Shown here: one piece after another, positions 1-64,000 of the stretch | Layout: every line of letters begins with the position of its first letter | How positions within the stretch are numbered: the first letter of the stretch is position 1 | Assembly: GCA_016182605.1 (NCBI GenBank) | Contig: JACPGE010000060.1 | Location: 9,807-73,806 of the forward strand | Length of the DNA: 64,000 nucleotides | Source of the DNA: Candidatus Hydrogenedentota bacterium | GTDB lineage: Bacteria; Hydrogenedentota; Hydrogenedentia; Hydrogenedentales; JAEUWI01 | Reading direction: 5' to 3' | Notes under the pieces: model-generated | Told to the model about the DNA's origin: nothing | Database searches by the model: none | What the model saw: only the letters and a program-made list of their open reading frames with translations | Made by a program: the position numbers and the translations under genes

Positions 1-2
1 TC

Positions 3-425
3 AGTCTCCTCGCCAAAGGCTGGCCCGTTCCGCCCCACGACTTTGTGGTGGTCGGCGCATCCATACATCAGGCCCACTATTCGGAGGCCCTGAAAAAGTT
101 TCTCCGGCAGCATGAGGAATTGCTCCAGGCGGAGCGATCGGCTTTCTTCTCCGTGAGCCTCTCCGAAGCAGGCAGCCCGGAAAAGAAATCGGAAGCACGA
201 CGTTACATCGATTCGCTCTTAAAAGAGATCGGGTGGACGCCGTGCGCGGTCATCTCCCTGGCCGGAGCCTTGCGCTATCGCGACTACGGGTTCCTGAAAC
301 GCTGGATGCTCAAGAAGGTCATGGAAGAGTCTGGCGGCGAAACGGATACTTCGCGAAACCATGAATACACCGACTGGCAACAGGTGGAGACCTTCGCCCG
401 AAAGTGTGAACAGTTGGCGGCATAG
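3..425 (+). CDS. hemG: Protoporphyrinogen IX oxidase HemG (flavodoxin-like, menaquinone-dependent), 5'-partial
   Basis: Translation ...FVVVGASIHQAHYSEALKKF...SAFFSVSLS...CAVISLAGALRYRDYGFLKRWMLKKVMEESGGETDT...YTDWQQVETFARKCEQLAA is collinear with E. coli HemG (VVIGASIRYGHY..SAFYSVNL..CAVIAGALRYPRY..MSGGETDT..YTDWEQVANFAREI). The reading frame is open to the window edge, so the N-terminus lies outside the window. Confidence 0.8.
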   Translation, partial: SLLAKGWPVPPHDFVVVGASIHQAHYSEALKKFLRQHEELLQAERSAFFSVSLSEAGSPEKKSEARRYIDSLLKEIGWTPCAVISLAGALRYRDYGFLKRWMLKKVMEESGGETDTSRNHEYTDWQQVETFARKCEQLAA

Positions 426-2852
426 GCCGGACCCAGGAAGCGGTCTCCGGCTATGGAGTGGATAGCGCCCGCCCGCCGGCGGCGGCCCCGGAAGCACAAC
501 CACCTGGCCCAGTACGCCCCTGCCTGGGAGATGGAGTCCGAGAGGAACCTGAGTCACAGACTGCCAGTGTGTGATCTCCTTGCTGACCAGCACGCGGGCG
601 TGATTGTGCCACGTGCTCGTGGGCGGATCGGGAAAGCCCGGGTCCCAGTTTGCAAAACCCAGCGAGCGTTGCGGCGCCGGCAGTTGCTCCCGCGCCTCCG
701 GCGGCACTTCGCCGTGCATGAATATCCGCCAGTCCTCCGGAATGGGCGCGGTGCACTGAAAGACCAGGTGGATCATCATGCGCCCGCCTTCGAGCGCCTC
801 GTAGCGGAAATCTTCGAGTTCCAGTCCGGGTGCGATCGGATACCGGCTCATGGAAACGCGGGCATCGTCCGGGAAGGCTCGTTTCACTGCTTCTGCCATC
901 TGGCGTCCCGCGCGCTCCTGGGTGTGCGTTCCCACATACGCCAGGAGTTCCCGGTCCCAACGTGGGGTGCTGCGTGCCAGCAGGGGCGAGGGAGTGATGC
1001 GGAGTTCGCTCGCAAAATCCATGATGAGATCCGTCAGCGCGCCATACTGTCCCGAGGACACGAATTCGGGCAGAAACCGGTATGCAGTGCGGACAATATA
1101 CATGGCCTGTTCCGCACGAAGTTCCCCCGCTTTGCATCGTTCCAACTCCCGCTGAATCAGACCCAAATCCGTCGTCCTCTGGAGCGCATCCACAAGCCGG
1201 CGCTCAGGCGAATCGCTCCCCGCAATACTGTCCCGCCGCACCCAGTACCCCGATCGGACATAGTCGCCATACTCGTCCTTGAATGCGGGGTTGCGCGCGA
1301 ATCGCTTCCTCAGATAATCGTCGATCTCTGCCTGTTCCGCAATATACTGCTCCTGAAAGCGCGGATCCTTGAAGAGATAGGCATAGCGCATGGACCAGAT
1401 GCCATGCAGTTCGATGAGATCCGGCGCGGCGACATCGAAGAAAAAGTCCGCAATCTCTTGCTCGTTCTTGAGCTGGCTCAACACGGGACTCCCCAGCATC
1501 CCGAGATCGAGAATATTAAAATCCTTGTGCCAGCTCATCAGCCCGAGATCCGGGTTGGCAATCGTGGGACGCGGGATATCGTATTTCGCCTGCAACGCAA
1601 GAAGCTGATCGCGGTACGGCGCAAACACCTTCTCCGAGAACCAGAGATAATAGGGCGGCGTTGAATTCCACTGTGCCGTAGCCCACATGCCCGAGATCGC
1701 AATAAACGCGGTGATGGGAAGCATCCAGCTACGGCGCACATGAACCGCCGTCACCACCAGCAACGCGACGATGGCCAGCGCCGCCTGCGTGCTGAGGCGC
1801 GTGGGGTCCAGGCGCGCCTCGCCGAAAAGCAGCGGACTCAACAGACTCGTCGCCGCAAGGCTCGCCAGGAAAAGCACCGCCGGGACCGTCCGCCGGTTCC
1901 AGCGCATCCAGGGCAGGCAGAGCAGCGCGGGGACCAGCAGCCAGCCGTGGTGCATGAGGAAAAGCCGGGTGACGAGGCTGCCGGACTGTTTCCAATACGC
2001 GGGATCGCGGTGCAGCAGCAACCCGGCGCGCTCGCTGAGCGAGATGCCCTGTGCCGCGGCGGTATTGGGGAAGACCTCGCCAAAGTAGGCCCAGCGCGCG
2101 GCGAAGATCAGCGCCCAGATCGTGAAGAACAGCGCCGCAAAGCCGAGACAGCGGAACTGACGGTAGAGGACGAGCCAGCACAATACAAAGAGCATCACCA
2201 GCGGGCCGATATGGTAGATGCTCTCGATGCGCGCAATCGATGCGGCGGCAACTGGGATCACCCACGTGTAGCGCAGACGGCCATCCGCGAGCATGCGTCC
2301 CAGCAGAAACACACCCAGCAGAAAAAAACCGTGGGTAAGGGCGTTTTCCATGCCGGAGGCGTGCCATTCGAGAAAGCTGGGATCGCGGGTGAGCATCCAC
2401 GCAGCCGCCCCGCATGCAAAGAGTCCCGCCACGCGCCGGGGCAGGCAGAGGCCGTAGATCAAAACGCCGAAAAGAGCGATCATGATGCCCGCAACCGCGA
2501 GGAAGTAGCCGCTGTAATGCAGTCCAATGGCAGCGTAGAGCGGCGTGAAAAGGAGGAATTGCAGCGGCGACGAAAAGCCCTCCACCCGCTCGCCCGCGGG
2601 GTTCACACCGACAGAGCCATACTCCACAAAATTGCGCGCGTGGCTCACTGTAATGATGCCGTCATCCCGGTTGCGGTAGTCGTCGGGATCGATCCCACGA
2701 TAGGCCCACGCGAATATGGCGAGAAAGATCAACCCCGCAAGCGCGGCCCCGGCGAGGTCTTTCAACAGGCTGCGCTCTATGTCCGCGGCGGCCCCGGCCA
2801 CGGCGTCGCCGGATGGCCCGGTATCGATCTGCGCTTCGGTCACGTCACTCAT
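219..2852 (-). CDS. Large polytopic membrane protein (about 12 predicted TM helices in the N-terminal half, C-terminal soluble domain). GT-C-like glycosyltransferase fold suspected. Paralog of the protein at 4326..5948
   Basis: 877-aa ORF. Hydrophobic helices throughout the first ~420 aa. First-loop motif RNRDDGIITVSHARNFVEYG is comparable to the DDAFYYLGLARSF motif of the paralog. Both share a C-terminal soluble region with a G.W..G....N.DGL pattern (DLGLMSWHKDFNILDLGML here, versus HVGSWNAGILGYFEGGHIVNLDGL). The last ~70 codons overlap hemG on the opposite strand and look low-complexity, so the true C-terminus is uncertain. Confidence 0.55.
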   Translation of the reverse strand: MSDVTEAQIDTGPSGDAVAGAAADIERSLLKDLAGAALAGLIFLAIFAWAYRGIDPDDYRNRDDGIITVSHARNFVEYGSVGVNPAGERVEGFSSPLQFLLFTPLYAAIGLHYSGYFLAVAGIMIALFGVLIYGLCLPRRVAGLFACGAAAWMLTRDPSFLEWHASGMENALTHGFFLLGVFLLGRMLADGRLRYTWVIPVAAASIARIESIYHIGPLVMLFVLCWLVLYRQFRCLGFAALFFTIWALIFAARWAYFGEVFPNTAAAQGISLSERAGLLLHRDPAYWKQSGSLVTRLFLMHHGWLLVPALLCLPWMRWNRRTVPAVLFLASLAATSLLSPLLFGEARLDPTRLSTQAALAIVALLVVTAVHVRRSWMLPITAFIAISGMWATAQWNSTPPYYLWFSEKVFAPYRDQLLALQAKYDIPRPTIANPDLGLMSWHKDFNILDLGMLGSPVLSQLKNEQEIADFFFDVAAPDLIELHGIWSMRYAYLFKDPRFQEQYIAEQAEIDDYLRKRFARNPAFKDEYGDYVRSGYWVRRDSIAGSDSPERRLVDALQRTTDLGLIQRELERCKAGELRAEQAMYIVRTAYRFLPEFVSSGQYGALTDLIMDFASELRITPSPLLARSTPRWDRELLAYVGTHTQERAGRQMAEAVKRAFPDDARVSMSRYPIAPGLELEDFRYEALEGGRMMIHLVFQCTAPIPEDWRIFMHGEVPPEAREQLPAPQRSLGFANWDPGFPDPPTSTWHNHARVLVSKEITHWQSVTQVPLGLHLPGRGVLGQVVVLPGPPPAGGRYPLHSRRPLPGSGLCRQLFTLSGEGLHLLPVGVFMVSRSIRFAARLFHDLLEHPAFQEPVVAIAQGSGQGDDRARRPPDLF

Positions 2853-2896
2853 AGGCGGTCATGCTATCCCAAGCGCTCCGGCGCCGGCAACGAAGT

Positions 2897-4291
2897 TCAA
2901 TTCAAAGTCGTGAAGATGGAGACCGATTCGGCCGCGCACGAAATCGGCAGCGTGCCGCCTGCTGGCAAGGTGATGCGTTCCTCCGGCTCCGGAAGGCCCG
3001 CTTCGTTGCTTCCTTGTGCGCCGTCCACGTAGCGAAAATGCTGCACCGGCCGGGACAAGCCCTCCGGCGCCTGCACCGCCACTTCCCGCGCTGCGCCACG
3101 GTTCACGCAGACGAGGCTCCAGTCCCCTTCCGAGACCGCCAGCAGCATCCGCATGTTTTCCGGTGCATTCACGCGGTATACGGCAGCCCCGGGGCGCACA
3201 TAGCGGCAAAGGAGCGACCACGGATAAAACCAGGGGCGCAACGTCATCCCCTGTTCCTGGTTGCGCCACAGGCCCCACGCGAAGTTGCGGTGGCCATTGT
3301 CGCTCAACATCCACGCGGATACGCCCGTCCACCCCGCGCTGACTGCCTGCACCGCATAGTCCGCCATATCGACGCCGTACGTGTAGCTGTCGATCGCGTC
3401 GGACACGGCGTGGTTGCCGCTCTGCGTCCACATGCCGGCTTCGCCCACGAGAAAGGGCTTCGACGCGGCCTTGGGATCGTGCGCAATGGCGTAGTCCCGC
3501 TGTTTGCGCCAGTAGGCCTCCATCGTGCCACTGCGCACCTCGTCCACCGAGGCATAGCGGTGGATGTCGTAGACGCCAAGCACATCCTGAAGTTCGTCCA
3601 CCGCCAGGCGGTGCCAGGGTTCGTCTTCGGCCGCTTGCGAGGTGTCCGATCCCGCGAGCGTGATCTGCGTGTTCAGTCCTCGCTGCTTGATTGCGGCCTC
3701 GACATTGAGCAGGCCCTGTTTCCAGCGCGCCCAGTCGTTCACTTCCCAGTTCGGCTCGTTCGTGCAAATGAAATAACGGATGCACGTGTAGCCCTTCGTG
3801 CGCACAAGATATTCCAGGTAGGTCCCCATCGCTTCGGCATAGACCGGATCTTCCACGCTCTTGATGCCCGGGCCGCGCGTCCAGTCTTTCTCGCCGCCCC
3901 AGTCGGTGAGAAACACCGTGACGCCCAGCTCTTGAAGCAGGTCCAGGCTGCGGTAAAGCTGCTGCATGCCCGGCGAGTCCCACGTGTACGTGCCATTGTC
4001 GTAGAGCCACCGCGTGAGCACCATCACCCGCATGATCCCCGGCCGCATCCAGCGCACTCGGGCGGCCTCTTGCGCATGCTGTGCCTCCGTGAGCGGATAG
4101 CTGAGGTAACCATTGGCGTCCCACTCGTTGCCAAAACCCAGGAAGGATTCGCATACCCGCTGTTCCGGCGCCAGCGACAGGGTGACCGTTTCCGCAGCGT
4201 GGCTGGCGCCCGCGTATAGCGCCATCAGGAATACGCCAAGCAGGGAATACGTGGCACGTCGCCGGGGAAGTGTGGGGGAGGGGTACATCAT
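2897..4291 (-). CDS. Secreted glycoside hydrolase, clan GH-A (GH5/GH30-like)
   Basis: N-terminal signal peptide LLGVFLMALYAGASHAAE. Candidate acid/base motif FICTNEPNWE (an NEP motif) and candidate nucleophile motif FLVGEAGMW. 464 aa. Tightly spaced between the two paralogous membrane proteins on the same strand. Confidence 0.6.
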   Translation of the reverse strand: MMYPSPTLPRRRATYSLLGVFLMALYAGASHAAETVTLSLAPEQRVCESFLGFGNEWDANGYLSYPLTEAQHAQEAARVRWMRPGIMRVMVLTRWLYDNGTYTWDSPGMQQLYRSLDLLQELGVTVFLTDWGGEKDWTRGPGIKSVEDPVYAEAMGTYLEYLVRTKGYTCIRYFICTNEPNWEVNDWARWKQGLLNVEAAIKQRGLNTQITLAGSDTSQAAEDEPWHRLAVDELQDVLGVYDIHRYASVDEVRSGTMEAYWRKQRDYAIAHDPKAASKPFLVGEAGMWTQSGNHAVSDAIDSYTYGVDMADYAVQAVSAGWTGVSAWMLSDNGHRNFAWGLWRNQEQGMTLRPWFYPWSLLCRYVRPGAAVYRVNAPENMRMLLAVSEGDWSLVCVNRGAAREVAVQAPEGLSRPVQHFRYVDGAQGSNEAGLPEPEERITLPAGGTLPISCAAESVSIFTTLN

Positions 4292-4325
4292 ATTACTTCC
4301 TGGTGCTGCCGTGCAGCGGCTGTCT

Positions 4326-5948
4326 TCAAGGCGGGGATGCGGAGGCCCCGTGATCCTGCACGGTTTGGCCCGCGGGGTTCAACCTGTACAAGACCAGCCG
4401 GCCCTGCACGGATTCGGGCGTGTCAAAATAGTGGATGGGTTCCAGCCGGCTCAGGAAGGCAGGACCGTCGTAACCGCCGCGCCGGACCTTCTGCGGATTG
4501 CTGAGCATCGTCTCGAAATCGCAGATATATGTGATCGGTACAGCGTCCACATAAGCCGCCAGCCGCATCTCCCGTGCGTAGGAGTAAATGTCGTTGTTGA
4601 CCAGGCCGTCGAGGTTCACAATATGCCCGCCCTCGAAATAGCCGAGTATGCCTGCATTCCAACTGCCCACGTGACCGGGCAGTTTCGCCTCCTTCAAGTA
4701 CTGCGCGGCATCGTACGCTGCCCGCTGGTAGGGCCATTCGGGATCGCTTCGCGGCGCGCTTCCCGCCAGCATCTGACGCGCGCAAAGCAGGCCCAGGATC
4801 GCGATCGCAGCCGTGCCCAGGGGAGTCCTCGTGCGCAGGTGTGCCGCGGGCAATGCAATCATCAGAAAAAGTGGCGCCACGAGATTCGCGGTGTACCACA
4901 GTTGCACCGACACGGGGTTGAGCGCGTAGAGCACGATGTAGCCCGCCGTGGAAAGTGCGCTGCCGGTCCACAGCAGCCGGGATGCATCGTCCCTCCAGGG
5001 TGTGGCCCCGGAATTTTCCGCCGTGCCCTGGCGGCGCTGGCGCACCCATGCCACTCCCACCCAAATAGAGATCGGAATCAACGCGCTGACCAGTGTCTCG
5101 GTCACAAGCGTCTTGTCCCCAAAGAGCGCGAATACCTGGTTCATGATCGGCCGTGCGGTGGGGCCGTACTGTTCCATCCAGAGCTGTTTCATCCGCGCGC
5201 TGGATTGCACCGCCTCGCCCGTGAAAGCGAAATTGTGCACGAACAGAAGCAGCACCCCGCTTGCCGCGCCCGCCACCCCGGAGGCCGCGCACAGCACCGG
5301 CTTCCATCCATGTTCGGCGCGCAGGCACAGCCACGCTGCGGCCAGGATCGACGCAGGCAACAGCCCAAAATCGGCCCGCGCGAGGCTCCCGGCCAGGCCG
5401 CAGCAAAACAGGGCCACTGCAAGGCGGCGATGCCGGCCGCCAGCGATGCCCCCGCTCAACATCAGGTACACGCCCGCCAGCGAAACCACCCAGCTCCACT
5501 CCATGGCCGATACCAGGTTCATGGAAACATTCCGCGACAGCATAAGGATCAGGAACAGCATGGCAGGCGCGATCCGGTTCGTGCGTATCGTGTAGCTGGT
5601 GCCAAGCGCCAGGGCAGGCAGGCCGGCCGCCACCGTAACGAGCATGCCCAGCAGCACAAAGGCCTCGGTCCCCGGCTGCAGCGCGGCGTAGAGTGCCGCG
5701 AGCACATAGGCATGCAAGGGATGAAAGCCGCTCGTGGTGCTCACGCCCGAGTCAAAGCTCCAGACGCCATCCACCGCAAAACTGCGGGCCAGGCCGAGAT
5801 AATAGAAGGCGTCGTCCGGCAGCAGCCCGATTCGCGAGAGCGGTGATCCGGCGAGATGCCCCAGTAGCGGGATCGCAACCGCCACCGCCCCAACGGCCAC
5901 CAAGCCGGGAACGGCCGCGCGCGATACGTACGTGCCTGAGCCTCTCAC
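4326..5948 (-). CDS. Large polytopic membrane protein, paralog of 219..2852 (GT-C-like fold suspected)
   Basis: The ORF track extends to 6572, but the upstream part is antisense to a well-supported GNAT gene and is low-complexity. The likely real start is a GTG at 5948, preceded by AAGGGA. Motif LLPDDAFYYLGLARSF, multiple TM helices, and a C-terminal soluble domain similar to the paralog. Confidence 0.5.
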   Translation of the reverse strand: MRGSGTYVSRAAVPGLVAVGAVAVAIPLLGHLAGSPLSRIGLLPDDAFYYLGLARSFAVDGVWSFDSGVSTTSGFHPLHAYVLAALYAALQPGTEAFVLLGMLVTVAAGLPALALGTSYTIRTNRIAPAMLFLILMLSRNVSMNLVSAMEWSWVVSLAGVYLMLSGGIAGGRHRRLAVALFCCGLAGSLARADFGLLPASILAAAWLCLRAEHGWKPVLCAASGVAGAASGVLLLFVHNFAFTGEAVQSSARMKQLWMEQYGPTARPIMNQVFALFGDKTLVTETLVSALIPISIWVGVAWVRQRRQGTAENSGATPWRDDASRLLWTGSALSTAGYIVLYALNPVSVQLWYTANLVAPLFLMIALPAAHLRTRTPLGTAAIAILGLLCARQMLAGSAPRSDPEWPYQRAAYDAAQYLKEAKLPGHVGSWNAGILGYFEGGHIVNLDGLVNNDIYSYAREMRLAAYVDAVPITYICDFETMLSNPQKVRRGGYDGPAFLSRLEPIHYFDTPESVQGRLVLYRLNPAGQTVQDHGASASPP

Positions 5949-6080
5949 TGCGTCCCTTCGATCCCCGGTCTGCCCCGAAATTTGTGTGGCATGATATATC
6001 AAGGCGCTGGCCCCCTTCGAGATCGCCTGCCGCCCGCGCTTCCCGTATACTGTCGCCAACCCAATGAGGCGCCCCCCGCA

Positions 6081-6575
6081 ATGACCTTCTCTTTCCTGCC
6101 CCCCGCCAGGCCGCTCGTCGACGGCGAATTGACCCTGCACTTGAAGTGTGCCGATTGGGAAATCTCCGACCGGATCCGCGTGCCGGTCTACCGCTTCATC
6201 ATGTTCCAGGAGGGCATCGAGGAGGAGGCCGGACACATCAACCTGCGCCTCGGAAACACGGACACCATCCTCCGCTATCAGGGCCACATCGGTTACGCCG
6301 TCCGCCCGCCGTTTCGAGGCCGGCGCTTTGCCGCCCGAAGCTGCCGCCTCGTGTTGCCCATCTTCCAGGAACACGGCTTCACCACCGTCTGGGCCACCTG
6401 TAACCCGGAGAACGTCGCCTCGCTCTGCTCCCTCGAACTGGCCGGCGCGGTCTTCGTGGAAGAAGTGGATATTCCGCAGAGCTATCCCGCCTATTGGCAG
6501 GGCGAGCAGGCCAAATTGCGTTACCGCTTCGATCTCTGGAGTCTGCTGCAGCAACCGAAGCAGGGATGGCAATGA
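6081..6575 (+). CDS. GNAT family N-acetyltransferase (RimJ/RimL-like)
   Basis: MTFSFLPPARPLVDGELTLH...GHIGYAVRPPFRGRRFAARSCRLVLPIFQEHGFTTVWATCNPENVASLCSLELAGAVFVEEV. Typical GNAT core (Q/RxxGxG/A-like motif FRGRRFAA). Confidence 0.75.
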   Translation: MTFSFLPPARPLVDGELTLHLKCADWEISDRIRVPVYRFIMFQEGIEEEAGHINLRLGNTDTILRYQGHIGYAVRPPFRGRRFAARSCRLVLPIFQEHGFTTVWATCNPENVASLCSLELAGAVFVEEVDIPQSYPAYWQGEQAKLRYRFDLWSLLQQPKQGWQ

Positions 6576-6759
6576 TTAAAACCGATGATAGACGACGCTG
6601 TTTGTGTTGGTAATATAACTTTATAAGCGGTATTAATTCAAAGCCCTTCTTATTCCCGCGCATTGGACAAAACACAAAATATAAGGCAAAATAACTGTTG
6701 AAACAATAATTGTTGAAACTTGTATTGGCTCGGCAACACCCCGAAAGGAGCATTCCACC

Positions 6760-7458
6760 ATGATTACCCTGCGCAAATCCAATGAACGCGGCGGCGCCGA
6801 CCACGGTTGGCTGAAAACACGCCACACCTTCTCCTTCTCCACCTACTACGATCCCGCGCACATGGGGTTCCGTGCCCTGCGCGTCATGAACGAGGACTGG
6901 GTCGCGCCGAGCCAGGGTTTTGGAAAGCATCCCCACGACAACATGGAGATCCTCACCTACGTGCTCGAAGGCGCACTGAAGCACCAGGACAGCATGGGCA
7001 ATGGCGAGGTGGTGCACGCGGGCGAACTCCAGCGCATGAGCGCCGGCACCGGCATACACCATAGTGAGTTCAACGCCTCGCAGGAGGACCCCGTGCGCCT
7101 CTATCAGATCTGGCTGCTGCCCGGCCAGCGGGGCCTCGAACCGGGCTACGAACAGAAAGCCTTCAGCCCGGAAGACAAGAAAGGCAGGCTGCGCCTCGTC
7201 GCTTCACCCGCCGGAGAAGACGGCGCCCTGACCATTCATCAGGACGTCCGTATCTACCTCGCGGGACTGACCGCGGGAGAAAGCCTTGCGCACACGCTCC
7301 AGCCCGGCCGCCACGCCTGGGTGCAGGTCATCTCTGGCGCGGCGAGCGTAAACGGTCAGGCCCTGAAAGCCGGGGACGGCGCCGCGATTTCAGACGAAAC
7401 CACGCTGACGCTTGCGGGCCGCACCGACGCCGAGATCATGCTCTTTGACCTAGCCTGA
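6760..7458 (+). CDS. yhhW: Pirin-family protein (quercetin 2,3-dioxygenase YhhW-like)
   Basis: [84 protein letters not shown] is near-collinear with E. coli YhhW ([66 protein letters not shown]). Strong RBS AAGGAG 8 nt upstream. Confidence 0.9.
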   Translation: [232 protein letters not shown]

Positions 7459-7544
7459 TGCCGCCCCGCTTAGAACGGCGGACCAGGAGAAGTCCAACAA
7501 GATCGGTTTTGAGCACCAAGGGCACTATTCTGAACGGCGCTAAC

Positions 7545-7700
7545 ATGTTGCAGTCTCACTCCAATCACGCCGCTCGGCGGGCAACGGGCTACCATTTTGG
7601 CACGCCCAAACAGGCCTTCGCTCGCCGGGCAGCCTGCCACCATTTAGACACGCCACCCAAGTAGGCCTTCGCTCGCCGAGCGTAGGCATTCCGCGTCGAA
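7545..7700. repeat. Partial inverted copy of the interspersed repeat unit (module carrying 'aggccttcgctcgccg' twice)
   Basis: ctcactccaatcacgccgctcggcg...cccaagtaggccttcgctcgccgagcgtaggcattcc matches the reverse complement of 8455..8535 and the left part of 54790..54850. Confidence 0.7.
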
Positions 7701-8143
7701 GTACCTCGTCCCGCACCCCTCTACACACGGCCACACTTCATCACAAAATCCAGATCAATCCGGCTTTCGTAGCTCCCAATTTCAATTGGGAGTTCGAATC
7801 CCAAACCTCTGCGCGCTTACGTCGACGCATTCACGCACACACCCATTGTCATCTCGAACGCAGTGAGAGATCTCCCAAGGGGACTGTACCCGCCGGAAGG
7901 CAATAGGCCTACCCGGCGGAAAGATCTTCCACCGGCGGGGACTGTACCCGGGCCCCAATCACGCACACCCCGCAACCCCAACCACCCTGCTATCCCGAAC
8001 CCTTCCCTGTCATCTCGAACGCAGTGAGAGATCTCCCCGGGGAGCGCCATGCGCCGCGACGTGGACCACAAAAAGCTGGGGCGGTCTTATTTTCCAGGAA
8101 TGTCCGGTCCCTTGGGGCTCAGACATTCCTTATAGTAACCACG

Positions 8144-8213
8144 TTGGTTATCCACAGCCGACAGCAAGGCCACCTCGGTTGGCCTTCGTCGGCTGTCGGG
8201 TGTGGATAACCAA
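8144..8213. repeat. Long imperfect hairpin (about 30-bp stem, 8-nt loop)
   Basis: ttggttatccacagccgacagcaaggcc acctcggt tggccttcgtcggctgtcgggtgtggataaccaa. The outer 13 bp are perfectly complementary. Confidence 0.6.
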
Positions 8214-8368
8214 CCGGCTGGGGATGCAGTATTTCTGGCGTAACCCAAACTCGGTTTGGGCGGCGACGGCTCCTTCCGCGCCCCGCGCATCCCTCCAGCC
8301 GCAAGGACCGGCGCCCGATCCCATTCCCGCGTGTTCGACACCCGCGTCTCCGCCCGTTGATTCTCCAA

Positions 8369-8760
8369 GGAAAATTCGGGGCAGTAACCATTTTTTGCAG
8401 GATTCTCGCCCGGTTGACGGGGTGTAAGCTGGTACCTTGACGAGGAATGCCTATGCTCGGCGAGCGAAGGCCTACTTGGGTGGTGTCTAACAGGTAGCAC
8501 GCTGCTCGCCGAGCGGCGTGATTGGAGTGAGACCGCAAGTGTTAGCCCGCATATTTCACCACTTCAAGGTTTCTTGGCAACGAGTTCGACTTGGAAGATG
8601 GTGAAAAATGCTCAGCGTGGCGATGGTGCTGGCGTTCACCGGGCAGGCTAAATCACGGGCTGTTTGTTATTCCCAAGCTTGAAGTTGGGACAACGATATG
8701 TATGAATGGGTGTTACGACTACATCGTTTGGAGCCCGTGATTTATCCGAGTACACGGTCC
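8369..8760. repeat. Composite copy of the interspersed repeat family (minus orientation relative to the 54790 copy). It carries module R1, the 'gtgaaatatgcggg' module, the 50-bp core and its hairpin partner
   Basis: 8369..8540 is about 85% identical to 9249..9425 (direct). 8546..8662 is the reverse complement of 54905..55082. 8741..8759 (gagcccgtgatttatccg) pairs with 8644..8662 (ggctaaatcacgggctg) to form a 12-bp stem around a ~75-nt loop. Confidence 0.75.
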
Positions 8761-8876
8761 ATGCACCGTATTTCGACACAGGTACAACGCCGGCCGGGCA
8801 GGTGTGGCACGGACGCGGCTGCCAGCGATCCTCCACACTCACCGCTCCCACCCGTTTCGAAACAACATCCCTCATT

Positions 8877-8925
8877 CCCATCCGTGTGCATCGGTGTTCA
8901 TTCGTGGTTTGATTCCCTCAAGAAC
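8877..8925. repeat. Short direct repeat (copy 1 of 2; copy 2 at 9138..9185)
   Basis: cccatccgtgtgcatcggtgt.cat.cgtggtttgattccc is shared by both loci. Copy 1 is followed by an inverted repeat gttcattcgtggt...accacgaatgaac. Confidence 0.6.
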
Positions 8926-9248
8926 CAGGCCATCAATCAGACCACGAATGAACGCCAATACACGCGAATAAGACACAAGAACACGCCGGACCCCATGCCC
9001 ATCCTTCCCATTCCTCTTTCAGTGTGCTCCCTGTGTTCCGTGGTCGGCGAAGCGCTATCCTTAGTCCCCGCCCCGCCCCCGCGTTTCGCAAAGTCCATCC
9101 CGTCCATCAGGTCCATGTAGCCAGTCCACACGCCCCTCCCCATCCGTGTGCATCGGTGTCCATCCGTGGTTGATTCCCCCCAGTACCAACGTTTCGCCCG
9201 CCCTTCAACTCCTTTGCGACTTTGCGGCTTTGCGTGAGACAACTTTCC

Positions 9249-9425
9249 GGGAGAAATTGTGGACAGTAACCATTTTTGCAGGATTCTCTCCTGTTTGACG
9301 GGGTGTAGACAGGCGCTTCGACGTGGAATGCCTGCGCTCGCCGAGAGCGAAGGTCTACATTGGTGGCGTGCTTCATGGCAGCGCGCTGTTCGCCGAGCGG
9401 CGTAACCGGGGCGAGGCGGGAAAAG
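9249..9425. repeat. Second direct copy of repeat module R1
   Basis: gggagaaattgtggacagtaaccatttttgcaggattctc...gacggggtgta...ggaatgcct.cgctcg.cgag.gcgaagg.ctac aligns to 8369..8540. Confidence 0.7.
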
Positions 9426-9573
9426 TAAGCGCCATTCGGAGCGGTCCCCGGCAAAATCGATTGCACCATTTCAACCTTCGCAGACTTTTTCCGCTCTGGC
9501 CTTTGATCGGTGGACCGGGAGAAGCTACAGTAGTGTTGGAATCCTAAAGGCATTGCCAGGAGGCCGACACCCC

Positions 9574-10212
9574 ATGTATCTCTTCGCCGGAACCGCCATT
9601 CTTGCTGCACTGAGCCTGCTGGTCATCGTCAGCCTGATCTGGCGCTGGGCCTCCACGCGCCAGGCCCTGCCGTGCCCCTCCCAGTTCTCCTGGATGCTGG
9701 AAAACCCCCTCATGAACCAGATGGCGGGCGCCACCCGGCTCTTCGACTTCCTCGATCTGCGGCCCGGCATGACGCTTCTCGATGTGGGCTGTGGTCCGGG
9801 CCGCATGACGGTGCCCGGCGCGCTCCGCGTTGGCACGGAAGGCCGCGTTCTCGCGCTCGACATGCAGGAAGCCATGATCCGGAAGGCCCAGAACCGCGCA
9901 CAGCAGGCTGGCCTCACCAACATCGAGTTCATTCTGAAAGGCATGGGTGAGGGGGCGCTCCCAGCGGCATGCTGTGATCGCGCCATCCTGGTTACCGTCC
10001 TCGGCGAAATCCCCGATCGGGCCGCCGCCCTCCGTGGCATCCACACCGCCCTCCGCCCCGGCGGCCGCCTGTGCATTGCGGAGATCCTTCTCGATCCCCA
10101 CTACCAGCCCCGCGCCCGCGTCGAAGCCCTCGCACGCGAGACGGGCTTCACGCTCGGTCCGTATCAGGGCGGCTGGATCTCCTACACACAGATTCTGGAG
10201 AAGCCGGAATAG
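9574..10212 (+). CDS. Class I SAM-dependent methyltransferase with an N-terminal TM anchor
   Basis: RBS CAGGAGG 8 nt before the ATG at 9574. TM helix LFAGTAILAALSLLVIVSLIW. Motif I LLDVGCGPGRMT and the post-I acidic residue (LALDMQEAM). Motif IV-like DRAILVTVL. Confidence 0.75.
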   Translation: MYLFAGTAILAALSLLVIVSLIWRWASTRQALPCPSQFSWMLENPLMNQMAGATRLFDFLDLRPGMTLLDVGCGPGRMTVPGALRVGTEGRVLALDMQEAMIRKAQNRAQQAGLTNIEFILKGMGEGALPAACCDRAILVTVLGEIPDRAAALRGIHTALRPGGRLCIAEILLDPHYQPRARVEALARETGFTLGPYQGGWISYTQILEKPE

Positions 10213-10258
10213 CGGGTTTGGAATCGTTTGGCACGGACAACCCGAGACATGAGCATTT

Positions 10259-11512
10259 TCATGTGCCTTTATCACGAAGTAGACAGTTCTTGACCGAATA
10301 CCAGTCGGCTTGCTCAATGCCTTTGACGAAGGGAATCACTTTCTCGTCGCCAATGAGCCGTTCCCATTTCCTTCTTATGGCACCACGTGCAAGCTCTTCC
10401 ATACGTGAAGCATTGGGATCAACGACAGCCAGTCGATGAGATTCTGAAGAGCATAGCCAATCCAAGAGACGGGCGTTTATGACTTTGTCACCAAAACTGT
10501 ATCCGCATACAACTAGGTAGTCTGTCGTCAGCAGGTTCTGGTGAAACATGACTTGAAGTTCTGCGAAGATTCCATAGTTGTACTCCAGGAGCTTGTTGAA
10601 AGTTCCCATTAACATCAGTGGTCCTCTTACATGCCAGAGTTCGTGCCTTTCACCAAGTTCGTTCCTGGCGTGATAAGGATCGCGGTCCAATGATTTTCCA
10701 ACGCATTGGCTTTGCCATACGGGGCCTGGCGATGGGAACGAGTACCAGTCGACAGAGCCATGCAGTTTAAATATACGAACCTTTGCATTTGAGTGCGACA
10801 GGTCATTCCGGTTCCAGTGCAATACGTTTCCTCTGTGATCGCAGAAACCGTCCGAATACGGAACTCCGAAAGATCGAAAGAGTTCTTCAAGGATGGTGTC
10901 GTGATTCAAAGTGTAAATGTCGATCTTTGAGAGGGATCCATCGCGAGAGGCGGAGAGTAGGAACGACAATGCCCAAAGTCGGTTCGGAGTCTTCCACAAT
11001 TCGTTCTCCACGACATCGCGGATATAGGTGCATACCTCATTCAACAGTGGCGTGAGTTCCCAATTTTCATGCAGTTCACCAGGTTTATGCTGCAGAATTT
11101 TGAGAACAGCCGGCATCTTAAGCAGCTTTTCGTACAACGCCTGAACTGCGGGGTTCTCGTACTCGAAGTGATCGCTGTCTGAAAGCTGACGTGCACAAAA
11201 ATAGAGGTCTTCGTAATTCGTCTGATGCCGCCCAAAGGTCTTGTAGAACTCTGCTTCATTGCTCAGCGAGTGTCGGCCACAGTGAAAAAATCCGTCTACT
11301 TCGTCCTTTAGTATTTGGAGCAGCGCAGTGACTCGAGGAACATATACTTCCTGAGACTCAAAATCTTCGCGAACTCTATCATCAAATTCGTAGTTGCCGC
11401 AGGTGTGCCGTCGGTAGTTCACACCAGCCAGGACTGTGCTCGTCAGGCTCGCCGTTGAAGGCTTTCCAACGGGAATAGATGTTCCCGCGCCGCAGACGAT
11501 GCCAACTCTCAT
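10259..11512 (-). CDS. SIR2-like (sirtuin superfamily, SIR2_2-type) NAD-binding/NADase-like protein
   Basis: Nucleotide-binding loop VGIVCGAGTSIPVGKPS (compare sirtuin GAGIS.E.GIP). Asn motif IYTLNHDTILEE (compare TQNID). Catalytic-His motif KLHGSVDWY (compare sirtuin LHGS). Second Rossmann strand VVCGYSFGDKVIN. The gene GC (~48%) is well below its neighbours (~63%). Its start codon overlaps the stop of the upstream ATPase gene (ATGA). Confidence 0.75.
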   Translation of the reverse strand: MRVGIVCGAGTSIPVGKPSTASLTSTVLAGVNYRRHTCGNYEFDDRVREDFESQEVYVPRVTALLQILKDEVDGFFHCGRHSLSNEAEFYKTFGRHQTNYEDLYFCARQLSDSDHFEYENPAVQALYEKLLKMPAVLKILQHKPGELHENWELTPLLNEVCTYIRDVVENELWKTPNRLWALSFLLSASRDGSLSKIDIYTLNHDTILEELFRSFGVPYSDGFCDHRGNVLHWNRNDLSHSNAKVRIFKLHGSVDWYSFPSPGPVWQSQCVGKSLDRDPYHARNELGERHELWHVRGPLMLMGTFNKLLEYNYGIFAELQVMFHQNLLTTDYLVVCGYSFGDKVINARLLDWLCSSESHRLAVVDPNASRMEELARGAIRRKWERLIGDEKVIPFVKGIEQADWYSVKNCLLRDKGT

Positions 11513-12708
11513 GTGGTCGTTCCCAAAGTATCGTTTTTTCTGTTGGGTCGTACGCTAGAATCCATTGAGTAATTCAGGCCCGTCAATTCCCCACCCACGG
11601 GGACCGTGCTCACCTTGTCCCCCAGCGGATAGGCCTTGTCCCCCGGATAAACAACCCATAAATGCTCCAGTTCCAAATCCTCCAGCGCACTGCGCATCGA
11701 ACGCGTGATCCGCGGCGCGTCGGCGTACTTCACCTCCACGGCCCAGTTCTTGCCCCGATCCTGCCAGAAGAGATCAACCTCGGCGCCGGAGTGCGTGGCC
11801 CAGAAGTAGAGTTCTTCCTTCCGTTTGCCAAGCGCCCGCGTTACGGTCTCCAACGCAAAGCCTTCCCAGGACGCGCCGAGCTTGTTGTGGGTCGCGAGAT
11901 CTCCCGCTGTGCGCGCCGAGAGCAGGGTGTGAAAGAGCCCGGAATCGCGGAAGTAGATCTTGGGCCGTTTGACAAGGCGCTTCCCCACGTTCGCATGCCA
12001 CGGCTGTAACAGCCGGATCATAAAGGTCCCTTCGAGGACGTCCAGGTAGCGCCGGACCGTTGCGTCGGACACGCCGAAGGAACGGGCGAACTCGGAGTAG
12101 TTCATCAACTGGCCATGATAGTGACAGAGCATGGTCCAGAAGCGCCGCAACGCGGCCGCGGGAATATCAATGCCGAGTTGCGGGATGTCACGCTCCAGGA
12201 AGGTGGCCACATACTGCTCGCGCCACAAGTGGCTCGCCGCATCGCTGTCCGCTGTGTATGCGCGCGGCAGCCCGCCCCGCAACCAGAGGGACCGCCAATG
12301 TTCCGTGCCCACGTCTTCGAGCCGGAATCCCCCCAATTCATGGTAGGCAATGCGCCCCGCCAACGACTCTGCCGATTGCCGGATAAGATCCCGCGATGCA
12401 CTGCCCAAGATCAGGTAGCGCTGTCCAGGGCGGGTGTCGACGAGGTGGCGCAACAGGGGGAAGAGGTTGGGAGCCCGCTGTATTTCGTCGATGACGATCA
12501 GACCCGAAAGGGGCTCCAGAGCCAGTTGCGCCTGCTCCATCATGACCGCATCCCGAGGATTTTCCAGATCGAAGAAGTGCGCCGCCGGAAAAGCCCGTGC
12601 AAGACACGTTTTCCCGGCCTGACGCGGCCCCAAGAGAGCAGTCACGGGAAAGTGTTCCAATAAGGCACGAATGGCCTCTGTATCGGCATGCCGGGCTATC
12701 ATAGCCAC
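11509..12708 (-). CDS. P-loop ATPase fused to a PD-(D/E)xK nuclease-like C-terminal domain (AAA_14/DUF4143-like by motif recall)
   Basis: Walker A LLGPRQAGKTCLA and Walker B LIVIDEIQRAPNLF. The C-terminal region GAEVDLFWQDRGKNWAVEVKYADAP has a D...E.K arrangement typical of the restriction-endonuclease fold. 399 aa. Translationally coupled to the SIR2-like gene. Confidence 0.7.
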   Translation of the reverse strand: MAMIARHADTEAIRALLEHFPVTALLGPRQAGKTCLARAFPAAHFFDLENPRDAVMMEQAQLALEPLSGLIVIDEIQRAPNLFPLLRHLVDTRPGQRYLILGSASRDLIRQSAESLAGRIAYHELGGFRLEDVGTEHWRSLWLRGGLPRAYTADSDAASHLWREQYVATFLERDIPQLGIDIPAAALRRFWTMLCHYHGQLMNYSEFARSFGVSDATVRRYLDVLEGTFMIRLLQPWHANVGKRLVKRPKIYFRDSGLFHTLLSARTAGDLATHNKLGASWEGFALETVTRALGKRKEELYFWATHSGAEVDLFWQDRGKNWAVEVKYADAPRITRSMRSALEDLELEHLWVVYPGDKAYPLGDKVSTVPVGGELTGLNYSMDSSVRPNRKNDTLGTTT

Positions 12709-12780
12709 ATTTTAGCGCATTATCATTGAAAATTCAATGTGATGCGACGAAATTTCAATAATAAATCACTTGCGCCACAC

Positions 12781-13197
12781 TCAGCGGTGCCGAACCATAT
12801 AATCCATGGCCGCGTTCGCAAGTAGGCCGGAACGGGTCTGGCCATGGGACACTGCCCATTGGTCGACCGCTTCGAGTACGTATTCCGGAAGCGTGATGTT
12901 TATCCGTTGGGCACGGCCGGTCGGGAGTTCAATGCCGATTTGAGCAAGAACCACCCGGTGCCCTTCAGACTCGTAGTCGGCGATCAACTCCAGCAGCCCG
13001 GCTTCGTCGCCGCCCGGGGGAATGGGATCGCCGTCGTCCACCATGGATTGCACATGCAGGGAAAGGGCCTCGGCGGCACGGCGTTGTGCATCCTCGAGCG
13101 TAGGAGCCACCGTGACGCATCCGGGAAAATCGGGAAACGCGACATCGATCTGAACGGAACCCAAGCCTGCAAAGATAGCCTGGTAATATCGAATCAC
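12781..13197 (-). CDS. hicB: HicB-family antitoxin (type II TA)
   Basis: 138 aa. N-terminal HicB/UPF0150-like fold (MIRYYQAIFAGLGSVQIDVAFPDFPGCVTVAPTLEDAQRRAAEAL). C-terminal ribbon-helix-helix-like region (INITLPEYVLEAVDQWAVSHGQTRSGLLANAAM). Sits immediately downstream of hicA. Confidence 0.75.
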   Translation of the reverse strand: MIRYYQAIFAGLGSVQIDVAFPDFPGCVTVAPTLEDAQRRAAEALSLHVQSMVDDGDPIPPGGDEAGLLELIADYESEGHRVVLAQIGIELPTGRAQRINITLPEYVLEAVDQWAVSHGQTRSGLLANAAMDYMVRHR

Positions 13198-13209
13198 GCA
13201 GTGTACCTC

Positions 13210-13392
13210 CTACTTCAGTCCTGCCTGCCGCAGGATGCTGTTAACCGTGCCCTTCTTGAGATCCTTTGCGGGATGCGGAACGGTAACTTTGCCCGGTTTT
13301 ATTGGATGGTCGAAGTGATGGTGATCGCCTTTGACGGCTTTCAATTGCCAGCCATCGCCCTTGAGTATCTGGATGATCGTTCTACTGTCCAC
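13210..13392 (-). CDS. hicA: HicA-family toxin (mRNA interferase)
   Basis: 60 aa. MDSRTIIQILKGDGWQLKAVKGDHHHFDHPIKPGKVTVPHPAKDLKKGTVNSILRQAGLK matches the HicA consensus (..LEK.GW..VR.KGSHH.F.HP.KPG.VTVPHP.KDL..GT..SILKQAGL). Confidence 0.85.
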   Translation of the reverse strand: MDSRTIIQILKGDGWQLKAVKGDHHHFDHPIKPGKVTVPHPAKDLKKGTVNSILRQAGLK

Positions 13393-13581
13393 GGCCCGTT
13401 CCGGGTTGATCCATCCCTGAGATTATTATACACACCATACACACTCTCGGCAAGGGCTTTGGCAAGCAAGTGTAATGAAAGCAGGAACTCTTTGGCCCTA
13501 AAGACTACTCTGGAGGGCGCAGATTGGACACCGAGTCAGTGGCCCGCCCGGCGCAGGGGCATACGTCGAGATAATCACCCC

Positions 13582-15573
13582 TCACCGATCCCGCATGGCC
13601 AGCATCCGCAGTCCATTCGCCACCACAATCAAGGTGCTGCCCTCATGGCCGATAACGCCCAACGGCATCGGCAGGGTGAACAAAAAGGTGCCCGCCACGA
13701 GGAAAGCAATAACGGCGAGAGAAAAGGCCACGTTCATGCGGACGATGGTGTTGGCGCGGCGGCTCAGGCGCACCGCAAAGGCGATCTTGCGCAGGTCGTC
13801 GCCCATGAGCACCACATCCGCGCTCTCCAGGGTCACGTCCGTGCCGGCGCCTCCCATCGCCATGCCAACCGCCGCATGCGCAAGCGCCGGCGCGTCGTTC
13901 ACGCCATCACCCACCATGAGCACATTGCCCAGGTTCTTCTGCAGCCGGTGCAGCATTTCCACTTTCTCTTCCGGCAGCAGCGCGGCATGAAACTCATCGA
14001 CCCCGGCGGCCTTGGCAACGGTTTCCGCGACAGAGGGGTTGTCGCCAGTAAGCATCACGGTGCGCACGATGCCGAGGCGCTTGAGCGCGGCGATCGCTTC
14101 GGGTGCCTGCGGGCGCATGGTGTCCGCCACGGCAACGAGGCCGAGCCACCCGCCGTCTTCTTCGTGCTGCCCGATATTGCCCGTGCGGCCCAATTCACGG
14201 TGGAGCACAAGCACCGACTTGCCCTCTTTCTCCAGCCGTTGCTTTGTCTCGAGCAGGTGCGCGGGAATCCGTTCGCCATGCTCTTCGAAAAGGCGTTCCC
14301 CGCCGATCCAGACCAGGAAATTGTCCAGGGTCACCTGTACGCCGCGGCCCGGAAGGCTGATAAATTTGTGGACCTCCGGCAGCACGAGGCCGCGCTCTTC
14401 CGCCGCGCGCACGATGGCTTTGGCTATCGAATGCTCAGACTTCGATTCCATCGCCGCGGCCCAGGCCAGGAGCGTGTCTTCCGCCGGACTCTCGGCCAGG
14501 TCCGTGTTCACGACAATGTCGGTGAGCTTGGGCACACCCGTGGTAAGTGTGCCGGTTTTGTCGAAAGCCACGACCTTGATCTCCGCAAGGTTCTCAAGGT
14601 GGATACCGCCTTTGAAGAGGACCCCATTGCGCGCGGCTGCCGCTATCGCGGAGAGAATCGCCGCGGGCGTGGAGATGACCAGCGCGCAGGGTGAGGCCAC
14701 AACCAGCAACACCATCGCGCGGTAAAAGGTGGTGGTAAAATCGGCGCTGAAAACCAGCCACGGTACGAGTATGAAGAATACAGTGCCCACGGCCACCGTC
14801 CACGCGTAGTATCCTTCCACGTCATCGAGGAAGCGCTGGGTGCGCGCCTTCTCACCCTGTGCGGATTCCACCAGCTTGACGATGCGCGCGAGCGTCGAGT
14901 CTTCCGGCGCTCGTTGCGTCTCAATCTCCAAACTGCCCGCACCGTTGAGCGTGCCGGCAAAAACCTTGTCGCCGGGGCCCTTGTCGATGGGCTTGGATTC
15001 GCCCGTAATGCTGGCCTCGTTGATGTCGCTGAGTCCCGCACGGATTTTTCCGTCGGTGGGCGTCATCTCCCCGGGGCGCACCACCACCACATCGCCCACC
15101 TGCACCGATTCGAGGGGTACTTTCTGCTCTTTGCCGTCACGCAGAACGTTGGCGTCCTTCGGGCGGAGTTTGAGCAGGCCTTCAATAGCGCGCCGTGACC
15201 GGCCCATCGCATACGTTTGAAGCGTGTTGGAAAGGGAGAAGAGGAATAGGAGCGTGGCCCCTTCGTGCCATTGATCGATGCTGGCCGCGCCAACCGCGGC
15301 GATAATCATCAGGAAGTCGACCCCAAGTTTCCGGTTCCGAAGATCGCCCAGCGTATCCAACAGCCCAAACCATCCGCCTGCGGCGTAGGCACTGACGTTG
15401 AAAAGAAGGATAAGCGGTGTGGCGAGTTCGAGGCGTTCCGCGCCCAGACTGAGGAAAATGCACGCAAGGGTAATGGCGGTGAAAGTCAGTTCCCAGCGGC
15501 GTCGCAGGCTGTCGGCATCGCGATCCGGCGCCTGGCTTCGTGCAGGGGCTTCGACAGGGGAGACTGTGCTCAT
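13582..15573 (-). CDS. Heavy-metal translocating P-type ATPase, P1B subgroup with an SPC transmembrane motif (P1B-4-like; Co/Ni/Zn-type), no N-terminal metal-binding domain
   Basis: DKTGTLT phosphorylation motif. TGES actuator motif (ITGESKP). ASPCALVIS in the TM helix. MVGDGVNDAPAL hinge. Start set at the ATG at 15573 (MSTVSPV...), because the longer ORF would overlap miaA. Confidence 0.8.
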   Translation of the reverse strand: MSTVSPVEAPARSQAPDRDADSLRRRWELTFTAITLACIFLSLGAERLELATPLILLFNVSAYAAGGWFGLLDTLGDLRNRKLGVDFLMIIAAVGAASIDQWHEGATLLFLFSLSNTLQTYAMGRSRRAIEGLLKLRPKDANVLRDGKEQKVPLESVQVGDVVVVRPGEMTPTDGKIRAGLSDINEASITGESKPIDKGPGDKVFAGTLNGAGSLEIETQRAPEDSTLARIVKLVESAQGEKARTQRFLDDVEGYYAWTVAVGTVFFILVPWLVFSADFTTTFYRAMVLLVVASPCALVISTPAAILSAIAAAARNGVLFKGGIHLENLAEIKVVAFDKTGTLTTGVPKLTDIVVNTDLAESPAEDTLLAWAAAMESKSEHSIAKAIVRAAEERGLVLPEVHKFISLPGRGVQVTLDNFLVWIGGERLFEEHGERIPAHLLETKQRLEKEGKSVLVLHRELGRTGNIGQHEEDGGWLGLVAVADTMRPQAPEAIAALKRLGIVRTVMLTGDNPSVAETVAKAAGVDEFHAALLPEEKVEMLHRLQKNLGNVLMVGDGVNDAPALAHAAVGMAMGGAGTDVTLESADVVLMGDDLRKIAFAVRLSRRANTIVRMNVAFSLAVIAFLVAGTFLFTLPMPLGVIGHEGSTLIVVANGLRMLAMRDR

Positions 15574-15686
15574 GGAGTAGCGCTCTTTGCTAGCCGATGG
15601 AATTGCCGGCGCATTGATTGTAGACCCGTAGACGGTTCGCTTCAATTGTATCCGTGTCCAAATACTTTGACAGAGGGCCCGCGACC

Positions 15687-16658
15687 CTATTCCCGGACGC
15701 GCCAAGATTCGGGAATCTGCCGCCAGACTGCGTCGAGTTGGGATACGGGCGTGGGGTGGATCGTCGTGTCGATCCACTGCACGCGGGGATCGTTGCGAAA
15801 CCAGGTGAGTTGGCGCTTCGCATAGCGCCGGTGGTGGAGCTTGGTGGCCTCGATGGCCGTTTCGAGAGGCTGCTCGCCATGCAACGCGGAAGCGATCTCC
15901 CGGTAGCCCAGGGCCTTGAGGCGATCAATCTGGGGACCATAACCCAGGTCAAGCAGGCGTTGCACTTCCGTCACCCAGCCTGCCGCTATCATGGCGTCGA
16001 CCCGCGCGTTGATACGCGCATACAGCACCTCGCGATCCGGATAATGCAATGCAAATTGCACGCTCTCCAACGGCTCCAACAGCGCCTGGTGCGCCGCGTG
16101 CAGTTCGGAAAAGGGCCGGCCAGAGCATTCGAAAACTTCGAGCGCGCGCACCACCCGCACCGAGTCGTTGGAACTCGTGAGCTGCGCCGCATACGCGGGA
16201 TCGACCGCCCGGAGCCGCGCAAACAGGGCCTCGTTGCCCTCTTCCCGGGCCTCGGCGCGAAGCCGTGCGCGCACATGCTCGTCGCGCCCTGGACCATCGA
16301 AAATGCCGTCCAGAAGTGCAGAAACATAGAGCCCCGATCCCCCCGCGGCCACGGGTACGCGTCCCTGCGCATGAAGTTGTTCCGCGATGCTGCGTGCCCG
16401 CGCCTCGAAGTCCCCGGCGTTCATGGACTCATCCGGATCGATGATGCTCACCAGGTGATGGGGCACACGGGTCCGCTCTTCCAAGGTGGGCGCCGCGGTG
16501 CCTATCTCCATGCCGCGATAACACTGCATGGAATCCACGGAGAGAATCTCCGAGCCGAGCCGCTCCGCGAGGCCAATGGCAAGCGCCGTCTTCCCGGAAC
16601 CGGTGGGTCCCACGACGGCAACAATGCGGGGACGCCCTGAATCGGCAGACAGCGTCAC
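15687..16658 (-). CDS. miaA: tRNA dimethylallyltransferase
   Basis: P-loop IVAVVGPTGSGKTALAI. SVDSMQCYRGMEIGTAAP, DPAYAAQL and LHHRRYAKRQLTWFRN are all collinear with MiaA. Confidence 0.9.
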   Translation of the reverse strand: MTLSADSGRPRIVAVVGPTGSGKTALAIGLAERLGSEILSVDSMQCYRGMEIGTAAPTLEERTRVPHHLVSIIDPDESMNAGDFEARARSIAEQLHAQGRVPVAAGGSGLYVSALLDGIFDGPGRDEHVRARLRAEAREEGNEALFARLRAVDPAYAAQLTSSNDSVRVVRALEVFECSGRPFSELHAAHQALLEPLESVQFALHYPDREVLYARINARVDAMIAAGWVTEVQRLLDLGYGPQIDRLKALGYREIASALHGEQPLETAIEATKLHHRRYAKRQLTWFRNDPRVQWIDTTIHPTPVSQLDAVWRQIPESWRVRE

Positions 16659-18604
16659 TGAATTCTCCGGAAGCTCTTTTCCATCTGGTGCTGCGTCAGT
16701 TCCACGATGATGGGCCGCCCATGCGGGCAGGTGTAGGGCGGGCGAAGCTGGCGGAAGCCTTCCAGCAGGCCCTTCCGCTCTGCCGGACTCAGGCGATCGC
16801 CCGCGCGCACAGACGCCTTGCAGGCGCGCGTGGCGAGCCGCAGCACATCGGCCAGAAAGTTGCCGCGATCAAAGAGATCCCCCTGCTGCAATTCATCCAG
16901 CACGCTGTACACCAGATCGCGCACCTTGTCATCTTCGTAGAGATGGCAAATCGCCGTGATCTGAAACGAAGTGCCGCCAAAGGGCTCGATCTCTATCCCG
17001 ATCTGCGCAAAGACCTTCAAATTCGTTTCCACAAGCCGCACCTGCGAGGGCGCGACCTCAAACACGATCGGCACCGCCAATTGCTGGGATTCGTACGTGT
17101 TGTCCTCCAGTTCCTGGAGAAGATTGTCGTAGTTTAGCCGCTCATGCAGCGCATGCTGATCGATAATAAGAAGCCGATCCTCGCCGGGCACCAGCAGGTA
17201 GGTGTCGAAGACCTGCAATGGCGCTTCTTCCAGTTCGCCAATGGCTTCATACAACGCCTCGGGGATCACCTGTTCCGTCGGACGCTGTATGCCCGGCAAA
17301 ATTTCCTGCTGCACCGGGCGCGCAGGAAGCGGCGCGGGTTCCGGCCGTGTTTCCGCAAAGGGCGCGGCCACAACCGGGCGCTGTAGAGGCTGCTCCGCGC
17401 GATGAACTGGCGGCGGTGTCATCGGTACAGGCCGCATCGGGGGGCGCGGTTGCTCCGGCGTTGAGGCCTCCTGTATCTCCAGTTCTTCCAGCGTCTGCTG
17501 GATCTCGTCCTCCTCGATCTCCTCCACAATGGGATCGGGCGCGACCAGTTCGAACTGTGCCGGGATCATTTCGCGCGCAGGCGGCAACGGACGCGGCGCC
17601 ATGACGGCCAGACTGCGCCGCAGTATGTCGCGCACGGCATCGCGCGCGGCGCGTTCGTCCCGAAACCGGATCTCGCGTTTCGCGGGATGAATATTCACAT
17701 CGACAAAACGCGGATGGGTCTCAATCATCAGGATTCCCACCGGGTGGCGGCCAATCGTGACCAGCCCGCGGAACCCATCCTCAAATCCATATTGAAGCGA
17801 ACGGTTGACCACCGGACGCCGGTTCATGAAAAAAAACTGGTGGCTGCGCTGGGCCCGCGTGAGGCCCGGCTTGCCCACAATGCCGCGCACCGTAAAGCCC
17901 GCCTGCTCGCCCTCCACCTCCACCATGTCGTTGGCAAACGTGAGCCCCCAGATCAGCGCCACCCGCTCGCGAAGCGCCGCATGCTCGGGGATATCAAGCA
18001 GCACCTTGTCGTTGTGAATGAATTGAAAGCCCACGCCCAGTTGGGACAGCGCATGGCGTTGCACCGCGTCTATGCAATGGCCAAGCTCGGTCGTGATCCC
18101 CTTGAGAAACTTCGCGCGCACCGGCGTATTGAAGTAAAGCCGGTTCACCGTGATGCGTGTGCCCGTTTGCGCGCCGATCTGGCTCACATCGCGCAGGATG
18201 CCCCCGTCAATGCGAATCCGCGTGCCCGCCTCGTCCTTCGCGCGCCGCGTCACCAGTTCGAACCGCGACACCGCCGCAATACTCGCCAGCGCCTCCCCGC
18301 GAAAACCCATTGTGAGCACGCTCTCCAGATCCTCCGCGGTCCGGATCTTGCTCGTGGCGTGCCGTTCGATCGCGAGCAACGCGTTCTGCTCCGACATCCC
18401 GTGCCCATTGTCGATCACCTCCACCAGCCGCCGGCCCGCGGCAACCACCCGCACCTGGATGCGCGTCGCTTTCGCGTCGATCGCATTCTCCACCAGTTCC
18501 TTCACCACCGAAGACGGCCGCTCCACGACTTCCCCCGCCGCAATCTTGTTGGCGATGTCGTCCGGCAGAATGCGGACGGGAGCAATGTCGATGGCCGTGC
18601 TCAT
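16655..18604 (-). CDS. mutL: DNA mismatch repair protein MutL
   Basis: N-terminal GHKL ATPase: IRILPDDIANKIAAGEVVERPSSVVKELVENAIDAKAT, DNGHGM, MGFRGEALASIA. A Pro-rich linker and a C-terminal dimerisation domain. A 4-bp overlap with miaA gives the conserved mutL-miaA arrangement. Confidence 0.9.
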   Translation of the reverse strand: MSTAIDIAPVRILPDDIANKIAAGEVVERPSSVVKELVENAIDAKATRIQVRVVAAGRRLVEVIDNGHGMSEQNALLAIERHATSKIRTAEDLESVLTMGFRGEALASIAAVSRFELVTRRAKDEAGTRIRIDGGILRDVSQIGAQTGTRITVNRLYFNTPVRAKFLKGITTELGHCIDAVQRHALSQLGVGFQFIHNDKVLLDIPEHAALRERVALIWGLTFANDMVEVEGEQAGFTVRGIVGKPGLTRAQRSHQFFFMNRRPVVNRSLQYGFEDGFRGLVTIGRHPVGILMIETHPRFVDVNIHPAKREIRFRDERAARDAVRDILRRSLAVMAPRPLPPAREMIPAQFELVAPDPIVEEIEEDEIQQTLEELEIQEASTPEQPRPPMRPVPMTPPPVHRAEQPLQRPVVAAPFAETRPEPAPLPARPVQQEILPGIQRPTEQVIPEALYEAIGELEEAPLQVFDTYLLVPGEDRLLIIDQHALHERLNYDNLLQELEDNTYESQQLAVPIVFEVAPSQVRLVETNLKVFAQIGIEIEPFGGTSFQITAICHLYEDDKVRDLVYSVLDELQQGDLFDRGNFLADVLRLATRACKASVRAGDRLSPAERKGLLEGFRQLRPPYTCPHGRPIIVELTQHQMEKSFRRIQ

Positions 18605-19015
18605 GCTGGTGTCCTGGTCTCCGTGATCTCCGGTGGCCGCCCCCAGGTGTGGCGGGCGTCAGCGCGGGGAAGGCAGGCCCGGAAGGGGGCCCTTCGGCTA
18701 TTGTATTCAAGCCCGAACTAAATTACAATGAAAGGTTAATTTGGGCGCCCTTACCCTGCCCTCCGCTCCGTTCTATATCCATAAGGCATTGTGACCAAAA
18801 CACTTGCGCCCATGCCTTCGGCGCGCTGGCGCCGTCTCGTGGCCGTCGCCACCGTATTCGCCGCGCCGATCGGCGGCCCATACCACCAAACACCACGCTC
18901 CGTTCTAAAAAGACTTGCAATGGCGGGACTGACGGTGCACGGCTCAGGCGATTCGAACGCGATGCGCCAAAGGAACGGGGTGGAACCCCGAAGGATACTT
19001 GGATACAATTCGACC

Positions 19016-19525
19016 ATGGTTCCTTACGAAATACGCGAGGCAGTAGAAGACGATTTGCCCTTCATCCGCGCCATGCTCTATGAGGCAACCCATTGGCGCG
19101 AATCGGAAGCGCCACAGGAAGGGGAGCCCCCGGATGTGGACGCGGGGCTGGCGCATCCAGACTTGGCAAAGCTCCTGGAAAGCTGGCCGCGACAGGGAGA
19201 TTTCGGGGCCATCGCGGCTGCGGAAGACGGTACCCCACTCGGCGCGGCTTGGTTCCGCTATTGGACCGATGAAAATCATTCCTATGGCTACGTGGCGTCC
19301 GACGTGCCGGAACTTGCCATCGGGGTGATCAAGCCCTACCGCCACGTCGGCATTGGCCGCGCGCTCCTCCACACCCTGCAAGGCGCAGCCCTGGCACTGG
19401 AAATCCCCCGCCTCAGCCTCAGCGTGGAGAAAGACAACCCCGCGCTGCTGCTCTACCAGAGCGAAGGCTTTGCCACCGTGGGCACGCTGGGGAATGCGTA
19501 TACCATGGTGTGGCACGCCGTATAG
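19016..19525 (+). CDS. GNAT family N-acetyltransferase
   Basis: ATG at 19016 (MVPYEIREAVEDDLPFI...). GNAT core IKPYRHVGIGRALLHTLQG...LSLSVEKDNPALLLYQSEGF. Confidence 0.7.
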   Translation: MVPYEIREAVEDDLPFIRAMLYEATHWRESEAPQEGEPPDVDAGLAHPDLAKLLESWPRQGDFGAIAAAEDGTPLGAAWFRYWTDENHSYGYVASDVPELAIGVIKPYRHVGIGRALLHTLQGAALALEIPRLSLSVEKDNPALLLYQSEGFATVGTLGNAYTMVWHAV

Positions 19526-19563
19526 CGGTGAGCACCGGGCGCGCCGGGATCGCCTCAATCAAT

Positions 19564-22317
19564 TCACCGCGTCCCGCCCAGCCCAGTCCTGAAGTCGATC
19601 AAAACAGGTGCGTTCTCGCCCTCCGCAATATGCACCGGGACCGCTGCAACCAGTCTGCCCTTGCCCCAGGTGTCGACGTAAACACTCTCTTCCGCATAGA
19701 TCAGATAGTCGCCCGCAGGCCATGCAAACCGCTCCGGCCCTGCCTGGCTGTCCGCCTGCGCAGGGTAATACGGCGCCATGCGCCACGCATGATGCGGGGG
19801 CCAGAGGAGGTCTTGATCGAGGTCCAGGCCGGCCCTAAATGCGCGCATGTCCAGCGCCGTCGCTGCTGGCTGCGCCCAAGGTATCATCGAATAGGAAACG
19901 CGGCCAGGATCGGGGAGGCCATCCGGCCACGCCACCGCACACTCGACCGTGCCCTGCCCGGGCGCCGGCCATACAACGGTTATCGCTTCGCTTCCTTTGA
20001 GCGTAATCGACTGCATATGGGAACTTTCCCAGTCCTGCAGCAACAGTTGATAGGTCCCGGGCAACAGATTCTGAAAGTAGAAGTCTTCGAGTTCGTGCGT
20101 GCCGTCCTCCTGCTCCTCCGCAAGAATGCGGACCGTGTAATGCTCCGAAAAATCCCCCTCCATACGGCATAGTTCCGCACGGATATACTCCGCCGCGCCC
20201 ACATCGAAACGCTTCCCGCCGGTCACGATGCCAGATCCCTGATCAAACTGAAACGGCGCCTCCACATGACCTAAAGGGGGAAGCTCAACCCAGCGTTGCT
20301 GGTAGTGAAAATTCTCGCTCACGCGCACGAGCACCCGGCCGGGCGGCACATTCTGGAACGTAACCGCCCCGTCCTGCAATCCAAGCTCATACGGCTGGAT
20401 AAGCCCGGGGCCATAGAGGTTCACCTTGGCCGCAACGGGTCCAAATTCGTTCCGTGCACTGACGGATAGCGTGGCCGTGTCCCCAAGGACTACCCGAAGT
20501 TCGCGGTCGCGATACTCGCCCGGCGTGAACCGTACAGGAAGTATGGGATACTCCGGATGGGCCGCATAAAACGTGCGCTCGAAATCCGGGTGCAGGCCCT
20601 CCAGGGTTACCCGGCCGTATTGGTTCGTGCGTGTTTGAAGCGCCTGCGCCGTGCTCGATGGACCGCGCGGCTCGCGCTTTGCGTGGCTGGTGGCGCTGCC
20701 CATATCCGGGGTGAACATCGCCCCTTCTATGGCGTTGCCCGCAGCATCCGCAATCTGTACCGTGAGATCCACACCGCGCTGCAACGTGAGATCCAGCGTG
20801 TTCAAGGTCTTTCCAAGATCCGGCGTCACTGTGATCACCCGCGATAGGTAGGGGCGCGCGGACATAGTGATCGTGACCGCGCCCTCGCTGCGCCAGGGGA
20901 GCGCGTAAAAGCCCTCCGGACTGGAAAGATACCGCTCCCGCGGCACCAGGGGAAATCCAACCCCATCGTTGCTCCGCCACGAACTGGAGAACTCGGTAAT
21001 CGGCGCGCCCGTATCGGCATCGGTCACGTGGCCCGCCACGATCACGTATCCAGCACCCGTTGTTGGCCGGGCAAGGGTGGGTTCCGTCCAGGGCGTGGGC
21101 CGCAGCGTGGCCACGGGCGCGGCCTGATCGGGCAGTATCCATTGGGCATGACTTGCCGAATAATCCTCCTCTCTGGAACCGCGTGGCCGCCCGCGCTCCA
21201 CGGAGTCCGTGTGATGGCTGCAATACACCTCATAGAGCCCCCAGGGAAGACCACTGAACGTGACCACGCCGTCCGCTCCCGTGGGCGCAGGCGGATGGCT
21301 GGCGTGTACCCGCCCCACGGCCTCCAGCCCGGGCGCCTGGCCCTGCTCATCCACCAGCCAGTAAAGGTGGATGTACACGTCTGGAATGGGCGTGGGACCC
21401 TGAATATGGGCCAGGTGCACCGTCAGTCGGCCTTGCCACGCCGGGTCGGGTTCCGCCGCTTCCACACTTATAAACTCCATTCCGGGAGACGCACTTACCG
21501 CAGGCACTGGTGACGCGCCCTGCCAATTCGCATACCGGGAGTCTCCCGCTTCCACAGATGCGTCGTGCGCGGGCCGTTCCAGCGCTGCTTGCTGGATCCA
21601 CCACACGATCCCCGCCACCACGGCCAGGATCGGAATGGCGCCCAGGATGGTGGACTTGGCCGTCAGAATGGCCGCGATTCCCGTGGCGGCTGCCGCGTCC
21701 CTTCCATGCAGCAGGGGTAACGCAGCCACCGCCGCCAGAATCTGCTGTTTGCGTGCGCCCGTGCTCCGGAGGAGCGCCTGTTCATCCGGGTTCAGATCGG
21801 TGAGGATGTGTCCAGCGAGATCCTTGCGCGCGCGCTCAAGCCGTTTCGCCGCGGCATCGCGCGAGATGTTCAACATCGCCGCCATGTCGTTGAGTGAATA
21901 CCCCGCCAGATAGTGCAGCGACAGCACCTCGCGATGGGGCTCGGGAAGCCGTTGCAGCGCCGCGCCCAACAGGTGGATGCGTTCTCGGCGCTCGGGCTCG
22001 GGCCAGAGAACGGCGGCGTTTTCCCGGGGCTCGCCCACATTCTGCGGCCCCCGGTGTGTGCGGAGTGCGTCGTTTCGCGCAATGCGCAAAAGCCACGCCG
22101 CAAAAAGCTTCGGCTCCCGCAGTGTATCCAGCTTCTGCCAGGCAGTGACAAAGGTCTCCTGAACCACGTCATCGGCACGGTCCAGGCCCGCGCCCGCCGA
22201 GAGCGCCATCGCGCGCACCGCCGGGATATAGCGCTCCACGAGGCGCGCAAACGCCGTCGTGTCGCCACCTTGTGTCGCGCGTACAAGGGCCGCGTCGGAA
22301 TGTGTCCACCAGCGCAT
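19564..22317 (-). CDS. ECF (sigma-70 family) sigma factor fused to a single-pass TM segment and a large extracytoplasmic domain (sigma/anti-sigma-like fusion)
   Basis: Residues 1-180 carry sigma region 2 (FARLVERYIPAVRAMAL...VQETFVTAWQKLDTL) and region 4 (EVLSLHYLAGYSLNDMAAMLNISRDAAAKRLERAR). Then a TM helix ILGAIPILAVVAGIVWWI and a ~650-aa presumably periplasmic beta-rich domain. Confidence 0.65.
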   Translation of the reverse strand: MRWWTHSDAALVRATQGGDTTAFARLVERYIPAVRAMALSAGAGLDRADDVVQETFVTAWQKLDTLREPKLFAAWLLRIARNDALRTHRGPQNVGEPRENAAVLWPEPERRERIHLLGAALQRLPEPHREVLSLHYLAGYSLNDMAAMLNISRDAAAKRLERARKDLAGHILTDLNPDEQALLRSTGARKQQILAAVAALPLLHGRDAAAATGIAAILTAKSTILGAIPILAVVAGIVWWIQQAALERPAHDASVEAGDSRYANWQGASPVPAVSASPGMEFISVEAAEPDPAWQGRLTVHLAHIQGPTPIPDVYIHLYWLVDEQGQAPGLEAVGRVHASHPPAPTGADGVVTFSGLPWGLYEVYCSHHTDSVERGRPRGSREEDYSASHAQWILPDQAAPVATLRPTPWTEPTLARPTTGAGYVIVAGHVTDADTGAPITEFSSSWRSNDGVGFPLVPRERYLSSPEGFYALPWRSEGAVTITMSARPYLSRVITVTPDLGKTLNTLDLTLQRGVDLTVQIADAAGNAIEGAMFTPDMGSATSHAKREPRGPSSTAQALQTRTNQYGRVTLEGLHPDFERTFYAAHPEYPILPVRFTPGEYRDRELRVVLGDTATLSVSARNEFGPVAAKVNLYGPGLIQPYELGLQDGAVTFQNVPPGRVLVRVSENFHYQQRWVELPPLGHVEAPFQFDQGSGIVTGGKRFDVGAAEYIRAELCRMEGDFSEHYTVRILAEEQEDGTHELEDFYFQNLLPGTYQLLLQDWESSHMQSITLKGSEAITVVWPAPGQGTVECAVAWPDGLPDPGRVSYSMIPWAQPAATALDMRAFRAGLDLDQDLLWPPHHAWRMAPYYPAQADSQAGPERFAWPAGDYLIYAEESVYVDTWGKGRLVAAVPVHIAEGENAPVLIDFRTGLGGTR

Positions 22318-22549
22318 TCGGGTTCGTCTCCTTTACGGGTTATACCTATACGAGCCATCACAATGCGATTTGTTGACATCGAAGAGCAGGCGCCGGGCTG
22401 CGGAGCCGGATCGATTGGAGCCGTCGAGAGTGGAGCGGCAGGCAAAAATGTGTTACAACACAGGCCCATGTGCGCCCCAGGGGGGCTGCCGCCCCCAGGG
22501 CAATTGTCTTTCACACACCGTCAGCGGAAGGCGGAGGGAGAAGTTATCC

Positions 22550-23335
22550 ATGGCCGAACTGGCATTTATTCAGGCGTTTCTCGAAGACAATCTCGCCTAC
22601 GCAAGGGACAAGTTCCGTTCGCGCACGGAACTGACCGTGACCTCGAAACGGGACGCGAACGATCTCCTCACCGAAGTCGATCTGACGCTCCAGAAGCGCG
22701 CCATCGAAGCGATTGAAAAGCGATTCCCGGGAGATCGCATCGTCTCCGAAGAAGGCGACTACGCGGTGCTGCCCAAGTCCCCCTACGGGCGCTGCTGGGT
22801 TATGGATCCCATCGACGGCACCAACAACTTCGTGCGCGGACTCTTTCCCATCTTCGCCGTTTCCCTCGCCTTCTCCGTCGAGGGCCGCGCGGCGTCGGTG
22901 GGCGTGCTGCTGCCGGGAACGGGCGACCTCTTCCTGGCCAAGCGCGGAAAGGGCGCCTTCCTCAACGGAAAGCGCCTCCACGTCTCCACGGTGAACGGTC
23001 TTGGTGAGGCCAGGGTCGATTTCGATTTTAGCCTCATTGCCGAGCGTGAAGAAATGCTTACCCGCGCGCGTGAAGTGTTCCTGCGTGCAGGCCAGGTGCG
23101 CTGTTATGGTTCTGCTGTCGCTTCGATCTGCCAGATTGCCACGGGCGACACCGACGGCTACCTGCACATGAGCCTCAGCCCCTGGGACTACGCCGCATCG
23201 CAATTGATCGTGGAAGAGGCCGGGGGCGCCGCGAGCCGGCTCGACGGCTCGACACTGCAACTCTTCGATGGGCGCAAAGGGGTCCTGATCACAAACGGCG
23301 CCGTGCACCAGGAAGTCCTCGGGCTGTTGCGGTGA
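22550..23335 (+). CDS. Inositol monophosphatase family protein (SuhB/IMPase-like)
   Basis: RBS GGAGGGAG before the ATG at 22550. Metal-binding motifs EEG (VSEEGDY) and WVMDPIDGTNNFV. A C-terminal WDYAA motif (SPWDYAASQLIVEEAGG). Confidence 0.8.
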   Translation: MAELAFIQAFLEDNLAYARDKFRSRTELTVTSKRDANDLLTEVDLTLQKRAIEAIEKRFPGDRIVSEEGDYAVLPKSPYGRCWVMDPIDGTNNFVRGLFPIFAVSLAFSVEGRAASVGVLLPGTGDLFLAKRGKGAFLNGKRLHVSTVNGLGEARVDFDFSLIAEREEMLTRAREVFLRAGQVRCYGSAVASICQIATGDTDGYLHMSLSPWDYAASQLIVEEAGGAASRLDGSTLQLFDGRKGVLITNGAVHQEVLGLLR

Positions 23336-23453
23336 TCGCAGCCGGGCGGCGAATAGCTCGCCCGATCAACGGACAGAATATCTGTCGGATCAGTCGGATC
23401 CGGCCGATCCGTCCAATCGAAGTTGCGGCAGATGACAACCCGTTCCCGTGTGA

Positions 23454-24008
23454 TCACACCGCCCCTTTCTCCGTGATCACCGCTTCCACCGCAATATCAT
23501 GCGCCTCGACCGCCAGATCCCGTGCCAGGCATGCCTCGAAACACAGCCCAATCGTGTGCCCGGAAAAGCCTGCAAGAAAGCGGTCGTAATAACCGCCACC
23601 ATGGCCGAGCCGGTGGCCCCCTGGCGAATAGGCTATCGCAGGAACAATACACACCGCACCCCGCGCAGGGACAAGCGGACGAAAGCACTCAGGGCGCGCT
23701 TCCAGGATGCCCAAGCGATTGGGACCAAGTTCATCCCACGTCTGAAAAGCATGCCACTCCAGCGTGCCGCCCGCACGGGCCATGGGCACACCCACCTTCA
23801 CCCCCCGGGCAGTCAGGGCATCTATAATGCCACGCGTCGGCGCCTCGTTCTCCTTGGCGTCCACGTAGCAGAAGCACTGGGCAGCCGCAGCCACCCACGG
23901 GTGGGCCAGCACATGGACACAAATGGCCTCGCCCCACGCATGCACCTGCTCCGGAGCCAGCGCAGCTCGTAGAGCCCGGTATCGTGTCCGCATTTCTTGC
24001 TTCGTCAC
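23454..24008 (-). CDS. 5-formyltetrahydrofolate cyclo-ligase
   Basis: MTKQEMRTRYRALRAAL... and GGGYYDRFL motifs are typical of the MTHFS family. 184 aa. Confidence 0.7.
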   Translation of the reverse strand: MTKQEMRTRYRALRAALAPEQVHAWGEAICVHVLAHPWVAAAAQCFCYVDAKENEAPTRGIIDALTARGVKVGVPMARAGGTLEWHAFQTWDELGPNRLGILEARPECFRPLVPARGAVCIVPAIAYSPGGHRLGHGGGYYDRFLAGFSGHTIGLCFEACLARDLAVEAHDIAVEAVITEKGAV

Positions 24009-24305
24009 GTTTCCTCCGCTCCTTCCGCAGCCATTCTATCAGCATCGGCCCAGGGTGCAGAAAGTTCCACACGAGGGAAAGTTTTGCAGGCAGCCCCGAT
24101 ACACGCACCCCGTTGACCCGTCGAAATGCCCCTGAAATCCCGCTTTCGCCCGTCACACCGACTTGGCACAGACCTTGCACTAAACTCCGGTGGCGGATTT
24201 GGTTCCCATTCCGAATCCGCCTTCGTGAGTGGTTGGCCCAGCGTGCCGGAATGCTACGTCCCATGGCGTTCCGGGTCCGTCGCGGGAATAAGCGCGGGCC
24301 TTCCT

Positions 24306-24332
24306 CTAAAGGTACCGGGTCTTGGGCCCGAA
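24306..24332 (+). promoter_or_regulatory. Possible sigma-28 (FliA)-type promoter upstream of flgF
   Basis: TAAAG-N15-GCCCGAAA, compared with the consensus TAAAGTTT-N11-GCCGATAA. The spacing is correct and 5/8 of the -10 element matches. About 30 nt upstream of the flgF ATG. Confidence 0.25.
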
Positions 24333-24363
24333 ACATATACATTACCGGGACGAGGAACGCGGC

Positions 24364-25122
24364 ATGATCAAAGGGCTTTATTCGGCAGCATCCGGGATGC
24401 TCGCGATTGAAGCCCGCCAGGACGTGGTGGCCAACAACATCGCCAACGCCGCCACCCCCGGCTACAAGCGCCAGGAACTCGTCCAACTGGGATTCTACGA
24501 CATCTTCAGCGATAAGATGCGCAACGCCCAGTACTTCAACATGCAGCCCGCACCGGCCGGCGGCGTAAAGCAGGTGGAAACCTTCCCCGACGTGGCGCAG
24601 GGCATGCTTCAAGACACCGGCCAGCCCCTGCAACTCGGGCTCATGGGCCCGGGCTTTTTCGTCGTCGACACGCCCGCGGGCGAACGTTACACGCGCAGCG
24701 GCGACTTCTCCATTGACGTGGAAGGCCATCTCGCCACCCTGGACGGCTTCAAGATCCAGTCCACCTCGGGCCAGCCCATCGATGTGCGCGGCGGTACCCC
24801 AGTGATCGGCAACAACGGCAACGTGCTGGTCAACGGCATCCTCGCCGGCGAAATTCGCACGGTGGAATTCGCGGAACCGGCCCGGCTCACGCGTGAGGGC
24901 AGCAACCTCTATTCGGCCTCTGAAGCCGTGCTCGAACAGCGCGCCGAAGCGGCGGACACCACCATCCAGCAGGGACAGATAGAACGATCCAACGTGAACG
25001 TGACGCAGGAGATGACCAAGATGATGTTGGGGCTCCGCGCGTACGAAGCGAACCAGCGGGTTATCCAGGCCGTCGATACCACCATCGGGCGCCTGATCGA
25101 CCAGGTCGCCGTGTCGCAATAG
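24364..25122 (+). CDS. flgF: Flagellar basal-body rod protein FlgF
   Basis: MIKGLYSAASGMLAIEARQDVVANNIANAATPGYKR N-terminal rod-protein motif. C-terminal GLRAYEANQRVIQAVDTTIGRLIDQV. 252 aa. Confidence 0.85.
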   Translation: MIKGLYSAASGMLAIEARQDVVANNIANAATPGYKRQELVQLGFYDIFSDKMRNAQYFNMQPAPAGGVKQVETFPDVAQGMLQDTGQPLQLGLMGPGFFVVDTPAGERYTRSGDFSIDVEGHLATLDGFKIQSTSGQPIDVRGGTPVIGNNGNVLVNGILAGEIRTVEFAEPARLTREGSNLYSASEAVLEQRAEAADTTIQQGQIERSNVNVTQEMTKMMLGLRAYEANQRVIQAVDTTIGRLIDQVAVSQ

Positions 25123-25144
25123 CGCAACGCAATAGGGAGGCCCC

Positions 25145-25936
25145 ATGATACGGTCATTGTTTACTGCCGCGACCGGGATGATAGGCCAGCAGCTCAACAT
25201 CGATACGATCGCCAACAACTTGGCGAACGTGAACACCACCGGCTTCAAAAAAAGCCGCGTAAACTTTCAAGACTTGATGTACGAAACCATCAAGCCCGCC
25301 GGGGCGCAAACTACCGCCGGAACAACCATTCCCGAAGGCATTCAGGTAGGGCATGGTACACGGCCTTCCGCCATCGCCAAGGTCTTCAGCCAGGGTTCCG
25401 CCATTCAGACCGGGAACCCGCTCGACATCTATGTCGAGGGCGATGGCTTCTTCCAGGTGACCCTCCCCGATGGCACCGTCGCCTACACGCGCGACGGCGC
25501 CTTCAAGCAGAACGCCGAGGGCCAGGTTCTCACCGCCGACGGCTATCTGCTGGAACCGGCCATTACCATTCCCACCGATGCCGAACTGATCACCATCGGC
25601 TCTGACGGCACCATCTCGGTGCGCGTCCCCGGTGATAACACCCCACAGAACCTGGGCGAGATCCAGTTGGTGCGCTTCTCCAACCCCGCCGGTCTGGACG
25701 CGAGCCTGGGCCGCAACCTCCTGCTGGAAAATGAGGCCAGCGGCGCCGCCGTCACAGGCACGCCTGGCGTGGACGGTCTCGGCACCATTGCCCAAGGCTT
25801 CCTCGAAAATTCCAACGTGCAGGTGGTGGAGGAAATCCTCCAGATGATCATCGCACAGCGCGCCTACGAGGCGAACTCCAAAGTAATTCAAACCTCCGAC
25901 GAAATGCTGCAAACGGCCAACAACGTCCGGCGGTAA
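25145..25936 (+). CDS. flgG: Flagellar basal-body rod protein FlgG
   Basis: [46 protein letters not shown]...[27 protein letters not shown]. 263 aa, canonical for FlgG. Confidence 0.9.
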
Positions 25937-25957
25937 TCGTCAGACAGGATACCGATC

Positions 25958-26971
25958 ATGACTAGCGCAAGAGAGTCAGGGCTAACTCAAGGGCTGAGTA
26001 AAGCGGGTGGGGCGGCGCATTGGGGCGCCGCCTCCCGCGCTTTCGCCATGCTGCTCCTGGGGCTGCTCGCAATGCCCCTGGGTGCCGAAGATCGCGTCGT
26101 ATTGAAGGAAGTGGTCGCCGTGAAGGGCCCCCTGCTGCGTCTGGGAGATCTCGCCACCATCGAAAGTCCAGACGCGCTCGCTCTCGCGGAAGTGGAAGTC
26201 GGCGCTGCGGCCGTGCCCGGCAGCTACAAAAACGTCAACCTCAGTTTGGTCGAAGCCAGTCTGCGCAACGCCGGCATCGAAGGCCGCGAGTTCAAATTCG
26301 AAGGCGCCGCCCAGGTGCGCGCCGAAACACTCAGCCTGGAACTCTCCCGCGAAATGATCACCGCGTCGCTCCGCAGTTTCATCGAACAGGAAATGCCCTG
26401 GGACGCGAGCGAAGCGGAAGTGGAAATCCCCATGGTCCTGCAAAACGTCGTCGTGCCCGACGGTGTGCACGACATCCGCTGGAAGGCCAATCCCCAGTAT
26501 GAATACCTCGGCACAGGCTCCTTCCAGGGGGTGATCGTCGTCGACGGCGTCGAACAGAAACACCTCATGGCGCGCGCAACCATCGAAGCCTACGGCAATG
26601 TGCTCGTTGCCGCTACCGACATTCCCCGGGGACGCCCCATCAGCGCTGGAGATCTGGAGATGAAGAAGCACCCCCTCAGCAACGCGCCCGCAAACGCCTT
26701 CACGGACATGAAAGACGCCATTGGGCTCGTCGCGAAGAAAACCATCTTTCCCGGACAGGTGCTCACCGAACGCAACGTGGAAGCCCGTCTCGTCGTCAAG
26801 CGCAATCAGATCGTTCCCGTCGAGATGCGCGTGGGTGGCGTAAACATTCAAACCAGCGCGAAGGCCCTCATGGATGGCCGCGCCAACGACGTCATTGTCT
26901 GCGCCAATCCCTCCTCGAAAGAGGAATTCCAGGGGCTGGTTCGTGATGACGGCACAGTGGTGGTTCAATGA
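25958..26971 (+). CDS. flgA: Flagellar basal-body P-ring formation protein FlgA
   Basis: Signal peptide MLLLGLLAMPLGA. SAF-like C-terminal domain (VVAATDIPRGRPISAGDLEMK...IFPGQVLTERNVEARLVVKRNQIVPVEMRVGGVNIQTSAKALMDG). The start is uncertain (25958 or 26048). Confidence 0.7.
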   Translation: MTSARESGLTQGLSKAGGAAHWGAASRAFAMLLLGLLAMPLGAEDRVVLKEVVAVKGPLLRLGDLATIESPDALALAEVEVGAAAVPGSYKNVNLSLVEASLRNAGIEGREFKFEGAAQVRAETLSLELSREMITASLRSFIEQEMPWDASEAEVEIPMVLQNVVVPDGVHDIRWKANPQYEYLGTGSFQGVIVVDGVEQKHLMARATIEAYGNVLVAATDIPRGRPISAGDLEMKKHPLSNAPANAFTDMKDAIGLVAKKTIFPGQVLTERNVEARLVVKRNQIVPVEMRVGGVNIQTSAKALMDGRANDVIVCANPSSKEEFQGLVRDDGTVVVQ

Positions 26972-27636
26972 TGTACACAACGTTTCCCGGCCATCTCGCA
27001 CGGCTGCTGCCTGGTCTCTCGCTTTGCGCGGCTTCCCTCATCGCCGCGCCCGCATGGGGCGACTCCCTCTTCAACCAGGAAGCCTCCAAAGGCGGCACCC
27101 TGGTCAGTCAAAAAGTCTCCCGCTTCGAGGTCGGCGACATCATCACCGTCATGGTGCGCGAATCCCTCAACGCGGACACCTCCGCAGAGACCAACACAGA
27201 CAAGAAAAACAAGATCGACATGCAGGCGCCCATCGCGGCGAACCCGCTGCTCGTGGGCAATCCCCCCGAGGGTCCCGGCATCTTCAACCCCGGCGAACTG
27301 CCCAACGTGGACATTGAAACCAAGAACAAGGCCCAGAACACGGGCAGCACCAGCCGGAAAAACACCCTGACCACCAGCATCTCCTGCTTCGTAACGCAAA
27401 TCTTCCCCAATGGCAACGTGGAACTCCGGGGCGAGAAACGCGTCACCGTCAACCGCGACGACTCCATCATCGAGATCGTCGGCATCGTCCGCTCCAAAGA
27501 CGTGACCCCCGAAAACACCGTTCTGTCGAGCCAGGTCGCCAACGCGCAAGTGATGGTCAAGGGCAAGGGCCCCCTGTGGAACAATCAGCGGCGCGGCCTG
27601 CTGACCAAGTTCCTCGACTGGTTCTCACCGTTCTAA
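26968..27636 (+). CDS. flgH: Flagellar L-ring protein FlgH
   Basis: Signal/lipoprotein-like N-terminus followed by SLFNQEASKGGTLVSQKVSRFEVGDIITVMVRESLNA...NVELRGEKRVTVNRDDSIIEIVGIVRSKDVTPENTVLSSQVANAQV. Collinear with FlgH. Confidence 0.85.
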   Translation: MMYTTFPGHLARLLPGLSLCAASLIAAPAWGDSLFNQEASKGGTLVSQKVSRFEVGDIITVMVRESLNADTSAETNTDKKNKIDMQAPIAANPLLVGNPPEGPGIFNPGELPNVDIETKNKAQNTGSTSRKNTLTTSISCFVTQIFPNGNVELRGEKRVTVNRDDSIIEIVGIVRSKDVTPENTVLSSQVANAQVMVKGKGPLWNNQRRGLLTKFLDWFSPF

Positions 27637-27649
27637 ATGGGATACGCGC

Positions 27650-28753
27650 ATGAGTAACAACAATCTTCGATGCTGGCTCGTCGCCCTGCTCCTGTGGATC
27701 GCGTCCGCGGCAGGCGCAGAGCGCATAGGCGATATCTGCGAGGTGCAAGGCGCACGCGACAACATGCTCAAAGGCATCGGCATCGTCGTCGGCCTGGCGG
27801 GCACGGGCGACAACACCGCCGAGTCCATTGCCGCACAGCGCAACGTCCTGGAGCGCCTGGGCATCACCGTGGAAAGTCTCGGCGGCCTCTCGTCGGACAA
27901 CGCCGCAATGGTGCTCGTAACCGCAACGATTCCCGCCTTCGCAAAAGAGGGCACCCGTCTCGACGTAAAAGTCGATTCTATCTTCGACGCCGAAAGTCTC
28001 GAAGGCGGACAGCTCATGGAAACCCACCTCCGGGGACCCGGGCTGGGCGACACCGTCTACGCGGTCGCACAGGGCCCCGTATCCGTCGGAGGCTTCAACG
28101 CAGACGCGGGCGGCGGTACCAAAGCACGCAAGAACCACGTCACCGCAGGGCTCGTCCCGGGCGGTGGCATCGTGGAAGAAGAAGTGCCCTCGCGCGTTAC
28201 CGACGGCAGCCGCATCACTCTGCTCCTCAAGCATCCCGGTTTCGAGGCCGCCGCAGCCATTCAAAAAGCCATCAACGAAAAGGCCGGCGAAGGCGCTGCC
28301 TTTGCCATGGGTGGCGGCGCGGTGCAAGTGGCCATTCCCGAAGGCGAACGCACCGACCTTGTCGCCTTCGTCAATCAGGTCAAGGCCGTGGAAGTCTCCA
28401 CGCCCATTCCGGCCCGCGTGGTCTTGAATGAACGCACCGGCACGATCGTGGTCGGCGGCGATGTCATGATCAAGCCCTGCCAGGTCGCGCACGGCACCCT
28501 GACCATCAAAATTTCCAGCACGCCCCAGGTCACCCCCGCACTCCCCTTCACCGATGCCGAACCCGTCGTAACGGAAACCCAGACCGTAGAAGTGGAGGAG
28601 CCCGAAGCCTACCTCATGCCCGTGGAGGGCACCTCCGCAGGCTCCGTGGCCCAGGCACTCAACGCATTGCGCGTCACCCCCCGCGACATGATCTCCATCT
28701 TTCAAGCCATAGACAAGGCCGGCGCGCTCACCGCGGAATTGGTGATCATGTAA
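27650..28753 (+). CDS. flgI: Flagellar P-ring protein FlgI
   Basis: Signal peptide, then RIGDICEVQGARDNMLKGIGIVVGLAGTGD...DVKVDSIFDAESLEGGQLMETHLRGP...VVLNERTGTIVVGGDVMIKPCQVAHGTLTI. Canonical FlgI. Confidence 0.9.
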   Translation: MSNNNLRCWLVALLLWIASAAGAERIGDICEVQGARDNMLKGIGIVVGLAGTGDNTAESIAAQRNVLERLGITVESLGGLSSDNAAMVLVTATIPAFAKEGTRLDVKVDSIFDAESLEGGQLMETHLRGPGLGDTVYAVAQGPVSVGGFNADAGGGTKARKNHVTAGLVPGGGIVEEEVPSRVTDGSRITLLLKHPGFEAAAAIQKAINEKAGEGAAFAMGGGAVQVAIPEGERTDLVAFVNQVKAVEVSTPIPARVVLNERTGTIVVGGDVMIKPCQVAHGTLTIKISSTPQVTPALPFTDAEPVVTETQTVEVEEPEAYLMPVEGTSAGSVAQALNALRVTPRDMISIFQAIDKAGALTAELVIM

Positions 28754-29310
28754 TGCTGTACGTTAACCCCGCATACAACCGCTCTTTCGATCAGGCCAGC
28801 CTGCAAGGCAAGAAACCGAGCGAAGAGACAAAGGCCCTGCGCGAATTCGAACGCATCTTCGCCTACCAGTTTATCAAAGAACTCCGGAAATCCGTCCCCG
28901 AAAGCCCCCTCTTCGGCAGCAGCACCGCCACCGAGTATTTCAACGACATGCTCGACGATCTCTGGGCCGGAGAAATGGCGAAGTCCGGGCAACTCGGCAT
29001 CGCGCGCGATATCCAAAGCCAATGGCGCGCCCAGGAAGCGGGCAAGAAGGGGCTGGCCAGCGCGCAGCATCGCGGCGGCATCTCACTGCTACCCGCGCCC
29101 GCGGGGCTGGGCATCCCCCTGAAACCACCCGCCACTGGCATACCGTTGCATGCCGGCTCACCGTCCGATCCAGCCTCCGCAAACACCGGTGGAATCCCCT
29201 TACCCTCAACCGCGAATCCAGCCTGGTTCAAGTTGCATGACGCAACTGCCGATAATCCGTACACAGCGGGTTCCGGTACCCGGGCGGCGCAGCAGGAGAA
29301 CGTACCATGA
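28753..29310 (+). CDS. Flagellar rod-binding protein (FlgJ N-terminal/Rod_binding domain, no peptidoglycan hydrolase domain)
   Basis: ALREFERIFAYQFIKELRKSVPESPLFGSSTATEYFNDMLDDLWAGEMAKSGQLGIA matches the Rod_binding domain consensus. Pro/Gly-rich C-terminal tail. Confidence 0.7.
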   Translation: MLYVNPAYNRSFDQASLQGKKPSEETKALREFERIFAYQFIKELRKSVPESPLFGSSTATEYFNDMLDDLWAGEMAKSGQLGIARDIQSQWRAQEAGKKGLASAQHRGGISLLPAPAGLGIPLKPPATGIPLHAGSPSDPASANTGGIPLPSTANPAWFKLHDATADNPYTAGSGTRAAQQENVP

Positions 29311-29675
29311 GTCTTTTACAGGGTATTGGCGCGGCATCAGGGCTGCTCCAGGGAGCCGCTTCCTTGATGCAGACGCTCCGGCCCCAGCCCAAACCGGCGG
29401 AGTCCTTTGAGAATGTGCTGCGCAATCAATTGAATCCCGCGCAGCAACGCCTCAAAGCCCTCGAACACCTCGAAGCAAGCACCCGGAACTTCATTCAAGA
29501 CAGGGACCTCAATCAGGACGGCCAATTGCGCCTGGACGAGAGCGGTCTCGACAAGGAAGCCTTTACCCGGCTCGACACGAATCAGGATGGCCTCTTGAGC
29601 CCCGATGAATTGACGGCTCCAGCCCGGGCAGCGCTTGCGCGGCGCTTTGAGGCAGCGGAAACCCAAACACCATAA
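29307..29675 (+). CDS. Small EF-hand pair protein (two canonical Ca-binding loops) inside the flagellar operon
   Basis: DLNQDGQLRLDE and DTNQDGLLSPDE both fit the 12-residue EF-hand loop D-x-[DN]-x-D-G-x-[ILV]-x-x-x-E. 122 aa. Overlaps neighbouring genes by 4 bp, consistent with an operon. Confidence 0.55.
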   Translation: MSLLQGIGAASGLLQGAASLMQTLRPQPKPAESFENVLRNQLNPAQQRLKALEHLEASTRNFIQDRDLNQDGQLRLDESGLDKEAFTRLDTNQDGLLSPDELTAPARAALARRFEAAETQTP

Positions 29676-29686
29676 AGCAGGCACCC

Positions 29687-30244
29687 ATGAACCCTATGCC
29701 ACAAGAAGCGAATACAGCCGGATCGCTCCTCACCCCAATGGATCTGCTGCTGGAAGCGCTCTGCGATCATTTTGACGACGAACTCGAACGCCAGCAAACC
29801 ATTCTCGAAGTCTGCCGCGCACAAGGGCATGCAGCCCGCGCACACAATCGGGCCGCCCTGGAAGACCGGGCAGTTGCCCTCGCGCTACTTATTCAAGAGG
29901 CCACCCTCGCGGAAAAACGCCGCCTCGAACTGCTCCGTCAACTGGTGGACGCATTGAACTTGCCGCTGGAACGCCAGACATTAAGCGGGCTCATCGCCGC
30001 CATCGATCATCCCTGGAAGCTGCGCATGCAGGAGTTTCAGCTGCAGATGCGCGGCACCCTCGCCGCCACAAAAGAAATCGTCCGCGAAAACAACCTCGTG
30101 CTGCGGCGCTCGTTGCGCATCGTGAACCAGGCCCTCAGCCGGGTCGCGCCCGCCTGGGCCGGCGAACAGCACTACACGCATTCCGGCGCCGCAAACGCCC
30201 GCACCGGTGTGGCCCTCCCCGGCCGCATCAATCAACAGGGATGA
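29687..30244 (+). CDS. FlgN-like flagellar export chaperone (putative)
   Basis: 185-aa helical protein immediately upstream of flgL. Coiled-coil-like ...LEALCDHFDDELERQQTILEVCRAQG...EFQLQMRGTLAATKEIVRENNLVLRRSL. Assigned by position and composition only. Confidence 0.4.
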   Translation: MNPMPQEANTAGSLLTPMDLLLEALCDHFDDELERQQTILEVCRAQGHAARAHNRAALEDRAVALALLIQEATLAEKRRLELLRQLVDALNLPLERQTLSGLIAAIDHPWKLRMQEFQLQMRGTLAATKEIVRENNLVLRRSLRIVNQALSRVAPAWAGEQHYTHSGAANARTGVALPGRINQQG

Positions 30245-30247
30245 ACG

Positions 30248-31171
30248 ATGGGCGCATTTCGCATCACGCAGCGGCTCATGATTGACCGCACCCTCTTCAA
30301 CCTCGGCAATCAGGAACGCAAGCTTCTCGATCTCCAGGAACAGCTCGCCACCGGATTGAGCGTGAACCGCCCCTCGGACGACCCGCTCGCCGTGCGGCGC
30401 GCCCTGAACGGACGGACCGAGATCTCCAAGACCGAACAGTTCCTGACCAACATCTCCACCATCACCCCCACATTGCGCGAAACGGAAACCTCCACCCTGA
30501 CCACCGTGAACATTATTCAACGCGCCAACGAATTGACCTTGCAGGGCATCAACGATACCAACGGACAGGATCAGCGCGACGCCATCGCGCTCGAAATCGA
30601 TGCCCTGCTGGAAAGCCTTTTCAACGAGGGCAATCACATCACCGACGAACGCTACATCTTCGGCGGCACACGCACCACGGCCGCCCCCTTCGCCGCCACC
30701 CGGAACGTGGATGGGGAGATCTCCGCCGTTGCCTACGAAGGCAATGATCAACGGATAGAGATTGAAGTCCAGGAAGACGTGCGCGCCCAGATCAACGCCA
30801 CCGGCGAAGAGGTCTTCACCTCCACCTCGCCCACGAGTGTCAACCTCTTCGATACGCTTATCGGCATCCGCGACGAACTGCGCGCCGGGAACACCGGCGC
30901 GCTCGACGCCCGCCTCGCCGAACTGGACCGCGGCCAGTCCCAGGTGCTGGTGGCCACCGCACGGGTTGGCGCCATCGAGAACCGGATCGAACGCATTCAG
31001 GCCAGCCACGAGCAACTCATTGTCCAGTTCCAAACCGTGGTCTCCGACAATATCGACGCCGATTTCGGCGAAGTCATCGTCGAATTGAACGCGCAATCGA
31101 ACGCCTTCCAGGCCTCGCTGGATGCCGCCGCCCGCGTTATTCAACCCAGCCTCCTGACCTTCCTCTCATAA
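30248..31171 (+). CDS. flgL: Flagellar hook-associated protein 3 FlgL (flagellin N/C-terminal helical domains)
   Basis: LATGLSVNRPSDDPLAVRRAL (flagellin-N motif G.RV..PSDDP) and ERYIFGGTRTTAAPF (FlgL GRYIFAG motif). 307 aa. Confidence 0.8.
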   Translation: MGAFRITQRLMIDRTLFNLGNQERKLLDLQEQLATGLSVNRPSDDPLAVRRALNGRTEISKTEQFLTNISTITPTLRETETSTLTTVNIIQRANELTLQGINDTNGQDQRDAIALEIDALLESLFNEGNHITDERYIFGGTRTTAAPFAATRNVDGEISAVAYEGNDQRIEIEVQEDVRAQINATGEEVFTSTSPTSVNLFDTLIGIRDELRAGNTGALDARLAELDRGQSQVLVATARVGAIENRIERIQASHEQLIVQFQTVVSDNIDADFGEVIVELNAQSNAFQASLDAAARVIQPSLLTFLS

Positions 31172-31308
31172 ACGCTTCGGGCGCCGCTTTCTTTTTTTCT
31201 CCCGGGGAAATGCTATACTCCCTGCACCGTCCCGGGCGCGGCATTGGGGCCGGCAACGCGTTCCCCCCGCCGCCCAAACGAATCCTGTCGTGAAAAAAGG
31301 AGAAGATT

Positions 31309-31824
31309 GTGCAGCAGTTTGCCATTCTTATAATTCTCGCCGGCCTGGCCGGCTGTGCCACCTCCGGCGATGTCAGCGTGATGGACAAGGTCCTCACCGA
31401 CTTCGGATTGCAGGAAGCCCCGGAAGGTTATATACAGGGCAGCGACCGCGTCTTCGAAGAACTCGACAAGGTCGGGCAATCGGAAATGAAACGCCTCAAC
31501 GGCGACGGCCGGCACGGCGAGGTGAAGTTTCAGCAAGACGGCCTGCGCGGGCTCTACTTCAAAGAAGTCAAAGTCTACACGAATTACTTCCCGCTGGACG
31601 CCCGCGCCGTATCAAAGGCCGGCGCCGACAAGGATCGGGGCTATCAGGGCTACGTCGAGTATGAGTACCGCTACTACGAAAGCGAACGCACCCAGAACCG
31701 CGCCGAAGCCGAGGCTGCCACCGCCTCTATCGGCACCGATCGTGGCGGCCGCGAGTCCTACCGCTATCACTTCACCTCCAGCGGCGTCTGGAACGGCAAC
31801 GAAGGCGAACGCACCAAAAATTGA
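31309..31824 (+). CDS. Lipoprotein of unknown function
   Basis: GTG start after RBS AAAAAGGAGAAG. Signal peptide with lipobox ILAGLAGC. Tyr/Glu-rich mature part. Confidence 0.55.
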   Translation: MQQFAILIILAGLAGCATSGDVSVMDKVLTDFGLQEAPEGYIQGSDRVFEELDKVGQSEMKRLNGDGRHGEVKFQQDGLRGLYFKEVKVYTNYFPLDARAVSKAGADKDRGYQGYVEYEYRYYESERTQNRAEAEAATASIGTDRGGRESYRYHFTSSGVWNGNEGERTKN

Positions 31825-31853
31825 GCGCCTCGGCGCCCAGGGAGAGCACAGGC

Positions 31854-32870
31854 ATGACCATGAACCGGCAGATTACCCTCGCGGCACGCCCCGTCGGCGC
31901 CATTAAGGAATCCGATTTCGCGTATCGCGAAGCCCCCATGCCCGCCGTGAACGGCGGCGAGGTGCTGGTCCGCAACCTCTACCTCTCGCTAGACCCCGCC
32001 ATGCGCGGCTGGATGACCGAGAACCGGGATTCCTACATCCCGCCCGTCGAACTGGGCGAGGTCATGCGCGGGCTCACCGTGGGCGAAGTCGTCGAATCCA
32101 AGAACCCCGCCTACGCCCCGGGAGACAAAGTGACCGGCCGTGGCGGCTGGCAAGACTACTATGTCTTCAACAGCCAGGATCTCGCCATGAAGATCCCCGA
32201 TGGCGTGCCAATCCCCGTCACCGCCTTCGTCAGCGTGCTCGGCATGACCGGACTCACCGCCTACTTCGGCCTTCTCGATGTCGCCGCGCCTAAGCCCGGT
32301 GAAACCGTCGTCGTCTCTACGGCCGCGGGCGCCGTCGGCTCAATCGTCGGGCAAATCGCAAAGATTCACGGCTGCCGCGTCGTGGGCATCGCAGGCTCCG
32401 CCGAAAAATGCCGCTGGGTGACCGAAGATCTGGGCTTCGACGCCTGCATCAACTATAAAACCGAAAACGTGGCGGAAAAACTCCGGGAATATTGCCCGAA
32501 GAAGATCGATGTCTACTTCGACAACGTGGGCGGCGCCATCCTGAACGACGTGCTCGGCTGCATCAACGTCGGCGCGCGCATCAGCATCTGCGGCGCCATC
32601 ACCCAATACAACGCCACCGAACTCGCACCGGGACCCGCCAACTACCTCTCCTTGCTCACCAAGCGATCCAGAATGCAGGGGTTCATCGTGCTCGATTACG
32701 CCCCGCGATTCATGGAAGGCGTCATGCAACTAAGCCAGTGGCTGCTCGAAGGCAAGCTCAAATATAAAGTCGACGTGGTTACGGGCCTCGAAAACGCGCC
32801 GAAGGCGATTGGCAAACTCTTCGATGGAAGCAACCAGGGAAAACTTCTCATCCAAATCGCCAACGGGTGA
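31854..32870 (+). CDS. NADP-dependent oxidoreductase, MDR superfamily (YncB/CurA/prostaglandin reductase-like)
   Basis: GETVVVSTAAGAVGSIVGQIAKIHGCRVVGIAGSAEKCRW nucleotide-binding motif. N-terminal ...GGEVLVRNLYLSLDPAMRGWM is typical of this subfamily. Confidence 0.8.
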   Translation: MTMNRQITLAARPVGAIKESDFAYREAPMPAVNGGEVLVRNLYLSLDPAMRGWMTENRDSYIPPVELGEVMRGLTVGEVVESKNPAYAPGDKVTGRGGWQDYYVFNSQDLAMKIPDGVPIPVTAFVSVLGMTGLTAYFGLLDVAAPKPGETVVVSTAAGAVGSIVGQIAKIHGCRVVGIAGSAEKCRWVTEDLGFDACINYKTENVAEKLREYCPKKIDVYFDNVGGAILNDVLGCINVGARISICGAITQYNATELAPGPANYLSLLTKRSRMQGFIVLDYAPRFMEGVMQLSQWLLEGKLKYKVDVVTGLENAPKAIGKLFDGSNQGKLLIQIANG

Positions 32871-32904
32871 TCCGGGTTCGCCAGGCGAAAATTCCACCGG
32901 TGCG

Positions 32905-33537
32905 GTGACGCGGCTCTTCCGCTGGATAGAGTTCATTGCGCTCTTCGTGATGCTGCCGTGGCTCTACGTGCGCGATTGGCTGCCAGTTCCCATGATCCCC
33001 CTGCTGCTGTGCATTGCGGCAGTCTTGTTCGTGGCACTCTTGCGGGACAAGTCCTTTCCACGCGAGCGCCTCATGAACCTGGCCCCGTTGATCGCCCACG
33101 GACCGGGCATCGTGGCGCTCTTCCTGGCCTCCTCCGCAACGATCGGCGCCCTCGTCTGGCAATACGCGCCCGATACCCTCTTCAACTTCGTGCGCCAGCG
33201 CCCCGGCATGTGGCTCTTCGTCATGGTCTTCTATCCCGTCTTCTCCGTCTACCCCCAGGAACTCATCTACCGCACCTGGTTCTTCCACCGTTACCGCCCA
33301 ATCCTGCCGCGTGACCAGCAACTCATTTGGACCAGCGCCCTGGCCTTCGGCTACATGCACATCGTCTTCCAGAACTGGATCGCCGTGCTCCTCTGCGTGC
33401 CCGGTGGCTACCTCTTCGCACGCACCTACGCCCGCACCCACTCCACCGCAACCGTATGCTTCGAGCATGCCCTCTACGGATGCTTCATCTTCACCATCGG
33501 CCTCGGCATGTACTTCTATGGCGGCGCGGTGAGATAG
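32905..33537 (+). CDS. CPBP family intramembrane metalloprotease (CAAX protease/Abi-like)
   Basis: Motif 1 YPQELIYRTWFF (E-E-x-x-x-R). Motif 2 FGYMHI. Motif 3 ...ALYGCFIF. Multi-TM. Start chosen as GTG 32905 or ATG ~32950 (uncertain). Confidence 0.65.
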   Translation: MTRLFRWIEFIALFVMLPWLYVRDWLPVPMIPLLLCIAAVLFVALLRDKSFPRERLMNLAPLIAHGPGIVALFLASSATIGALVWQYAPDTLFNFVRQRPGMWLFVMVFYPVFSVYPQELIYRTWFFHRYRPILPRDQQLIWTSALAFGYMHIVFQNWIAVLLCVPGGYLFARTYARTHSTATVCFEHALYGCFIFTIGLGMYFYGGAVR

Positions 33538-33591
33538 CGGGGGATTCGACATGGAAGCAGGCTTGACGCAACGGAAATTCAGACCCTATAC

Positions 33592-34779
33592 TTGGCTTGG
33601 GATCTAAGAAATCAAAAAGCCAACTCTTGGATAGAGGTGAAAGCCGCCGTGCCGCAGACTAAGATTGTATCCGGCGCCGTTCACGGCCTTCGAAGATTCG
33701 GAAGCTTTTGGAAGGCATGTGCCGCACTCTTGCTGGGATCCGTGCTGGCCTTGCTCCTTGTCCTCGCGATCGACTTCGCATGCGGATTCATCTATCAGCG
33801 CAAACCGCCCGTTTTCGCTGAAAAGTCGGTTTCCGGAAGGCCGGTGAGTCTGCCAGACGGCAATCTGGGCTTCCACCTGGTTCCCAACGCGTCTGAACTC
33901 GTGAATCGGACTGCCGGCGCTCAAACCATATACAGCGTTACCTACACGACGGACGCCTGTGGCCGGCGCGTCGTGCCAGCGGCGGCGCATGGCGGCCAAA
34001 GCCAATTCCTGATCTTTTTCGGCTGCTCGTTTACATTTGGGGCTGGGCTGGGAGACAACGATACGCTCCCCAATCAAGTTGCGGCGCTTGCACCGGACTA
34101 CCATGTCTATAACTATGCGTGCGGCGGCTACGGCCCCGCTCAGATGCTCGCCATACTGGAATCTGGCGTCCTCCCCAAAGAGATTCAGGAACCGGCTGGA
34201 ATCGCAGTATATGTACTGCGCCCGGGTCACGTAGCGCGGGTGGTCGGTTCCATGCGGACGACGGCATCGTGGGCACGGCATTTCCCCTATTACGCCATCG
34301 AGGACGATGGCGCCCTGTCGCGGCGGGGAAATTTCGATGAGGACCGCCGGTTTACGAATTGGTATTACAACCTGGCGGGTAAAAGCGGCATCTTGAATTT
34401 GCTCTCCCTCGACTTGCCGCTTTGGTATCGCGAATCCCATTACGCACTCACAGCGCGAGTTCTCATTGAGTCGCGGGACCTCTTCTTGAAGTCATTCAAG
34501 GACGGAAAATTTTATGTCGTTTTTTATCCCGCATGGGACGACTACCGGCTCGTGTATACGCGCATTCTTCCGTATCTCGAAAAAGCAGGCGTCACGGTCT
34601 TGAACTATAACCAGTTGCTCGAGCCAGAACACGACGCCTATTTTCTGCATCCCGTGTATGACCGGCACCCCTCCGCAGTTGCCCATAAACAAGTCGCCGC
34701 GCAACTCGCTCAAGACCTTGACGTGATTCCCCCGCAACAAAGCGAATCGAACGGGTCCGTGACGCCAGACAGCCCGTGA
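33592..34779 (+). CDS. Membrane-anchored SGNH/GDSL-like hydrolase or acyltransferase-accessory-like protein
   Basis: N-terminal TM helix ACAALLLGSVLALLLVLAI. Motif QFLIFFGCSFTFGAG resembles the GDS(L) block. 395 aa. GC lower than the neighbouring genes. Confidence 0.45.
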   Translation: MAWDLRNQKANSWIEVKAAVPQTKIVSGAVHGLRRFGSFWKACAALLLGSVLALLLVLAIDFACGFIYQRKPPVFAEKSVSGRPVSLPDGNLGFHLVPNASELVNRTAGAQTIYSVTYTTDACGRRVVPAAAHGGQSQFLIFFGCSFTFGAGLGDNDTLPNQVAALAPDYHVYNYACGGYGPAQMLAILESGVLPKEIQEPAGIAVYVLRPGHVARVVGSMRTTASWARHFPYYAIEDDGALSRRGNFDEDRRFTNWYYNLAGKSGILNLLSLDLPLWYRESHYALTARVLIESRDLFLKSFKDGKFYVVFYPAWDDYRLVYTRILPYLEKAGVTVLNYNQLLEPEHDAYFLHPVYDRHPSAVAHKQVAAQLAQDLDVIPPQQSESNGSVTPDSP

Positions 34780-34822
34780 TTTAACCTGCCCGCCGAACGC
34801 CAGCACCATCCTCACGCCGAGT
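34770..34822. repeat. Partial copy of the 50-bp repeat core (family 'cagcccgtgatttaacctgcccggtgaacgccagcaccatcgtcacgctga')
   Basis: cagcccgtgatttaacctgcccgccgaacgccagcaccatcctcacgccgag. Same orientation and ~90% identity to 55030..55082. Confidence 0.7.
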
Positions 34823-34857
34823 GCTTGGGCGATACCGCGATCTCGCCGCCAACATCC

Positions 34858-34960
34858 CCGGATCATCTCCGCCTGACGCACTTCCTGGCGCCCGGAATCG
34901 GCCCAGAAGGGTATTCGTGCGGATAGATAAAGCGCCGGATACTGGGATGGAAGCGCCGCC
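34858..34960 (-). pseudogene. Decayed duplicate of the 3' terminus of pncB
   Basis: About 85% nucleotide identity to 37305..37408 (the 3' end of pncB). The minus-strand translation ...YPALYLSARIPFWADSGRQEVRQAEMIRG parallels the PncB C-terminus ...YPHEYPSGLDSGLHEARQAEMIRMKRGK but lacks the stop codon. Confidence 0.7.
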
Positions 34961-35161
34961 GAATGCATAACCCATTGGGGTGAGAACTTGGGGATCGGAA
35001 GTGAAATGCGTGTTCATGTCCGCAATAATCTTCAGGCGTCGTTCACACGTGCGTCGATCAGGAAGGCGGGCCGCGCAATAGTTGATGAATCCCCCGCCAA
35101 TCTGCTATTTTTTGGAAAAGTCCCCTCTAAAAACGCTCTGTATAAAAAAGGATTGGCTGTT

Positions 35162-37246
35162 ATGAAAATGCCGCATACTGTAGCGCTCTGTCTTTTCGTG
35201 GCCAGTCTGGCCATGCCTTCCCTCGAAGCCCAACTCGACGCCTCCGGCGCGCTCGCCGGTCTATCCAGGCTCCAGGACGCGGTCTCGCGCAGGGAGTCCT
35301 CCTCCGACCCAAACTGGGACACCGGCAATGGGGATGCGCGCCGCCTGGAGCCGGGCGAAACCCTCGTGCTTGCAGACATCGATGGGCCCGGGGTGATCAC
35401 GCACTTTTGGAACACGATTGCCACGAAACAGGAACGCTACTCCAAGCTCATTTCGCTGCGCATCTACTGGGACCACGAAGAGCACCCTTCGGTCGAAGCG
35501 CCGCTGGGCGACTTCTTCGGTGTGGGCCACGGCATGGATGTCCCGTTCGAATCCCTGCCGGTGAATGTCTCCTCGGAAGGACGCGCGCGGAATTGTTACT
35601 GGCCCATGCCCTTCCGGAAACATGCGCGCTTCGAAGCAACCAATGAGGGCACGCTGCCCATAGACGCGTTCTACTTCCAGGTCGACTGGGAAAAGCGAAG
35701 CTTCATTGCCGAAGACGAAGCCTACTTCCACGCCTCCTACCGCCAGGAATTCCCCACAGAGATGGGGAAGCGTTTCTTAATCGCCGACATAGAGGGGCGC
35801 GGACACTACGTAGGCACGGTGCAGAGTGTGCGCCAGCGCCTGGATAGCTGGTACGGCGAGGGCGACGACTTCTTCTTCTTGGATGGTGACGAGTCGCCCA
35901 CGCTGCGTGGAACCGGTTCGGAGGACTATTTCCTGGACGCCTGGGGCTTCCGCCTTGCCGACAGCGCGTTCTATGGCGCGCCCATCTACGAGGGCGAGAT
36001 CGTCGGCGGGCGCACGAGCGTCTACCGCTGGCATATTGCCGATCCCGTGCGATTCGCCAAGTCGTTGCGGGTAGAAATTGAGCACGTGGGCCCAACCGTC
36101 AACGATTACTCGCTAGCCCGCGTGGGCTATGGGGAACGCCCTGACGATATGGCCACGGTAGCCTTCTGGTACCAGGTGGAGCCGCACAAGCCCTGGCCAG
36201 CCATGGCGAAGGGGCAGGATCGCCTCTATCCGGGTGGCTTTGAAGACCTGCCTTTTGGCCCGGAGGTAGACGAAAAATTTGCGCGCATCTGGCTCAACAC
36301 GGCCATCGAGGATCGCGTCGGTGCGCCGTCGCCGCTACGCTTTGACAGCGAGATCGCCATGCCCCACCCGATGGAGCTGGAGGTCTTCAATCCAACGGGC
36401 GTTCCCGTGGAAGTGCGGGGAGTATTGCCGGAACGCATCGATTTCACGATTCCAAACGGAAGTTTTCAGGTGGACGTAGCGCCGCGCGAAACGGAGATAG
36501 TGAAGGTGGATTTGCAGGCGCTGGAGCGCGTGGATCTGCGCGGCGCGGCTCCGCTCGGTTTGGAACTCCACCTGCTCTTCAAGCCGGAGGGCGGGGACCC
36601 GATGGAGATGATCCTGCCCCGCAACCTCTATCTGGAGGCGCCCTTTGCGTGCCGGACGGCTCCTGCGTCTCCGCGGGTGGACGGAGATCTGACTGACTGG
36701 ACCGAACTCCCGTTTGTGATGGCGGGCCCGGTAAGAGGCGACGAGGCCGCCGCGCACTGGACCGGTCCAGAAGACAGTTCATTCCGCTTCGGCCTGGCGC
36801 GGGACGAACAATTCGTCTATGTGGCCGTCGATGCCCGGGATGAAGAGCGGGTGAAAGCAGACAACAGCATGCCGTGGCATCAAGACGGGGTCGAGATTCG
36901 CATCAACGCCCAGGCCGATCCGATGCGCAGCGCTTCGAAGGGTCAGGGCGAGTTCAGCGAGATACTGCTCATCGCGGTGCCCAGCGGGGCCGCCGCACCC
37001 TTCAATCCGCGAGCGCTGCCCGAAGGCGTGCAGGCGGTGAATACGGTGCACGCGGGTGGACACCGCACGGAAGTGGCCATTCCCGTGGCTTGGCTGGACG
37101 CGCAGCAGGGCAGTGGCTGGAGCAAGTTCCGCCTAAACGTGACGCTGGACGACACGGATGGCGTACAACTTTGCCAGTTGTGGTGGCGTCCAGACTGGCG
37201 CAAGCGGCTCAGCCACGACGCTTCCGGCACCTTCGTGAAGCAGTAA
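35162..37246 (+). CDS. Secreted DUF2961/GH172-family protein (by motif recall) with a C-terminal CBM9/DOMON-like domain
   Basis: Signal peptide MKMPHTVALCLFVASLAMPSLEAQ. Conserved motifs WYGEGDDFFFLDG and LRGTGSEDYF are typical of the DUF2961/GH172 family. C-terminal DGDLTDWTELPF...HQDGVEIRINA resembles carbohydrate-binding family 9-like folds. Confidence 0.65.
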   Translation: MKMPHTVALCLFVASLAMPSLEAQLDASGALAGLSRLQDAVSRRESSSDPNWDTGNGDARRLEPGETLVLADIDGPGVITHFWNTIATKQERYSKLISLRIYWDHEEHPSVEAPLGDFFGVGHGMDVPFESLPVNVSSEGRARNCYWPMPFRKHARFEATNEGTLPIDAFYFQVDWEKRSFIAEDEAYFHASYRQEFPTEMGKRFLIADIEGRGHYVGTVQSVRQRLDSWYGEGDDFFFLDGDESPTLRGTGSEDYFLDAWGFRLADSAFYGAPIYEGEIVGGRTSVYRWHIADPVRFAKSLRVEIEHVGPTVNDYSLARVGYGERPDDMATVAFWYQVEPHKPWPAMAKGQDRLYPGGFEDLPFGPEVDEKFARIWLNTAIEDRVGAPSPLRFDSEIAMPHPMELEVFNPTGVPVEVRGVLPERIDFTIPNGSFQVDVAPRETEIVKVDLQALERVDLRGAAPLGLELHLLFKPEGGDPMEMILPRNLYLEAPFACRTAPASPRVDGDLTDWTELPFVMAGPVRGDEAAAHWTGPEDSSFRFGLARDEQFVYVAVDARDEERVKADNSMPWHQDGVEIRINAQADPMRSASKGQGEFSEILLIAVPSGAAAPFNPRALPEGVQAVNTVHAGGHRTEVAIPVAWLDAQQGSGWSKFRLNVTLDDTDGVQLCQLWWRPDWRKRLSHDASGTFVKQ

Positions 37247-37286
37247 GGCTTAATTGAGCGCGCATGCGAACACTCGCCCTCATGAT

Positions 37287-38756
37287 TCATTTCCCCCGCT
37301 TCATCCGGATCATCTCCGCCTGACGCGCCTCGTGGAGCCCGGAATCGAGCCCGGAAGGATATTCATGGGGATAGATAAAACGCCGGATGCTCGGATGAAA
37401 CCGGCGCAAGTCATCGAAGGCGTGCTGGCGGATCTCGTGGATGCTCGGGGGCTCGTACACAAGGTGGCCCTGCTCGAAGATGGGCAAGAGTAAGTCAAAG
37501 CTCTTCGCATCCGGGGCTATGGTCTTTGTGCGGAAAGGGTTCATCGGATCCACCAGCGTCGTCGGCTCCGCTATCCCGTTACGCTCATCATAGATGCAGT
37601 CGCCCAGATATGTATCGCCGCGCCGGAACCGCCGGACGTTCAAAATGCCAGGAATGGAGTTCTTCGCCGCCTGCTCCGAAAGTTTGACCTTGTTTACCCA
37701 CTCCCCGGCGTCGTCCCGCACCGCCGCCAATTTGTAGACCGCGCCCAGCGCCGGCTGATCATACGCCGTGATCAATTTCGTCCCCACGCCCCACACCGCG
37801 ATGGTCGCGCCCTGATCCTTGAGCGAGCTAATAATGTGTTCGTCCAAGTCGTTCGAAGCAATGATACGCGTGTCCTGAAACCCCGCTTCATCCAGCAACT
37901 TGCGCGCTTCGATCGAGAGATAGGCCAAGTCGCCCGAATCCAGCCGGATACCGGCAAACTGATACCCCTTCTCGCGCAGCCGCTGCCCCGCCGCGATCGC
38001 GTTGCGCACCCCTCCCAGCGTGTCGTACGTGTCCACCAGAAACACGCAGTTGTTCGGCATGACCTCCGCATACGTCTCAAACGCCTGCAACTCGTCCGGA
38101 AAGAGCATCACCCAGGAATGGGCGTGCGTGCCGCGAACAGGAATACCGTAAATACGGCCCGCCAATACATTCGAGGTCGCAAAGCACCCGCCAATATACG
38201 CCGCACGGCTCGCCGCCAGGCCGCCATCGATTCCCTGTGCCCGGCGCAGCCCGAATTCCAGCACGGGATCCCCCTGGGCCGCATGGCAGACCCGCGCCGC
38301 CTTCGTGGCCACCAGGCTCTGGAAACCCACGATCGTGAGCAAGGCCGTCTCCAAAAGTTGCCCCTGAAGTATCGGACCCTGGATCCGCAACAATGGCTCC
38401 TGTGGAAAGACCGCGGCGCCTTCCGGAACCCCCTTCACACTGCACGAAAAGCGCAGGGCAAGCAAATACTCCAGAAAATCCTGCGAAAAAAGGGGCGCGC
38501 CATCGTTGCCGTTCAGCGTCCCCAGATAGGTCACATCGTCTTCGTCGAAGTGAAAATCCTGCAAATACTCGATCACCGTGCCCAGGCCGCACGCAAGCGT
38601 ATAGCCCGAGTTGAACGGCGGATGCCGGAACGCCAAATTGAAGATCGCCTCGCGCTCCGCCAGACCGGACTTCCAATAGGAATACGCCATCGTAATCTGG
38701 TAAAGATCGGTCAGCAGGGCCAATGAAGGCCGGTAGATCTCTCGCAATGCACTCAT
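37287..38756 (-). CDS. pncB: Nicotinate phosphoribosyltransferase
   Basis: MSALREIYRPSLALLTDLYQITMAYSYWKSG...GTHAHSWVM...IRLDSGDLAYLS. Collinear with the NAPRTase family. 489 aa. Confidence 0.9.
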   Translation of the reverse strand: MSALREIYRPSLALLTDLYQITMAYSYWKSGLAEREAIFNLAFRHPPFNSGYTLACGLGTVIEYLQDFHFDEDDVTYLGTLNGNDGAPLFSQDFLEYLLALRFSCSVKGVPEGAAVFPQEPLLRIQGPILQGQLLETALLTIVGFQSLVATKAARVCHAAQGDPVLEFGLRRAQGIDGGLAASRAAYIGGCFATSNVLAGRIYGIPVRGTHAHSWVMLFPDELQAFETYAEVMPNNCVFLVDTYDTLGGVRNAIAAGQRLREKGYQFAGIRLDSGDLAYLSIEARKLLDEAGFQDTRIIASNDLDEHIISSLKDQGATIAVWGVGTKLITAYDQPALGAVYKLAAVRDDAGEWVNKVKLSEQAAKNSIPGILNVRRFRRGDTYLGDCIYDERNGIAEPTTLVDPMNPFRTKTIAPDAKSFDLLLPIFEQGHLVYEPPSIHEIRQHAFDDLRRFHPSIRRFIYPHEYPSGLDSGLHEARQAEMIRMKRGK

Positions 38757-38868
38757 GGAATGCCGCTTCCTTATATTCCTGGACTTGCTACTTCCCGTCC
38801 AGATGCATACCCTTCAGTGTAGGCCCCGCAAGCGCCCGCTTCAAGGGCGCAGCCCACGAAGGTATACC

Positions 38869-39474
38869 ATGCAGCCGGAAAACATACTGAACATCGCCCG
38901 CAAAAGCCTCGCAGGGATGGACATCTACCTCCTGGATCTCGTTCTCTCTGGAAAACTCATACCGCCGATGCGCGTGCTCGACGCCGGCTGCGGCGCCGGG
39001 AGAAACCTCGCTGTGCTCGGATCGCTGGGTTTCGACGTGGTCGGGCTGGACCGGTCCGCCCAGGCACTGAGCGATGCGAGACGCCAGGCGCCCGGGGCGC
39101 CGATTCTGCGCGCCCGCTTGGACGCCCTCCCGTGGGCAACACCCACCTTTGACGTGGTGGTGGCAAACGCGGTATTGCACTTCGCATCCAACCCAGACGA
39201 GTTTGACGGAATGCTGGCGGAGCTGTGGCGCTTGCTTCTTCCGGGCGGCATCCTCTTCGCCCGGCTCGCCGTGATCGACGGCATGGAAGCCCAGGCATCC
39301 CCCCGGGCAAACGGCCAATACGGCTTGCCCGACGGCACAGTACGCTTTCTGTCCAGTCTGGACAACCTGGAGCTGCGCACGCGCACCCTCGGCGGCAGCC
39401 TCGTGATCCCGCTCAAAACCGCCCTGGTGCACCGCCAGCGGAGTATGGCCACCTGGTGCCTCCGCAAAGAATAG
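38869..39474 (+). CDS. Class I SAM-dependent methyltransferase
   Basis: ATG at 38869. Motif I VLDAGCGAGRNLAVL. Post-I LDRS. Motif II/III FDVVVANAVLHF. LLPGGILF. Confidence 0.75.
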   Translation: MQPENILNIARKSLAGMDIYLLDLVLSGKLIPPMRVLDAGCGAGRNLAVLGSLGFDVVGLDRSAQALSDARRQAPGAPILRARLDALPWATPTFDVVVANAVLHFASNPDEFDGMLAELWRLLLPGGILFARLAVIDGMEAQASPRANGQYGLPDGTVRFLSSLDNLELRTRTLGGSLVIPLKTALVHRQRSMATWCLRKE

Positions 39475-39574
39475 AGTCGATTTCCAGAACGGTGCTATGA
39501 TGGAGTTCTCCGCCGCATACAGGGGGAATTAGGTACCCCGGAGTGGCACAGACACCGCAGGATGATACTTTACG

Positions 39575-40117
39575 ATGGGTGATTTACGCGATCAGCTCTT
39601 GAAAGCAGGCCTCGCCTCGAAGAAGGCCGTCAAGGCCGTCGAGACCGAGGAACGGCGGGAAAACAAGAAGAAGCTGAAAGAACAAAAAAAGAGCGGCGTG
39701 GCTGCACCCGCCCTCGCTGCGGCCCAGCAGGCCCTGGCGGAAAAGGCCGAGGCGGACCGCCTCCGCGCAGCGGCGGAGAAAGCCGCGCGCGAGGAAAAGG
39801 AACTGCGCGCCCAGGTGGCGGACATGATCGAGCAGCACGCCCTGAAGAAACGGGGCAAGGGACTCACCTACCACTTTCCCCATGACAAAGTGGTCAAGAA
39901 ACTGGAAGTATCCGAAGAGACCCAGCGCGCACTGAGTTTGGGGAAACTGGCCATCGTTTTCTGGGAGAATCAGTATCGCCTCGTCCCGGGTGAGACGGCG
40001 GATAAGATTGATGCGCGCCTGCCGGACGCGATCGTGTATTGGTGTGCCCCCGCACCCGGCCCGGACGAAGACGATCCCTACAAGTCCTGCCAGGTCCCGG
40101 ACGATTTGATGTGGTGA
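39575..40117 (+). CDS. DUF2058-like protein (Lys/Ala/Glu-rich N-terminal region)
   Basis: MGDLRDQLLKAGLASKKAVKAVETEERRENKKKLKEQKK... followed by a conserved C-terminal YHFPHDKVVKKLEVSEETQRALSLGKLAIVFWENQYRLVP. Confidence 0.45.
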   Translation: MGDLRDQLLKAGLASKKAVKAVETEERRENKKKLKEQKKSGVAAPALAAAQQALAEKAEADRLRAAAEKAAREEKELRAQVADMIEQHALKKRGKGLTYHFPHDKVVKKLEVSEETQRALSLGKLAIVFWENQYRLVPGETADKIDARLPDAIVYWCAPAPGPDEDDPYKSCQVPDDLMW

Positions 40118-40156
40118 ACCGCCGCTGCGGCGTGAATGAAGTTATGAACAAGGAGA

Positions 40157-40654
40157 ATGACGGTGCCTACTTTTGACGTGGTCAATGAAATCAGCATGCA
40201 AGAGGTCGACAACGCGATCAACATCACGAAAAAAGCCCTCGAAAACCGCTACGACTTCAAGGGAAGCGAAACGGAAATCACCCTGAACCGGACCGAAAAG
40301 AAAATCACCGTCCTCACTTCCGACGACATGAAACTCCGCGCCATCGAGGATGCCCTCGCGGGAAATCTCATCAAACGCAAAATCAGCCCCAAAGCCCTCG
40401 AATGGCCCGAGCCAGAGCAAGCCAGCAAGGGCGCCCTCCGCTGCATCATCAAGATACGAGACGGTATCGAGACCGAACAGGCCAAGAAGATCGTCAAGAT
40501 CATCAAGGAATCCAAACTCAAGGTCCAGGCCCGGATTCAGGATGAACAGGTCCGGGTTGAGGGCAAGAAGATCGACGATCTTCAGGCCGTTATCGCGCTC
40601 CTGAAGGAAGCCAACCTCGACGTCCCCCTCCAATATGTGAATATGCGCAGTTAA
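40157..40654 (+). CDS. yajQ: YajQ family (UPF0234) nucleotide/c-di-GMP-binding protein
   Basis: MTVPTFDVVNEISMQEVDNAINITKKALENRYDFKGSE...KKIVKIIKESKLKVQARIQDEQVRVEGKKIDDLQAVIALLK is collinear with E. coli YajQ ([56 protein letters not shown]). Confidence 0.9.
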   Translation: MTVPTFDVVNEISMQEVDNAINITKKALENRYDFKGSETEITLNRTEKKITVLTSDDMKLRAIEDALAGNLIKRKISPKALEWPEPEQASKGALRCIIKIRDGIETEQAKKIVKIIKESKLKVQARIQDEQVRVEGKKIDDLQAVIALLKEANLDVPLQYVNMRS

Positions 40655-40745
40655 CCCAATCGAATATCACGGGCCTTTCGGGTGTAGTAGGTTCCATACA
40701 CGGCGCCTCGCGCCCGTGCACAACCCGTGAAAAGGAGAACGTGTC

Positions 40746-42089
40746 ATGAGCCCGCCCGAAGCTGAATTCATCGGTCCCCGCGGCCGCAACCCCGCAAAGG
40801 TCAATCTCAAGATCCCGGCCTTCGGCGGCGCCCTCCTGATGCTCTGCGCCGTCCTCGTGGTCACCCTCTTCTTCGTGTACAACAGTTGCTTCGTCTATAT
40901 CGCCCCCAACGAGTTCGGTATCAAAGAAGTCAAGATCGGGATGGACACCGGCATTCAAAAAGACGTCTACGGCGCGGGCCTGCAGTTCCGCATCCCCGTG
41001 CTCAGCCAGGTCCACAAGTTGCCCCGCGACGTGCAGGTCTTTGAACTCACCGGCGCCCAGTACGAAGGCCGGGAAGGCGTCTACGTTTCCGACATGGCCA
41101 ACATCCAGACCTCCGATGGCTTCTTTGTCGACGTCGATGTCAGTATTCTCTACCACATCGTCGATCCCTACACGGTCATCACCAAGCTGGGCCCGGGACA
41201 GCGCTACTTGCAGCAGGGCGTCCTGCCGAAGGCCGAACCCATCCTCAAGGAAACCCTCGGCCAGTTGACGACCGAAGACTTTTACAACAGCCCCATGCGC
41301 GTGGAGAAACAGGAACTGGCGCGCAAAATGCTCGATGAGGAATTGCGCGATCTGGGCATGGAAGTCGAGCGCGTGCTCATCCGCTACTTCGAATATAGCG
41401 AGGCCATCCAGCAAAACATTGAGGACAAAAAGTTGCAAGACCAGTTGGTCTTCACCAACCAGTCCAAGAGAAAGGCCGCGGAACAGGATCAACAGCTCAA
41501 GCGGGTCACGGAAGAAGGCGAGTACCATGTGAAGATCGCCCTCCAGGAGGGCGACGCCTATCGCGTGGAAAAAGAAGCCGAACGCGACCTCTACATGCGC
41601 GCGAAAACCGCCGAAGCCGACCTCCTCGTGAAACTCGCCGAGGCCGAAAGTACTCGCCTGAAGAACGAGGCCCTGCAGACCGCCGGCTCCAGCACCCTCG
41701 TGGCCATGGAAATGACCCGGCTCCTGGATGGCATCGACACCGTCATCGTGCCGGCCGGCGGCGCAAGCGGCCTGAACCCCTTGGATCTGAGCAGCGTGTT
41801 GACCCTCTTCGGGATCGATTCCGCCACTGTTGAAGCGGCGGCTGCCTTGCCCGATGCAGACGCGGAACATGTGTCCTCGCCCCTGCTGCAGCAACTGATC
41901 GAAGGCGCCGCGCAAGCGAGCGAAGCCATCCCCATCCCGCCTTCGGAAGATCTGCTCACGCCGGAAGCCCTGCCCGAGGCGGCCCCGCCATCCGCTACGC
42001 CTCCGCCTGAAGCTGCCCCAGTTGAAGCAGCGCCTATCGAAACAACGCCCGCGGATCCTTCCACCACTTCGGCGGAGGTGCAGCAATGA
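40746..42089 (+). CDS. SPFH/Band-7 domain membrane protein (HflK/prohibitin-like), paralog 1
   Basis: N-terminal TM helix. SPFH core ...VQVFELTGAQYEGREGVYVSDMANIQTSDGFFVDVDVSILYHIVDPY... Coiled-coil region. Ala/Pro/Glu-rich C-terminal tail. Confidence 0.75.
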   Translation: MSPPEAEFIGPRGRNPAKVNLKIPAFGGALLMLCAVLVVTLFFVYNSCFVYIAPNEFGIKEVKIGMDTGIQKDVYGAGLQFRIPVLSQVHKLPRDVQVFELTGAQYEGREGVYVSDMANIQTSDGFFVDVDVSILYHIVDPYTVITKLGPGQRYLQQGVLPKAEPILKETLGQLTTEDFYNSPMRVEKQELARKMLDEELRDLGMEVERVLIRYFEYSEAIQQNIEDKKLQDQLVFTNQSKRKAAEQDQQLKRVTEEGEYHVKIALQEGDAYRVEKEAERDLYMRAKTAEADLLVKLAEAESTRLKNEALQTAGSSTLVAMEMTRLLDGIDTVIVPAGGASGLNPLDLSSVLTLFGIDSATVEAAAALPDADAEHVSSPLLQQLIEGAAQASEAIPIPPSEDLLTPEALPEAAPPSATPPPEAAPVEAAPIETTPADPSTTSAEVQQ

Positions 42090-43225
42090 AAACGCAACGC
42101 CTTTCCCTGGCCGTGGCAGCCCTGCTGCTTTCCACCCTGTCCGGCTGCCTCCCCTATTCCACCGGCCCCACCGAGGTGGGGGTGCGCACCATAAAATTCG
42201 GATGGAACAAGGGCATCGAGAAAACGGTCTACGCCCCGGGTTCCACCTACTTCTTCGTGCCCTTCCTCACCGACTGGCACACCTTCGACACGCGCCTGCG
42301 CAACCTCGAAATGACCCTGGAAGGCTCCTCCGATGGGCGCAGCCGCGATGAACTGCTCTTCAAGACCATCGACGGCAACGACATCAGTCTGGATGTCATC
42401 ATTTCCTATCGCATCGATCCGGAGAGAGCCCCGGATATCCTGCAACTCGTCGGACTCGACGACGACGATGTGGAAGAAAAAATCGTGCGCACCATCGCGC
42501 GGAGCCGGCCCCGCGATATCTTCGGGGAACTGAACACCGAAGAGTTCTACATCGCAGACAGCCGCGCGAAGAAGGCCCTGGAAGTCGAAGTCACCCTGAA
42601 CGACATGCTGAAAGGCTATGGCGTCATCGTCGAGCGTGTGAACACCCAGGACTACCGCTTCAATCCCGCCTATCAGGAAGCCATCGAAAACAAGAAGGTG
42701 GCCGACCAGCAGGCGGAAAAGCTCCGCTCGGAAACCCTGGCGGTTACCGAGGAATACACCACCAAAGTCGCCGAAGCCAAGGCCACCGTCAATAAGATCA
42801 AGGCCGGGGCAGACGGCGAGTACCAGCGTTCCCTCATCGAAGCCGACGCCTACTACCAGCAGCAGCGGCGCATCGCCGAAGCCACCCTGGCCGAAGGCAA
42901 GGCCGAGGCAGAGGGGATCCGCGAACTCAACGCCGCGCTCTCCGGTCCCGGCGGGGCCAATGTGGTCAAACTGGCCATCGCAGAAGCCCTCCAGAACAAG
43001 CGCATCGTCATGTTGCCCTTCGGCGAAGGCGGCCTCGACGTGCGCTCCACCGACATCAATCAGTTGCTCAGCCTCTACGGCGTGAAAACGCTCGGTGAGA
43101 AAGCAAAGCGCCCCGCGCCAGAGGCGCCCGCGGCGGCCCCCGCAGTGGAACCTGCCCCGGCAGCCCAGCCGGCCCAGGTAGACCCCAATCAGCCTCTCCC
43201 GAAATTGCGGCGCAATCCCCGCTAA
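42086..43225 (+). CDS. SPFH/Band-7 domain lipoprotein (HflC-like), paralog 2
   Basis: Lipobox LSGC. SPFH core TIKFGWNKGIEKTVYAPGSTYFFVPFLTDWHTFDTRLRNLEM... 4-bp overlap with the upstream paralog. Confidence 0.75.
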   Translation: MKTQRLSLAVAALLLSTLSGCLPYSTGPTEVGVRTIKFGWNKGIEKTVYAPGSTYFFVPFLTDWHTFDTRLRNLEMTLEGSSDGRSRDELLFKTIDGNDISLDVIISYRIDPERAPDILQLVGLDDDDVEEKIVRTIARSRPRDIFGELNTEEFYIADSRAKKALEVEVTLNDMLKGYGVIVERVNTQDYRFNPAYQEAIENKKVADQQAEKLRSETLAVTEEYTTKVAEAKATVNKIKAGADGEYQRSLIEADAYYQQQRRIAEATLAEGKAEAEGIRELNAALSGPGGANVVKLAIAEALQNKRIVMLPFGEGGLDVRSTDINQLLSLYGVKTLGEKAKRPAPEAPAAAPAVEPAPAAQPAQVDPNQPLPKLRRNPR

Positions 43226-43248
43226 ACGGCGCGGCACTTTCCAAACAC

Positions 43249-43288
43249 AGAGGGCCTGTCCATCCGCGGACAGGCCCTCTTGTATCAC
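43249..43288. terminator. Bidirectional rho-independent terminator candidate between the convergent SPFH and MCP genes
   Basis: Perfect 13-bp stem agagggcctgtcc / ggacaggccctct with a 6-nt loop atccgc. T/A-rich flanks on both sides. Confidence 0.5.
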
Positions 43289-43340
43289 CTCACTTGTATC
43301 GCCTCACTTGGGCGCCTCCCAACGCCGGGAGCGGCGGAAC

Positions 43341-46300
43341 TCAGACCTTGAACTGTTTCATGAGCGCTTCGAGTTCCAGGGAAAGTGTTTCCATGGACGA
43401 TGCAGAATCGCTCATCTCCTGGGCGCACTTCTTGTTCGACTCCGCGGCACTGTTGACCGAGGCCACTATGCGCGCCGTGTCAGACATACCGAGCGAAGCC
43501 TCCCCGGCATTCTTCGAAATCTCGTTGGAAACGGCCGCCAATTCCCCGATGTTCCGGGCAATGTCGTTCATCCCCATCGAAGCCTGCTGCACATTCCGCG
43601 TAATTTCCTGCACGCCCGCGGCCGCCTCGTCCACCGTCCGCGATACCTCGTTCGTGCCCTCCGCCGTATCGGCAACGCTCATGGAGATCTCATTCACCGC
43701 CTTGCTCTGTTCGGAGACCGCCGCATTGATCTCGGCGAAGGCGCCGTTCAAGTTCCGCACGACACCTTCAATCTTCGCTATGGCCTCGGTAGAGAGCCGC
43801 GTGTCCGTCTGGATCTGATCGATAAACTGCCGGATCTCACTCGTCGCTTTCGACGTCTGGCTGGCCAGCTCCTTCACCTCCGCCGCCACCACCGCAAAAC
43901 CCTTGCCGGCTTCTCCCGCCGAAGCGGCCTCAATCGTCGCATTCAACGCAAGCAGGTTAGTCTGGCTTGCAATACTCGTGATTATCTCCACAATGGATTC
44001 GATCTTCTTCACCGACTCGTTCAGCGCGGCCACGGTGCGCACCGTGCTGCTCGCCTGCTCCACCGCTTTCGCTGCCACGTCCGACGACCGCCGGGTGCTC
44101 TCCGAGACGCCCCCAAGGGAAGCCGACATCTCCGTCACGGCGGCAGATACCGTGTTCACGGAAGCAGACATGTTCTTGCTCCGCTCCGCGATGGTCGACA
44201 TGTTCGTGGCCATCTCCTCAATAGCCGCGCCCACCGTGATAAGATTGGCCGACACCTCCTCCGAGGCCGCCGCAACCGTGTTCGAATTCGCGCTCATCTC
44301 CTCTATCCCCGCCGCTATATTCTGAAGATTGGCGCTCGCCTCTTCCGTCGAGGCCGCCGCCGAATGCGCCATGTGCGTCATCTCTTCGGCGCTCCTCGTC
44401 ATCGTCCCCGCCGTGCCTGCCATCTCGCGCGAGGAGGACGCGATCGTCAGGGCATGGCTCACCACTTGCTGTATCGTCGAGCGCAACGTGGCCGCCATGC
44501 GATTCAATGCGCGCACCAGAATCCCTACCTCGTCCTTCTGGTCAACACTGGACTGCTGCGTGAAGTCCCCGCCGGAAACGACCTGCACAAAATCCACCCC
44601 CTTGAGCAGCGGCGCCACGATCGTCACCGCGATAAAGAACGCCAGGACCGCCACGATGCCGCCGGCGATCCCCGCCGCGATCAAGATCGAACGAATAAGC
44701 GCACTGATGGGCTCGTTGACTTCTGCTTCATCGATCTCCGCAAGCAGCGCCCATTTCTTCCCAAATACCTCTACCGGGGCAAATGCCGAAAGCACACGGT
44801 GGCCGTTATAATCCGTGACCACCCGGGCGCCAGACTCGCCCGCCAGGGCCGCCGTGCTTGCCTCCGTATCCACATCGCCGGCCTCCGGATCGGCAAAGGA
44901 CGCTTCCACCGTGTGGTGAACCGTGTCAAGAAACGAATCCGAACGCATCAACTTATCCGGCCCCACCAGATAACTCTCCCCCGTCTCGCCCATACCCGTC
45001 CGCTCCTGCATCACGGCGTTGATCTCCGTCAGCGGTATCTGAAGCGCCACAACCGTTTCCACCGCGCCATCCCGGAGGACCGGTTGCGCAATAAATGCGG
45101 CCGGCTTGTCCTCGCTGGGCGCATAGGGCGCGAAATCGGCAAACCCGGCGCTCTTCGAGGCCATCACCTCACGGAATAGAACGCCCAGATTGGAATCCTT
45201 GTAGGGACCAGTCGCCAGATTCGTCTGGTAGTCCGCTTCTCGCGCCTGCGTGTAGTAGCAATAGCCGTCCGGGTTGAGCAAAAAAACGTCATAATAACCA
45301 AATAAATTGACGTAGCGATCATAAAAAGCATGCCCTTCCACATCCTTCGGGACGAAAGCCTCCGCCACATCGATCTCCACCGCAAGCGCCCAAGTGTGCG
45401 TGCCCACGGTCACCGGCGCATACGCGGAAAGCACCGGATTCCCCCGGTAATCCACAATCACCCCCACATCCGTGCTCCCGGCCAAGGCCTGCTCCACCGC
45501 ATCCGTGGTGACACTGCCCTCTGACGGATTGCGGAATGACGCAAGCACCGACCGGTGCTCGGGATCCAGATGAGAATCCGAACGCATCAGGTGGTCTGGA
45601 CCAACCAAATAGCTTTCTCCCGTCTCCCCGAGTCCCGCGCGCACCCCCATGGTCTCATTGAGCTTGTCGATGGACAACTGGAATATGGCCACGCCGATCT
45701 TGCGGCCGCCCGCATAAATCGGAGTGGCTATGAAACTTGCCGCCGCCTCGTAAGAAGGGGGATATTGTTTGTAATCGGTCAATATCGCGGTATCGCTCCC
45801 CTCGGAATCGCGCGCCTGCCGGAATGCCTCTCCCAGATTCGTTTCCGCATAGGGGCCCGTGAGAAGGTTCGTCCCAAAATCGAGCTCCTTAAATACCGTA
45901 TACACAATATCTCCCGTGCCCGCATCCACAAAAAAAATGTCGTAATACCCAAACTGCTTCAAATAGTCGCGCAGAATCGGGTGGATATCCCCATGAATCT
46001 GGCTGTACGTCGAGCCGTCGGACGCCCGGTCCATTTCATGCTTTGCCCCAAGCGCTCCCGGGTTGTTTTGAATATAATGATATTGCGATACAATCGCAGT
46101 ACTGCCCAACCGCGCGATCAGCTTGTCCGTGTCGATCGATGCCCCGTTGTTCTGCCGGGCGTATTCCGCCGAAAACTGCTCCGTATAATACGTGCGCAAG
46201 TCCTCCTTCATCCGGGCCAGTTGATCCGCCTCGATTAGATTCTCCGCCTGCATCTGCGGAAAGGCCCCCGCAAAAGCCTCCATCGCCTCCACCACCATGC

Positions 46301-46643
46301 GATCCCGGGAGAAGGTAAGCATGTGCCCCTCGATGCCCTTAAAATGATTCTCGATACTCACCCGTTTCGTTTCCCGAATGGCCGACAGCCGGTTGAAGGC
46401 CTCATTCCGGAACGTACTGACACTGGACACAAGCACATCCAGGTTGCTGCTGTGGTTCTTGATGAGGCCCCCGATCTGTCCCCGCTTGATCTCGCGAACC
46501 GCCTCAAGTTCTCCAAAGGCCGACGCGCGCAAGGCCTTGCCAGCCAATCCCGACGCGAGCCACCCCACAACGGCAAGCGGAATGAGACCCACAAGGAGGA
46601 ACAAGCCGATCATCTTCGGCTTCATTTTGAGATTTTTTAGCAT
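43341..46643 (-). CDS. Methyl-accepting chemotaxis protein with two tandem double-Cache (dCache) periplasmic modules, a HAMP domain and an MCP signalling domain
   Basis: N-terminal TM helix [20 protein letters not shown]. About 650 aa periplasmic region with duplicated sensing modules. Second TM helix [28 protein letters not shown] domain. Highly conserved MCP signalling core ...[50 protein letters not shown]. Start set at the ATG at 46643 ([10 protein letters not shown]). Confidence 0.85.
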
Positions 46644-46987
46644 AAAAATGGTTTTCCAGTTTTGAACAAGCCCGCAGATACTACCCAGATGGCAAGCATA
46701 CAATAGATTTTCACGGCTTGCAACACTTTATTTCCCGATACCCAAGCTTGGATATGCCTTGACTCAGTTCCCTAAATTGTCAATGCTTGTGTTCGAAATG
46801 CATAACTAAACGGCGAATAACGCTAAAGATCTAGCTCCCGCTCCAAGTGTCTTACGATGGCAGTCCCGGCCGAATACGCCAGGTTGACTCGCAAGGTGTG
46901 CGCTGTCCATCATGAACCCGCATTAACGCCGATTCCAATGACTGTTTGGCAACTATTTGTGGTGTGCTCACCCGGAGGAGAATAGCT

Positions 46988-48541
46988 ATGACAAAGCGAT
47001 GGATACGGTTGACAATGGGGCTCTTCTTCTGGACACTGGCCCTCCAACCCGCCTTTGCCGGGCTCGCGCTCCCATCGCTTTTCACGGATCATATGCTGCT
47101 CCAAATGCGTACACCCCTGCTTGTTTGGGGCACGGCCACCCCCGGGGAGACCGTTGAAGTTGCCCTCTTTGATATCAAAAAGTCTGGAAAAGCGGATGCC
47201 AGCGGCACCTGGAGTGTGACCCTTCCGCCCCTTGAGGCTCGCGCAGATGCCGGAACACTTACCATAACGTCCGGGCAGGATACGAAAACGATACACGATG
47301 TGCTGCTGGGCGAAGTCTGGGTCTGTTCCGGCCAGTCCAATATGCAGTGGGGCGTCAATCGCGCGCTGAACCCGGAAGAAGAGATCGCCGCGGCAAATCA
47401 TCCCAACTTGCGCCTCTTCCAGGTTCCACGCCTGACCGCGGATACGCCCCAAACCGCCATCGACGCACAATGGCAACGTTGTACGCCCGAAACGATAGGC
47501 GGCTTCTCTGCCGTAGCCTATTATTTCGGCCGCGAACTTCAGCGCATGCGCAACGTGCCCGTCGGACTCATTCATACTTCCTGGGGAGGCACTCCCTCCG
47601 AGTCCTGGACCGCGCTCGACGAATTGCAGAAACTGGAAGTGGCCGCTCCCCTGCTCAAGCGCTGGGACGGCCTTATCGCCGCCTACCCGGCAGCCAGGCA
47701 AAAATACGACCGGGAACTGGCGGACTGGCAGAAGGCGGCAGAAGCCGCCAAAGCCGCCGGTGCCGAAGAGCCGCGCCGCCCGGCAGAACCCATGGGACCA
47801 CACCATACCCACCGCCCGGCAACCCTGTACAACGCCATGATCCATCCACTCCTTCCGTACACCATCGGAGGCGCCATCTGGTATCAAGGAGAAAGCAACG
47901 CGGGGCGTGCCTACCAGTACCGCGCCCTCTTTCCCACTATGATCGAGAACTGGCGTGAAGACTGGAATCAGGGAAAATTCCCCTTCCTCTTTGTGCAACT
48001 CGCAAACTTCGAGGCGAGCCAGAAAGCGCCCTACGCCTCGGAATGGGCCGAACTCCGCGAAGCCCAGGCGATGACCCTCAAGCTCAAAAACACAGGCATG
48101 GCCGTGACCATCGATATCGGCGACCCCAAAGACATCCACCCCAAGAACAAACAGGAGGTGGGCCGCCGGCTGGCCCTCCTGGCGCAAACGGTGGCCTATG
48201 GCGAAAAAGACATCCTCAGCAACGGACCCCAATTCAAGAAGGCCCGCTTCAAAGACGGCAAGGCCGTTTTGCGCTTTGTCCATACGGGCGGGGGGCTTGC
48301 CGCCAAAGACGGACCACTGACAGGCTTTGGTATTGCGGGGGCAGACCAGAAGTTCGTCGACGCGGATGCCGTAATCGAGGGCGATACCGTGCGCGTCTCC
48401 TCGCCGCAGGTGCCCAAGCCCATCGCTGTGCGCTATGCCTGGGCGGACAACCCAGCCTGCAACCTCTGCAATGGCGCCGGCCTCCCCGCTTCGCCATTCC
48501 GTACCGACGATTGGCCCGGATTAACGATTGACGCGCGCTGA
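46988..48541 (+). CDS. Sialate O-acetylesterase-like SGNH hydrolase (carbohydrate esterase)
   Basis: Signal peptide MTKRWIRLTMGLFFWTLALQPAFA. GEVWVCSGQSNMQWGV (the GQSNM catalytic Ser block of the DUF303/SASA family). IWYQGESNAG. 517 aa. Confidence 0.75.
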   Translation: MTKRWIRLTMGLFFWTLALQPAFAGLALPSLFTDHMLLQMRTPLLVWGTATPGETVEVALFDIKKSGKADASGTWSVTLPPLEARADAGTLTITSGQDTKTIHDVLLGEVWVCSGQSNMQWGVNRALNPEEEIAAANHPNLRLFQVPRLTADTPQTAIDAQWQRCTPETIGGFSAVAYYFGRELQRMRNVPVGLIHTSWGGTPSESWTALDELQKLEVAAPLLKRWDGLIAAYPAARQKYDRELADWQKAAEAAKAAGAEEPRRPAEPMGPHHTHRPATLYNAMIHPLLPYTIGGAIWYQGESNAGRAYQYRALFPTMIENWREDWNQGKFPFLFVQLANFEASQKAPYASEWAELREAQAMTLKLKNTGMAVTIDIGDPKDIHPKNKQEVGRRLALLAQTVAYGEKDILSNGPQFKKARFKDGKAVLRFVHTGGGLAAKDGPLTGFGIAGADQKFVDADAVIEGDTVRVSSPQVPKPIAVRYAWADNPACNLCNGAGLPASPFRTDDWPGLTIDAR

Positions 48542-48604
48542 TCCCGTGCCCTGAAACCCGGACCCGGATTCCCGCGTCCATTGCGGCATAACTTGGAGAA
48601 CCCC

Positions 48605-49621
48605 ATGCGTGCAGCGCTAATCGACGGCGGATTCGGCATCGACAACGTCAAGGTGATTTCCCGGCCCGACCCGGCGCCGGGCCCGGGGCAGGTGCTCATT
48701 CGGGTCCATGCGGCCTCGCTGAACTACCGCGACCTGCTTACCGTCCGCGGGCACTACAACCCCAAACAGCCCCTTCCACTCATTCCCTGCTCCGACGGCG
48801 CAGGGGAGGTGCTCGCCGCCGGAGAGGGCGTGACCCGGGTGAAACCGGGAGACAAGGTCGCCGGGGCCTTTGCCCAGGGCTGGATCGGCGGAAGGCCCAC
48901 GCGCGAAAAAGTTCAAGCCACCACCCTCGGCGGACCGCGCGATGGCATGCTCGCCGAACTCATTTGTCTGCATGAAAGTGGTGTCGTTGTCCTGCCCGAT
49001 CACCTCAGTTACAACGAAGGCGCCACCCTGCCCTGCGCCGCCGTGACGGCCTGGAGTGCCCTGGTCCGCCATGGCCACCTGAAAGCGGGGGAAACCGTCC
49101 TCACCCTGGGCACCGGCGGGGTCTCCGTCTTCGCCTTGCAACTCGCACGCCTCTTCGGCGCGGAAGTGATCATCACCTCCAGCAGCGACGCCAAGCTGGA
49201 ATGCGCCCGCGAGTTCGGCGCGGCCCACACCATCAACTACCGCGAAGACCCCCAATGGTCCCGCACCGTCCGCGCGCTGACCAATGGCGAGGGGGTGGAT
49301 CATATCGTCGAAGTCGGCGGCGTGGGCACCCTCACACAATCCACCCGGTGCGTCGCCATGGGCGGCAACATCTACCTCATCGGCGTGCTCGCCGGCCCCG
49401 AAGCGCCCCTCAATCTCACCCCCGTACTGATGCAGGACGTGCGCATTCAGGGGGTTTTCGTCGGGCCCGTCGAAGCCTTCGAAGAGATGAACCGCGCCAT
49501 TGCCGCAAGTGGATTGCGCCCCGTCATCGATACCGTCTTTCCGCTCGACGAAGTGCAAGAGGCATTCAGCTACATGGAGTCCGGCGAACACTTCGGCAAA
49601 ATCGTCATCTCAATGGACTAA
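48605..49621 (+). CDS. Zn-independent MDR-family NAD(P)H:quinone oxidoreductase / alcohol dehydrogenase-like
   Basis: MRAALIDGGFG...VLIRVHAASLNYRDL... Nucleotide-binding GETVLTLGTGGVSVFALQLARLFGAEVIITSSS. Confidence 0.8.
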   Translation: MRAALIDGGFGIDNVKVISRPDPAPGPGQVLIRVHAASLNYRDLLTVRGHYNPKQPLPLIPCSDGAGEVLAAGEGVTRVKPGDKVAGAFAQGWIGGRPTREKVQATTLGGPRDGMLAELICLHESGVVVLPDHLSYNEGATLPCAAVTAWSALVRHGHLKAGETVLTLGTGGVSVFALQLARLFGAEVIITSSSDAKLECAREFGAAHTINYREDPQWSRTVRALTNGEGVDHIVEVGGVGTLTQSTRCVAMGGNIYLIGVLAGPEAPLNLTPVLMQDVRIQGVFVGPVEAFEEMNRAIAASGLRPVIDTVFPLDEVQEAFSYMESGEHFGKIVISMD

Positions 49622-49633
49622 TCCGTCCGCCAC

Positions 49634-50101
49634 TCATTCGGGTTGCCCGCGCAATTCGTTCAACACCTTCATCTTCGACTCGATCATCTGGGGATGATTC
49701 AAATTCAACAAATTCCGCAGCTTGTGCGCCAAGTGATCCTCGTGCCCGTCCAGCGTGCCATCGCTGTAAAATATCCGCCAGATCTCCTCCAGCACCGCCA
49801 GCTTCTCCTGCTGGGTCAAGCGCCCGTTCAACTCCGCGGTGAACCGGAACAGATCCGTGCTCTCATCGCGCACCTCCATCGCCGCCTCCAGCAGTTCCTC
49901 CGCCTCCTCCTCCCTCAGTTCGAATCGCTGGCGCACCGCATGCAAGATGTGCCGCCGCTCGTCATTCGTAAACTCATCGTCGATCCGCGCCGCTTCCAGC
50001 AGCAACACGCACGTGGCCAACTCCAGCCGCTCATGAGGCGCTTGCTCCGGAGCGGTGGACTTGCCGCTCCCCAGTAGCACCTGTTTAATCCGGTTCAGCA
50101 C
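49634..50101 (-). CDS. TerB-family (tellurite resistance TerB-like) protein
   Basis: 155-aa all-helical protein. ...ELATCVLLLEAARIDDEFTNDERRHILHAVRQRFEL...LAVLEEIWRIFYSDGTLDGHEDHLAHKL matches the TerB-family architecture. Confidence 0.6.
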   Translation of the reverse strand: MLNRIKQVLLGSGKSTAPEQAPHERLELATCVLLLEAARIDDEFTNDERRHILHAVRQRFELREEEAEELLEAAMEVRDESTDLFRFTAELNGRLTQQEKLAVLEEIWRIFYSDGTLDGHEDHLAHKLRNLLNLNHPQMIESKMKVLNELRGQPE

Positions 50102-50489
50102 TGCCTGGCTCCTTTGCCATCACAAGGCGCTGCCTCGTTCCCTGCGAATCGATTCCCGCCGGCTGGACCGGCGCCCTGCGCGGGATCCCTGACACTGACG
50201 GCGCATCCGGGCTGCATGCCCCAAGTGTATTCGGCACAAACCATTGCACGAACCGCTTTTCTTCACGGAGCACAGGGTATACAGCCCGTGAGTCCGCGCC
50301 ATTAAGGTACTATACCGCCCAGTCACGAGGCAAACTCCAAGATGGCTTCAGCCATCAACCTAAGTTTCGATCCCGCCATTCCGAAAAAATTTGAGTTGAC
50401 AAAAAGAGGCTTCTTGCGATATCTTCATTCGCAAGGGGCATCTGCACACTAGCTAATAGGGGCATAGCGTGAGGCTCGGAGGTTTTAAA

Positions 50490-52259
50490 ATGAAACTGTA
50501 TTCTGTCGTATTGTCTTTACTCTTACTTGCCGCGGGTCAGGCTTCGGGGCAAACCACCCTGAGCCTGGGCGATGCCGTACCGCTCCTCAACAGCGACTTC
50601 TACACCGGAGTCGACCAAAATGGTTCCGGGCCGTCCCCATCGGGCCGGCTCACCTTCTTCGGCCAGCCCTCCAAAGACGGTACCCAAGTCGCCTTCTGGG
50701 CCGCCGCCGGAAACTTCAGTTCTATCGCCATCTTCGGGGTCACCATTGGGGAGCCCGATAGCTGGTTTCGTATATCCCCCGATATTGCAGCTTCGCCCAG
50801 CACACCCATTGCTTGGAGCCCGGACGACAGCCATGTCTTCACCACGGATCGGCGCTTCGATGTGGCTACGGGAACCGAAGAAATTCCCTTTGGTTACACG
50901 CTGCAACACCCAGTCAATGGAGCCGAATTCTACCCCATTGATGACACCAGCACTACGAGCACAGCATCCGGAAACTGGCTCGCCACATTGGCGAACCCGC
51001 TGGTGCCGGCTGGCGGCGGCTACGAACAGGTGCTACTGGTTCCCGTTCACCCCGATGGTTCACTGGATACGGGCCGGGATCCCGTATTCGTAACGAACTT
51101 CTCCGACGGCCTGGAATTCGACTGGCCACACATCTCTGTAGACGGTTCATTGGTGGCGGGCGCCTACTTCCAAGGGGGCGGCGTCAGCGGCGTCAATGCC
51201 GATGTCAGCGATATCTACCTCGTCAAAAATGTGCAACAGATTGTCGCCGCGCCTAAAATAGCAGGTACGATGATCTCCTCGCTGGCTCCGACCTCGGCCG
51301 CGGACAGCAATGTCGTGGCCATTCGCACGAACGAAGACGCGGTAGACAATTTCGCGCACGTGCCGGTCTTCTCCCAGGCGAAGGACCTCGTGTTCTATTG
51401 CGAAGATTGGAACAACATTTGGACAGACGACGATTTCTTCGGAACACTCAACCTCAGTGATTTCGACATCATGGCGTCAAACACCGACGGCACCGGTGCC
51501 GACATCCGCTTTCCAAATGCCGGCAACCAATTTGTCACCGGGCTCACCCTCGGCGGATTGCGCGTGCTCTACCTGAACGGACCCGGCGCAAACATCCAGC
51601 TCTACATGAGCACCATCGAAACCGCCACCAGCGTCGAAGACGTCTCCGATCCCTTGCCGGAAAACACCACCGAGGTGGATCTCGGCGAAGGGCCCGTGCC
51701 GCTCCCCTTCGTACTCACCGACAGCGCCGTGCAATTGACCACCGAAGCAGAAGTGGCCGACGCAAGCGGCACCACGATCGTCTTGCCGCCCAATCAGGTC
51801 ATCAACTTCCCGGAAGGCTCCGGCGCCTCCTCCATCACGATTGAGACCCCCATCTCGCCCGTAACGGAAGCGCAGTTGCCGCCGAATCCGTTCGTCAATG
51901 CCATCCCGATCGTGCGCGAATTCACCCCCTCCGGAACCCAGTTCTTCCCCCCGATCTCCATCACCATCGCCTACACCGATGCGGAAGTCGACGGCATCGA
52001 CGAAGCCAATCTAGCGCCCTACCTCTTCAACGACATGACCGGCATCTTCGATATCCCCGTAGCGCCGGAAGACATTATCGATCGTGACGTGGTGAACAAC
52101 ACCATCACCTTCCGTGTCTCCCACTTCAGCGTCTACGGTCTCGGAGGCACCCTGGAAAGCGCCGTACCCGCAAGCTCGAACACCGGGCTTATCGCCCTGA
52201 CAGCGCTCCTGCTGCTCACAGGAGCCGCAGTCGCCACGCGCCGCGCCATGCAGCGCTAA
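50490..52259 (+). CDS. Secreted protein of unknown function with a C-terminal hydrophobic-helix/basic-tail sorting-signal-like segment (PEP-CTERM-like variant?)
   Basis: RBS GGAGG before the ATG at 50490. Signal peptide MKLYSVVLSLLLLAAGQASG. Asp/Thr/Gly-rich beta-type composition. C-terminus VPASSNTGLIALTALLLLTGAAVATRRAMQR. Confidence 0.5.
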   Translation: MKLYSVVLSLLLLAAGQASGQTTLSLGDAVPLLNSDFYTGVDQNGSGPSPSGRLTFFGQPSKDGTQVAFWAAAGNFSSIAIFGVTIGEPDSWFRISPDIAASPSTPIAWSPDDSHVFTTDRRFDVATGTEEIPFGYTLQHPVNGAEFYPIDDTSTTSTASGNWLATLANPLVPAGGGYEQVLLVPVHPDGSLDTGRDPVFVTNFSDGLEFDWPHISVDGSLVAGAYFQGGGVSGVNADVSDIYLVKNVQQIVAAPKIAGTMISSLAPTSAADSNVVAIRTNEDAVDNFAHVPVFSQAKDLVFYCEDWNNIWTDDDFFGTLNLSDFDIMASNTDGTGADIRFPNAGNQFVTGLTLGGLRVLYLNGPGANIQLYMSTIETATSVEDVSDPLPENTTEVDLGEGPVPLPFVLTDSAVQLTTEAEVADASGTTIVLPPNQVINFPEGSGASSITIETPISPVTEAQLPPNPFVNAIPIVREFTPSGTQFFPPISITIAYTDAEVDGIDEANLAPYLFNDMTGIFDIPVAPEDIIDRDVVNNTITFRVSHFSVYGLGGTLESAVPASSNTGLIALTALLLLTGAAVATRRAMQR

Positions 52260-52284
52260 CAACCAATCTAGCGTCCAGTCCTGA

Positions 52285-52325
52285 CGGCCCCGGAAGTCCA
52301 CAGACTCCCGGGGCCGCTTTTCTCG
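52285..52325 (+). terminator. Rho-independent terminator candidate
   Basis: Stem cggccccgg / ccggggccg (9 bp, 14-nt loop) followed by cttttctc. About 25 nt after the stop at 52259. Confidence 0.4.
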
Positions 52326-52388
52326 CGCGCCAGATGGATAGGGACACAGTCACCACCTGCGCCTGTCATGGCAGTCTGTGCGCATCTA

Positions 52389-52528
52389 TCCCGGATAAAT
52401 CACGGGCTCCACGTATTCGTGTCATAACCCCTTTTCTCGTCTGTCATTGCCACAACATGCACGGCGGCATCGCCAGACAGCCCGCGCTTTAGCCTGCCCG
52501 GTGAACGCCAGCGCCATCGTCACGCTGA
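52389..52528. repeat. Interspersed repeat copy (hairpin-partner module + loop + 50-bp core). Left member of a near-identical inverted pair with 63490..63603
   Basis: 52389..52460 differs from the reverse complement of 63531..63603 at a single position (tattcgtg vs tatttgtg). A further ~40 bp is ~70% identical. 52478..52528 is a core copy (cagcccgcgctttagcctgcccggtgaacgccagcgccatcgtcacgctga). Confidence 0.8.
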
Positions 52529-53006
52529 TGGACTGGATCGACGATCTGCCAGTGGAGATCGAGCTTGTCGCGGGGCTGCCGGGCGAAGCCGGCGCGGAAC
52601 CGGTGCAGCCGCGGGAACAGCGCCATAACGGCAGAAACTTGCCGCGCCTTCGCCCTGCTTGATAAAATCTCCCACGCAGTTGAAGTTCTTCCCCACGCAT
52701 GCCTCCGGCATGGATGCGCCCGATGGTTCACGCACACACCAGCGATGACTTGCGGCGCCCGCGTGAGCGGCGCCCGCACGGGGCCGCGTTTTTGCTGCAT
52801 TCCAACCCAACCTTCACCCCGTTTGACTGCCTCGATCCGTCTGCCGTATCTACCCCTGTCCCGCGCGGCGTCAAATGTCTGCCGTCAACGAGCGAAATCC
52901 TCGATGCGCCTGCCAGGATTCAACTCCACCCCCCATTCCGTGGGATTCCACAGCGCTGCTACAACCGCCGGGCAGTCGTTACTGCCGGGAAAGGCTCGAT
53001 ACAAAT

Positions 53007-54671
53007 ATGATCTGGATTCAGGAACTCTTCAAAGGAGAATCCATCGCCGGTACCGTCGCGATACTTGCCCTGGTCGCTGTGGTGGGACTCGTCTTCGGCA
53101 GCCTCAAACTCCGCGGCGTCGGTCTCGGTATTGCCGGCGTGCTCTTCTCCGGCCTCCTCTTCGGCCACCTCAAGTTCTCCGTCAATCCGGAGATGATGGA
53201 GTTCGCGCGCGAATTCGGACTCATCCTCTTCGTCTACTCCATCGGCATGCAAGTCGGGCCCGGCATCATCGACTCCCTCCGCCGCGAAGGGCTTCCCATG
53301 AATCTCCTCGCCGCAGGTGTCGTGCTCCTCGGAGCCGCAACCGCCCTCGTACTCGGCCGCTATTTCAATGTGGAAATGCCCGTCATCGTCGGCCTCCTTA
53401 GCGGCGCCACCACCAACACACCCAGCCTCGGCGCTGCCCAGGCCGCCATCTTCGATTCCGGTGGCGCCGCGGAACTGCTCGCCCTCCCCGGACTGGGCTA
53501 CGCCGTCGCCTATCCCTTCGGCATTGTCGGCATCATCCTCTCCATGCTCTTCTTGCGATTCTTCTTCCGCGTCAAAGTGGCCGGCGAGGCCGCCGCGCTC
53601 AAGCAGGCCCGCGCAGGGCAGGTCGAGTCGCTGGAACGCTCCAATCTGGCCGTCGAAAACCCCAATCTCGAAGGCATGCCACTCGGGGAAATATCGCTCT
53701 TCGAAGATTCCGGCGTCATCATCTCACGCGTCCAGCACGAAGGCATTCAATCCGTGGCCACCCCAAAGACCGTCCTCCACCTGGGAGACATCGTGCTCGC
53801 CGTGGGCCCGCCCAAAAAACTTCACGCACTCAAGCTCCTCGTGGGACAAAAGTCCGCGATCGATCTCTCCAGCGCACCCAGTGCCGTCGAATCGAAAAAA
53901 CTCATTGTCACAAAAAATAACGTCGTGGGAAAAACCCTCCGCGAACTCGCCCTGCCCATCCGTTTCAACGTGCGCGTTACCCGCCTCCTCCGTGCAGGCG
54001 TCGAAATGCCCATCGTGCCCTCCATGAAACTGCACTACGGTGACACCATCGTCACCGTCGGCGATAAGGAACACCTCGATCAGGTCGCAAGCATCGTCGG
54101 CAACTCCAAGCGCGCCCTGAACCATCCGGAAATGCTGCCCGTCTTCATCGGCATCGTGCTCGGCGTCATCGTGGGCAGCATTCCCTTTCACGTGCCCGGC
54201 GTGCCCGCACCCGTAAAGCTCGGCCTCGCCGGGGGCCCCTTGCTCGTCGCCATCGTCCTCAGCCGCCTCGGCAACGTGGGCAATGTCGTCTGGTACCTGC
54301 CCGACAGCGCCAGCCTCATCATCCGGGAACTCGGGATCGTGCTCTTCCTCTCCTGCGTCGGACTCAAGGCCGGCAACCACCTTATGGAAACCCTCGTAAA
54401 CGGCGACGGCCTGCTCTGGGTGTTCATCGGCGCCATGATCACCATGGTGCCCCTGATCGTCATCGGTGCGATCGCGCGCGTCGCCATGAAGATGAACTTC
54501 CTCTCCGTGTGCGGCCTCCTCGCCGGCAGCATGACCGATCCCCCCGCACTCGCCTTCGCCGGCAACTTCGCAGGCTCCGAAGGCCCCACCGTCGCCTACG
54601 CCACCGTCTACCCCCTCACCATGATCCTCCGCGTGATCATCGCCCAAGTCTTGATTCTCATGTTCCTGTGA
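53007..54671 (+). CDS. YidE/YbjL-type putative transporter (AAE, aspartate:alanine exchanger family) with two internal TrkA_C/RCK_C domains
   Basis: Duplicated 5-TM halves (GVGLGIAGVLFSGLLFGHL... and ...LGLAGGPLLVAIVLSRLG) separated by two RCK_C-like segments (MPLGEISLFEDSGVIISRVQHEG ; VVGKTLRELALPIRFNVRVTRLLRAG). Confidence 0.75.
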   Translation: MIWIQELFKGESIAGTVAILALVAVVGLVFGSLKLRGVGLGIAGVLFSGLLFGHLKFSVNPEMMEFAREFGLILFVYSIGMQVGPGIIDSLRREGLPMNLLAAGVVLLGAATALVLGRYFNVEMPVIVGLLSGATTNTPSLGAAQAAIFDSGGAAELLALPGLGYAVAYPFGIVGIILSMLFLRFFFRVKVAGEAAALKQARAGQVESLERSNLAVENPNLEGMPLGEISLFEDSGVIISRVQHEGIQSVATPKTVLHLGDIVLAVGPPKKLHALKLLVGQKSAIDLSSAPSAVESKKLIVTKNNVVGKTLRELALPIRFNVRVTRLLRAGVEMPIVPSMKLHYGDTIVTVGDKEHLDQVASIVGNSKRALNHPEMLPVFIGIVLGVIVGSIPFHVPGVPAPVKLGLAGGPLLVAIVLSRLGNVGNVVWYLPDSASLIIRELGIVLFLSCVGLKAGNHLMETLVNGDGLLWVFIGAMITMVPLIVIGAIARVAMKMNFLSVCGLLAGSMTDPPALAFAGNFAGSEGPTVAYATVYPLTMILRVIIAQVLILMFL

Positions 54672-54789
54672 GCAGCGCAAAACCTGAAAAGCCACGCCAA
54701 AACAAAGTCGCCAACAGCAAGATCGCTGCAATGGAAAACGTGGCGCCCACAGCTCAACGAGCCCGGCAACGCAAAGACCTTCTACGTCC

Positions 54790-55085
54790 CCGTCGGCCTT
54801 GCCGGAAGTAGGCCTTCGCTCGCCGGGCGCAGGTATGGGCGCTTTCCGTGCGGAGCCCAAGTGCGGGCGTGGAGTATGCCCTCGGGCAGGCAGTGGAGCG
54901 CGTTGCCCACAAGTTTTGAAGTGGTGAAATATGCGGGTTAGCCCGGATAAATCACGGGCTCCAGCCGACGGAGCCATAACTCTCACTCACACTTGCTGTT
55001 GCCCAAACCTTGGATCCGGAAACAACAGACAGCCCGTGATTTAACCTGCCCGGTGAACGCCAGCACCATCGTCACGCTGAGCAGT
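54790..55085. repeat. Most complete copy of the interspersed repeat family (about 295 bp; plus orientation)
   Basis: Modules in order: aggccttcgctcgccgggc ; ttgaagtggtgaaatatgcgggttagc ; cccggataaatcacgggctcc ; ~70-nt loop ; cagcccgtgatttaacctgcccggtgaacgccagcaccatcgtcacgctgagca. The stem aaatcacgggct/agcccgtgattt forms a 12-bp hairpin. Confidence 0.8.
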
Positions 55086-55172
55086 CAAAAATGCGCATAT
55101 TGATAATAATGGCTTATATTGACGGAGGGGGGCTTGGTTTGATGATGCCTGGTGGGTTCCGCGTGACGGGTC

Positions 55173-55201
55173 TTGACAGGGCATTCGCAGGGTGGCACAA
55201 T
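55173..55201 (+). promoter_or_regulatory. Sigma-70-like promoter candidate for the TetR-icmF cluster
   Basis: TTGACA-17 nt-CACAAT (or CAATAT at 19 nt). Followed by a palindromic gagcgctc core that could serve as the TetR operator. Confidence 0.3.
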
Positions 55202-55242
55202 ATTGAGCGAGCGCTCAGTCGGAACACGCTAAAGGTCTGCCC

Positions 55243-55875
55243 ATGTCTGGTGCCGCCACGCGAAATGTCCCCGCCCAAGTCAAGAATGCCGATTTGGTTT
55301 CCCGGCGCCGCCAGGAGTTAATCCAGGCGGCGGTGGGCCTCTTTGGGCGCAAGGGCTATCACGAGACGACCACGCGCGAGCTTGCCCGCGAGGTGGGCTG
55401 GTCGGTGGGGGCGCTTTACGAATACATTTCCTCGAAGGAAGATGTGTTGTATCTGGTGTGCGATTCCATCCATGGGGAGATGGAGCGCGCAGTGATTGAC
55501 ATCATGCCGGAGCAGCCGTGCAGTCTGGCATCTTTCCGGGAGATTTTTGCGGCGTACTTGCGCACGTGCGATCGGATGCAGGCGCCGATCCTGCTTATCT
55601 ACCAGCAGACGCGTTCGCTGAAGCCGGCGTCGCGGCAGCATGTGTTGCGGAACGAGGCGCGCATCACGGGGCTTTTCGAGGAATTGATTGCGCGGGGCGT
55701 GGCCGAGGGGGCGTTTTGCATCCCTGAGGGGACGCCCCCCGGATTGCTGGCGCACAATATTATGGTCACGGGTCACCAGTGGGCGTTTCGCCGCTGGGCC
55801 TTTGGCGGGCCGGTCCCGATTGAGACCTATATCCAGCAGCAATGGGCACTACTTGAACGCATCGTGACGGCCTGA
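55243..55875 (+). CDS. TetR/AcrR family transcriptional regulator
   Basis: N-terminal HTH RRQELIQAAVGLFGRKGYHETTTRELAREVGWSVGALYEYISSKEDVL. 210 aa. Confidence 0.85.
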   Translation: MSGAATRNVPAQVKNADLVSRRRQELIQAAVGLFGRKGYHETTTRELAREVGWSVGALYEYISSKEDVLYLVCDSIHGEMERAVIDIMPEQPCSLASFREIFAAYLRTCDRMQAPILLIYQQTRSLKPASRQHVLRNEARITGLFEELIARGVAEGAFCIPEGTPPGLLAHNIMVTGHQWAFRRWAFGGPVPIETYIQQQWALLERIVTA

Positions 55876-55901
55876 GGGCCGCAGCCAGGAGAGACCGGAT
55901 C

Positions 55902-58900
55902 ATGGAGAGCACCCAGCTTCAAGCGCCGCGCGTGGGCTTTCGGATCGAGCGCCCGATTCGCGTGATTACGGCGACGGCGCTTTTTGACGGTCATGACGCG
56001 GCGATCAACCTGATGCGGCGCATCATGCAGGACCTTGGCGCGGAGGTGATCCATCTGGGGCACAACCGCAGCGCGCTGGAGGTGGTGGAGGCGGCGATAC
56101 AGGAAGACGCGGCCGCGATCTCGGTCAGTTCGTACCAGGGCGGGCATGTCGAATACTTTAAATATATGATCGACTTGCTGCGTGAACGCGGCGCGGGCCA
56201 CATCCAGGTTTTTGGCGGCGGCGGCGGGGTAATTGTGCCGCTGGAGATCAAAGAGCTTGAGGCCTATGGCGTCAACCGGATCTATTCTCCGGAAGACGGG
56301 CGCCGCCTGGGGCTGGCGCCCATGATCGAGGATCTGCTCCGCCGGACGGCTGCGGCACGGCGTCCCGCCGCGTTTCCCGCGCCCTGCGACTTGAACAACC
56401 CGTTGGCGCTTGCACAGGCGATAACGGCGGTGGAAGAGGCCAAGCTGAATCAGGATCCGCGCTTGGCGGATTATCTGGAGGCCGCGGGCCGGGGCATGAA
56501 GACGCCGCCGGTCCTGGGGGTGACGGGCACGGGCGGCGCGGGCAAGTCTTCCCTGGTCGACGAATTGGTGAACCGCTTCCTTCGCGACAGCGGCGCGCGG
56601 CGCATTGCGGTGCTGTCGATCGATCCGACGCGGCGGCGTACGGGCGGCGCGCTGCTGGGCGACCGTATCCGGATGAATTCCGTGGGCAGTCCGCGGGTGT
56701 TCTTGCGATCGCTTGCGACGCGCACCCGTCACGCGGATGTGTCGGACGCGCTGGGCGAGATCTTGAGCCTGTTGAAGGCGGCTCCCTTCGACCTGATTGT
56801 GGTGGAGACGGCGGGCATCGGCCAGGGCGACGCGGGAATTGCCCCGTACGTCGATGGGGCGCTTTATGTGATGACGGCGGAGTTTGGCGCGGCGAGCCAG
56901 CTTGAGAAGATTGACATGATCGACTATGCGGATATTGTGGCGATCAACAAGTTCGACCGGGCGGGGAGCGCGGATGCGCTGCGCGATGTGCGCAAGCAGT
57001 TTCAGCGCAACCACCACGCTTTCGACCGCGCCCCGGAAGAGATGCCTGTGTACGGCACCATAGCCGCGCGCTTCAATGACGATGGCGTGACGGCACTCTA
57101 CCACGGCATTTTGGACTTGCTGCGCGGGAAAGGCCATATCGACTGGACATCCTCCCTCCCACGCCCGTCCAGCAAGCACGCGAGTGAGCGGCAGGCGGTG
57201 ATTCCCAAAGAGCGCATGCGGTACCTTGCGGATATTGCGGGGACGGTCCGCGGCTACAAGCAGACGGCGCACACGCAGGCCCGGATCGCCCGCGACGCGT
57301 GGCACCTGCGCGAGTCGGCGGCGCTGGTCACGGATGCGGCGGCACGCGCGGTGCTGGAGGACGCGGCGAAGGAGAAGGAGCAGGCGCTTCTCCCCCATTG
57401 CGCGCGCCTGATTGCCGGATTCGACGCGCTCCGCACGGCGTATACGGCGGACGAGTATGTGTTCAACGTGCGCGGCAAAGAACTGCGCACCCCGCTCCAC
57501 CGCGAATCGCTGTCGGGGTCGCGCATACCGCGGGTATGCCTGCCGGCGAGCGCCGATCATGGGGAACGGCTGTCGTGGCTGCTTCTGGAGAATATGCCGG
57601 GGTCGTTTCCCTTTACGGCGGGGGTCTTTCCCTTCAAGCGCGGCGACGAGGATCCCACGCGCATGTTTGCGGGCGAGGGCGATGCGAAGCGCACGAATGC
57701 GCGCTTCAAATACCTCTCGCGCAATTCGGAGGCCAAGCGGCTCTCGACCGCATTTGACTCGGTGACGCTCTATGGCGCCGATCCGGAGCCGCGTCCGGAT
57801 ATCCTGGGCAAGGTAGGCACTTCGGGGGTGTCCATAGCGACGCTGGACGATATGAAACAGCTTTACGACGGGTTCGATCTCAGTGCGCACAACACGTCGG
57901 TGTCGATGACGATCAACGGGCCGGCGCCGGCGATTCTGGCGATGTTTTTTAACACGGCGATGGATCAGCGGCTGGACGCTTTCCGGCGTGAGCATGGGCG
58001 TGAAGCGGACGCGGCTGAAGCGGCGGCAATTCGCGCGCAGGTGTTGACGCAGGTGCGGGGGACGGTGCAGGCGGACATACTGAAGGAGGATCAGGGGCAG
58101 AACACCTGTATCTTTGGGCTCGATTTTGCGCTGCGGATGCAGGGGGACATGCAGCAGTATTTCATTGAGCACCAGGTGCGCAATTTCTACTCCATTTCGA
58201 TCTCGGGTTACCATATCGCGGAAGCGGGCGCGAACCCCATCACGCAGCTTGCGTTTACGCTGGCAAACGGGTTTACGTTTGTGGAGTATTTCCTCTCCCG
58301 CGGCATGGCGGTGGACGACTTCGCGCCGAATCTTTCCTTCTTCTTTTCCTGCGGTATGGATCCGGAATACGCCGTGTTGAACCGGGTTGCCCGGCGGATC
58401 TGGGCAGTGGCGCTGCGCGACCGGTATGGCGCGAACGAACGCAGCCAGAAACTGAAGACACATATACAGACGAGCGGGCGATCGCTGCATGCGCAGGAGG
58501 TGGACTTTAACGATATCCGCACGACGCTGGAGGCGTTGACCGCGCTGTACGACAACTGCAATTCGCTGCACACGAACGCCTTCGACGAGGCCGTGACAAC
58601 GCCGACAGAGAACAGCGTGCGGCGCGCGCTGGCCATCCAGCTTATCATCAACCGGGAGCACGGGCTGGCGATGAACGAAAATACGCTCCAGGGGAGTTTC
58701 ATCATCAACGAGCTTACGGAACTGGTGGAGGAAGCGGTGCTGACGGAGTTCGAACGGCTTGCGGAGCGGGGCGGGGTGCTGGGGGCGATGGAGCGCGGGT
58801 ATCAGCGCGGCCGGATACAGGACGAGTCGCATCACTACGAGATGCTCAAGAGCAGCGGGGCCCACCCGCTGGTGGGCGTAAACACCTTTGTAAATCCGGA

Positions 58901-59162
58901 CGCGGATCACGAGGCCTTGATGGGGGCAATGGAATTGCGCCGGGGCACGGACGAAGAGAAGCAAAGGCAGGTGCGGCAGGTGCGCGCGTTCAAGGCGGCG
59001 CACGAGGCGGAGTCCACGGCGGCATTGGCCCGGCTCCAGGAAGTGGCATTGAGGGAAGAGAATCTCTTTGCGGCGTTGATGGAGGCGGCCCGAGTGTGTA
59101 CGCTGGGTCAGATCTCGAACGCCCTTTTTGAAGTGGGCGGCCAGTACCGGCGCAACACCTGA
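55902..59162 (+). CDS. icmF: Fused isobutyryl-CoA mutase IcmF (B12-binding domain + MeaB-like G-protein domain + mutase substrate-binding domain)
   Basis: N-terminal B12-binding domain VITATALFDGHDAAINLMRRIMQDLGAEVIHLGHN (DxHxxG B12 motif). Central GTPase domain GVTGTGGAGKSSLVDEL (P-loop) and ETAGIGQ switch. C-terminal mutase barrel. 1086 aa. Confidence 0.85.
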   Translation: MESTQLQAPRVGFRIERPIRVITATALFDGHDAAINLMRRIMQDLGAEVIHLGHNRSALEVVEAAIQEDAAAISVSSYQGGHVEYFKYMIDLLRERGAGHIQVFGGGGGVIVPLEIKELEAYGVNRIYSPEDGRRLGLAPMIEDLLRRTAAARRPAAFPAPCDLNNPLALAQAITAVEEAKLNQDPRLADYLEAAGRGMKTPPVLGVTGTGGAGKSSLVDELVNRFLRDSGARRIAVLSIDPTRRRTGGALLGDRIRMNSVGSPRVFLRSLATRTRHADVSDALGEILSLLKAAPFDLIVVETAGIGQGDAGIAPYVDGALYVMTAEFGAASQLEKIDMIDYADIVAINKFDRAGSADALRDVRKQFQRNHHAFDRAPEEMPVYGTIAARFNDDGVTALYHGILDLLRGKGHIDWTSSLPRPSSKHASERQAVIPKERMRYLADIAGTVRGYKQTAHTQARIARDAWHLRESAALVTDAAARAVLEDAAKEKEQALLPHCARLIAGFDALRTAYTADEYVFNVRGKELRTPLHRESLSGSRIPRVCLPASADHGERLSWLLLENMPGSFPFTAGVFPFKRGDEDPTRMFAGEGDAKRTNARFKYLSRNSEAKRLSTAFDSVTLYGADPEPRPDILGKVGTSGVSIATLDDMKQLYDGFDLSAHNTSVSMTINGPAPAILAMFFNTAMDQRLDAFRREHGREADAAEAAAIRAQVLTQVRGTVQADILKEDQGQNTCIFGLDFALRMQGDMQQYFIEHQVRNFYSISISGYHIAEAGANPITQLAFTLANGFTFVEYFLSRGMAVDDFAPNLSFFFSCGMDPEYAVLNRVARRIWAVALRDRYGANERSQKLKTHIQTSGRSLHAQEVDFNDIRTTLEALTALYDNCNSLHTNAFDEAVTTPTENSVRRALAIQLIINREHGLAMNENTLQGSFIINELTELVEEAVLTEFERLAERGGVLGAMERGYQRGRIQDESHHYEMLKSSGAHPLVGVNTFVNPDADHEALMGAMELRRGTDEEKQRQVRQVRAFKAAHEAESTAALARLQEVALREENLFAALMEAARVCTLGQISNALFEVGGQYRRNT

Positions 59163-59173
59163 GGGAGCGCGGC

Positions 59174-59635
59174 ATGAGCACGCAGGATACGAAGACGGTC
59201 GCGACGGCGCACTGCCGCGTCGCGGCCCGGGGCGATGGCGCGTTGCTGGAGGCGTTTGCGTTGCGTTACCGGGTCTTCGCGCATGAACAGAACGTGACGC
59301 CAGAAATTGAACTGGATGACGAGGACCGGACGGCGGCGCACTGCGTGGCGGAGATGGACGGGCGCGTAGTGGGCACGCTGCGGATCCTGGATCGGCCGGG
59401 CTACACCAAGATTGGCCGGGTCGCGGTGGATGCCGCGTGGCGGAAGCACGGCATCGGGCAGCAGATCATGGAGTTTGCCCACGCAGTGATTCGCGAACGG
59501 CATGCCCCGCAGGTTGTTCTGCATGCGCAGACGGCGGTGCGGCGCTTTTACGAGCGGCTGGGCTACACGGTCTGTGGCGAGGAGTTTCTGGAAGACGGCA
59601 TTGCGCATATTGAAATGCGGAAGCGGCTGGATTGA
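59174..59635 (+). CDS. GNAT family N-acetyltransferase (ElaA-like)
   Basis: VGTLRILDRPGYTKIGRVAVDAAWRKHGIGQQIMEFAHAVIRERHAPQVVLHAQTAVRRFYERLGY. Canonical GNAT motifs A/B. Confidence 0.8.
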   Translation: MSTQDTKTVATAHCRVAARGDGALLEAFALRYRVFAHEQNVTPEIELDDEDRTAAHCVAEMDGRVVGTLRILDRPGYTKIGRVAVDAAWRKHGIGQQIMEFAHAVIRERHAPQVVLHAQTAVRRFYERLGYTVCGEEFLEDGIAHIEMRKRLD

Positions 59636-59656
59636 GCCGCTGGGCTTCAGGAGCGA

Positions 59657-60040
59657 ATGGGCATGCTGGACATGGCGCAATTGGCCTGTTTTTCGGCGAC
59701 GGCACGGCCCGGCGAGGCGCGGCGCTTCTACGGGAAGATATTGGGGCTGCATCTGGTGGAAGAGACGGCCTTTGCGCTCGTCTTCGATGCCAACGGCACT
59801 TCCTTGCGCATTCAGAAGGCGCCCGCCCACGATCCGGCGGCGCATACGGCACTGGGGTGGGTGGCGCCGGACCTTCGCGGGATGATACACCGCCTGATAC
59901 TGAAGGGAGTGCGTTTCGAGCGCTACGCGCCGCTGCAGCAGGATGACGATGCGATCTGGACCGCGCCTGGCGGGGCGCAGGTGGCGTGGTTCAAGGATCC
60001 GGACGGCAATGTCATTTCCCTTTCCGAGGATCCGCGCTGA
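59657..60040 (+). CDS. VOC-family (glyoxalase/bleomycin-resistance fold) protein
   Basis: ARRFYGKILGLHLVEE...LRIQKAP...WFKDPDGNVISLSED, a typical betaalphabetabetabeta-module motif set. 127 aa. Confidence 0.7.
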   Translation: MGMLDMAQLACFSATARPGEARRFYGKILGLHLVEETAFALVFDANGTSLRIQKAPAHDPAAHTALGWVAPDLRGMIHRLILKGVRFERYAPLQQDDDAIWTAPGGAQVAWFKDPDGNVISLSEDPR

Positions 60041-60301
60041 GCCCCACACATCCACGCGGAGAGCGTGTGAGCGGCCTCCCGCGTCCGCCGATGGGTGATT
60101 CGCAAGGTGCTGCCCCGTAGCCAGTTCGGCGCTTGGAGCCGCGGTGCGGCGCCACCGCGCCTGCCGGGAAGGGCGGGCCTTGCTTGCATCCCGGCGCGGC
60201 ATGCCGCATGATATGGATTCGGCACCATCAGGTCTTGCGCGCGCTCCTTCGCGCAGAAACCGGCCCTTCAGAGCGGTGCACGTGCGAGATTATCCAACAG
60301 T

Positions 60302-61669
60302 ATGACTCTGCTTTTATTCAGCGTTGCCTGCGCCCTTTTCATTTCGTTCGTATGTTCTTTGCTGGAGGCGGCGCTTCTCAGTGTTACGCCGAGCCAGGTG
60401 GCGAGTCTTTCCGCGCGGCGGCCGGCGCTAGGGGCGATCTGGCGCGGTTTCAAGTCGAATATAGAGAAGCCTATCGCCGTCATTCTGATAACGAACACGA
60501 CGGCGCACACGATTGGGGCCACGATTGCGGGCGCCCAGTTCGAGCAATTGTTTGGCCCCAGATGGCTGATACTTTTCTCGATAGTGTTGACTTATCTCAT
60601 GCTTCAGTTTACCGAGATTTTGCCCAAGACGCTGGGGGTGCAATACAACGGGTTTCTTGCGCCGGCGATTGCGGCGCCGCTGCAGGTGCTGGTGCAGATC
60701 ACACGCCCGATCCTCTGGTTTATCCATCTGGTGAACCGCCCCTTCGATCGCAAGACGGCGCTGGAGGACAACACGCTCGAAGAGATTGCGGCGCTGGCGG
60801 CCACCGCGCGGCTCTCCCACGTAATCGATCCGCATCAGGCGCGCATGATCGTGGCGGCCTCGGAGCTGGAGGACATTTGGGTGCGTCAAATCATGACGCC
60901 CCGCACCGAAGTGGTTTTCCTGCGCACCTCCGATCCGATCGAGGAGGTGATCAAGGTGTTGAAGAAGAGTCCGTACACGCGGCTGCCGCTGTGTGAAGAC
61001 GATGTAGACCACGCCATCGGCATGGTGCATGTGAAAGACATAATCAAGGCGCTCGATCTCGTTCCCGGCCGTTTCCATATAGAGCGGGTGGCGGGCAAAG
61101 AGCACACGACGGTGGAACCGGTGGAGGTGCTGCCGGGCATGGCGCTCCATGTCCTGGGTTCCGGCACGATCGACTTGATGCGCCTGAAGCGGGACGTGGT
61201 GTTTCTTCCGGAGCACTTGAACATACTTCAGGCGTTGCGCCGTTTTCAGGACGCGCGGCTCCACTTGGGGCTCGTGGTGGATGAGTATGGTTCCACGCTG
61301 GGCGTCGTAACGCTTGAAGACGTGATCGAGGAGATGGTGGGCGATATCAAGGACGAATTCGACCTCTTTGCGCCGGAGATGGTGCATGAGTCCGAAGAGG
61401 GCCTTCGGATCAACGGGCGCTTCCCGCTGCATGAGTTGGCGCACTACCTTCCCGATTGCGGTATCGACCACACGGAAGAAGACGTGGACACGGTGGGCGG
61501 TTACATCAGCCAGGTCATGTCACGGGTGCCGCAGGCAGGCGAAAACACCGTGGTGGGTCTGTACACCTGGACAGTGACCTCGTCGGATTCCCGGCGTGTG
61601 CGCGAGATATTGATTGCGCGGGTCAACGAGAATGGGGACACGACCGAAGCCGGCGCGAACGGCGCATGA
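60302..61669 (+). CDS. HlyC/CorC family transporter (DUF21-CBS pair-CorC_HlyC)
   Basis: N-terminal DUF21 TM domain (ILPKTLGVQY... is the family hallmark). Two CBS motifs (IMTPRTEVVFLR..., ...LGLVVDEYGSTLGVVTLEDVIEEMVGDI). C-terminal transporter-associated domain. Confidence 0.85.
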   Translation: MTLLLFSVACALFISFVCSLLEAALLSVTPSQVASLSARRPALGAIWRGFKSNIEKPIAVILITNTTAHTIGATIAGAQFEQLFGPRWLILFSIVLTYLMLQFTEILPKTLGVQYNGFLAPAIAAPLQVLVQITRPILWFIHLVNRPFDRKTALEDNTLEEIAALAATARLSHVIDPHQARMIVAASELEDIWVRQIMTPRTEVVFLRTSDPIEEVIKVLKKSPYTRLPLCEDDVDHAIGMVHVKDIIKALDLVPGRFHIERVAGKEHTTVEPVEVLPGMALHVLGSGTIDLMRLKRDVVFLPEHLNILQALRRFQDARLHLGLVVDEYGSTLGVVTLEDVIEEMVGDIKDEFDLFAPEMVHESEEGLRINGRFPLHELAHYLPDCGIDHTEEDVDTVGGYISQVMSRVPQAGENTVVGLYTWTVTSSDSRRVREILIARVNENGDTTEAGANGA

Positions 61670-62034
61670 CGGGGCTCTTGCCTTAATGGGCAAAGATTGC
61701 AGTCACCGGGAGCATCGCGGTTTGGGGAACGGGGGGCCAGGGCGCTTCGCGGACCACGGGGCACACGGAAAAAGACAAAAAAAGAAGGAAGCCAAGGGGG
61801 CTGTCCCCGCCGGGCGTGCATCTCCTCAACGCCGCAGCACCGTCCCGCACCGGCGCGGGGCTGTCCCCGAAACGTGTAGATGAATGGGGGGATCTCGTTG
61901 CGAGACGAGGGGGGTTTGCGGGTCAATAAGTAGACATTTTGAGATTAATTCAAAATTCAATAAAAACGATAAGAACAATCAGAGCGGGGTGAAGACCGCT
62001 TTTATGGGCTTCAGGAATCCAAGCCGATTTTGTT

Positions 62035-63300
62035 TTAGAATTCGGCGGGGAGGACGCGGACGAGTTCTTCGAGGGTGGTGATGCCGCGGGCAGCCTTGTT
62101 ATAGCCGTCGTTGGCGAGGGTTTCCATGCCGCCTTTGAGTGCGTGGACGTGGATCTGGGCGGTGGTGGGACGTTCGAGGATGCATTCGGCCATGTCGCGG
62201 CTGACCTGGAAGAGTTCACCGATGGAGGCGCGTCCACGGTAGCCGATGCGGTTACAGGCTTCGCAGCCGGCACCCTGGATGAACTTGGGTTTGGTTTTTT
62301 TGCGGTCCTTAAAGCGTTCGAGGAGTATGGGGGAGGGTTTGTAGGGCCGGGCGCATTCGGGGCAGTTGAGGCGGATGAGACGCTGGGCGAGCACGCCGGT
62401 GACGGAGGAGGCGACGAGGAAGGGCTCGATGCCCATGTCGAGGAGGCGGGTGAAGACGCCGGCGGCGGTGCCACTGTGGATGGTGCTGATGACAAAGTGT
62501 CCGGTGAGTCCGGATTGAATGGCCATGCGGGCGGTTTCGTAGTCGCGGATTTCGCCGACCATGATGACCTCGGGGTCTTGGCGCAGAATGGCGCGCAGGG
62601 CGGTGGCGAAGGTGAATTCGACGTGGGGATTGACCTGGATCTGGGCGACGCGATCGAGGGTGTATTCGACGGGGTCTTCGATGGTGACGATGTTTGTGGT
62701 CTGGGATTGCAGCGCCATCATCTCCCGGAGGAGGGCATAGATGGTGGTTGTTTTGCCGCTTGAGCTGGGTCCGGTGAGGAGTAGGGTGCCCGTGGGGCGG
62801 GCGACGATTTCCCGCAGCGATTCCGTGATGTGCGGCTCGAATCCGAGGGTTTCGAGGGTGTAGATGTCGAGGCTGTCGCCCAAGAGGCGGATGACGGTTT
62901 TTTCGCCGCGAATGGTGGGCACGGTGGAAACGCGCATGGGGCGGCTGCAGGAGGTTTTTTCCGAATCGATGCGCCCGTCCTGGGGGACATCTTTGCGATA
63001 GACGACGAGATCGGCCAGGACTTTGATGCGCGCGCCGAGTTTTGCCTGATATTCGCGGGGAATGAGTGCGACCTGCTGCAGGATGCCGTCGAGCCGGTAT
63101 CGCAGGGAGAGGACATCATTCCAGGCTTCCAGATGGATATCGCTGGCGCCGTGGTAGGCGCCCTGGCTGAGAATGAGGTCGATGGCATCGGCGACGCCAT
63201 TGTCATCGCTTTGTTCCAGAGCATTGAGGAGGCGTTCCTGGATGGCGGCGAGGGGCAGTGCCCGCACGAGATCCTGATCCATTTGTGAATTCTTGGTCAC
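62035..63300 (-). CDS. GspE/PilB-family type II/IV secretion system ATPase (short form, lacking the N-terminal N1 domain)
   Basis: Walker A LLLTGPSSSGKTTTIYALL. Asp box IVTIEDPVEY. Walker B VIMVGEIRDYETA. His box GHFVISTIHSG. Tetracysteine motif CPECARPY...GAGCEACNRIGYRGR. Confidence 0.85.
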   Translation of the reverse strand: MTKNSQMDQDLVRALPLAAIQERLLNALEQSDDNGVADAIDLILSQGAYHGASDIHLEAWNDVLSLRYRLDGILQQVALIPREYQAKLGARIKVLADLVVYRKDVPQDGRIDSEKTSCSRPMRVSTVPTIRGEKTVIRLLGDSLDIYTLETLGFEPHITESLREIVARPTGTLLLTGPSSSGKTTTIYALLREMMALQSQTTNIVTIEDPVEYTLDRVAQIQVNPHVEFTFATALRAILRQDPEVIMVGEIRDYETARMAIQSGLTGHFVISTIHSGTAAGVFTRLLDMGIEPFLVASSVTGVLAQRLIRLNCPECARPYKPSPILLERFKDRKKTKPKFIQGAGCEACNRIGYRGRASIGELFQVSRDMAECILERPTTAQIHVHALKGGMETLANDGYNKAARGITTLEELVRVLPAEF

Positions 63301-63489
63301 GTCAATCCCTCTCTGGAGCGAAAATGTGGTAGATTTAATCAGTTGACACTGCGGAAACTATTCTCACCCGTACAGATGGGAAAAGTCAACGGTGCGAACC
63401 CGCCTATTTCGCCATTTTGAGCGGTTCTGAGGAGCAGATCTTCCCGGAAAGCGGTGAAATATTCGGGGCGCGAGTATGGCTTGGCCCCT

Positions 63490-63603
63490 GCCGGAGCGAG
63501 CCAATCGCGGGCTGTCCGGCAATTCCACTGTGCATGTTGTGGCAATGACAGACGAGAAAAGGGGTTATGACACAAATACGTGGAGCCCGTGATTTATCCG
63601 GGC
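63490..63603. repeat. Interspersed repeat copy. Right (inverted) member of the near-identical pair with 52389..52500
   Basis: The reverse complement of 63531..63603 equals 52389..52460 with 1 mismatch. Confidence 0.8.
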
Positions 63604-63808
63604 CAGTCTGAACCGTATGAGCCCCGATTTGATTCGCGGGGCATGGGCAACCTATAGTTACTGCGAATGTGTCAACAAAAAACGTTGACCGATTCAGGCA
63701 ATATTCTTATACTGCTACAATGGACGCTGGGGAGCGTAGTTCGCCGAGGCCACTTGGGGCTGTCGATGCCGGGCTTTCACGGCGGGAGTAGAGGCCGGGA
63801 AGAGGATC

Positions 63809-64000
63809 ATGGAAGAACCAACCAAAGTTTGGACGACATACCTGCCTGGATATCCCACGTGGTGGGAATTGGTGTCATTGCTTGTGGTGGTGGCGATTAT
63901 CATGGCCCTGGGGCAGGCGATCAAGCGGTTTTGGACGGCGAACAACGATTCGGTGCCGATACCGGTTGCGCTGGTGGTTTGGGTGGCGTCTTTTGCGCTG
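63809..64000 (+). CDS. 3'-partial ORF encoding a small-TM protein of unknown function
   Basis: RBS GGGAAGAGG 6 nt before the ATG. MEEPTKVWTTYLPGYPTWWELVSLLVVVAIIMALGQAIKRFW... Open to the window end. Confidence 0.3.
   Translation, partial: MEEPTKVWTTYLPGYPTWWELVSLLVVVAIIMALGQAIKRFWTANNDSVPIPVALVVWVASFAL

Follow-up and report, generated by a model that had tools for sequence, protein, structure and literature searches.

A probable mosaic of accessory defence-type modules downstream of mutL-miaA in an uncultured Candidatus Hydrogenedentes bacterium

Results

Gene content between pirin and a heavy-metal ATPase

The DNA analysed here, a 64-kb stretch referred to below as the window, comes from an uncultured host, Candidatus Hydrogenedentes. 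We examined the segment from 7459 to 13581, which lies downstream of a conserved mutL-miaA pair. Its borders are as an earlier note on this DNA had placed them: a pirin gene ends at 7458, and a gene for a P1B heavy-metal ATPase, matching TIGR01525 at 1.6e-180, ends at 13582. The gene positions in that note also hold, with the start codons of the methyltransferase and the DUF4143 ATPase corrected here. The genes and associated sites are as follows.

6760-7458, forward strand: pirin gene (Pfam Pirin and Pirin_C_2)
7459-9573, no strand: gene-free field of dispersed intergenic repeats, from pirin to the methyltransferase
9574-10212, forward strand: class I SAM-dependent methyltransferase with a hydrophobic helix at its N-terminus, 212 aa (Pfam Methyltransf_31/25/11)
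10259-11512, reverse strand: stand-alone SIR2_2 protein, 417 aa, predicted to consume NAD+ (Pfam SIR2_2, 5e-10)
11509-12702, reverse strand: AAA_14 + DUF4143 ATPase, PADLOC candidate PDC-S01 (AAA_14, 7.9e-20; DUF4143, 5.7e-46)
11512-11565, reverse strand: low-GC (0.45) 3′ extension of the ATPase reading frame, 18 codons plus stop, MDSSVRPNRKNDTLGTTT
12709-12737, reverse strand: promoter-like site upstream of the ATPase, in an AT-rich spacer (GC 0.33); consensus match only
12781-13197, reverse strand: HicB antitoxin (HicB_lk_antitox PF15919, 4.7e-26; ribbon-helix-helix RHH_5, 1e-10)
13210-13392, reverse strand: HicA toxin, 60 aa (HicA_toxin PF07927, 5.8e-22, profile positions 2-58 of 58)
13425-13453, reverse strand: promoter-like site upstream of hicA, TTGCCG-17-TATAAT, 10/12; consensus match only

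The methyltransferase probably starts at the ATG at 9574, judging from an AGGAGG 11 nt upstream and from the 212 aa also called on contig L001. Its matches to ArsM, UbiE and PADLOC mad2 cover the generic domain and nothing more. As the earlier note had it, this protein with a hydrophobic N-terminus is encoded convergently with SIR2, 46 nt separating the two stop codons.

Both Pfam domains bear out the proposed hicA-hicB pair, which lies upstream of the ATPase and SIR2 genes on the same strand. HicA is full-length, the toxin gene comes first, and hicB begins 12 nt past the hicA stop with GGAGG ahead of its start. Together with a promoter-like site of its own, this is the arrangement of HicAB, and nothing notable distinguishes the predicted pair from other members. 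In systems of this family HicA cleaves mRNA, while HicB neutralises the toxin and uses its ribbon-helix-helix domain to repress the operon.

A field of dispersed repeats

The 2 kb between pirin and the methyltransferase had been described as structured, gene-free repeats. We found no credible genes from 7459 to about 9573, where the open reading frames are devoid of Pfam matches and score poorly for GC3 and codon usage. The field is rich in direct and inverted repeats, of which the following were delimited.

7476-7492, forward strand: left copy of a 17-nt direct repeat, CGGYGGACCRGGAGAAG, 18 nt past the pirin stop
7529-7705, reverse strand: copy A of a ~180-nt repeat, inverted, with its first ~57 nt missing and an internal 48-nt duplication
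8372-8546, forward strand: copy B of the ~180-nt repeat
8609-8748, no strand assigned: copy of a ~140-nt dispersed repeat, from self-BLAST of the window
9254-9440, forward strand: copy C of the ~180-nt repeat, 79% identical to copy B
9508-9524, forward strand: right copy of the 17-nt direct repeat, ~50 nt upstream of the methyltransferase ATG

The description as structured applies in part: hairpins are present at 8143-8214 and 8880-8969, but the 175-nt unit of copy B folds, as DNA, no better than shuffled sequences (z = -0.86). Self-BLAST showed that the field's repeat families recur at other intergenic sites within the window. The ~140-nt repeat has further copies at 54944-55083, 52392-52528 and 34766-34821 (partial), and a related partial copy lies near 63503-63602. 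The field is an accumulation of dispersed intergenic repeats native to this genome. These resemble REP/BIME-like or MITE-like elements in their short units (~140-190 nt), internal inverted repeats, occurrence in both orientations, clustering in one intergenic region and recurrence at others. They differ in that we identified no transposase partner, clean terminal inverted repeats or target-site duplications here. The 17-nt repeat has two matches only in the 64 kb, one at each edge of the field, against a chance expectation of 0.08; the repeat was noticed post hoc. Repeats break short-read assemblies at both edges of the field, and contigs of the same genome stop inside it at window positions 7678 (L180) and 9136 (L001).

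Four composition classes

The patchy GC content reported earlier was reproduced gene by gene: 0.49 for SIR2, 0.525 for hicA and 0.60 for hicB, with flanking genes at 0.62-0.65. Codon and GC3 z-scores were computed against 19 reference genes. SIR2 deviates most in composition within the window, with a GC3 of 0.526 (0.76 in native genes), a CAI z of -5.9 and a GC3 z of -8.8. hicA and hicB are moderately atypical (CAI and GC3 z = -2.8 and -4.6), their codon statistics being noisy because the genes are short. The DUF4143 ATPase does not leave the range of the host (CAI and GC3 z = -1.6 and -1.0; GC3 0.74), the P1B ATPase has a z of about 0, and the methyltransferase is native-like and even above average (GC3 0.82; CAI and GC3 z = +1.3 and +2.0). 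In composition, only SIR2 and hicAB deviate; the methyltransferase and ATPase are host-like. The segment falls into four composition classes, namely SIR2, hicAB, the DUF4143 ATPase and the methyltransferase.

The GC step at SIR2 is very sharp and matches the gene borders; the low-GC tract (~10200-11570, ~1.3 kb) contains little beyond the SIR2 gene. SIR2 homologues have a GC content below that of their surroundings at all nine loci checked (9/9), so the age of the SIR2 insertion does not follow from its low GC, which may be a persistent bias of the family instead of a sign of recent arrival here.

The DUF4143 ATPase is a PDC-S01 candidate with an extended C-terminus

For the ATPase, the ATG at 12702 is the probable start; the resulting 397-aa protein has the MIARH N-terminus of its homologues. 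It matches the PADLOC models PDLC04790 (6.2e-82) and PDLC04789 (3.8e-44), placing it in PDC-S01. Walker A (GPRQAGKT), Walker B (VIDE) and a nuclease-type D312...E325-x-K327 motif are intact. The homologue alignment shows no variation at GKT34, D74/E75, D312 or K327 and almost none at E325. DUF4143 is a listed member of the PD-(D/E)XK superfamily (PMC3424549). PDC-S01 is a predicted defence family, inferred from its location inside BREX, DISARM and type I restriction-modification loci (bioRxiv 10.1101/2024.01.29.577857; PMC12988326), and its role in phage defence has candidate status in the literature (PMC12988326).

At least 8000 homologues exist, the best being 73-79% identical, and those at 74-77% identity are solitary genes in three unrelated contexts. 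The window copy shares with PDC-S01 the two-domain architecture, the intact Walker A/B and D...ExK motifs, and the stand-alone status of the gene in relatives. It differs in carrying an 18-residue C-terminal tail and in overlapping the downstream SIR2 gene. In nine of 11 aligned homologues the protein ends in W-x-Y-x and this tail is absent; the other two have shorter tails, unrelated to that in the window. The low-GC tract begins at the usual ATPase end, so the ATPase here runs with a low-GC tail of 18 residues into the SIR2 ATG.

A stand-alone SIR2 with a SIR2-HerA-like fold

The SIR2 protein has the conserved motifs of its family: GAGxS (G8, G10, S12), TLNHD (with D205 invariant) and KLHGS (with H251 invariant). 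Its AF2 model has a pLDDT of 90, and in the PDB it comes closest to the SIR2 subunits of SIR2-HerA (8wld, 8sub and 8w9l; Foldseek E ~5e-12, TM 0.5-0.6), with SPARSA, ThsA, DSR2 and sirtuins well behind. A sequence search also matched 8w9l, at 7.6e-8, with identity to the solved SIR2-HerA subunits of only 13-16%.

The protein resembles the SIR2 subunit of SIR2-HerA (Nezha) in its size (417 aa against ~380-400 aa), its GAGxS, N/D and His motifs and its position next to an ATPase gene in an apparent operon. It differs in that the partner is of the AAA_14 + DUF4143 type and not of the HerA/FtsK type; the neighbour has no HerA-type (DUF87/FtsK-HerA) Pfam match. HerA lies directly downstream of distant SIR2 homologues (10 loci fetched), whereas in the close family no ATPase neighbour of any kind is conserved.

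The locus does not match other SIR2-containing systems. Thoeris combines a SIR2-SLOG fusion with a TIR-domain partner, ThsB; here SIR2_2 is the sole domain detected in the 417 aa, 7459-13581 holds no TIR gene, and the ThsA fold match is weak (1.2e-4). DSR1 and DSR2 are large proteins, from ~1000 aa upwards, that join an N-terminal SIR2 to an extended C-terminal sensor region, against 417 aa here; the PADLOC Dsr2 match is 0.0047 and the DSR2 fold match is also weak (1.4e-4). For SPARSA, there is no neighbouring APAZ or short Argonaute gene and the match to the Aga_SIR2 HMM is partial (2.3e-18); pAgo-type neighbours occur only with distant SIR2 homologues (two loci, L150 and L166).

Clustered at 50% identity, the orphan clade of ~400-aa SIR2 proteins to which this one belongs forms at least 425 clusters, and no neighbouring gene recurs in the close family. 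Genes beside SIR2 homologues are often of toxin-antitoxin or defence type, including PIN and DUF6036 nucleotidyltransferase genes and sub-threshold TIR and HEPN matches; at one locus (L098) a homologue adjoins hicAB.

The ATPase-SIR2 pairing

The earlier note had described the ATPase and SIR2 genes as a cassette. The ATPase gene does lie directly upstream of SIR2 on the same strand, with a 4-nt ATGA overlap, but as a recurrent unit the pair found no support. At ~84 SIR2-homologue loci a DUF4143 ATPase was never adjacent (it was present once, non-adjacent, at L155), and no SIR2 gene stood beside the ATPase homologues in the three independent contexts (0/3). Promoter-like sites precede hicA and the ATPase gene and also occur within the latter; the ATPase-SIR2 junction showed neither a promoter-like nor a terminator-like sequence.

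The overlap, the common strand and the uninterrupted junction would also fit a true two-gene operon. The two proteins might then form a system like SIR2-HerA, in which SIR2 by itself is auto-inhibited and requires its ATPase partner (PMC11472057). The ATPase-nuclease would, in place of HerA, be the sensor and activator of an auto-inhibited NADase, and its extended C-terminus the contact surface. The kinship in fold to SIR2-HerA subunits and the intact catalytic motifs of both proteins are in keeping with this, yet we regard it as unlikely. The pair is seen in this genome alone, and the closest SIR2 homologue, 60% identical and encoded on another Hydrogenedentes contig of the same metagenome, lacks a neighbouring ATPase gene. 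In addition, there is a marked compositional contrast between the ATPase and SIR2 genes (GC3 0.74 vs 0.53), and the ATPase tail, low in GC and starting where nine of 11 homologues end, resembles read-through into inserted DNA.

Island markers and gene order in relatives

A domain scan of the main open reading frames from 219 to 23335 found no integrase or transposase domains, in agreement with the absence claimed earlier. ARAGORN called no tRNA gene in the whole 64-kb window, and no tRNA-type Rfam match was obtained at E<=10 in 7440-8000; the tRNA-fragment-like sequence reported at the pirin-proximal edge is thus not detectable. Of the hallmarks of an integrative genomic island, we accordingly found no integrase or recombinase gene, no tRNA/tmRNA target or duplicated tRNA fragment at a boundary, and no uniformly atypical composition across the block, in which only SIR2 and hicAB deviate. 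The segment resembles defence and genomic islands in its clustering of a toxin-antitoxin pair with defence-type genes, its patchy composition and the similar neighbourhoods of SIR2 homologues elsewhere. It differs from them in lacking an integrase, a tRNA target and repeats flanking the whole block, and in having three modules only, one strongly atypical and one a mere candidate.

MiaA is only ~65% identical to its counterparts in the closest available genomes, and the best match to the metal ATPase among species-representative genomes is 53-55% identical. Synteny with the nearest relatives is confined to mutL-miaA and lost on both sides of the pair. None of the three relatives examined shares the gene order beyond miaA, but since synteny is also lost upstream of mutL, this variability carries no information specific to the site.

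Discussion

We consider it probable that the segment is a mosaic and not one island, with three independent accessory modules on one strand downstream of mutL-miaA. HicAB, the PDC-S01-type ATPase-nuclease and the stand-alone SIR2 seem to be separate arrivals. All three belong, as previously proposed, to accessory families of defence or toxin-antitoxin type, and the ATPase and SIR2 families occur elsewhere in unrelated contexts. The broader proposal that everything in 7459-13581 is accessory is not supported: the ATPase lies in the host range, and membership of the methyltransferase and the repeat field in the accessory set is not supported, the codon usage of the former being native and the repeats dispersed across the window.

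The HicAB genes would form a type II toxin-antitoxin pair served by a separate promoter-like site. The ATPase is a single-gene AAA+ protein fused to a wHTH/PD-(D/E)XK-type domain (DUF4143), a very common defence candidate. By analogy with characterised defence SIR2 proteins, the ~400-aa SIR2 is predicted to hydrolyse NAD+, leading to growth arrest of the infected cell. SIR2, compositionally the most foreign piece, was probably the latest to arrive. The ~1.3-kb low-GC tract may have landed directly behind the ATPase, removing its usual stop; the ATPase reading frame would then continue for 18 extra codons into the new DNA and finish at the ATGA that it shares with the SIR2 start codon. With such read-through, SIR2 is probably transcribed from the ATPase promoter, and translational coupling is possible.

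It is improbable that this is instead long-resident chromosome without recent acquisition, in which family constraints keep SIR2 and hicAB low in GC and gene order is lineage-specific. Such a history would suit the low GC of SIR2 homologues at 9/9 loci, the full amelioration of the ATPase and methyltransferase, and the lack of mobility genes in the scanned reading frames; it sits poorly with a sharp GC step coinciding with gene borders, a disrupted ATPase 3′ end, and families that are each patchily distributed in variable contexts. Very unlikely is the single horizontally acquired islet of the earlier note, spanning the whole 6 kb from repeat field to hicA: accessory-type genes do cluster here, GC is patchy, gene order differs in the 3/3 relatives and the repeat field lies between two copies of a 17-nt direct repeat, but that repeat encloses 2 kb and no genes, the other repeats belong to the genome's own families, there are four composition classes with a host-like methyltransferase and ATPase, the scans showed no integrase, transposase, tRNA or tRNA fragment, and synteny is no better kept upstream of mutL.

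The mosaic is a piecemeal accessory cluster built from modules of common kinds, a pattern ordinary for bacterial defence regions. A bolder reading, which we hold to be quite improbable, is that a PDC-S01-type ATPase-nuclease has captured a SIR2-HerA-class SIR2, creating an incipient two-gene system, with the DUF4143 ATPase in the place of HerA as NADase activator. More broadly, and as tentatively, the orphan ~400-aa SIR2 clade might be an undescribed defence module with no fixed partner, acting alone or with different upstream partners.

Gene content between pirin and the metal ATPase

Between the genes for pirin and a P1B heavy-metal ATPase lies a small cluster of defence- and toxin-antitoxin-type accessory modules, namely hicAB, an AAA_14+DUF4143 ATPase matching the PADLOC candidate PDC-S01, and a SIR2_2 protein, which seems to have been built piecemeal. 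An earlier note had described the whole ~6 kb (7459-13581) as one accessory islet. Its observation was largely right and its interpretation half right: the three modules stand as an accessory cluster, but the methyltransferase and the repeats are not shown to be members, and a single acquisition is not supported. The gene map itself was upheld by ORF listing and domain scans.

Genes and edges of the segment (from ORF listing and domain scan, except where another basis is given)
6760-7458, plus strand: pirin
7459 to ~9573: stretch without a credible gene
9574-10212, plus strand: class-I SAM methyltransferase, 212 aa (AGGAGG 11 nt upstream of the ATG; call on contig L001)
10259-11512, minus strand: SIR2_2 protein
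11509-12702, minus strand: AAA_14+DUF4143 ATPase (start at the ATG giving MIARH, as in homologues)
12781-13197, minus strand: hicB
13210-13392, minus strand: hicA
ends 13582, minus strand: P1B heavy-metal ATPase, with miaA and then mutL beyond

All eight genes from mutL through SIR2 share the minus strand, and the methyltransferase converges on SIR2 with a stop-to-stop gap of 46 nt. The methyltransferase probably starts at the ATG at 9574, giving the same 212 aa as on L001, a short-read contig of the same genome. Assignment to a restriction-modification or MADS system, or to ArsM, was rejected, as the generic SAM-binding domain alone matches and scores fall far under the family cut-offs; nor did the gene show a link to loci with metal ATPases. 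As first reported, mobility genes are absent: scans of the main ORFs from 219 to 23335 detected neither integrase nor transposase domains. A tRNA-fragment-like sequence proposed at the pirin edge is unconfirmed, because ARAGORN found no tRNA in the 64-kb window and Rfam returned nothing tRNA-like at that edge, even at E ≤ 10.

The longest ORF of the metal ATPase (13582-15777) overlaps miaA by 91 nt; translation probably begins near 15573, which gives the 663 aa of the L001 call. Upstream of pirin, three big consecutive minus-strand ORFs (219-5948; 877, 464 and ~540 aa) have no Pfam matches, and the longest form of the ORF at 4326-6572 overlaps an opposite-strand GNAT gene (5982-6575). A 917-aa minus-strand ORF (19564-22317) carries N-terminal ECF-type sigma-70 regions 2 and 4, followed by ~700 aa of C-terminal extension that include a CarboxypepD_reg-like domain; for a sigma-factor fusion this is unusually long.

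Composition and synteny

Measured against nineteen long window genes (CAI 0.716 ± 0.038, GC3 0.763 ± 0.027), the segment falls into four compositional classes.

Codon usage relative to the nineteen reference genes
SIR2: CAI z -5.9, GC3 z -8.8 (GC3 0.526)
HicA and HicB: CAI z -2.8, GC3 z -4.6 (noisy, as the genes are short)
DUF4143 ATPase: CAI z -1.6, GC3 z -1.0 (inside the host range)
Methyltransferase: CAI z +1.3, GC3 z +2.0 (native-like)
Pirin: CAI z and GC3 z both positive (native-like)
Metal ATPase: CAI z 0.1, GC3 z -0.1 (average)

SIR2 is the compositionally most foreign module and probably the last arrival. In a 100-nt sliding profile the low-GC tract (~10200-11570) comprises the SIR2 gene and some 50 nt on either side. 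Windowed GC and codon profiles thus do not fit a single recent 6-kb islet, given the four classes and the confinement of low GC to SIR2.

Relatives offered little on the history of the site. A 139-kb contig of a Candidatus Hydrogenedentes MAG encodes a protein identical to the window MiaA; after it, the best matches drop to ~65% identity. Three relatives at ~65% MiaA identity keep mutL and miaA together, overlapping by 4 nt; both flanks differ, and neither the metal ATPase nor pirin lies near mutL-miaA in any of the three. Since both sides are hit equally, this loss of synteny is uninformative on the pirin/metal-ATPase site. The closest matches of the metal ATPase (53-55% identity, in a single scan of species-representative genomes) are all from Chloroflexota MAGs, and the gene may itself be horizontally acquired or lineage-specific. 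Exact-protein look-ups aimed at strain variants returned only pieces of the window's own genome, from two sequencing runs and broken at the repeats; for the longest-ORF form of the metal ATPase no exact record was found.

The ATPase-SIR2 junction

Aligned DUF4143 ATPases are typically ~379 residues long and end in W-x-Y-x in 9 of 11 cases, the other two having unrelated shorter tails. The window protein continues for 18 extra C-terminal residues, MDSSVRPNRKNDTLGTTT, whose DNA has a GC of 0.45 and meets the SIR2 start in an ATGA overlap. As this low-GC tail begins at the usual end of the protein, the compositional break coincides with the normal ATPase stop point. Read most simply, SIR2 would have been inserted directly behind the ATPase, deleting its stop codon and leaving the ATGA overlap as a side effect. 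In a consensus scan the junction showed neither a promoter-like nor a terminator-like site; the promoter-like sites detected are located upstream of hicA, within the ATPase gene, and in the AT-rich spacer that precedes it (GC 0.33). SIR2 is therefore probably co-transcribed with the ATPase.

The earlier note had called the two genes a cassette, and they are indeed adjacent and overlapping, but they do not form a recurrent unit. In a census of 80 metagenomic loci with SIR2 homologues (by family profile) and three contexts of the closest homologues, a DUF4143 ATPase occurred in one census locus only (L155), more than 3 kb from SIR2. All-against-all clustering identified HerA as the sole recurrent neighbour, directly downstream in 10 loci with the most distant SIR2 homologues only; in two further distant loci the upstream neighbour is putatively short-Argonaute-like. 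For the close family (profile score >200 bits), no recurrent neighbour was found. Upstream genes there include clear matches to PIN and DUF6036 nucleotidyltransferase, sub-threshold matches to TIR and HEPN, and a Lon C-terminal fragment, a REase-type nuclease domain and hemerythrin. In two loci (L104 and L108) a PIN-domain gene is directly upstream of SIR2, and on an unrelated metagenomic contig (L098, 259-2068) a SIR2 homologue adjoins hicA-hicB, echoing the window arrangement.

The closest SIR2 homologue (60% identical, on another Hydrogenedentes contig from the same metagenome) has no adjoining ATPase. DNA similarity to it is limited to the coding region, which rules out shared flanks and leaves no mobile unit definable. 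Likewise, three ATPase homologues with 74-77% identity each stand alone in three unrelated neighbourhoods. Given this non-recurrence on both sides, the ATPase-SIR2 pairing is, as far as seen among the loci examined, unique to the window genome.

A stand-alone SIR2 family

The window SIR2 carries the N-terminal GAGxS, TLNHD (D205 invariant) and KLHGS (H251 invariant) motifs of the family alignment. From this alignment AlphaFold gave a confident model (pLDDT 90.4, pTM 0.90), whose top solved-structure matches were the SIR2 subunits of the SIR2-HerA (Nezha) anti-phage system (8wld, 8sub and 8w9l; E 5e-12 to 1e-9, TM 0.5-0.6). Matches to SPARSA (4e-5) and to ThsA, DSR2, KomC and sirtuins (about 1e-4) were far weaker. 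In sequence, 8w9l was the sole PDB match, and PADLOC SIR2 models matched only partially (best 2e-18). In SIR2-HerA, SIR2 alone forms an auto-inhibited dodecamer that is activated by HerA binding (PMC11472057). The window family shares, as predicted by the model, the fold of the SIR2-HerA subunits but lacks HerA.

An alternative is that the PDC-S01 ATPase has turned into a HerA-like partner of SIR2. The two things that suggest it are the overlap of the genes and the predicted fold resemblance to SIR2-HerA subunits; the pairing does not recur, however, and composition breaks between the two genes, so we regard such a partnership as improbable and favour insertion of SIR2 behind a resident ATPase.

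When 1.84 billion cluster representatives were searched exhaustively, at least 425 matched at E ≤ 1e-30, and nearly all of the best 150 are single-domain proteins of ~270-450 aa; stand-alone SIR2 proteins of this kind form a moderately large family. No match was found in phage records, and plasmid records gave distant matches only (24-30% identity). In all nine loci checked for GC (L086, L087, L089, L090, L093, L095, L097, L099 and L107), from hosts spanning 39% to 63% GC, the SIR2-homologue gene lies below the rest of its locus, by 1 to 16 points. This fits a frequently transferred gene, and low GC alone therefore gives no date for the window insertion.

The PDC-S01 ATPase

The DUF4143 ATPase matches PDC-S01 at 6e-82. 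PADLOC candidates of this kind were predicted from embedding in BREX, DISARM and type I restriction-modification loci (bioRxiv 10.1101/2024.01.29.577857). The candidate PDC-S01 reportedly ranks fourth in frequency among prokaryotic "defences" and is characterised there as a fusion of an ATPase with a PD-(D/E)XK-type domain (PMC12988326); DUF4143 (COG1373) is listed in the PD-(D/E)XK nuclease superfamily (PMC3424549). Conserved residues include Walker A (GPRQAGKT), Walker B (VIDE) and D312...E325-x-K327; the structure model was unusably poor (pLDDT 47).

The subfamily is very large, with at least 8000 matches at E ≤ 1e-30, the best among the matches listed being 73-79% identical, and it is nearly absent from viral contigs (2 loci). 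It is more conserved than the housekeeping MiaA (best match about 65%), and its neighbourhood is unrelated in each genome examined (L170, L173 and L175), which is odd for a supposed defence gene. Such conservation across unrelated contexts points to either a recent spread or a strong constraint.

The repeat field

The stretch of 2.1 kb that separates pirin from the methyltransferase had been described as gene-free structured repeats. It holds no credible gene and does contain repeats, including several shorter ones, and hairpins; the description as structured did not stand for the 175-nt unit, which folds no better than shuffled controls.

Repeat units in the field and elsewhere in the window
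7529-7705: ~180-nt unit, copy 1, inverted, with an internal 48-nt duplication
8372-8546: ~180-nt unit, copy 2
9254-9440: ~180-nt unit, copy 3
8609-8748: ~140-nt unit
34766-34821, 52392-52528, 54944-55083 and 63503-63602: relatives of the ~140-nt unit at four other intergenic sites (near 34.8, 52.4, 55.0 and 63.5 kb)
34858-34959 and 37305-37407: more dispersed-repeat copies

The dispersed intergenic copies are 75-93% identical, and the genome appears, from these repeats, to be rich in REP/MITE-like elements. Short-read contigs of the same genome end within the field from both sides (window 7678 and 9136), as multi-copy repeats would lead one to expect. A CRISPR-like or tandem array was rejected (beyond some short repeats of low score there is just one 48-nt unit, present in 2.2 copies), as were Rfam matches in the field, which are microRNA-type chance matches far under gathering scores. 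One of these, scoring 33.9 bits where the gathering score is 104, falls on a ~95-nt hairpin at 8877-8972 (arms 8880-8914 and 8935-8969), whose left arm is repeated at 9139-9188.

The field is bracketed by a 17-nt direct repeat, CGGYGGACCRGGAGAAG, noticed post hoc, with two copies in 64 kb (0.08 expected by chance): one just past the pirin stop (7476-7492), the other ~50 nt before the methyltransferase start (9508-9524). As the two do not directly adjoin the inverted outer repeat copies, we do not read them as a target-site duplication; they could be an insertion relic or a common regulatory motif. No tie between the field and the defence-type genes was found.

Significance

As it stands the region matters little: in an uncultured bacterium it shows the typical picture of a few defence-type genes gathered with a toxin-antitoxin pair. 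Its parts could still be useful. How strongly the PDC-S01 subfamily is conserved from one unrelated context to another deserves the attention of those studying that candidate, and the junction offers a clean natural case of a lone effector gene apparently spliced behind a resident gene, under its expression signals. The HerA-less, stand-alone SIR2 family bears on the question of activity alone in NAD+-depletion immunity.

Follow-up and report, generated by a model that had tools for sequence, protein, structure and literature searches.

Correia/NEMIS, ERIC and RUP are bacterial MITEs or long palindromic intergenic repeats. Elements of this kind have been reviewed (PMC3184786, PMC10969869), and REPs have been described together with RAYT transposases, REPINs and BIMEs (PMC3733652; Bertels & Rainey 2011, PMC3116915; Nunvar et al. 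2010, PMC2817692). GTAG-REPs are defined by 6-13-bp stems, short loops and an unpaired GTAG, and by their arrangement as HH or TT dimers and as heterodimers; degenerate GTAG tags are permitted (PMC3733652). In GTAG-REP clusters, such dimers are repeated along with the DNA beside them (Di Nocera et al. 2013, PMC3733652). REPs also occur interleaved with other repeat families in the Neisseria intergenic mosaic elements and other large mosaic intergenic regions (PMC3733652). Hydrogenedentota are not among the phyla in the abstract of PMC3733652. For the comparison made here, a REP palindrome was taken to be an imperfect palindrome of 20-40 bp that folds into a stem-loop, its stem measuring 6-13 bp and its loop being short, GTAG-REPs and REPINs to be dispersed round the genome in typically >100 copies, and a RAYT to be an HUH Y1 transposase gene in the genome, usually flanked by REPs.

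The window analyzed here, i.e., the whole 64-kb stretch of DNA, includes a long tract that we consider, with a probability of about 0.7, to be a mosaic intergenic repeat field, in which short non-coding, hairpin-forming repeat families have accumulated and been duplicated locally. The tract and its neighbors are:

6760-7458, + strand, pirin gene, left neighbor of the repeat field
7459-9573, no strand, whole non-coding field, from the pirin gene to the SAM-methyltransferase gene
9574-10212, + strand, SAM-methyltransferase gene, right neighbor of the repeat field

The preliminary description had called the region from 7.5 to 9.5 kb gene-free, and this holds for every frame: Pfam gave no match at E <= 1 for the 10 longest stop-to-stop frames, six-frame translations of 7459-9552 gave no match at E <= 10 among 5.8 billion proteins (concatenated queries, without a positive control), an Rfam 15 scan of the window gave 0 matches at gathering score and ARAGORN found no credible tRNA. 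With lowered thresholds, ARAGORN returned only pseudo-tRNA and permuted tmRNA calls, which were disregarded as implausible. Rfam matches in the tract at E <= 10 were generic hairpin matches to eukaryotic miRNA models only, the best of them scoring 33.9 bits where the gathering score is 104. Sites resembling promoters or terminators are no more frequent in the tract than expected by chance. At ~2.1 kb, the tract is the longest non-coding gap in the window, an unusual length for a gene-dense genome, and a gene-fragment scar lies elsewhere in the window beside a truncated copy of one of the repeats described below (34858-34959 matches 37305-37407). Both observations could indicate that a gene, an insertion sequence or a prophage fragment has decayed here and left the tract as its remnant, with the repeats being incidental. 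This is very unlikely given the failure of the Pfam and six-frame searches, which left no pseudogene signal of the kind that had been raised beforehand as a possible alternative, and given that recognizable palindromic modules account for ~50% of the tract.

One component of the field is family A, a unit of ~175 nt with three copies, each built around REP-like palindromes:

7539-7719, - strand, family A copy A3, inverted, without the 5' leader, three REP units
7564..7592, - strand, REP unit R1, REP2 type, GTAGCCCGTTGCCCGCCGAGCGGCGTGAT
7610..7640, + strand, REP unit R2, REP1 type, tag degenerated to ACAG
7661..7689, + strand, REP unit R3, REP1 type, GTAGGCCTTCGCTCGCCGAGCGTAGGC, 11-pair stem with one mismatch
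8369-8546, + strand, family A copy A1, 80-nt leader, REP1 (- strand), 18-nt spacer, REP2 (+ strand), tail
8447..8475, - strand, REP unit R4, REP1 type
8494..8522, + strand, REP unit R5, REP2 type, GTAGCACGCTGCTCGCCGAGCGGCGTG
9249-9430, + strand, family A copy A2, leader and REP dimer
9328..9358, - strand, REP unit R6, REP1 type, 2-nt insertion
9378..9406, + strand, REP unit R7, REP2 type, tag degenerated to GCAG
54808..54836, + strand, sole REP unit beyond the field, REP1 type, one mismatch relative to R3

A1 (8372-8546) and A2 (9254-9430) are 76% identical over 178 nt (E = 2e-30), and 144 nt separate the end of A2 from the start codon of the methyltransferase gene. These two copies lie at about the positions where a ~175-bp unit had been noted twice in direct orientation, and the partial inverted copy noted with them is A3, which shows 80-84% identity to A1 and has three REP units because of an internal duplication of 48-51 nt. 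The core of family A consists of two imperfect palindromes of ~27 nt that are inverted relative to each other and have the common core GCTCGCCGAGC, and the GTAG ends of the paired palindromes point toward each other over a spacer of 18-19 nt. The layout of A1 and A2 is CTAC, 18-19-nt spacer and GTAG; A3 is a trimer. Exact GTAG stands at the start of five of the eight REP units, the other three having ACAG, GCAG or a shifted tag. The sequence form used to denote GTAG-tagged REP units is GTAGGCCTTCGCTCGCCGAGC.

Aligned with each other, the eight units consist of GTAG plus palindrome, and in the 10-pair helix of this alignment 85% of cells are paired, compared to 31-40% in slid-partner controls. 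Individual stems have 8-11 pairs and at most one mismatch. The REP1 stem (GCCT...AGGC) and the REP2 stem (CACG...CGTG) differ by compensatory, structure-preserving changes, with three pairs altered on both sides. The 22-mer GTAGGCCTTCGCTCGCCGAGCG occurs 3 times with <=3 mismatches (0.01 expected) and the palindromic core 17 times (4.4 expected); four of the eight distinct loci in the window with GTAG-tagged hairpins (stem >=8) are in the field, which represents 3% of the sequence. Like GTAG-REPs, the field units are ~27-nt imperfect palindromes with 10-11-bp stems, a minimal loop and, in most of them, an unpaired GTAG at one end. Like the units of REPINs and BIMEs, they are inversely paired with the GTAG tails inward ('TT' dimer), and the partners have different stems (heterodimer). 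The field also resembles GTAG-REP clusters in being extragenic, in its location downstream of an ORF and in the reiteration of dimers with flanking DNA, and all REP units lie outside genes, between genes supported by Pfam. Judged by these features of its sequence, the family A core matches GTAG-tagged REPs in the form of tail-to-tail heterodimers, a REPIN/BIME-like arrangement; its spacer of 18-19 nt is among the shorter ones in the range published for GTAG-REPs. High-copy dispersal is a hallmark of REPs; of the eight units of the 64-kb window, seven are in the field and only one is beyond it. No RAYT gene was seen in the window, where a Pfam scan of ~50 genes identified no transposase, RAYT or integrase.

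The family A leader is confined to the field within the 64-kb window. Promoter and terminator matches in this leader are at chance level, with no sigma-54 or sigma-70 spacing found by eye. A TR/VR pair of a DGR was rejected because the differences between A1 and A2 (36 transitions and 22 transversions) are of all types, the window has no reverse transcriptase and neither copy is within a gene. Integron attC sites were rejected as well, since no GTTRRRY/RYYYAAC ends are readable and no integrase is present in the window. The irregular arrangement had already been judged not to be a CRISPR array, and this was borne out by repeats that are 72-88% identical, belong to several unrelated families, occur in both orientations and are irregularly spaced.

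Two further modules, B and C, adjoin A1 and are dispersed in the window:

8541..8612, + strand, module C, ~70-nt hairpin element, arms GCATATTTCACCA bear the motif CCCGSATWWHTCAC
8609..8750, + strand, module B, 40-nt conserved 5' tail and ~110-nt hairpin
34759..34822, - strand, truncated B copy, reduced to the 5' tail and the left arm
52390..52528, - strand, another B copy, in an intergenic gap
54892..55083, - strand, B copy (54942-55083) followed directly by half C (54892-54944)
63392..63605, + strand, another C+B composite, with order and spacing as at 8541-8750

The hairpin arms of B, TAAATCACGGGCT and AGCCCGTGATTTA, are complementary at 8646-8661 and 8732-8747 (16 nt, 94%), and B is the element that had been recorded as a 50-bp core with a hairpin partner. 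The terminal motif CCCGSATWWHTCAC occurs 7 times in the window (0.35 expected) and, in inverted orientation, bounds C on both sides and B on its 3' side. The 64 kb contain five loci of B and three of C, all of them intergenic, and B/C are present in four intergenic gaps other than the field; one of these, with the composite at 54892-55083, is a 571-bp gap between a permease gene and a TetR gene. B is found in either orientation relative to the flanking genes, and B/C copies sometimes abut or provide stop codons, as the truncated B at 34759-34822 does for ORF 33592-34779. The flanks beside the CCCG end are often CTAA, CTAG or TTAG, and no paired direct repeats surround any single copy. An nhmmer profile of each module found no further copies in the window and the fetched loci. 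The preliminary description had modules of the field recurring elsewhere in the window, which applies to B, C and one REP unit and does not apply to the family A leader or to the 48-nt and 30-nt repeats described below. B, C and a REP unit coincide with the GC-skew sign change of the window, at ~54.8 kb. An omega-RNA of TnpB or IscB was also considered and rejected, as both proteins are absent and the ~400-aa ORFs beside B are a membrane protein or antisense shadows.

From their termini and distribution, B and C look like MITEs: they are 70-140 nt long and non-coding, with inverted terminal motifs, long hairpins and multiple copies dispersed in intergenic gaps, sometimes providing stop codons. 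No clear target-site duplication was seen beside B or C, and no parent insertion sequence with matching ends was seen in the window, plasmids or phages. B differs from bacterial MITEs in having a conserved 40-nt tail beyond its inverted repeat. The GTAG palindrome dimers and the terminal-inverted-repeat motif shared by the dispersed B and C are consistent with the clustered MITE- or REP-like elements proposed initially. The structured ncRNAs proposed alongside found no positive support. In its most plausible version, B, with or without C, would be the gene for a lineage-specific structured small RNA and the field a cluster of such genes. B does have a conserved 13-bp long-range stem round an interior that varies between two subtypes and still forms a local hairpin; a few pairs are altered on both sides, many being G-U in one orientation, folding gives z-scores of -2.4 and -3.9 for the two strands and the loop contains conserved sequence islands. 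With only 4 full copies of B, however, covariation has no statistical power, and the stem arms coincide with the terminal motif shared with C, so that the hairpin is explained at the DNA level. Moreover, B has no Rfam match even at E <= 10, promoter-like and terminator-like sites are at chance level, B is found in either orientation relative to its neighbors, overlaps ORF ends and also exists in truncated form, and the folds of family A vary from copy to copy and are not clearly superior to those of shuffles. An RNA gene is unlikely.

The remainder of the field includes hairpins and duplications that are confined to this locus:

7769..7792, + strand, solitary GTAG-tagged perfect hairpin, GTAGCTCCCAATTTCAATTGGGAG, followed by T-loop-like GTTCGAATCC
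7847..7881, + strand, 30-nt-core repeat, copy 1, exact core TGTCATCTCGAACGCAGTGAGAGATCTCCC
8008..8042, + strand, 30-nt-core repeat, copy 2, exact 30-nt core
8143..8214, no strand, 72-nt hairpin, 23-nt arms, 96% complementary, z = -8.1
8873..8973, no strand, hairpin from the 48-nt repeat (8873-8929) and its inverted copy (8933-8973)
9136..9191, + strand, third copy of the 48-nt repeat, solitary

The hairpin at 8143-8214 and the 48-nt direct repeat (88% identity between 8877-8927 and 9139-9188) had both been recognized before, as a 70-bp hairpin and a 48-bp repeat; the inverted copy at 8933-8973 is an addition. This inverted copy and the 48-nt repeat form a 90-nt hairpin (DNA fold z = -5.7) with an internal 10-nt periodicity (CATCCGTGTG). 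Within the 64-kb window, the 48-nt repeat and the 30-nt repeat (7847, 8008) are confined to the field. The arms of the very stable hairpin at 8143-8214 bear the only two perfect TTATCCACA 9-mers (DnaA-box consensus) in the 64 kb, which could suggest a regulatory role at the DNA level centered on this hairpin, such as DnaA titration or an origin-like cruciform. Such a role is extremely improbable: the two boxes count as one palindromic event, relaxed DnaA boxes show no enrichment (44 against 42 expected), the GC skew shows no switch at the field and neither dnaA nor dnaN is in the window. An oriC or DnaA-box cluster was rejected on the same grounds.

With its kilobase scale, its lack of genes and its several unrelated short repeat families in mixed orientations, the tract resembles the Neisseria intergenic mosaic elements. 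It is unlike them in that the repeat families are unrelated in sequence and no phage or integrase link was seen in the window.

The tract comes from a MAG. Independent contigs built from short reads of this organism break off within a REP palindrome, at 7678, and resume at a repeat copy, at 9136; the repeat mosaic accounts for these breaks in short-read assemblies at the field. The contigs match the flanks at 100%, up to 7678 and from 9136 on, which gives independent support to A3 as far as 7678 and to the whole of A2. The central 1.46 kb (7679-9135) lies between the independent contigs and is known from a single assembly. That short-read contigs of the same run end on either side of this segment, and that a GC-skew flip coincides with another repeat cluster at 54.8 kb, might point to collapsed or mis-joined repeats, with the field or its internal arrangement being partly an assembly artefact. 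This carries a very small probability, slightly below that of a decayed remnant, as the flanks match exactly, the GC skew is constant across the tract and the repeat copies have diverged to 72-88% identity; a collapse or duplication artefact is disfavored because these copies are not identical.

Searches of other genomes and collections gave no genuine copies. The B 19-mer had only chance matches inside coding sequences in GTDB representatives and JGI metagenomes and none in IMG/VR, the family A 25-mer had none in JGI metagenomes, and blastn of the whole tract gave no match to plasmids and phages. The source species is thus absent from the collections searched, and we infer mobility of the elements from their architecture only. 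The closest pirin homologue (74% nucleotide identity), in a distant relative, is followed by a 570-bp gap and another downstream gene, and this locus has only a C-like inverted-repeat pair in common with the tract. The pair is 18 nt long, resembles the terminal motif and encloses 152 nt on the downstream side of the homologue. A look-up of the T2SSE ATPase, made to reach past the window, found nothing on record. The field is lineage-specific, and selfish or structural DNA of this kind is ordinary in bacteria.

For a mosaic field of this kind, a RAYT/TnpA-REP-type HUH tyrosine transposase whose gene lies elsewhere in the genome may propagate the REP units or have done so formerly, and B and C could be MITE-like derivatives moved in trans by a putative transposase. 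Growth of the field would have come from REP dimers being copied locally along with adjacent DNA, as from A1 to A2 and in the 51 nt duplicated within A3, and the insertion of C+B beside A1 may have added to it. The DNA of the tract probably has no sequence-specific cellular function and would have, at most, generic REP-type effects, as a hairpin barrier or as a stabilizer of the mRNA 3' end downstream of the pirin gene. A more far-reaching possibility is that the candidate phylum Hydrogenedentota has a REP/RAYT-type system not described before and, with CCCGSATWWHTCAC as termini, a new family of TIR-MITEs, or that B/C represent a new lineage-specific structured RNA family; the position of B, C and a REP unit at the GC-skew sign change (~54.8 kb) would then suggest a role in chromosomal inversions or in marking replication architecture. 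We regard this as a little less likely still than a small RNA gene.

Repeat-rich intergenic mosaics are already well known in bacterial genomes, and a mosaic field at this locus therefore alters no concept; it extends the GTAG-REP/MITE kind to a little-studied phylum, with GTAG-tagged REP dimers and MITE-like hairpin elements also occurring in an uncultured Hydrogenedentes lineage. REP1/REP2, B and C, with their termini, could be usable as probes for the cognate transposases, and the same repeats could serve to spot assembly errors or rearrangements. Knowledge of these repeats also helps to avoid spurious ORF annotation in related MAGs.

The repeat tract (7459-9573) is bordered by the following genes:

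ends 7458, + strand: pirin gene (6760-7458), upstream border
starts 9574, + strand: SAM-methyltransferase gene (start from an independent gene call), downstream border

On a crude gene map, no other non-coding stretch of the window comes near the length of this 2.1-kb gap, most other gaps being shorter than 400 bp. The window itself, which belongs to a metagenome-assembled genome (MAG) labelled Candidatus Hydrogenedentes, is gene-dense (G+C ~61%) and carries housekeeping genes that include flagellar rod and ring genes, mutL, miaA, MCP and methylmalonyl-CoA mutase, among others; the pirin protein is 100% identical to a MAG protein at NCBI. Near the tract, a SIR2-like-domain protein gene (10259-11512, -) directly adjoins an AAA_14/DUF4143 ATPase gene (11509-12708, -), a HicB-like antitoxin gene lies at 12781-13197, and these genes may form a defence or toxin-antitoxin islet adjoining the repeats.

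The preliminary description had called the tract gene-free, and this was borne out, as none of the 10 longest stop-to-stop frames had a Pfam match at E <= 1. Concatenated six-frame translations (six frames of 8369-8760, plus all frames of at least 35 aa from the remaining tract), searched without a positive control, gave no match at E <= 10 among 5.8 billion proteins. A pseudogene was rejected, with no frame carrying a protein signal. Likewise, no Rfam match reached the gathering score; at E <= 10, the hairpins gave sub-threshold matches to eukaryotic miRNA models and nothing else. No tRNA or tmRNA was found in the tract, and promoter-like and terminator-like sites did not exceed shuffled expectation.

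Three approaches (a repeat search, MAFFT alignments, and blastn with the tract as query and the window as subject) placed all previously described repeats at or near the positions first assigned to them. The ~175-bp direct pair corresponds to A1 (8369-8546) and A2 (9249-9430), which are 76% identical over 178 nt (E = 2e-30), and its partial inverted copy to A3 (7539-7719, 80-84%), which contains an internal duplication of 48-51 nt. The core with a hairpin partner near 8610-8760 is module B (8609-8750), whose arms are complementary, and the long hairpin of ~70 bp was located at 8143-8214, with a DNA fold z-score of -8.1. For the 48-nt direct repeat (8877-8927 and 9139-9188, 88% identity), an additional copy in inverted orientation lies at 8933-8973, and a 90-nt hairpin results. 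Short 9-10-nt periodicities, CATCCGTGTG and GTCCATCAC (~2.7-2.9 copies each, at 8879-8906, 9093-9116 and 9140-9168), sit within and beside the 48-nt repeat and have an iteron-like look. Features beyond those initially described were:

7847 and 8008: repeat with a 30-nt exact core
8541-8612: module C, a ~70-nt hairpin
7769-7792: solitary GTAG-tagged hairpin

Taken together, the modules cover ~50% of the tract. The 30-nt exact repeat TGTCATCTCGAACGCAGTGAGAGATCTCCC (7847-7876 and 8008-8037) has a 5-bp stem (ATCTC/GAGAT) and an 11-nt loop; it may be akin to the widespread GTCATCCTGAGCGAAGCGAAGGATCTC-type motif, a source of spurious '...HPERSEGS...' peptides across many phyla, with a compensated stem. 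At 7769-7805, GTTCGAATCC, similar to a tRNA T-loop, comes after the perfect GTAG-tagged hairpin GTAGCTCCCAATTTCAATTGGGAG; ARAGORN found no tRNA here at normal thresholds.

At the conserved core of every family A copy are two imperfect palindromes of ~27 nt with the common palindromic centre GCTCGCCGAGC. These units, REP1 (GTAGGCCTTCGCTCGCCGAGCRTAGGC) and REP2 (GTAGCACGCTGCTCGCCGAGCGGCGTG), lie on opposite strands, the plus-strand order being body, CTAC, an 18-19-nt spacer, GTAG and body. Eight REP units were identified, all but one (54808-54836) inside the tract, and an exact GTAG precedes five of them. In the eight-unit alignment, 85% of cells form the 10-pair hairpin, as compared to 31-40% after sliding of the 3' partner, and REP1 and REP2 stems differ in three pairs changed on both sides, indicating that the hairpin itself, beyond sequence alone, is conserved. 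Half (4/8) of the distinct window loci with GTAG ahead of a hairpin whose stem has at least 8 pairs fall inside the 2.1-kb tract. GTAG-tagged REPs have 6-13-bp stems, very short loops and an unpaired GTAG, and are arranged as head-head or tail-tail dimers, with heterodimers frequent (Di Nocera et al., PMC3733652). They also form clusters that reiterate dimers together with flanking DNA, large mosaic intergenic regions exist that combine REPs with interspersed repeats of other families, and in same-direction gene pairs REPs lie downstream of the upstream ORF (PMC3733652). Family A units thus have the defining features catalogued for these elements; under that scheme, A3 counts as a trimer, and A1 and A2 as tail-to-tail heterodimers that were duplicated along with ~80 nt of their 5' flank. 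When folded as single strands, whole family A units give inconsistent structures with little gain over shuffled sequence (z = -2.2 and -0.8), which argues against a ~175-nt structured RNA.

Modules B and C also occur outside the tract, in all cases between genes and in either orientation relative to the neighbours:

54942-55083, - strand: B copy, intergenic gap
52390-52528, - strand: B copy, intergenic gap
63467-63605, + strand: B copy, intergenic gap
34759-34822, - strand: truncated B copy, supplying the stop codon of ORF 33592-34779
54892-54944: C copy beside B, intergenic gap
63392-63467: C copy beside B, intergenic gap

The C ends and the B 3' end have the motif CCCGSATWWHTCAC in common, in inverted orientation (7 matches vs 0.35 expected). 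Within B, the internal left arm carries the TAAATCACGGGCT part of the motif again, and this accounts for the 13-bp long-range stem of B. At the pirin-homologue locus of a distant relative (ENA ERZ27256989 contig k141_1295370, 1517-1704), an 18-nt inverted repeat (CCCGCATTTCTCACCAGC, 94% complementary), similar to the module C termini, brackets a 152-nt stretch downstream of the pirin homologue and directly adjoins the stop codon of the following gene. Because of the common inverted terminal motif and this similar inverted pair, B and C have the look of a single superfamily of small, MITE-like elements bounded by TIRs. Their flanks are often CTAA, CTAG or TTAG, with no target-site duplication demonstrated. 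B is less likely to represent a small RNA; it contains a small number of compensatory pairs and numerous G-U pairs, and nothing positive supports this reading. In the gap beside the truncated B copy, a 103-nt segment (34858-34959 vs 37305-37407) is 85% identical to the 3' end of a nicotinate phosphoribosyltransferase gene (37287-38756, -) and resembles the scar of a gene fragment left by recombination.

Among the genes of the window, none encodes a transposase, RAYT, integrase, reverse transcriptase or TnpB. Searches of GTDB species representatives, JGI metagenomes, IMG/VR, plasmids and phages recovered none of the repeats, so that how many copies the source genome holds, and which enzymes mobilise them, can only be inferred. 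Contigs assembled independently from the short reads of SRR12113422 agree with the window at 100% as far as 7678, a position within a REP palindrome, and again from 9136, where a repeat copy lies; the middle 1.46 kb of the tract is unspanned by them, and its sequence comes from one assembly. These breaks fit a repeat-rich region, and no exact repeats of at least 31 nt that would account for them were found inside the window.

Other classes of repeat were also considered. A CRISPR array was rejected, in agreement with the earlier statement, since the repeats are irregularly arranged, have diverged from one another and do not share one orientation. A DGR template/variable repeat pair was rejected, given A1/A2 differences of all types and the absence of a reverse transcriptase from the window, as were integron attC sites and an omega-RNA, given the absence of matching ends and of partner genes. 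The perfect DnaA-box consensus 9-mer TTATCCACA occurs only twice in the 64 kb, in both arms of the very stable 72-nt hairpin at 8143-8214, a single palindromic occurrence compatible with chance. With both perfect boxes being arms of one palindrome, relaxed boxes at chance level and no skew switch here, oriC or DnaA titration was rejected. Plus-strand GC skew is negative from 1 to ~54.7 kb whatever the gene orientation and then positive, the flip (~54,750-54,900) falling exactly in the 571-bp gap (54672-55242) that holds B, C and a REP1 unit. The polarity of this flip is origin-like; dnaA and dnaN were not found near it and a DnaA-box cluster is absent there. The flip could represent an origin or an inversion breakpoint located at repeats, or it could stem from chimeric joining in the MAG.

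Overall, both the initial description and the reading favoured at the outset, clustered REP/MITE-like elements, are supported. The tract is best read as a mosaic, specific to this lineage, in which GTAG-REP dimers are combined with TIR-type mini-elements and local duplications; its overall type, a repeat mosaic, is already known, and this instance is new.

Follow-up and report, generated by a model that had tools for sequence, protein, structure and literature searches.

A SIR2-type gene joined to the stop codon of a PDC-S01-type ATPase gene: probable insertional juxtaposition of two solitary modules

The window (the whole stretch of DNA that we analyzed, 64,000 nucleotides) carries two genes lying head to tail on the minus strand: one at 11509..12708 for a protein with an AAA+ ATPase, a wHTH, and a PD-(D/E)xK nuclease-like region, and, immediately downstream at 10259..11512, one for a 417-aa SIR2 protein. 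We verified both open reading frames, and the junction reads ...ACC ACA TGA / ATG AGA..., such that the ATPase stop and the SIR2 start share a genuine 4-nt ATGA overlap, as a preliminary description of this DNA had reported. A consensus scan detected no promoter between the two genes; with the overlap and the shared strand, this makes their co-expression very likely here. The locus context includes hicAB and a convergent methyltransferase gene (in the order hicAB / ATPase / methyltransferase), and neither Rfam nor tRNA searches over the full window returned a match.

The ATPase open reading frame encodes 399 aa from a GTG codon or 397 aa from the ATG at 12702, and the latter, which is preferred by the consensus of the family as well as by the NCBI model, is likely the true start. 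Pfam recognized AAA_14 (PF13173; 7.9e-20) and DUF4143 (PF13635; 5.7e-46, positions 1-160 of 160), the latter a PD-(D/E)xK family (PMC3424549, PMC12988326). The Walker A motif GPRQAGKT (residues 27-34; 12607..12630, minus strand) retains G27, R29, Q30, G32, and K33 in 66/66 relatives, and the Walker B motif IVIDEIQ (residues 71-77; 12478..12498, minus strand) retains D74 and E75 in the same 66. The PD-(D/E)xK core, EVDLFW...AVEVKY (residues 310-328; 11725..11781, minus strand), presents E310-x-D312 followed by E325-x-K327; E310 and D312 are found in all 66 relatives, and E325 and K327 in 65. The AlphaFold2 (AF2) model places this region in an alpha-beta-beta-beta-alpha-beta order with a pLDDT of 77-88, the prediction for the whole ATPase having a pLDDT of 57. 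The AAA_14/DUF4143 architecture and the nuclease-like D...E.K arrangement that had been recognized by eye were thus borne out. The ATPase already belongs to a named candidate system: seven PADLOC models of PDC-S01 match it, the best being PDLC04790 (6.2e-82, 273 bits), and it is a full-length member with the same ATPase plus PD-(D/E)xK architecture (PMC12988326).

PDC-S01 (COG1373) is a phage-defence candidate made up of one gene, and it ranks fourth in frequency among the "defence" calls in prokaryotes (PMC12988326). In the one test in the literature, E. coli B with a PDC-S01 representative was not protected against T4, T5, or T7 (bioRxiv 10.1101/2024.09.26.614923), and neither PDC-S01 nor SIR2 is named in the main text of the paper from which the PDC candidates come. 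We found at least 8000 relatives of the ATPase at E<=1e-20; the best 119 of them (self excluded) are 71-79% identical to it and mostly 378-391 aa long, typically 379. A search by sequence for a solved relative found none (top match 2qen, E 0.04), and the subfamily was absent from the viral contigs searched.

Upstream of the ATPase gene lies a conserved inverted repeat of the ATTGAAAT...ATTTCAAT type (12726..12758, minus strand). The motif, with family consensus tcATTGAAAtaTCAT..TTGAnATTTCAATG, occurs 5' of 53 of 67 ATPase family members, compared to 3.2% of control windows. A consensus scan also identified a promoter-like site, TTGAAT-17-TAAAAT (12709..12737, minus strand), and both its -35/-10 spacing and its distance from the ATG are kept among ATPase relatives. 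The inverted repeat is probably an operator that overlaps the -35 box, and as the -10 box ends only 6-7 nt before the ATG at 12702, a leaderless ATPase mRNA is suggested. A conserved operator combined with a leaderless-type promoter would offer a handle on the regulation of PDC-S01, an abundant yet unvalidated "defence" call.

For the downstream protein, Pfam returned SIR2_2 (PF13289; 5e-10) as its sole match, and PADLOC returned partial matches (~1e-18) to its SIR2/Aga_SIR2 models. The NAD-binding glycine loop GAGTS (residues 8-12; 11477..11491, minus strand) follows directly after beta1, within the longer NAD-loop motif GAGTSIPVGKPS (residues 8-19). The predicted catalytic residues N203-H204-D205 (10898..10906, minus strand) lie in TLNHD (residues 201-205), where N203 and D205 align with N163/D165 of PsSIR2, and the predicted catalytic H251 (10760..10762, minus strand) lies in KLHGS (residues 249-253) and aligns with H212, these being the catalytic residues of PsSIR2 (PMC11472057). 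Across 33 relatives, D205, K249, H251, and G252 never vary, and H204 is nearly invariant; most relatives retain N203, but 7 have C or S in its place. The three motifs on which the preliminary description had based its reading of the protein as an NADase are therefore all present and, with that exception at N203, conserved.

The AF2 model of the SIR2 protein (pLDDT 90) has a single domain, and its top Foldseek matches are the SIR2 subunits of SIR2-HerA (~1e-11, TM 0.5-0.63). Profile searches gave the same nearest neighbors (8w9l at 2e-18 and 8j4u at 5e-12), so that by both profile and fold the closest known counterpart is the SIR2 subunit of SIR2-HerA (Nezha / GAO_19). Both are ~400 aa long, have N, D, and H as catalytic residues, and carry a large helical "small domain" as an insertion within the Rossmann fold, but their identity is only 12-17% and the PADLOC SIR2 models match only in part. 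They also differ at the N terminus: our model opens on a beta-strand (residues 2-7) and has no HerA-docking alpha1 helix, whereas 26 residues precede the equivalent strand in EcSIR2. The alpha1 helix docks HerA and is required for activation (PMC11514289, PMC11472057), the requirement being that of SaSir2 (PMC11514289). HerA itself was seen only in distant SIR2 loci (L072, L075, L076, L082, and L085); no HerA-like ORF is present in the window and none adjoins same-family SIR2 members, and we rejected a hidden HerA partner on this basis.

Other SIR2 effectors are further removed. Thoeris ThsA, DSR1/DSR2, and SPARSA SIR2-APAZ have the same SIR2 NADase effector fold, presumably acting by NAD+ depletion, but their Foldseek matches to this protein are far weaker (1e-5 to 1e-4). 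The protein lacks the SLOG/STALD domain of ThsA (Foldseek 3.6e-5) and has no ThsB/TIR neighbor; at 417 aa it lacks the ~600-aa C-terminal sensor of the ~1000-aa DSR1/DSR2 proteins (PADLOC Dsr2, 0.0047); and it lacks the APAZ domain of SPARSA and has no pAgo neighbor. With the classical sirtuins (CobB/Sir2Tm/Sir2Af) it shares NAD binding by a Rossmann fold and a catalytic His, but it has no PF02146 match and, with no CxxC pairs in its sequence, no Zn-ribbon; the top classical sirtuin in the fold search, 3jwp, appears at rank 50 (E 1.5e-4). We rejected a CobB-like deacetylase on these grounds. From its sequence and model, the protein is an immune-type NADase-like protein with predicted NADase activity, as had been proposed.

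The two genes differ in composition. The GC content is 0.490 in the SIR2 gene, 0.620 in the ATPase gene (native GC), and 0.610 in the window; a lower GC content in the SIR2 gene had been pointed out before, but the difference is 12-13 points rather than ~15. The low-GC segment spans 10213..11585 (~0.45-0.53 in most 100-nt windows, 0.60 at 11401-11500), is flanked on both sides by host-GC genes within one contig, and is acquired DNA that holds the SIR2 gene with its leader and nothing else. Apart from short chance matches, neither direct nor inverted repeats were found on its flanks. The low GC content had previously been taken to suggest a recently shuffled or acquired effector module; it does not mark an effector shuffled within an operon, and low GC characterizes the solitary SIR2 family in general, being below that of the flanks in 47/52 same-family loci.

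We also asked whether the ATPase-SIR2 pair recurs. The pairing scans covered up to 80 loci each, many of them on short contigs. Among 80 loci of ATPase relatives (44-77% identity; 47 with >=1.2 kb of downstream sequence), tblastn with 33 queries plus an HMM found no SIR2 gene (0/80), and no intact ATPase gene was found near SIR2 relatives in 86 genomic and 15 viral loci. DUF4143 remnants occurred in only 2 of the 86 SIR2 loci, the related Latescibacterota loci L036 and L037, where they are convergent; direct reading of the L037 copy showed it to be a pseudogene with a frameshift. Among 20 ATPase-sized SIR2 neighbors examined with Pfam, none was AAA_14/DUF4143. The nearest relatives of the SIR2 protein belong to the same phylum (60% and 40% identity) and are encoded at other loci without the ATPase, and flank alignment with the closest of them in search of a shared mobile cassette found homology confined to coding sequences. 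Nor did any of the 166 fetched loci provide an "empty site", with hicAB, ATPase, and methyltransferase in synteny but the SIR2 gene absent. Finally, 82 of the 84 immediate neighbors of 52 same-family SIR2 genes are singletons: this is a SIR2 family without any recurrent neighbor. On the other side, the 80 ATPase relatives without a SIR2 partner, together with the ATPase's own conserved operator/promoter, show the single-gene organization of PDC-S01. The proposed two-gene module is thus not conserved; a recurring ATPase+SIR2 immune system is not supported, and among the loci scanned the pairing is unique to this genome.

The overlap itself can be traced to the end of the ATPase. Its relatives end at query residue 381 exactly in 32/77 cases and within 380-383 in 51/77, with the motif ...WxYE*. 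The ATPase studied here continues for another 18 codons (MDSSVRPNRKNDTLGTTT; 11512..11565, minus strand), which lie in low-GC DNA corresponding to the leader of the SIR2 gene. GC falls at the tail, and the tail is modeled at a pLDDT of ~30; apart from it, the ATPase sequence is unchanged relative to its solitary relatives. Judged from these alignments, the tail is non-native. It is also, along with the downstream SIR2 gene, what distinguishes this locus from other PDC-S01 loci. With the native ...WxYE* stop missing and 18 foreign, low-GC codons leading up to the SIR2 ATG, the overlap appears to be an insertion scar, created because the native stop of the ATPase was lost at the insertion junction.

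We therefore favor, with good but not full confidence, an insertional juxtaposition of two autonomous single-gene modules. Across its family, the resident PDC-S01-type gene is a self-contained unit, running from its conserved inverted-repeat operator/promoter through to its conserved ...WxYE stop. A solitary SIR2 gene of low GC content, moving horizontally, would have inserted exactly at the ATPase stop codon, and because it landed there the two genes would now stand end to end in this one genome; the ATPase frame would then read through 18 foreign codons and terminate at the TGA overlapping the start codon of SIR2. Here, the ATPase promoter probably drives transcription of the SIR2 gene as well, and translation of the two is probably coupled. 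Like its solitary relatives, the SIR2 protein may act as a self-contained, autoinhibited NADase whose triggered NAD+ depletion would cause abortive infection without need of the ATPase, and the ATPase alone may be an ATP-dependent DNA-binding nuclease, its function in defense being unproven. There are counterpoints to juxtaposition: the very likely co-expression leaves room for a functional interaction between ATPase and SIR2, the nearest solved relatives of the SIR2 protein depend on an ATPase partner, in Latescibacterota there is a second, independent adjacency of a gene of this SIR2 family and a decayed DUF4143 gene, the loci sampled are finite in number, and the fetched loci yielded no empty site as direct proof of the insertion.

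An alternative is that the pair is a newborn two-component abortive-infection system, with the PDC-S01 ATPase-nuclease as the sensor of foreign DNA and, in a HerA-like role, the activator of the SIR2 NADase. On their own, the SIR2 subunits of SIR2-HerA have no activity, and they depend on their P-loop ATPase partner HerA (PMC11472057, PMC11514289), and since these are the nearest solved relatives of our SIR2 protein, an ATPase partner is conceptually attractive; the ATGA overlap, the probable co-transcription, the intact catalytic residues in both proteins, and the decayed DUF4143/SIR2 adjacency in L036/L037 would also fit. However, recurrence was zero in 80 + 86 + 15 loci and both families are solitary elsewhere. 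Moreover, the overlap stems from an unconserved 18-codon read-through, the ATPase resembles its solitary relatives everywhere except in that tail, and the Latescibacterota copy is both convergent and pseudogenized. We consider this alternative unlikely.

The second alternative, about as improbable, is that the SIR2 protein is a housekeeping or regulatory sirtuin-like enzyme (a deacylase or ADP-ribosyltransferase) and that the locus is unrelated to phage. Many neighbors of SIR2 family members are indeed housekeeping genes, the TLNHD Asn is replaced by C or S in the 7/33 members noted above, and the protein scores far below the cutoff of the NCBIfam equivalog for anti-phage SIR2 (16 versus 500 bits). 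On the other hand, Pfam assigns SIR2_2 rather than PF02146, the Zn-ribbon is missing, and the top sequence and fold matches are all defense SIR2s. The patchy spread of the family across phyla, its low GC relative to flanks, and its variable loci are typical of mobile accessory genes, and some of its neighbors are REases, a DRT, PD-T4-6, a ThsA-like protein, an integrase, and a transposase. The SIR2 was not found in the plasmid and phage collections searched.

Slightly less probable still, in our analysis, is a working hybrid in which the PDC-S01 ATPase-nuclease, with its new 18-residue tail, gates a HerA-less SIR2 NADase by translational coupling or direct contact, much as HerA does in Nezha; if it were true, the locus would show a two-component abortive-infection operon at the moment of its birth. 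An assembly artefact, with DNA from two organisms fused into a chimeric contig at the abrupt 13-point GC change, is very improbable, since the same junction was assembled independently from separate sequencing runs (SRR12113422 and SRR12113421), and host-GC DNA lies on both sides of the low-GC gene in one contig.

On this evidence, the locus is not a new SIR2 defense architecture. If juxtaposition is correct, it is a clean example of a defense-type gene that landed on its neighbor's stop codon and was captured into that neighbor's transcription unit, and a cautionary case, as one insertion event can produce both an ATGA overlap and an appealing combination of domains. The SIR2 family is also of interest in its own right. 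It comprises 1112 clusters (50% identity) at E<=1e-30, of which the best 150 are nearly all 360-430 aa long and matched over almost their full length. Large and solitary, and closest to the SIR2 of SIR2-HerA yet without HerA and the HerA-docking helix, these ~400-aa proteins may constitute an unrecognized single-gene NADase defense family.

The two genes lie on the reverse strand, ORF A (the ATPase) at 11509..12708 and ORF B (SIR2, 417 aa) at 10259..11512, and share four bases, ATGA. Both ORFs, the overlap and every motif quoted in the preliminary description were confirmed in the sequence. ORF A is 399 aa long when counted from GTG; its real start, according to the family consensus 'MIxRP...' and the NCBI model, is the ATG at 12702, giving 397 aa. 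Pfam supported the proposed domain calls, with AAA_14 (7.9e-20) and DUF4143 (5.7e-46, the domain being matched over its full length) in ORF A and SIR2_2 (5e-10) in ORF B, and both genes belong to known families. Each protein is 100% identical to its counterpart in a Candidatus Hydrogenedentes MAG. Across 66 relatives of the ATPase, the Walker A G/K, Walker B D74/E75 and nuclease-type D312/E325/K327 residues were invariant or conserved in 65/66, and SIR2 residues D205, K249, H251 and G252 were invariant in 33 relatives.

The ATPase and SIR2 had been proposed to form a two-gene, NAD-targeting anti-phage system, and the suggested gene-neighborhood check in other genomes found no intact pair. We tested the pairing both ways. 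The SIR2 side comprised six places in which four of the nearest relatives occur and a further 80 genomic loci identified by the family profile. There, tblastn of the ATPase gave one partial match (L037), and an ATPase HMM built from 66 relatives, run against all 6,913 stop-to-stop ORFs, identified only L036 and L037, two related Latescibacterota loci whose matches are opposite-strand C-terminal fragments. A Pfam scan of 20 ATPase-sized neighbors of SIR2 genes (a trypsin-TPR protein, an integrase, lyases, transporters and unknowns) found no AAA_14/DUF4143. In an all-against-all BLAST, 82 of the 84 immediate neighbors of 52 same-family SIR2 genes were singletons, leaving the family without any recurrent partner. 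At least 1.2 kb of upstream sequence was available in 48/54 same-family loci, which gave the test from the SIR2 side power. The two nearest SIR2 relatives (60% and 40% identical; Hydrogenedentes) occupy different loci, with the ATPase absent. From the ATPase side, 80 metagenomic loci with relatives 44-77% identical (at least 300 nt of downstream sequence in 68, at least 1.2 kb in 47) contained SIR2 in 0/80, both in tblastn searches using 33 family queries and in a search with the family HMM. The ATPase was also absent from 15 viral contigs carrying distant SIR2 relatives. As the pair did not recur from either side in the loci covered, the pairing is unique to this population.

Read directly, the DUF4143 copy in L037 is a frameshifted AAA_14/DUF4143 pseudogene with its Walker A, GPRHAGKT, still visible. 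The SIR2 of L036 and L037 (P0098; ~5674-7900) is a 500-504-aa protein with an N-terminal Xre/HigA-type HTH fusion, and its gene is convergent with the DUF4143-like remnant. These loci are a second, independent, decayed SIR2/DUF4143 adjacency.

In PADLOC, another check suggested at the outset, the ATPase matched seven PDC-S01 models (best 6.2e-82). PDC-S01 denotes a 'phage defence candidate' consisting of one gene, described as encoding an ATPase joined to a PD-(D/E)xK domain, and ranks as the fourth commonest defense call in prokaryotes (PMC12988326). DUF4143/COG1373 is a PD-(D/E)XK family whose function is not known (PMC3424549), and the one PDC-S01 representative assayed gave no protection against T4, T5 or T7 (bioRxiv 10.1101/2024.09.26.614923). 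Sequence search found no related solved structure. Although the AF2 model as a whole is poor (pLDDT 57), its C-terminal core runs alpha-beta-beta-beta-alpha-beta, strand 2 carrying D312 and strand 3 carrying E325/K327. Scanning the window and the equivalent upstream regions of the loci of ATPase relatives (L087-L166), we found a cis element, tcATTGAAAtaTCAT...TTGAnATTTCAATG-N9-TAnnaT-N7-ATG (also written ATTGAAAtaTCAT...TTGAnATTTCAATG-N9-TAnnaT-N7-ATG), in 53/67 loci; its rates in control windows and in shuffles were 3.2% and 6%, respectively. It consists of an inverted repeat around a -35-like box, followed by a -10 box about 7 nt from the start codon, a spacing that suggests a leaderless mRNA. 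On the reverse strand of the window, the inverted repeat, a putative operator conserved upstream of PDC-S01-type genes, lies at 12726-12758 and the promoter hexamers at 12737-12732 and 12714-12709, so that operator plus promoter span 12709-12758. This conserved element identifies the ATPase gene as self-contained, with a probably leaderless mRNA and probable control by an operator, and the ATPase's own wHTH is a candidate binder of the repeat.

The end of the ATPase gene suggests how SIR2 came to adjoin it. The ATPase has at least 8,000 relatives at E <= 1e-20 (all 8,000 candidates scored); the best 119 of these, the self-match apart, are 71-79% identical and mostly 378-391 aa long, 379 being the typical length, and their alignments span no more than about 88-97% of the query. 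The frame ended at query-equivalent residue 381 in 32/77 readable loci and at 380-383 in 51/77, with a conserved '...LPLxxVxxxWxYE' preceding the stop. The window ATPase keeps a recognizable family end, '...VPVGGELTGLNYS', including the invariant Y380, and lacks the stop that should follow. It reads through for 18 codons (MDSSVRPNRKNDTLGTTT), in DNA whose GC is already lowered, and terminates at the TGA overlapping the SIR2 ATG; this tail is predicted to be disordered (AF2 pLDDT about 30). The low-GC segment (about 10213-11585) contains the SIR2 gene, a short leader and nothing else, and is bounded by the ATPase and a convergent methyltransferase, both at host GC. We found no repeats flanking this segment, no homology between the SIR2 flanks and those of the closest SIR2 locus, and no SIR2-less empty site; we therefore infer, rather than directly demonstrate, that the overlap is an insertion scar.

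An exhaustive SIR2 profile search yielded 9,934 representatives (50% identity) at E <= 1e-3, of which 1,112 also passed E <= 1e-30. The 150 top-scoring ones span 303-452 aa, nearly all of them falling within 360-430 aa, and their matches extend along almost the entire protein, indicating a large family of single-domain proteins. The AF2 model of SIR2 is confident (pLDDT 90.2, pTM 0.90). Its closest solved proteins by profile are SIR2 subunits of SIR2-HerA systems (8w9l, 2e-18; 8j4u/8su9, 5e-12; 8yhx, 1.6e-10), which also rank top by Foldseek (E about 1e-11, TM 0.5-0.63), whereas ThsA, SPARSA and DSR2 (1e-5 to 1e-4) and a classical sirtuin (1.5e-4) score more weakly. The catalytic residues of Paenibacillus SIR2, N163, D165 and H212 (PMC11472057), correspond in the alignment to N203, D205 and H251 here. 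In SIR2-HerA systems, a helical small domain autoinhibits lone SIR2, and HerA activates it by gripping its N-terminal alpha1 helix (PMC11472057, PMC11514289). That helix is absent here: in both alignment and model, the protein begins directly at strand beta1. No HerA-like gene was found in the window or beside any same-family SIR2, HerA adjoining distant SIR2s only (L072, L075, L076, L082 and L085). Given the missing helix and the missing neighbor, this SIR2 is a HerA-less relative, not a SIR2-HerA member.

Together, we consider it probable that two autonomous modules were juxtaposed by insertion. The initial observation is confirmed and its interpretation supported in part, for the domain calls and an immune-type SIR2 but not for a two-gene system. 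With no promoter-like site between the genes, SIR2 would probably be expressed from the ATPase promoter and translationally coupled. Homology and the conserved catalytic residues suggest that SIR2, like its solitary relatives, is presumably a self-contained autoinhibited NADase that would deplete NAD+ once triggered. A nascent functional ATPase-SIR2 system is appealing by analogy with HerA but lacks comparative support, and we regard it as unlikely. A non-immune role for SIR2 is similarly doubtful, its closest profile and fold matches being SIR2-HerA subunits. An assembly artefact is highly improbable and was rejected, as the junction is identical in independent assemblies of two sequencing runs and so is not a chimera.

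The low GC of the SIR2 gene (0.490, versus 0.620 for the ATPase gene and 0.610 for the window) is real, although the offset is 12-13 points rather than the ~15 first estimated. Its reading as a sign of recent acquisition did not hold: SIR2 GC was below that of the flanks in 47/52 loci, with a median difference of -5.8 points and values of -14.9 and -13.7 for the two nearest relatives, and a family trait does not date the insertion. Neighbors of the family are heterogeneous and many are housekeeping genes; a minority are defense or mobility genes (type I and II REases, a DRT reverse transcriptase, PD-T4-6, a ThsA-like protein, an integrase and IS transposases). No relatives were found in plasmid or phage collections.

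Some family members merit separate mention. The 60%-identical homologue P0002 (L001; logan SRR12113422_93570) and the window's gene derive from one metagenome sample; P0002 is flanked by a beta-lactamase-fold gene and a PSCyt/PSD1 gene, ~15 GC points above it; its different locus and lower GC are consistent with movement of the SIR2 gene among Hydrogenedentes genomes. In L002 (Hydrogenedentiales), the 40%-identical SIR2 is followed after 50 nt by a 456-aa protein lacking any Pfam match and preceded, at a distance of 94 nt, by a DUF6036 protein (neighbors at 7248-8618 and 5457-5906), neither seen with other family members. In the family alignment (A1), 7/33 members have C or S at the position of N203, an Asn that is catalytic in other SIR2 NADases; they read TLCHD or TLSHD instead of TLNHD and keep H204, D205 and H251, which may point to a changed chemistry or to inactive members within one subclade.

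Directly upstream of the ATPase, on the same strand, are a hicA toxin gene (13210-13392, 60 aa) and a hicB antitoxin gene (12781-13197, 138 aa; HicB_lk_antitox and RHH_5), an adjacency not conserved in ATPase relatives except for one weak HicB-like match (L129). Beyond them lie housekeeping genes, namely those for a P-type ATPase, miaA and mutL; at the opposite end of the locus, the methyltransferase is followed by a ~2-kb repeat-rich non-coding stretch. The locus is a three-module islet, not a large defense island. Within that stretch (7460-9550, about 2.1 kb), we found no convincing ORF, Rfam match or tRNA. It contains three copies of a ~160-175-nt element (8372-8546 and 9254-9430, direct; 7548-7706, inverted), a 44-nt repeat (8877/9139), a 35-nt repeat (7847/8008) and a hairpin with 23-bp arms (8143-8214); these repeats could be MITE-like or represent a repeated non-coding RNA.
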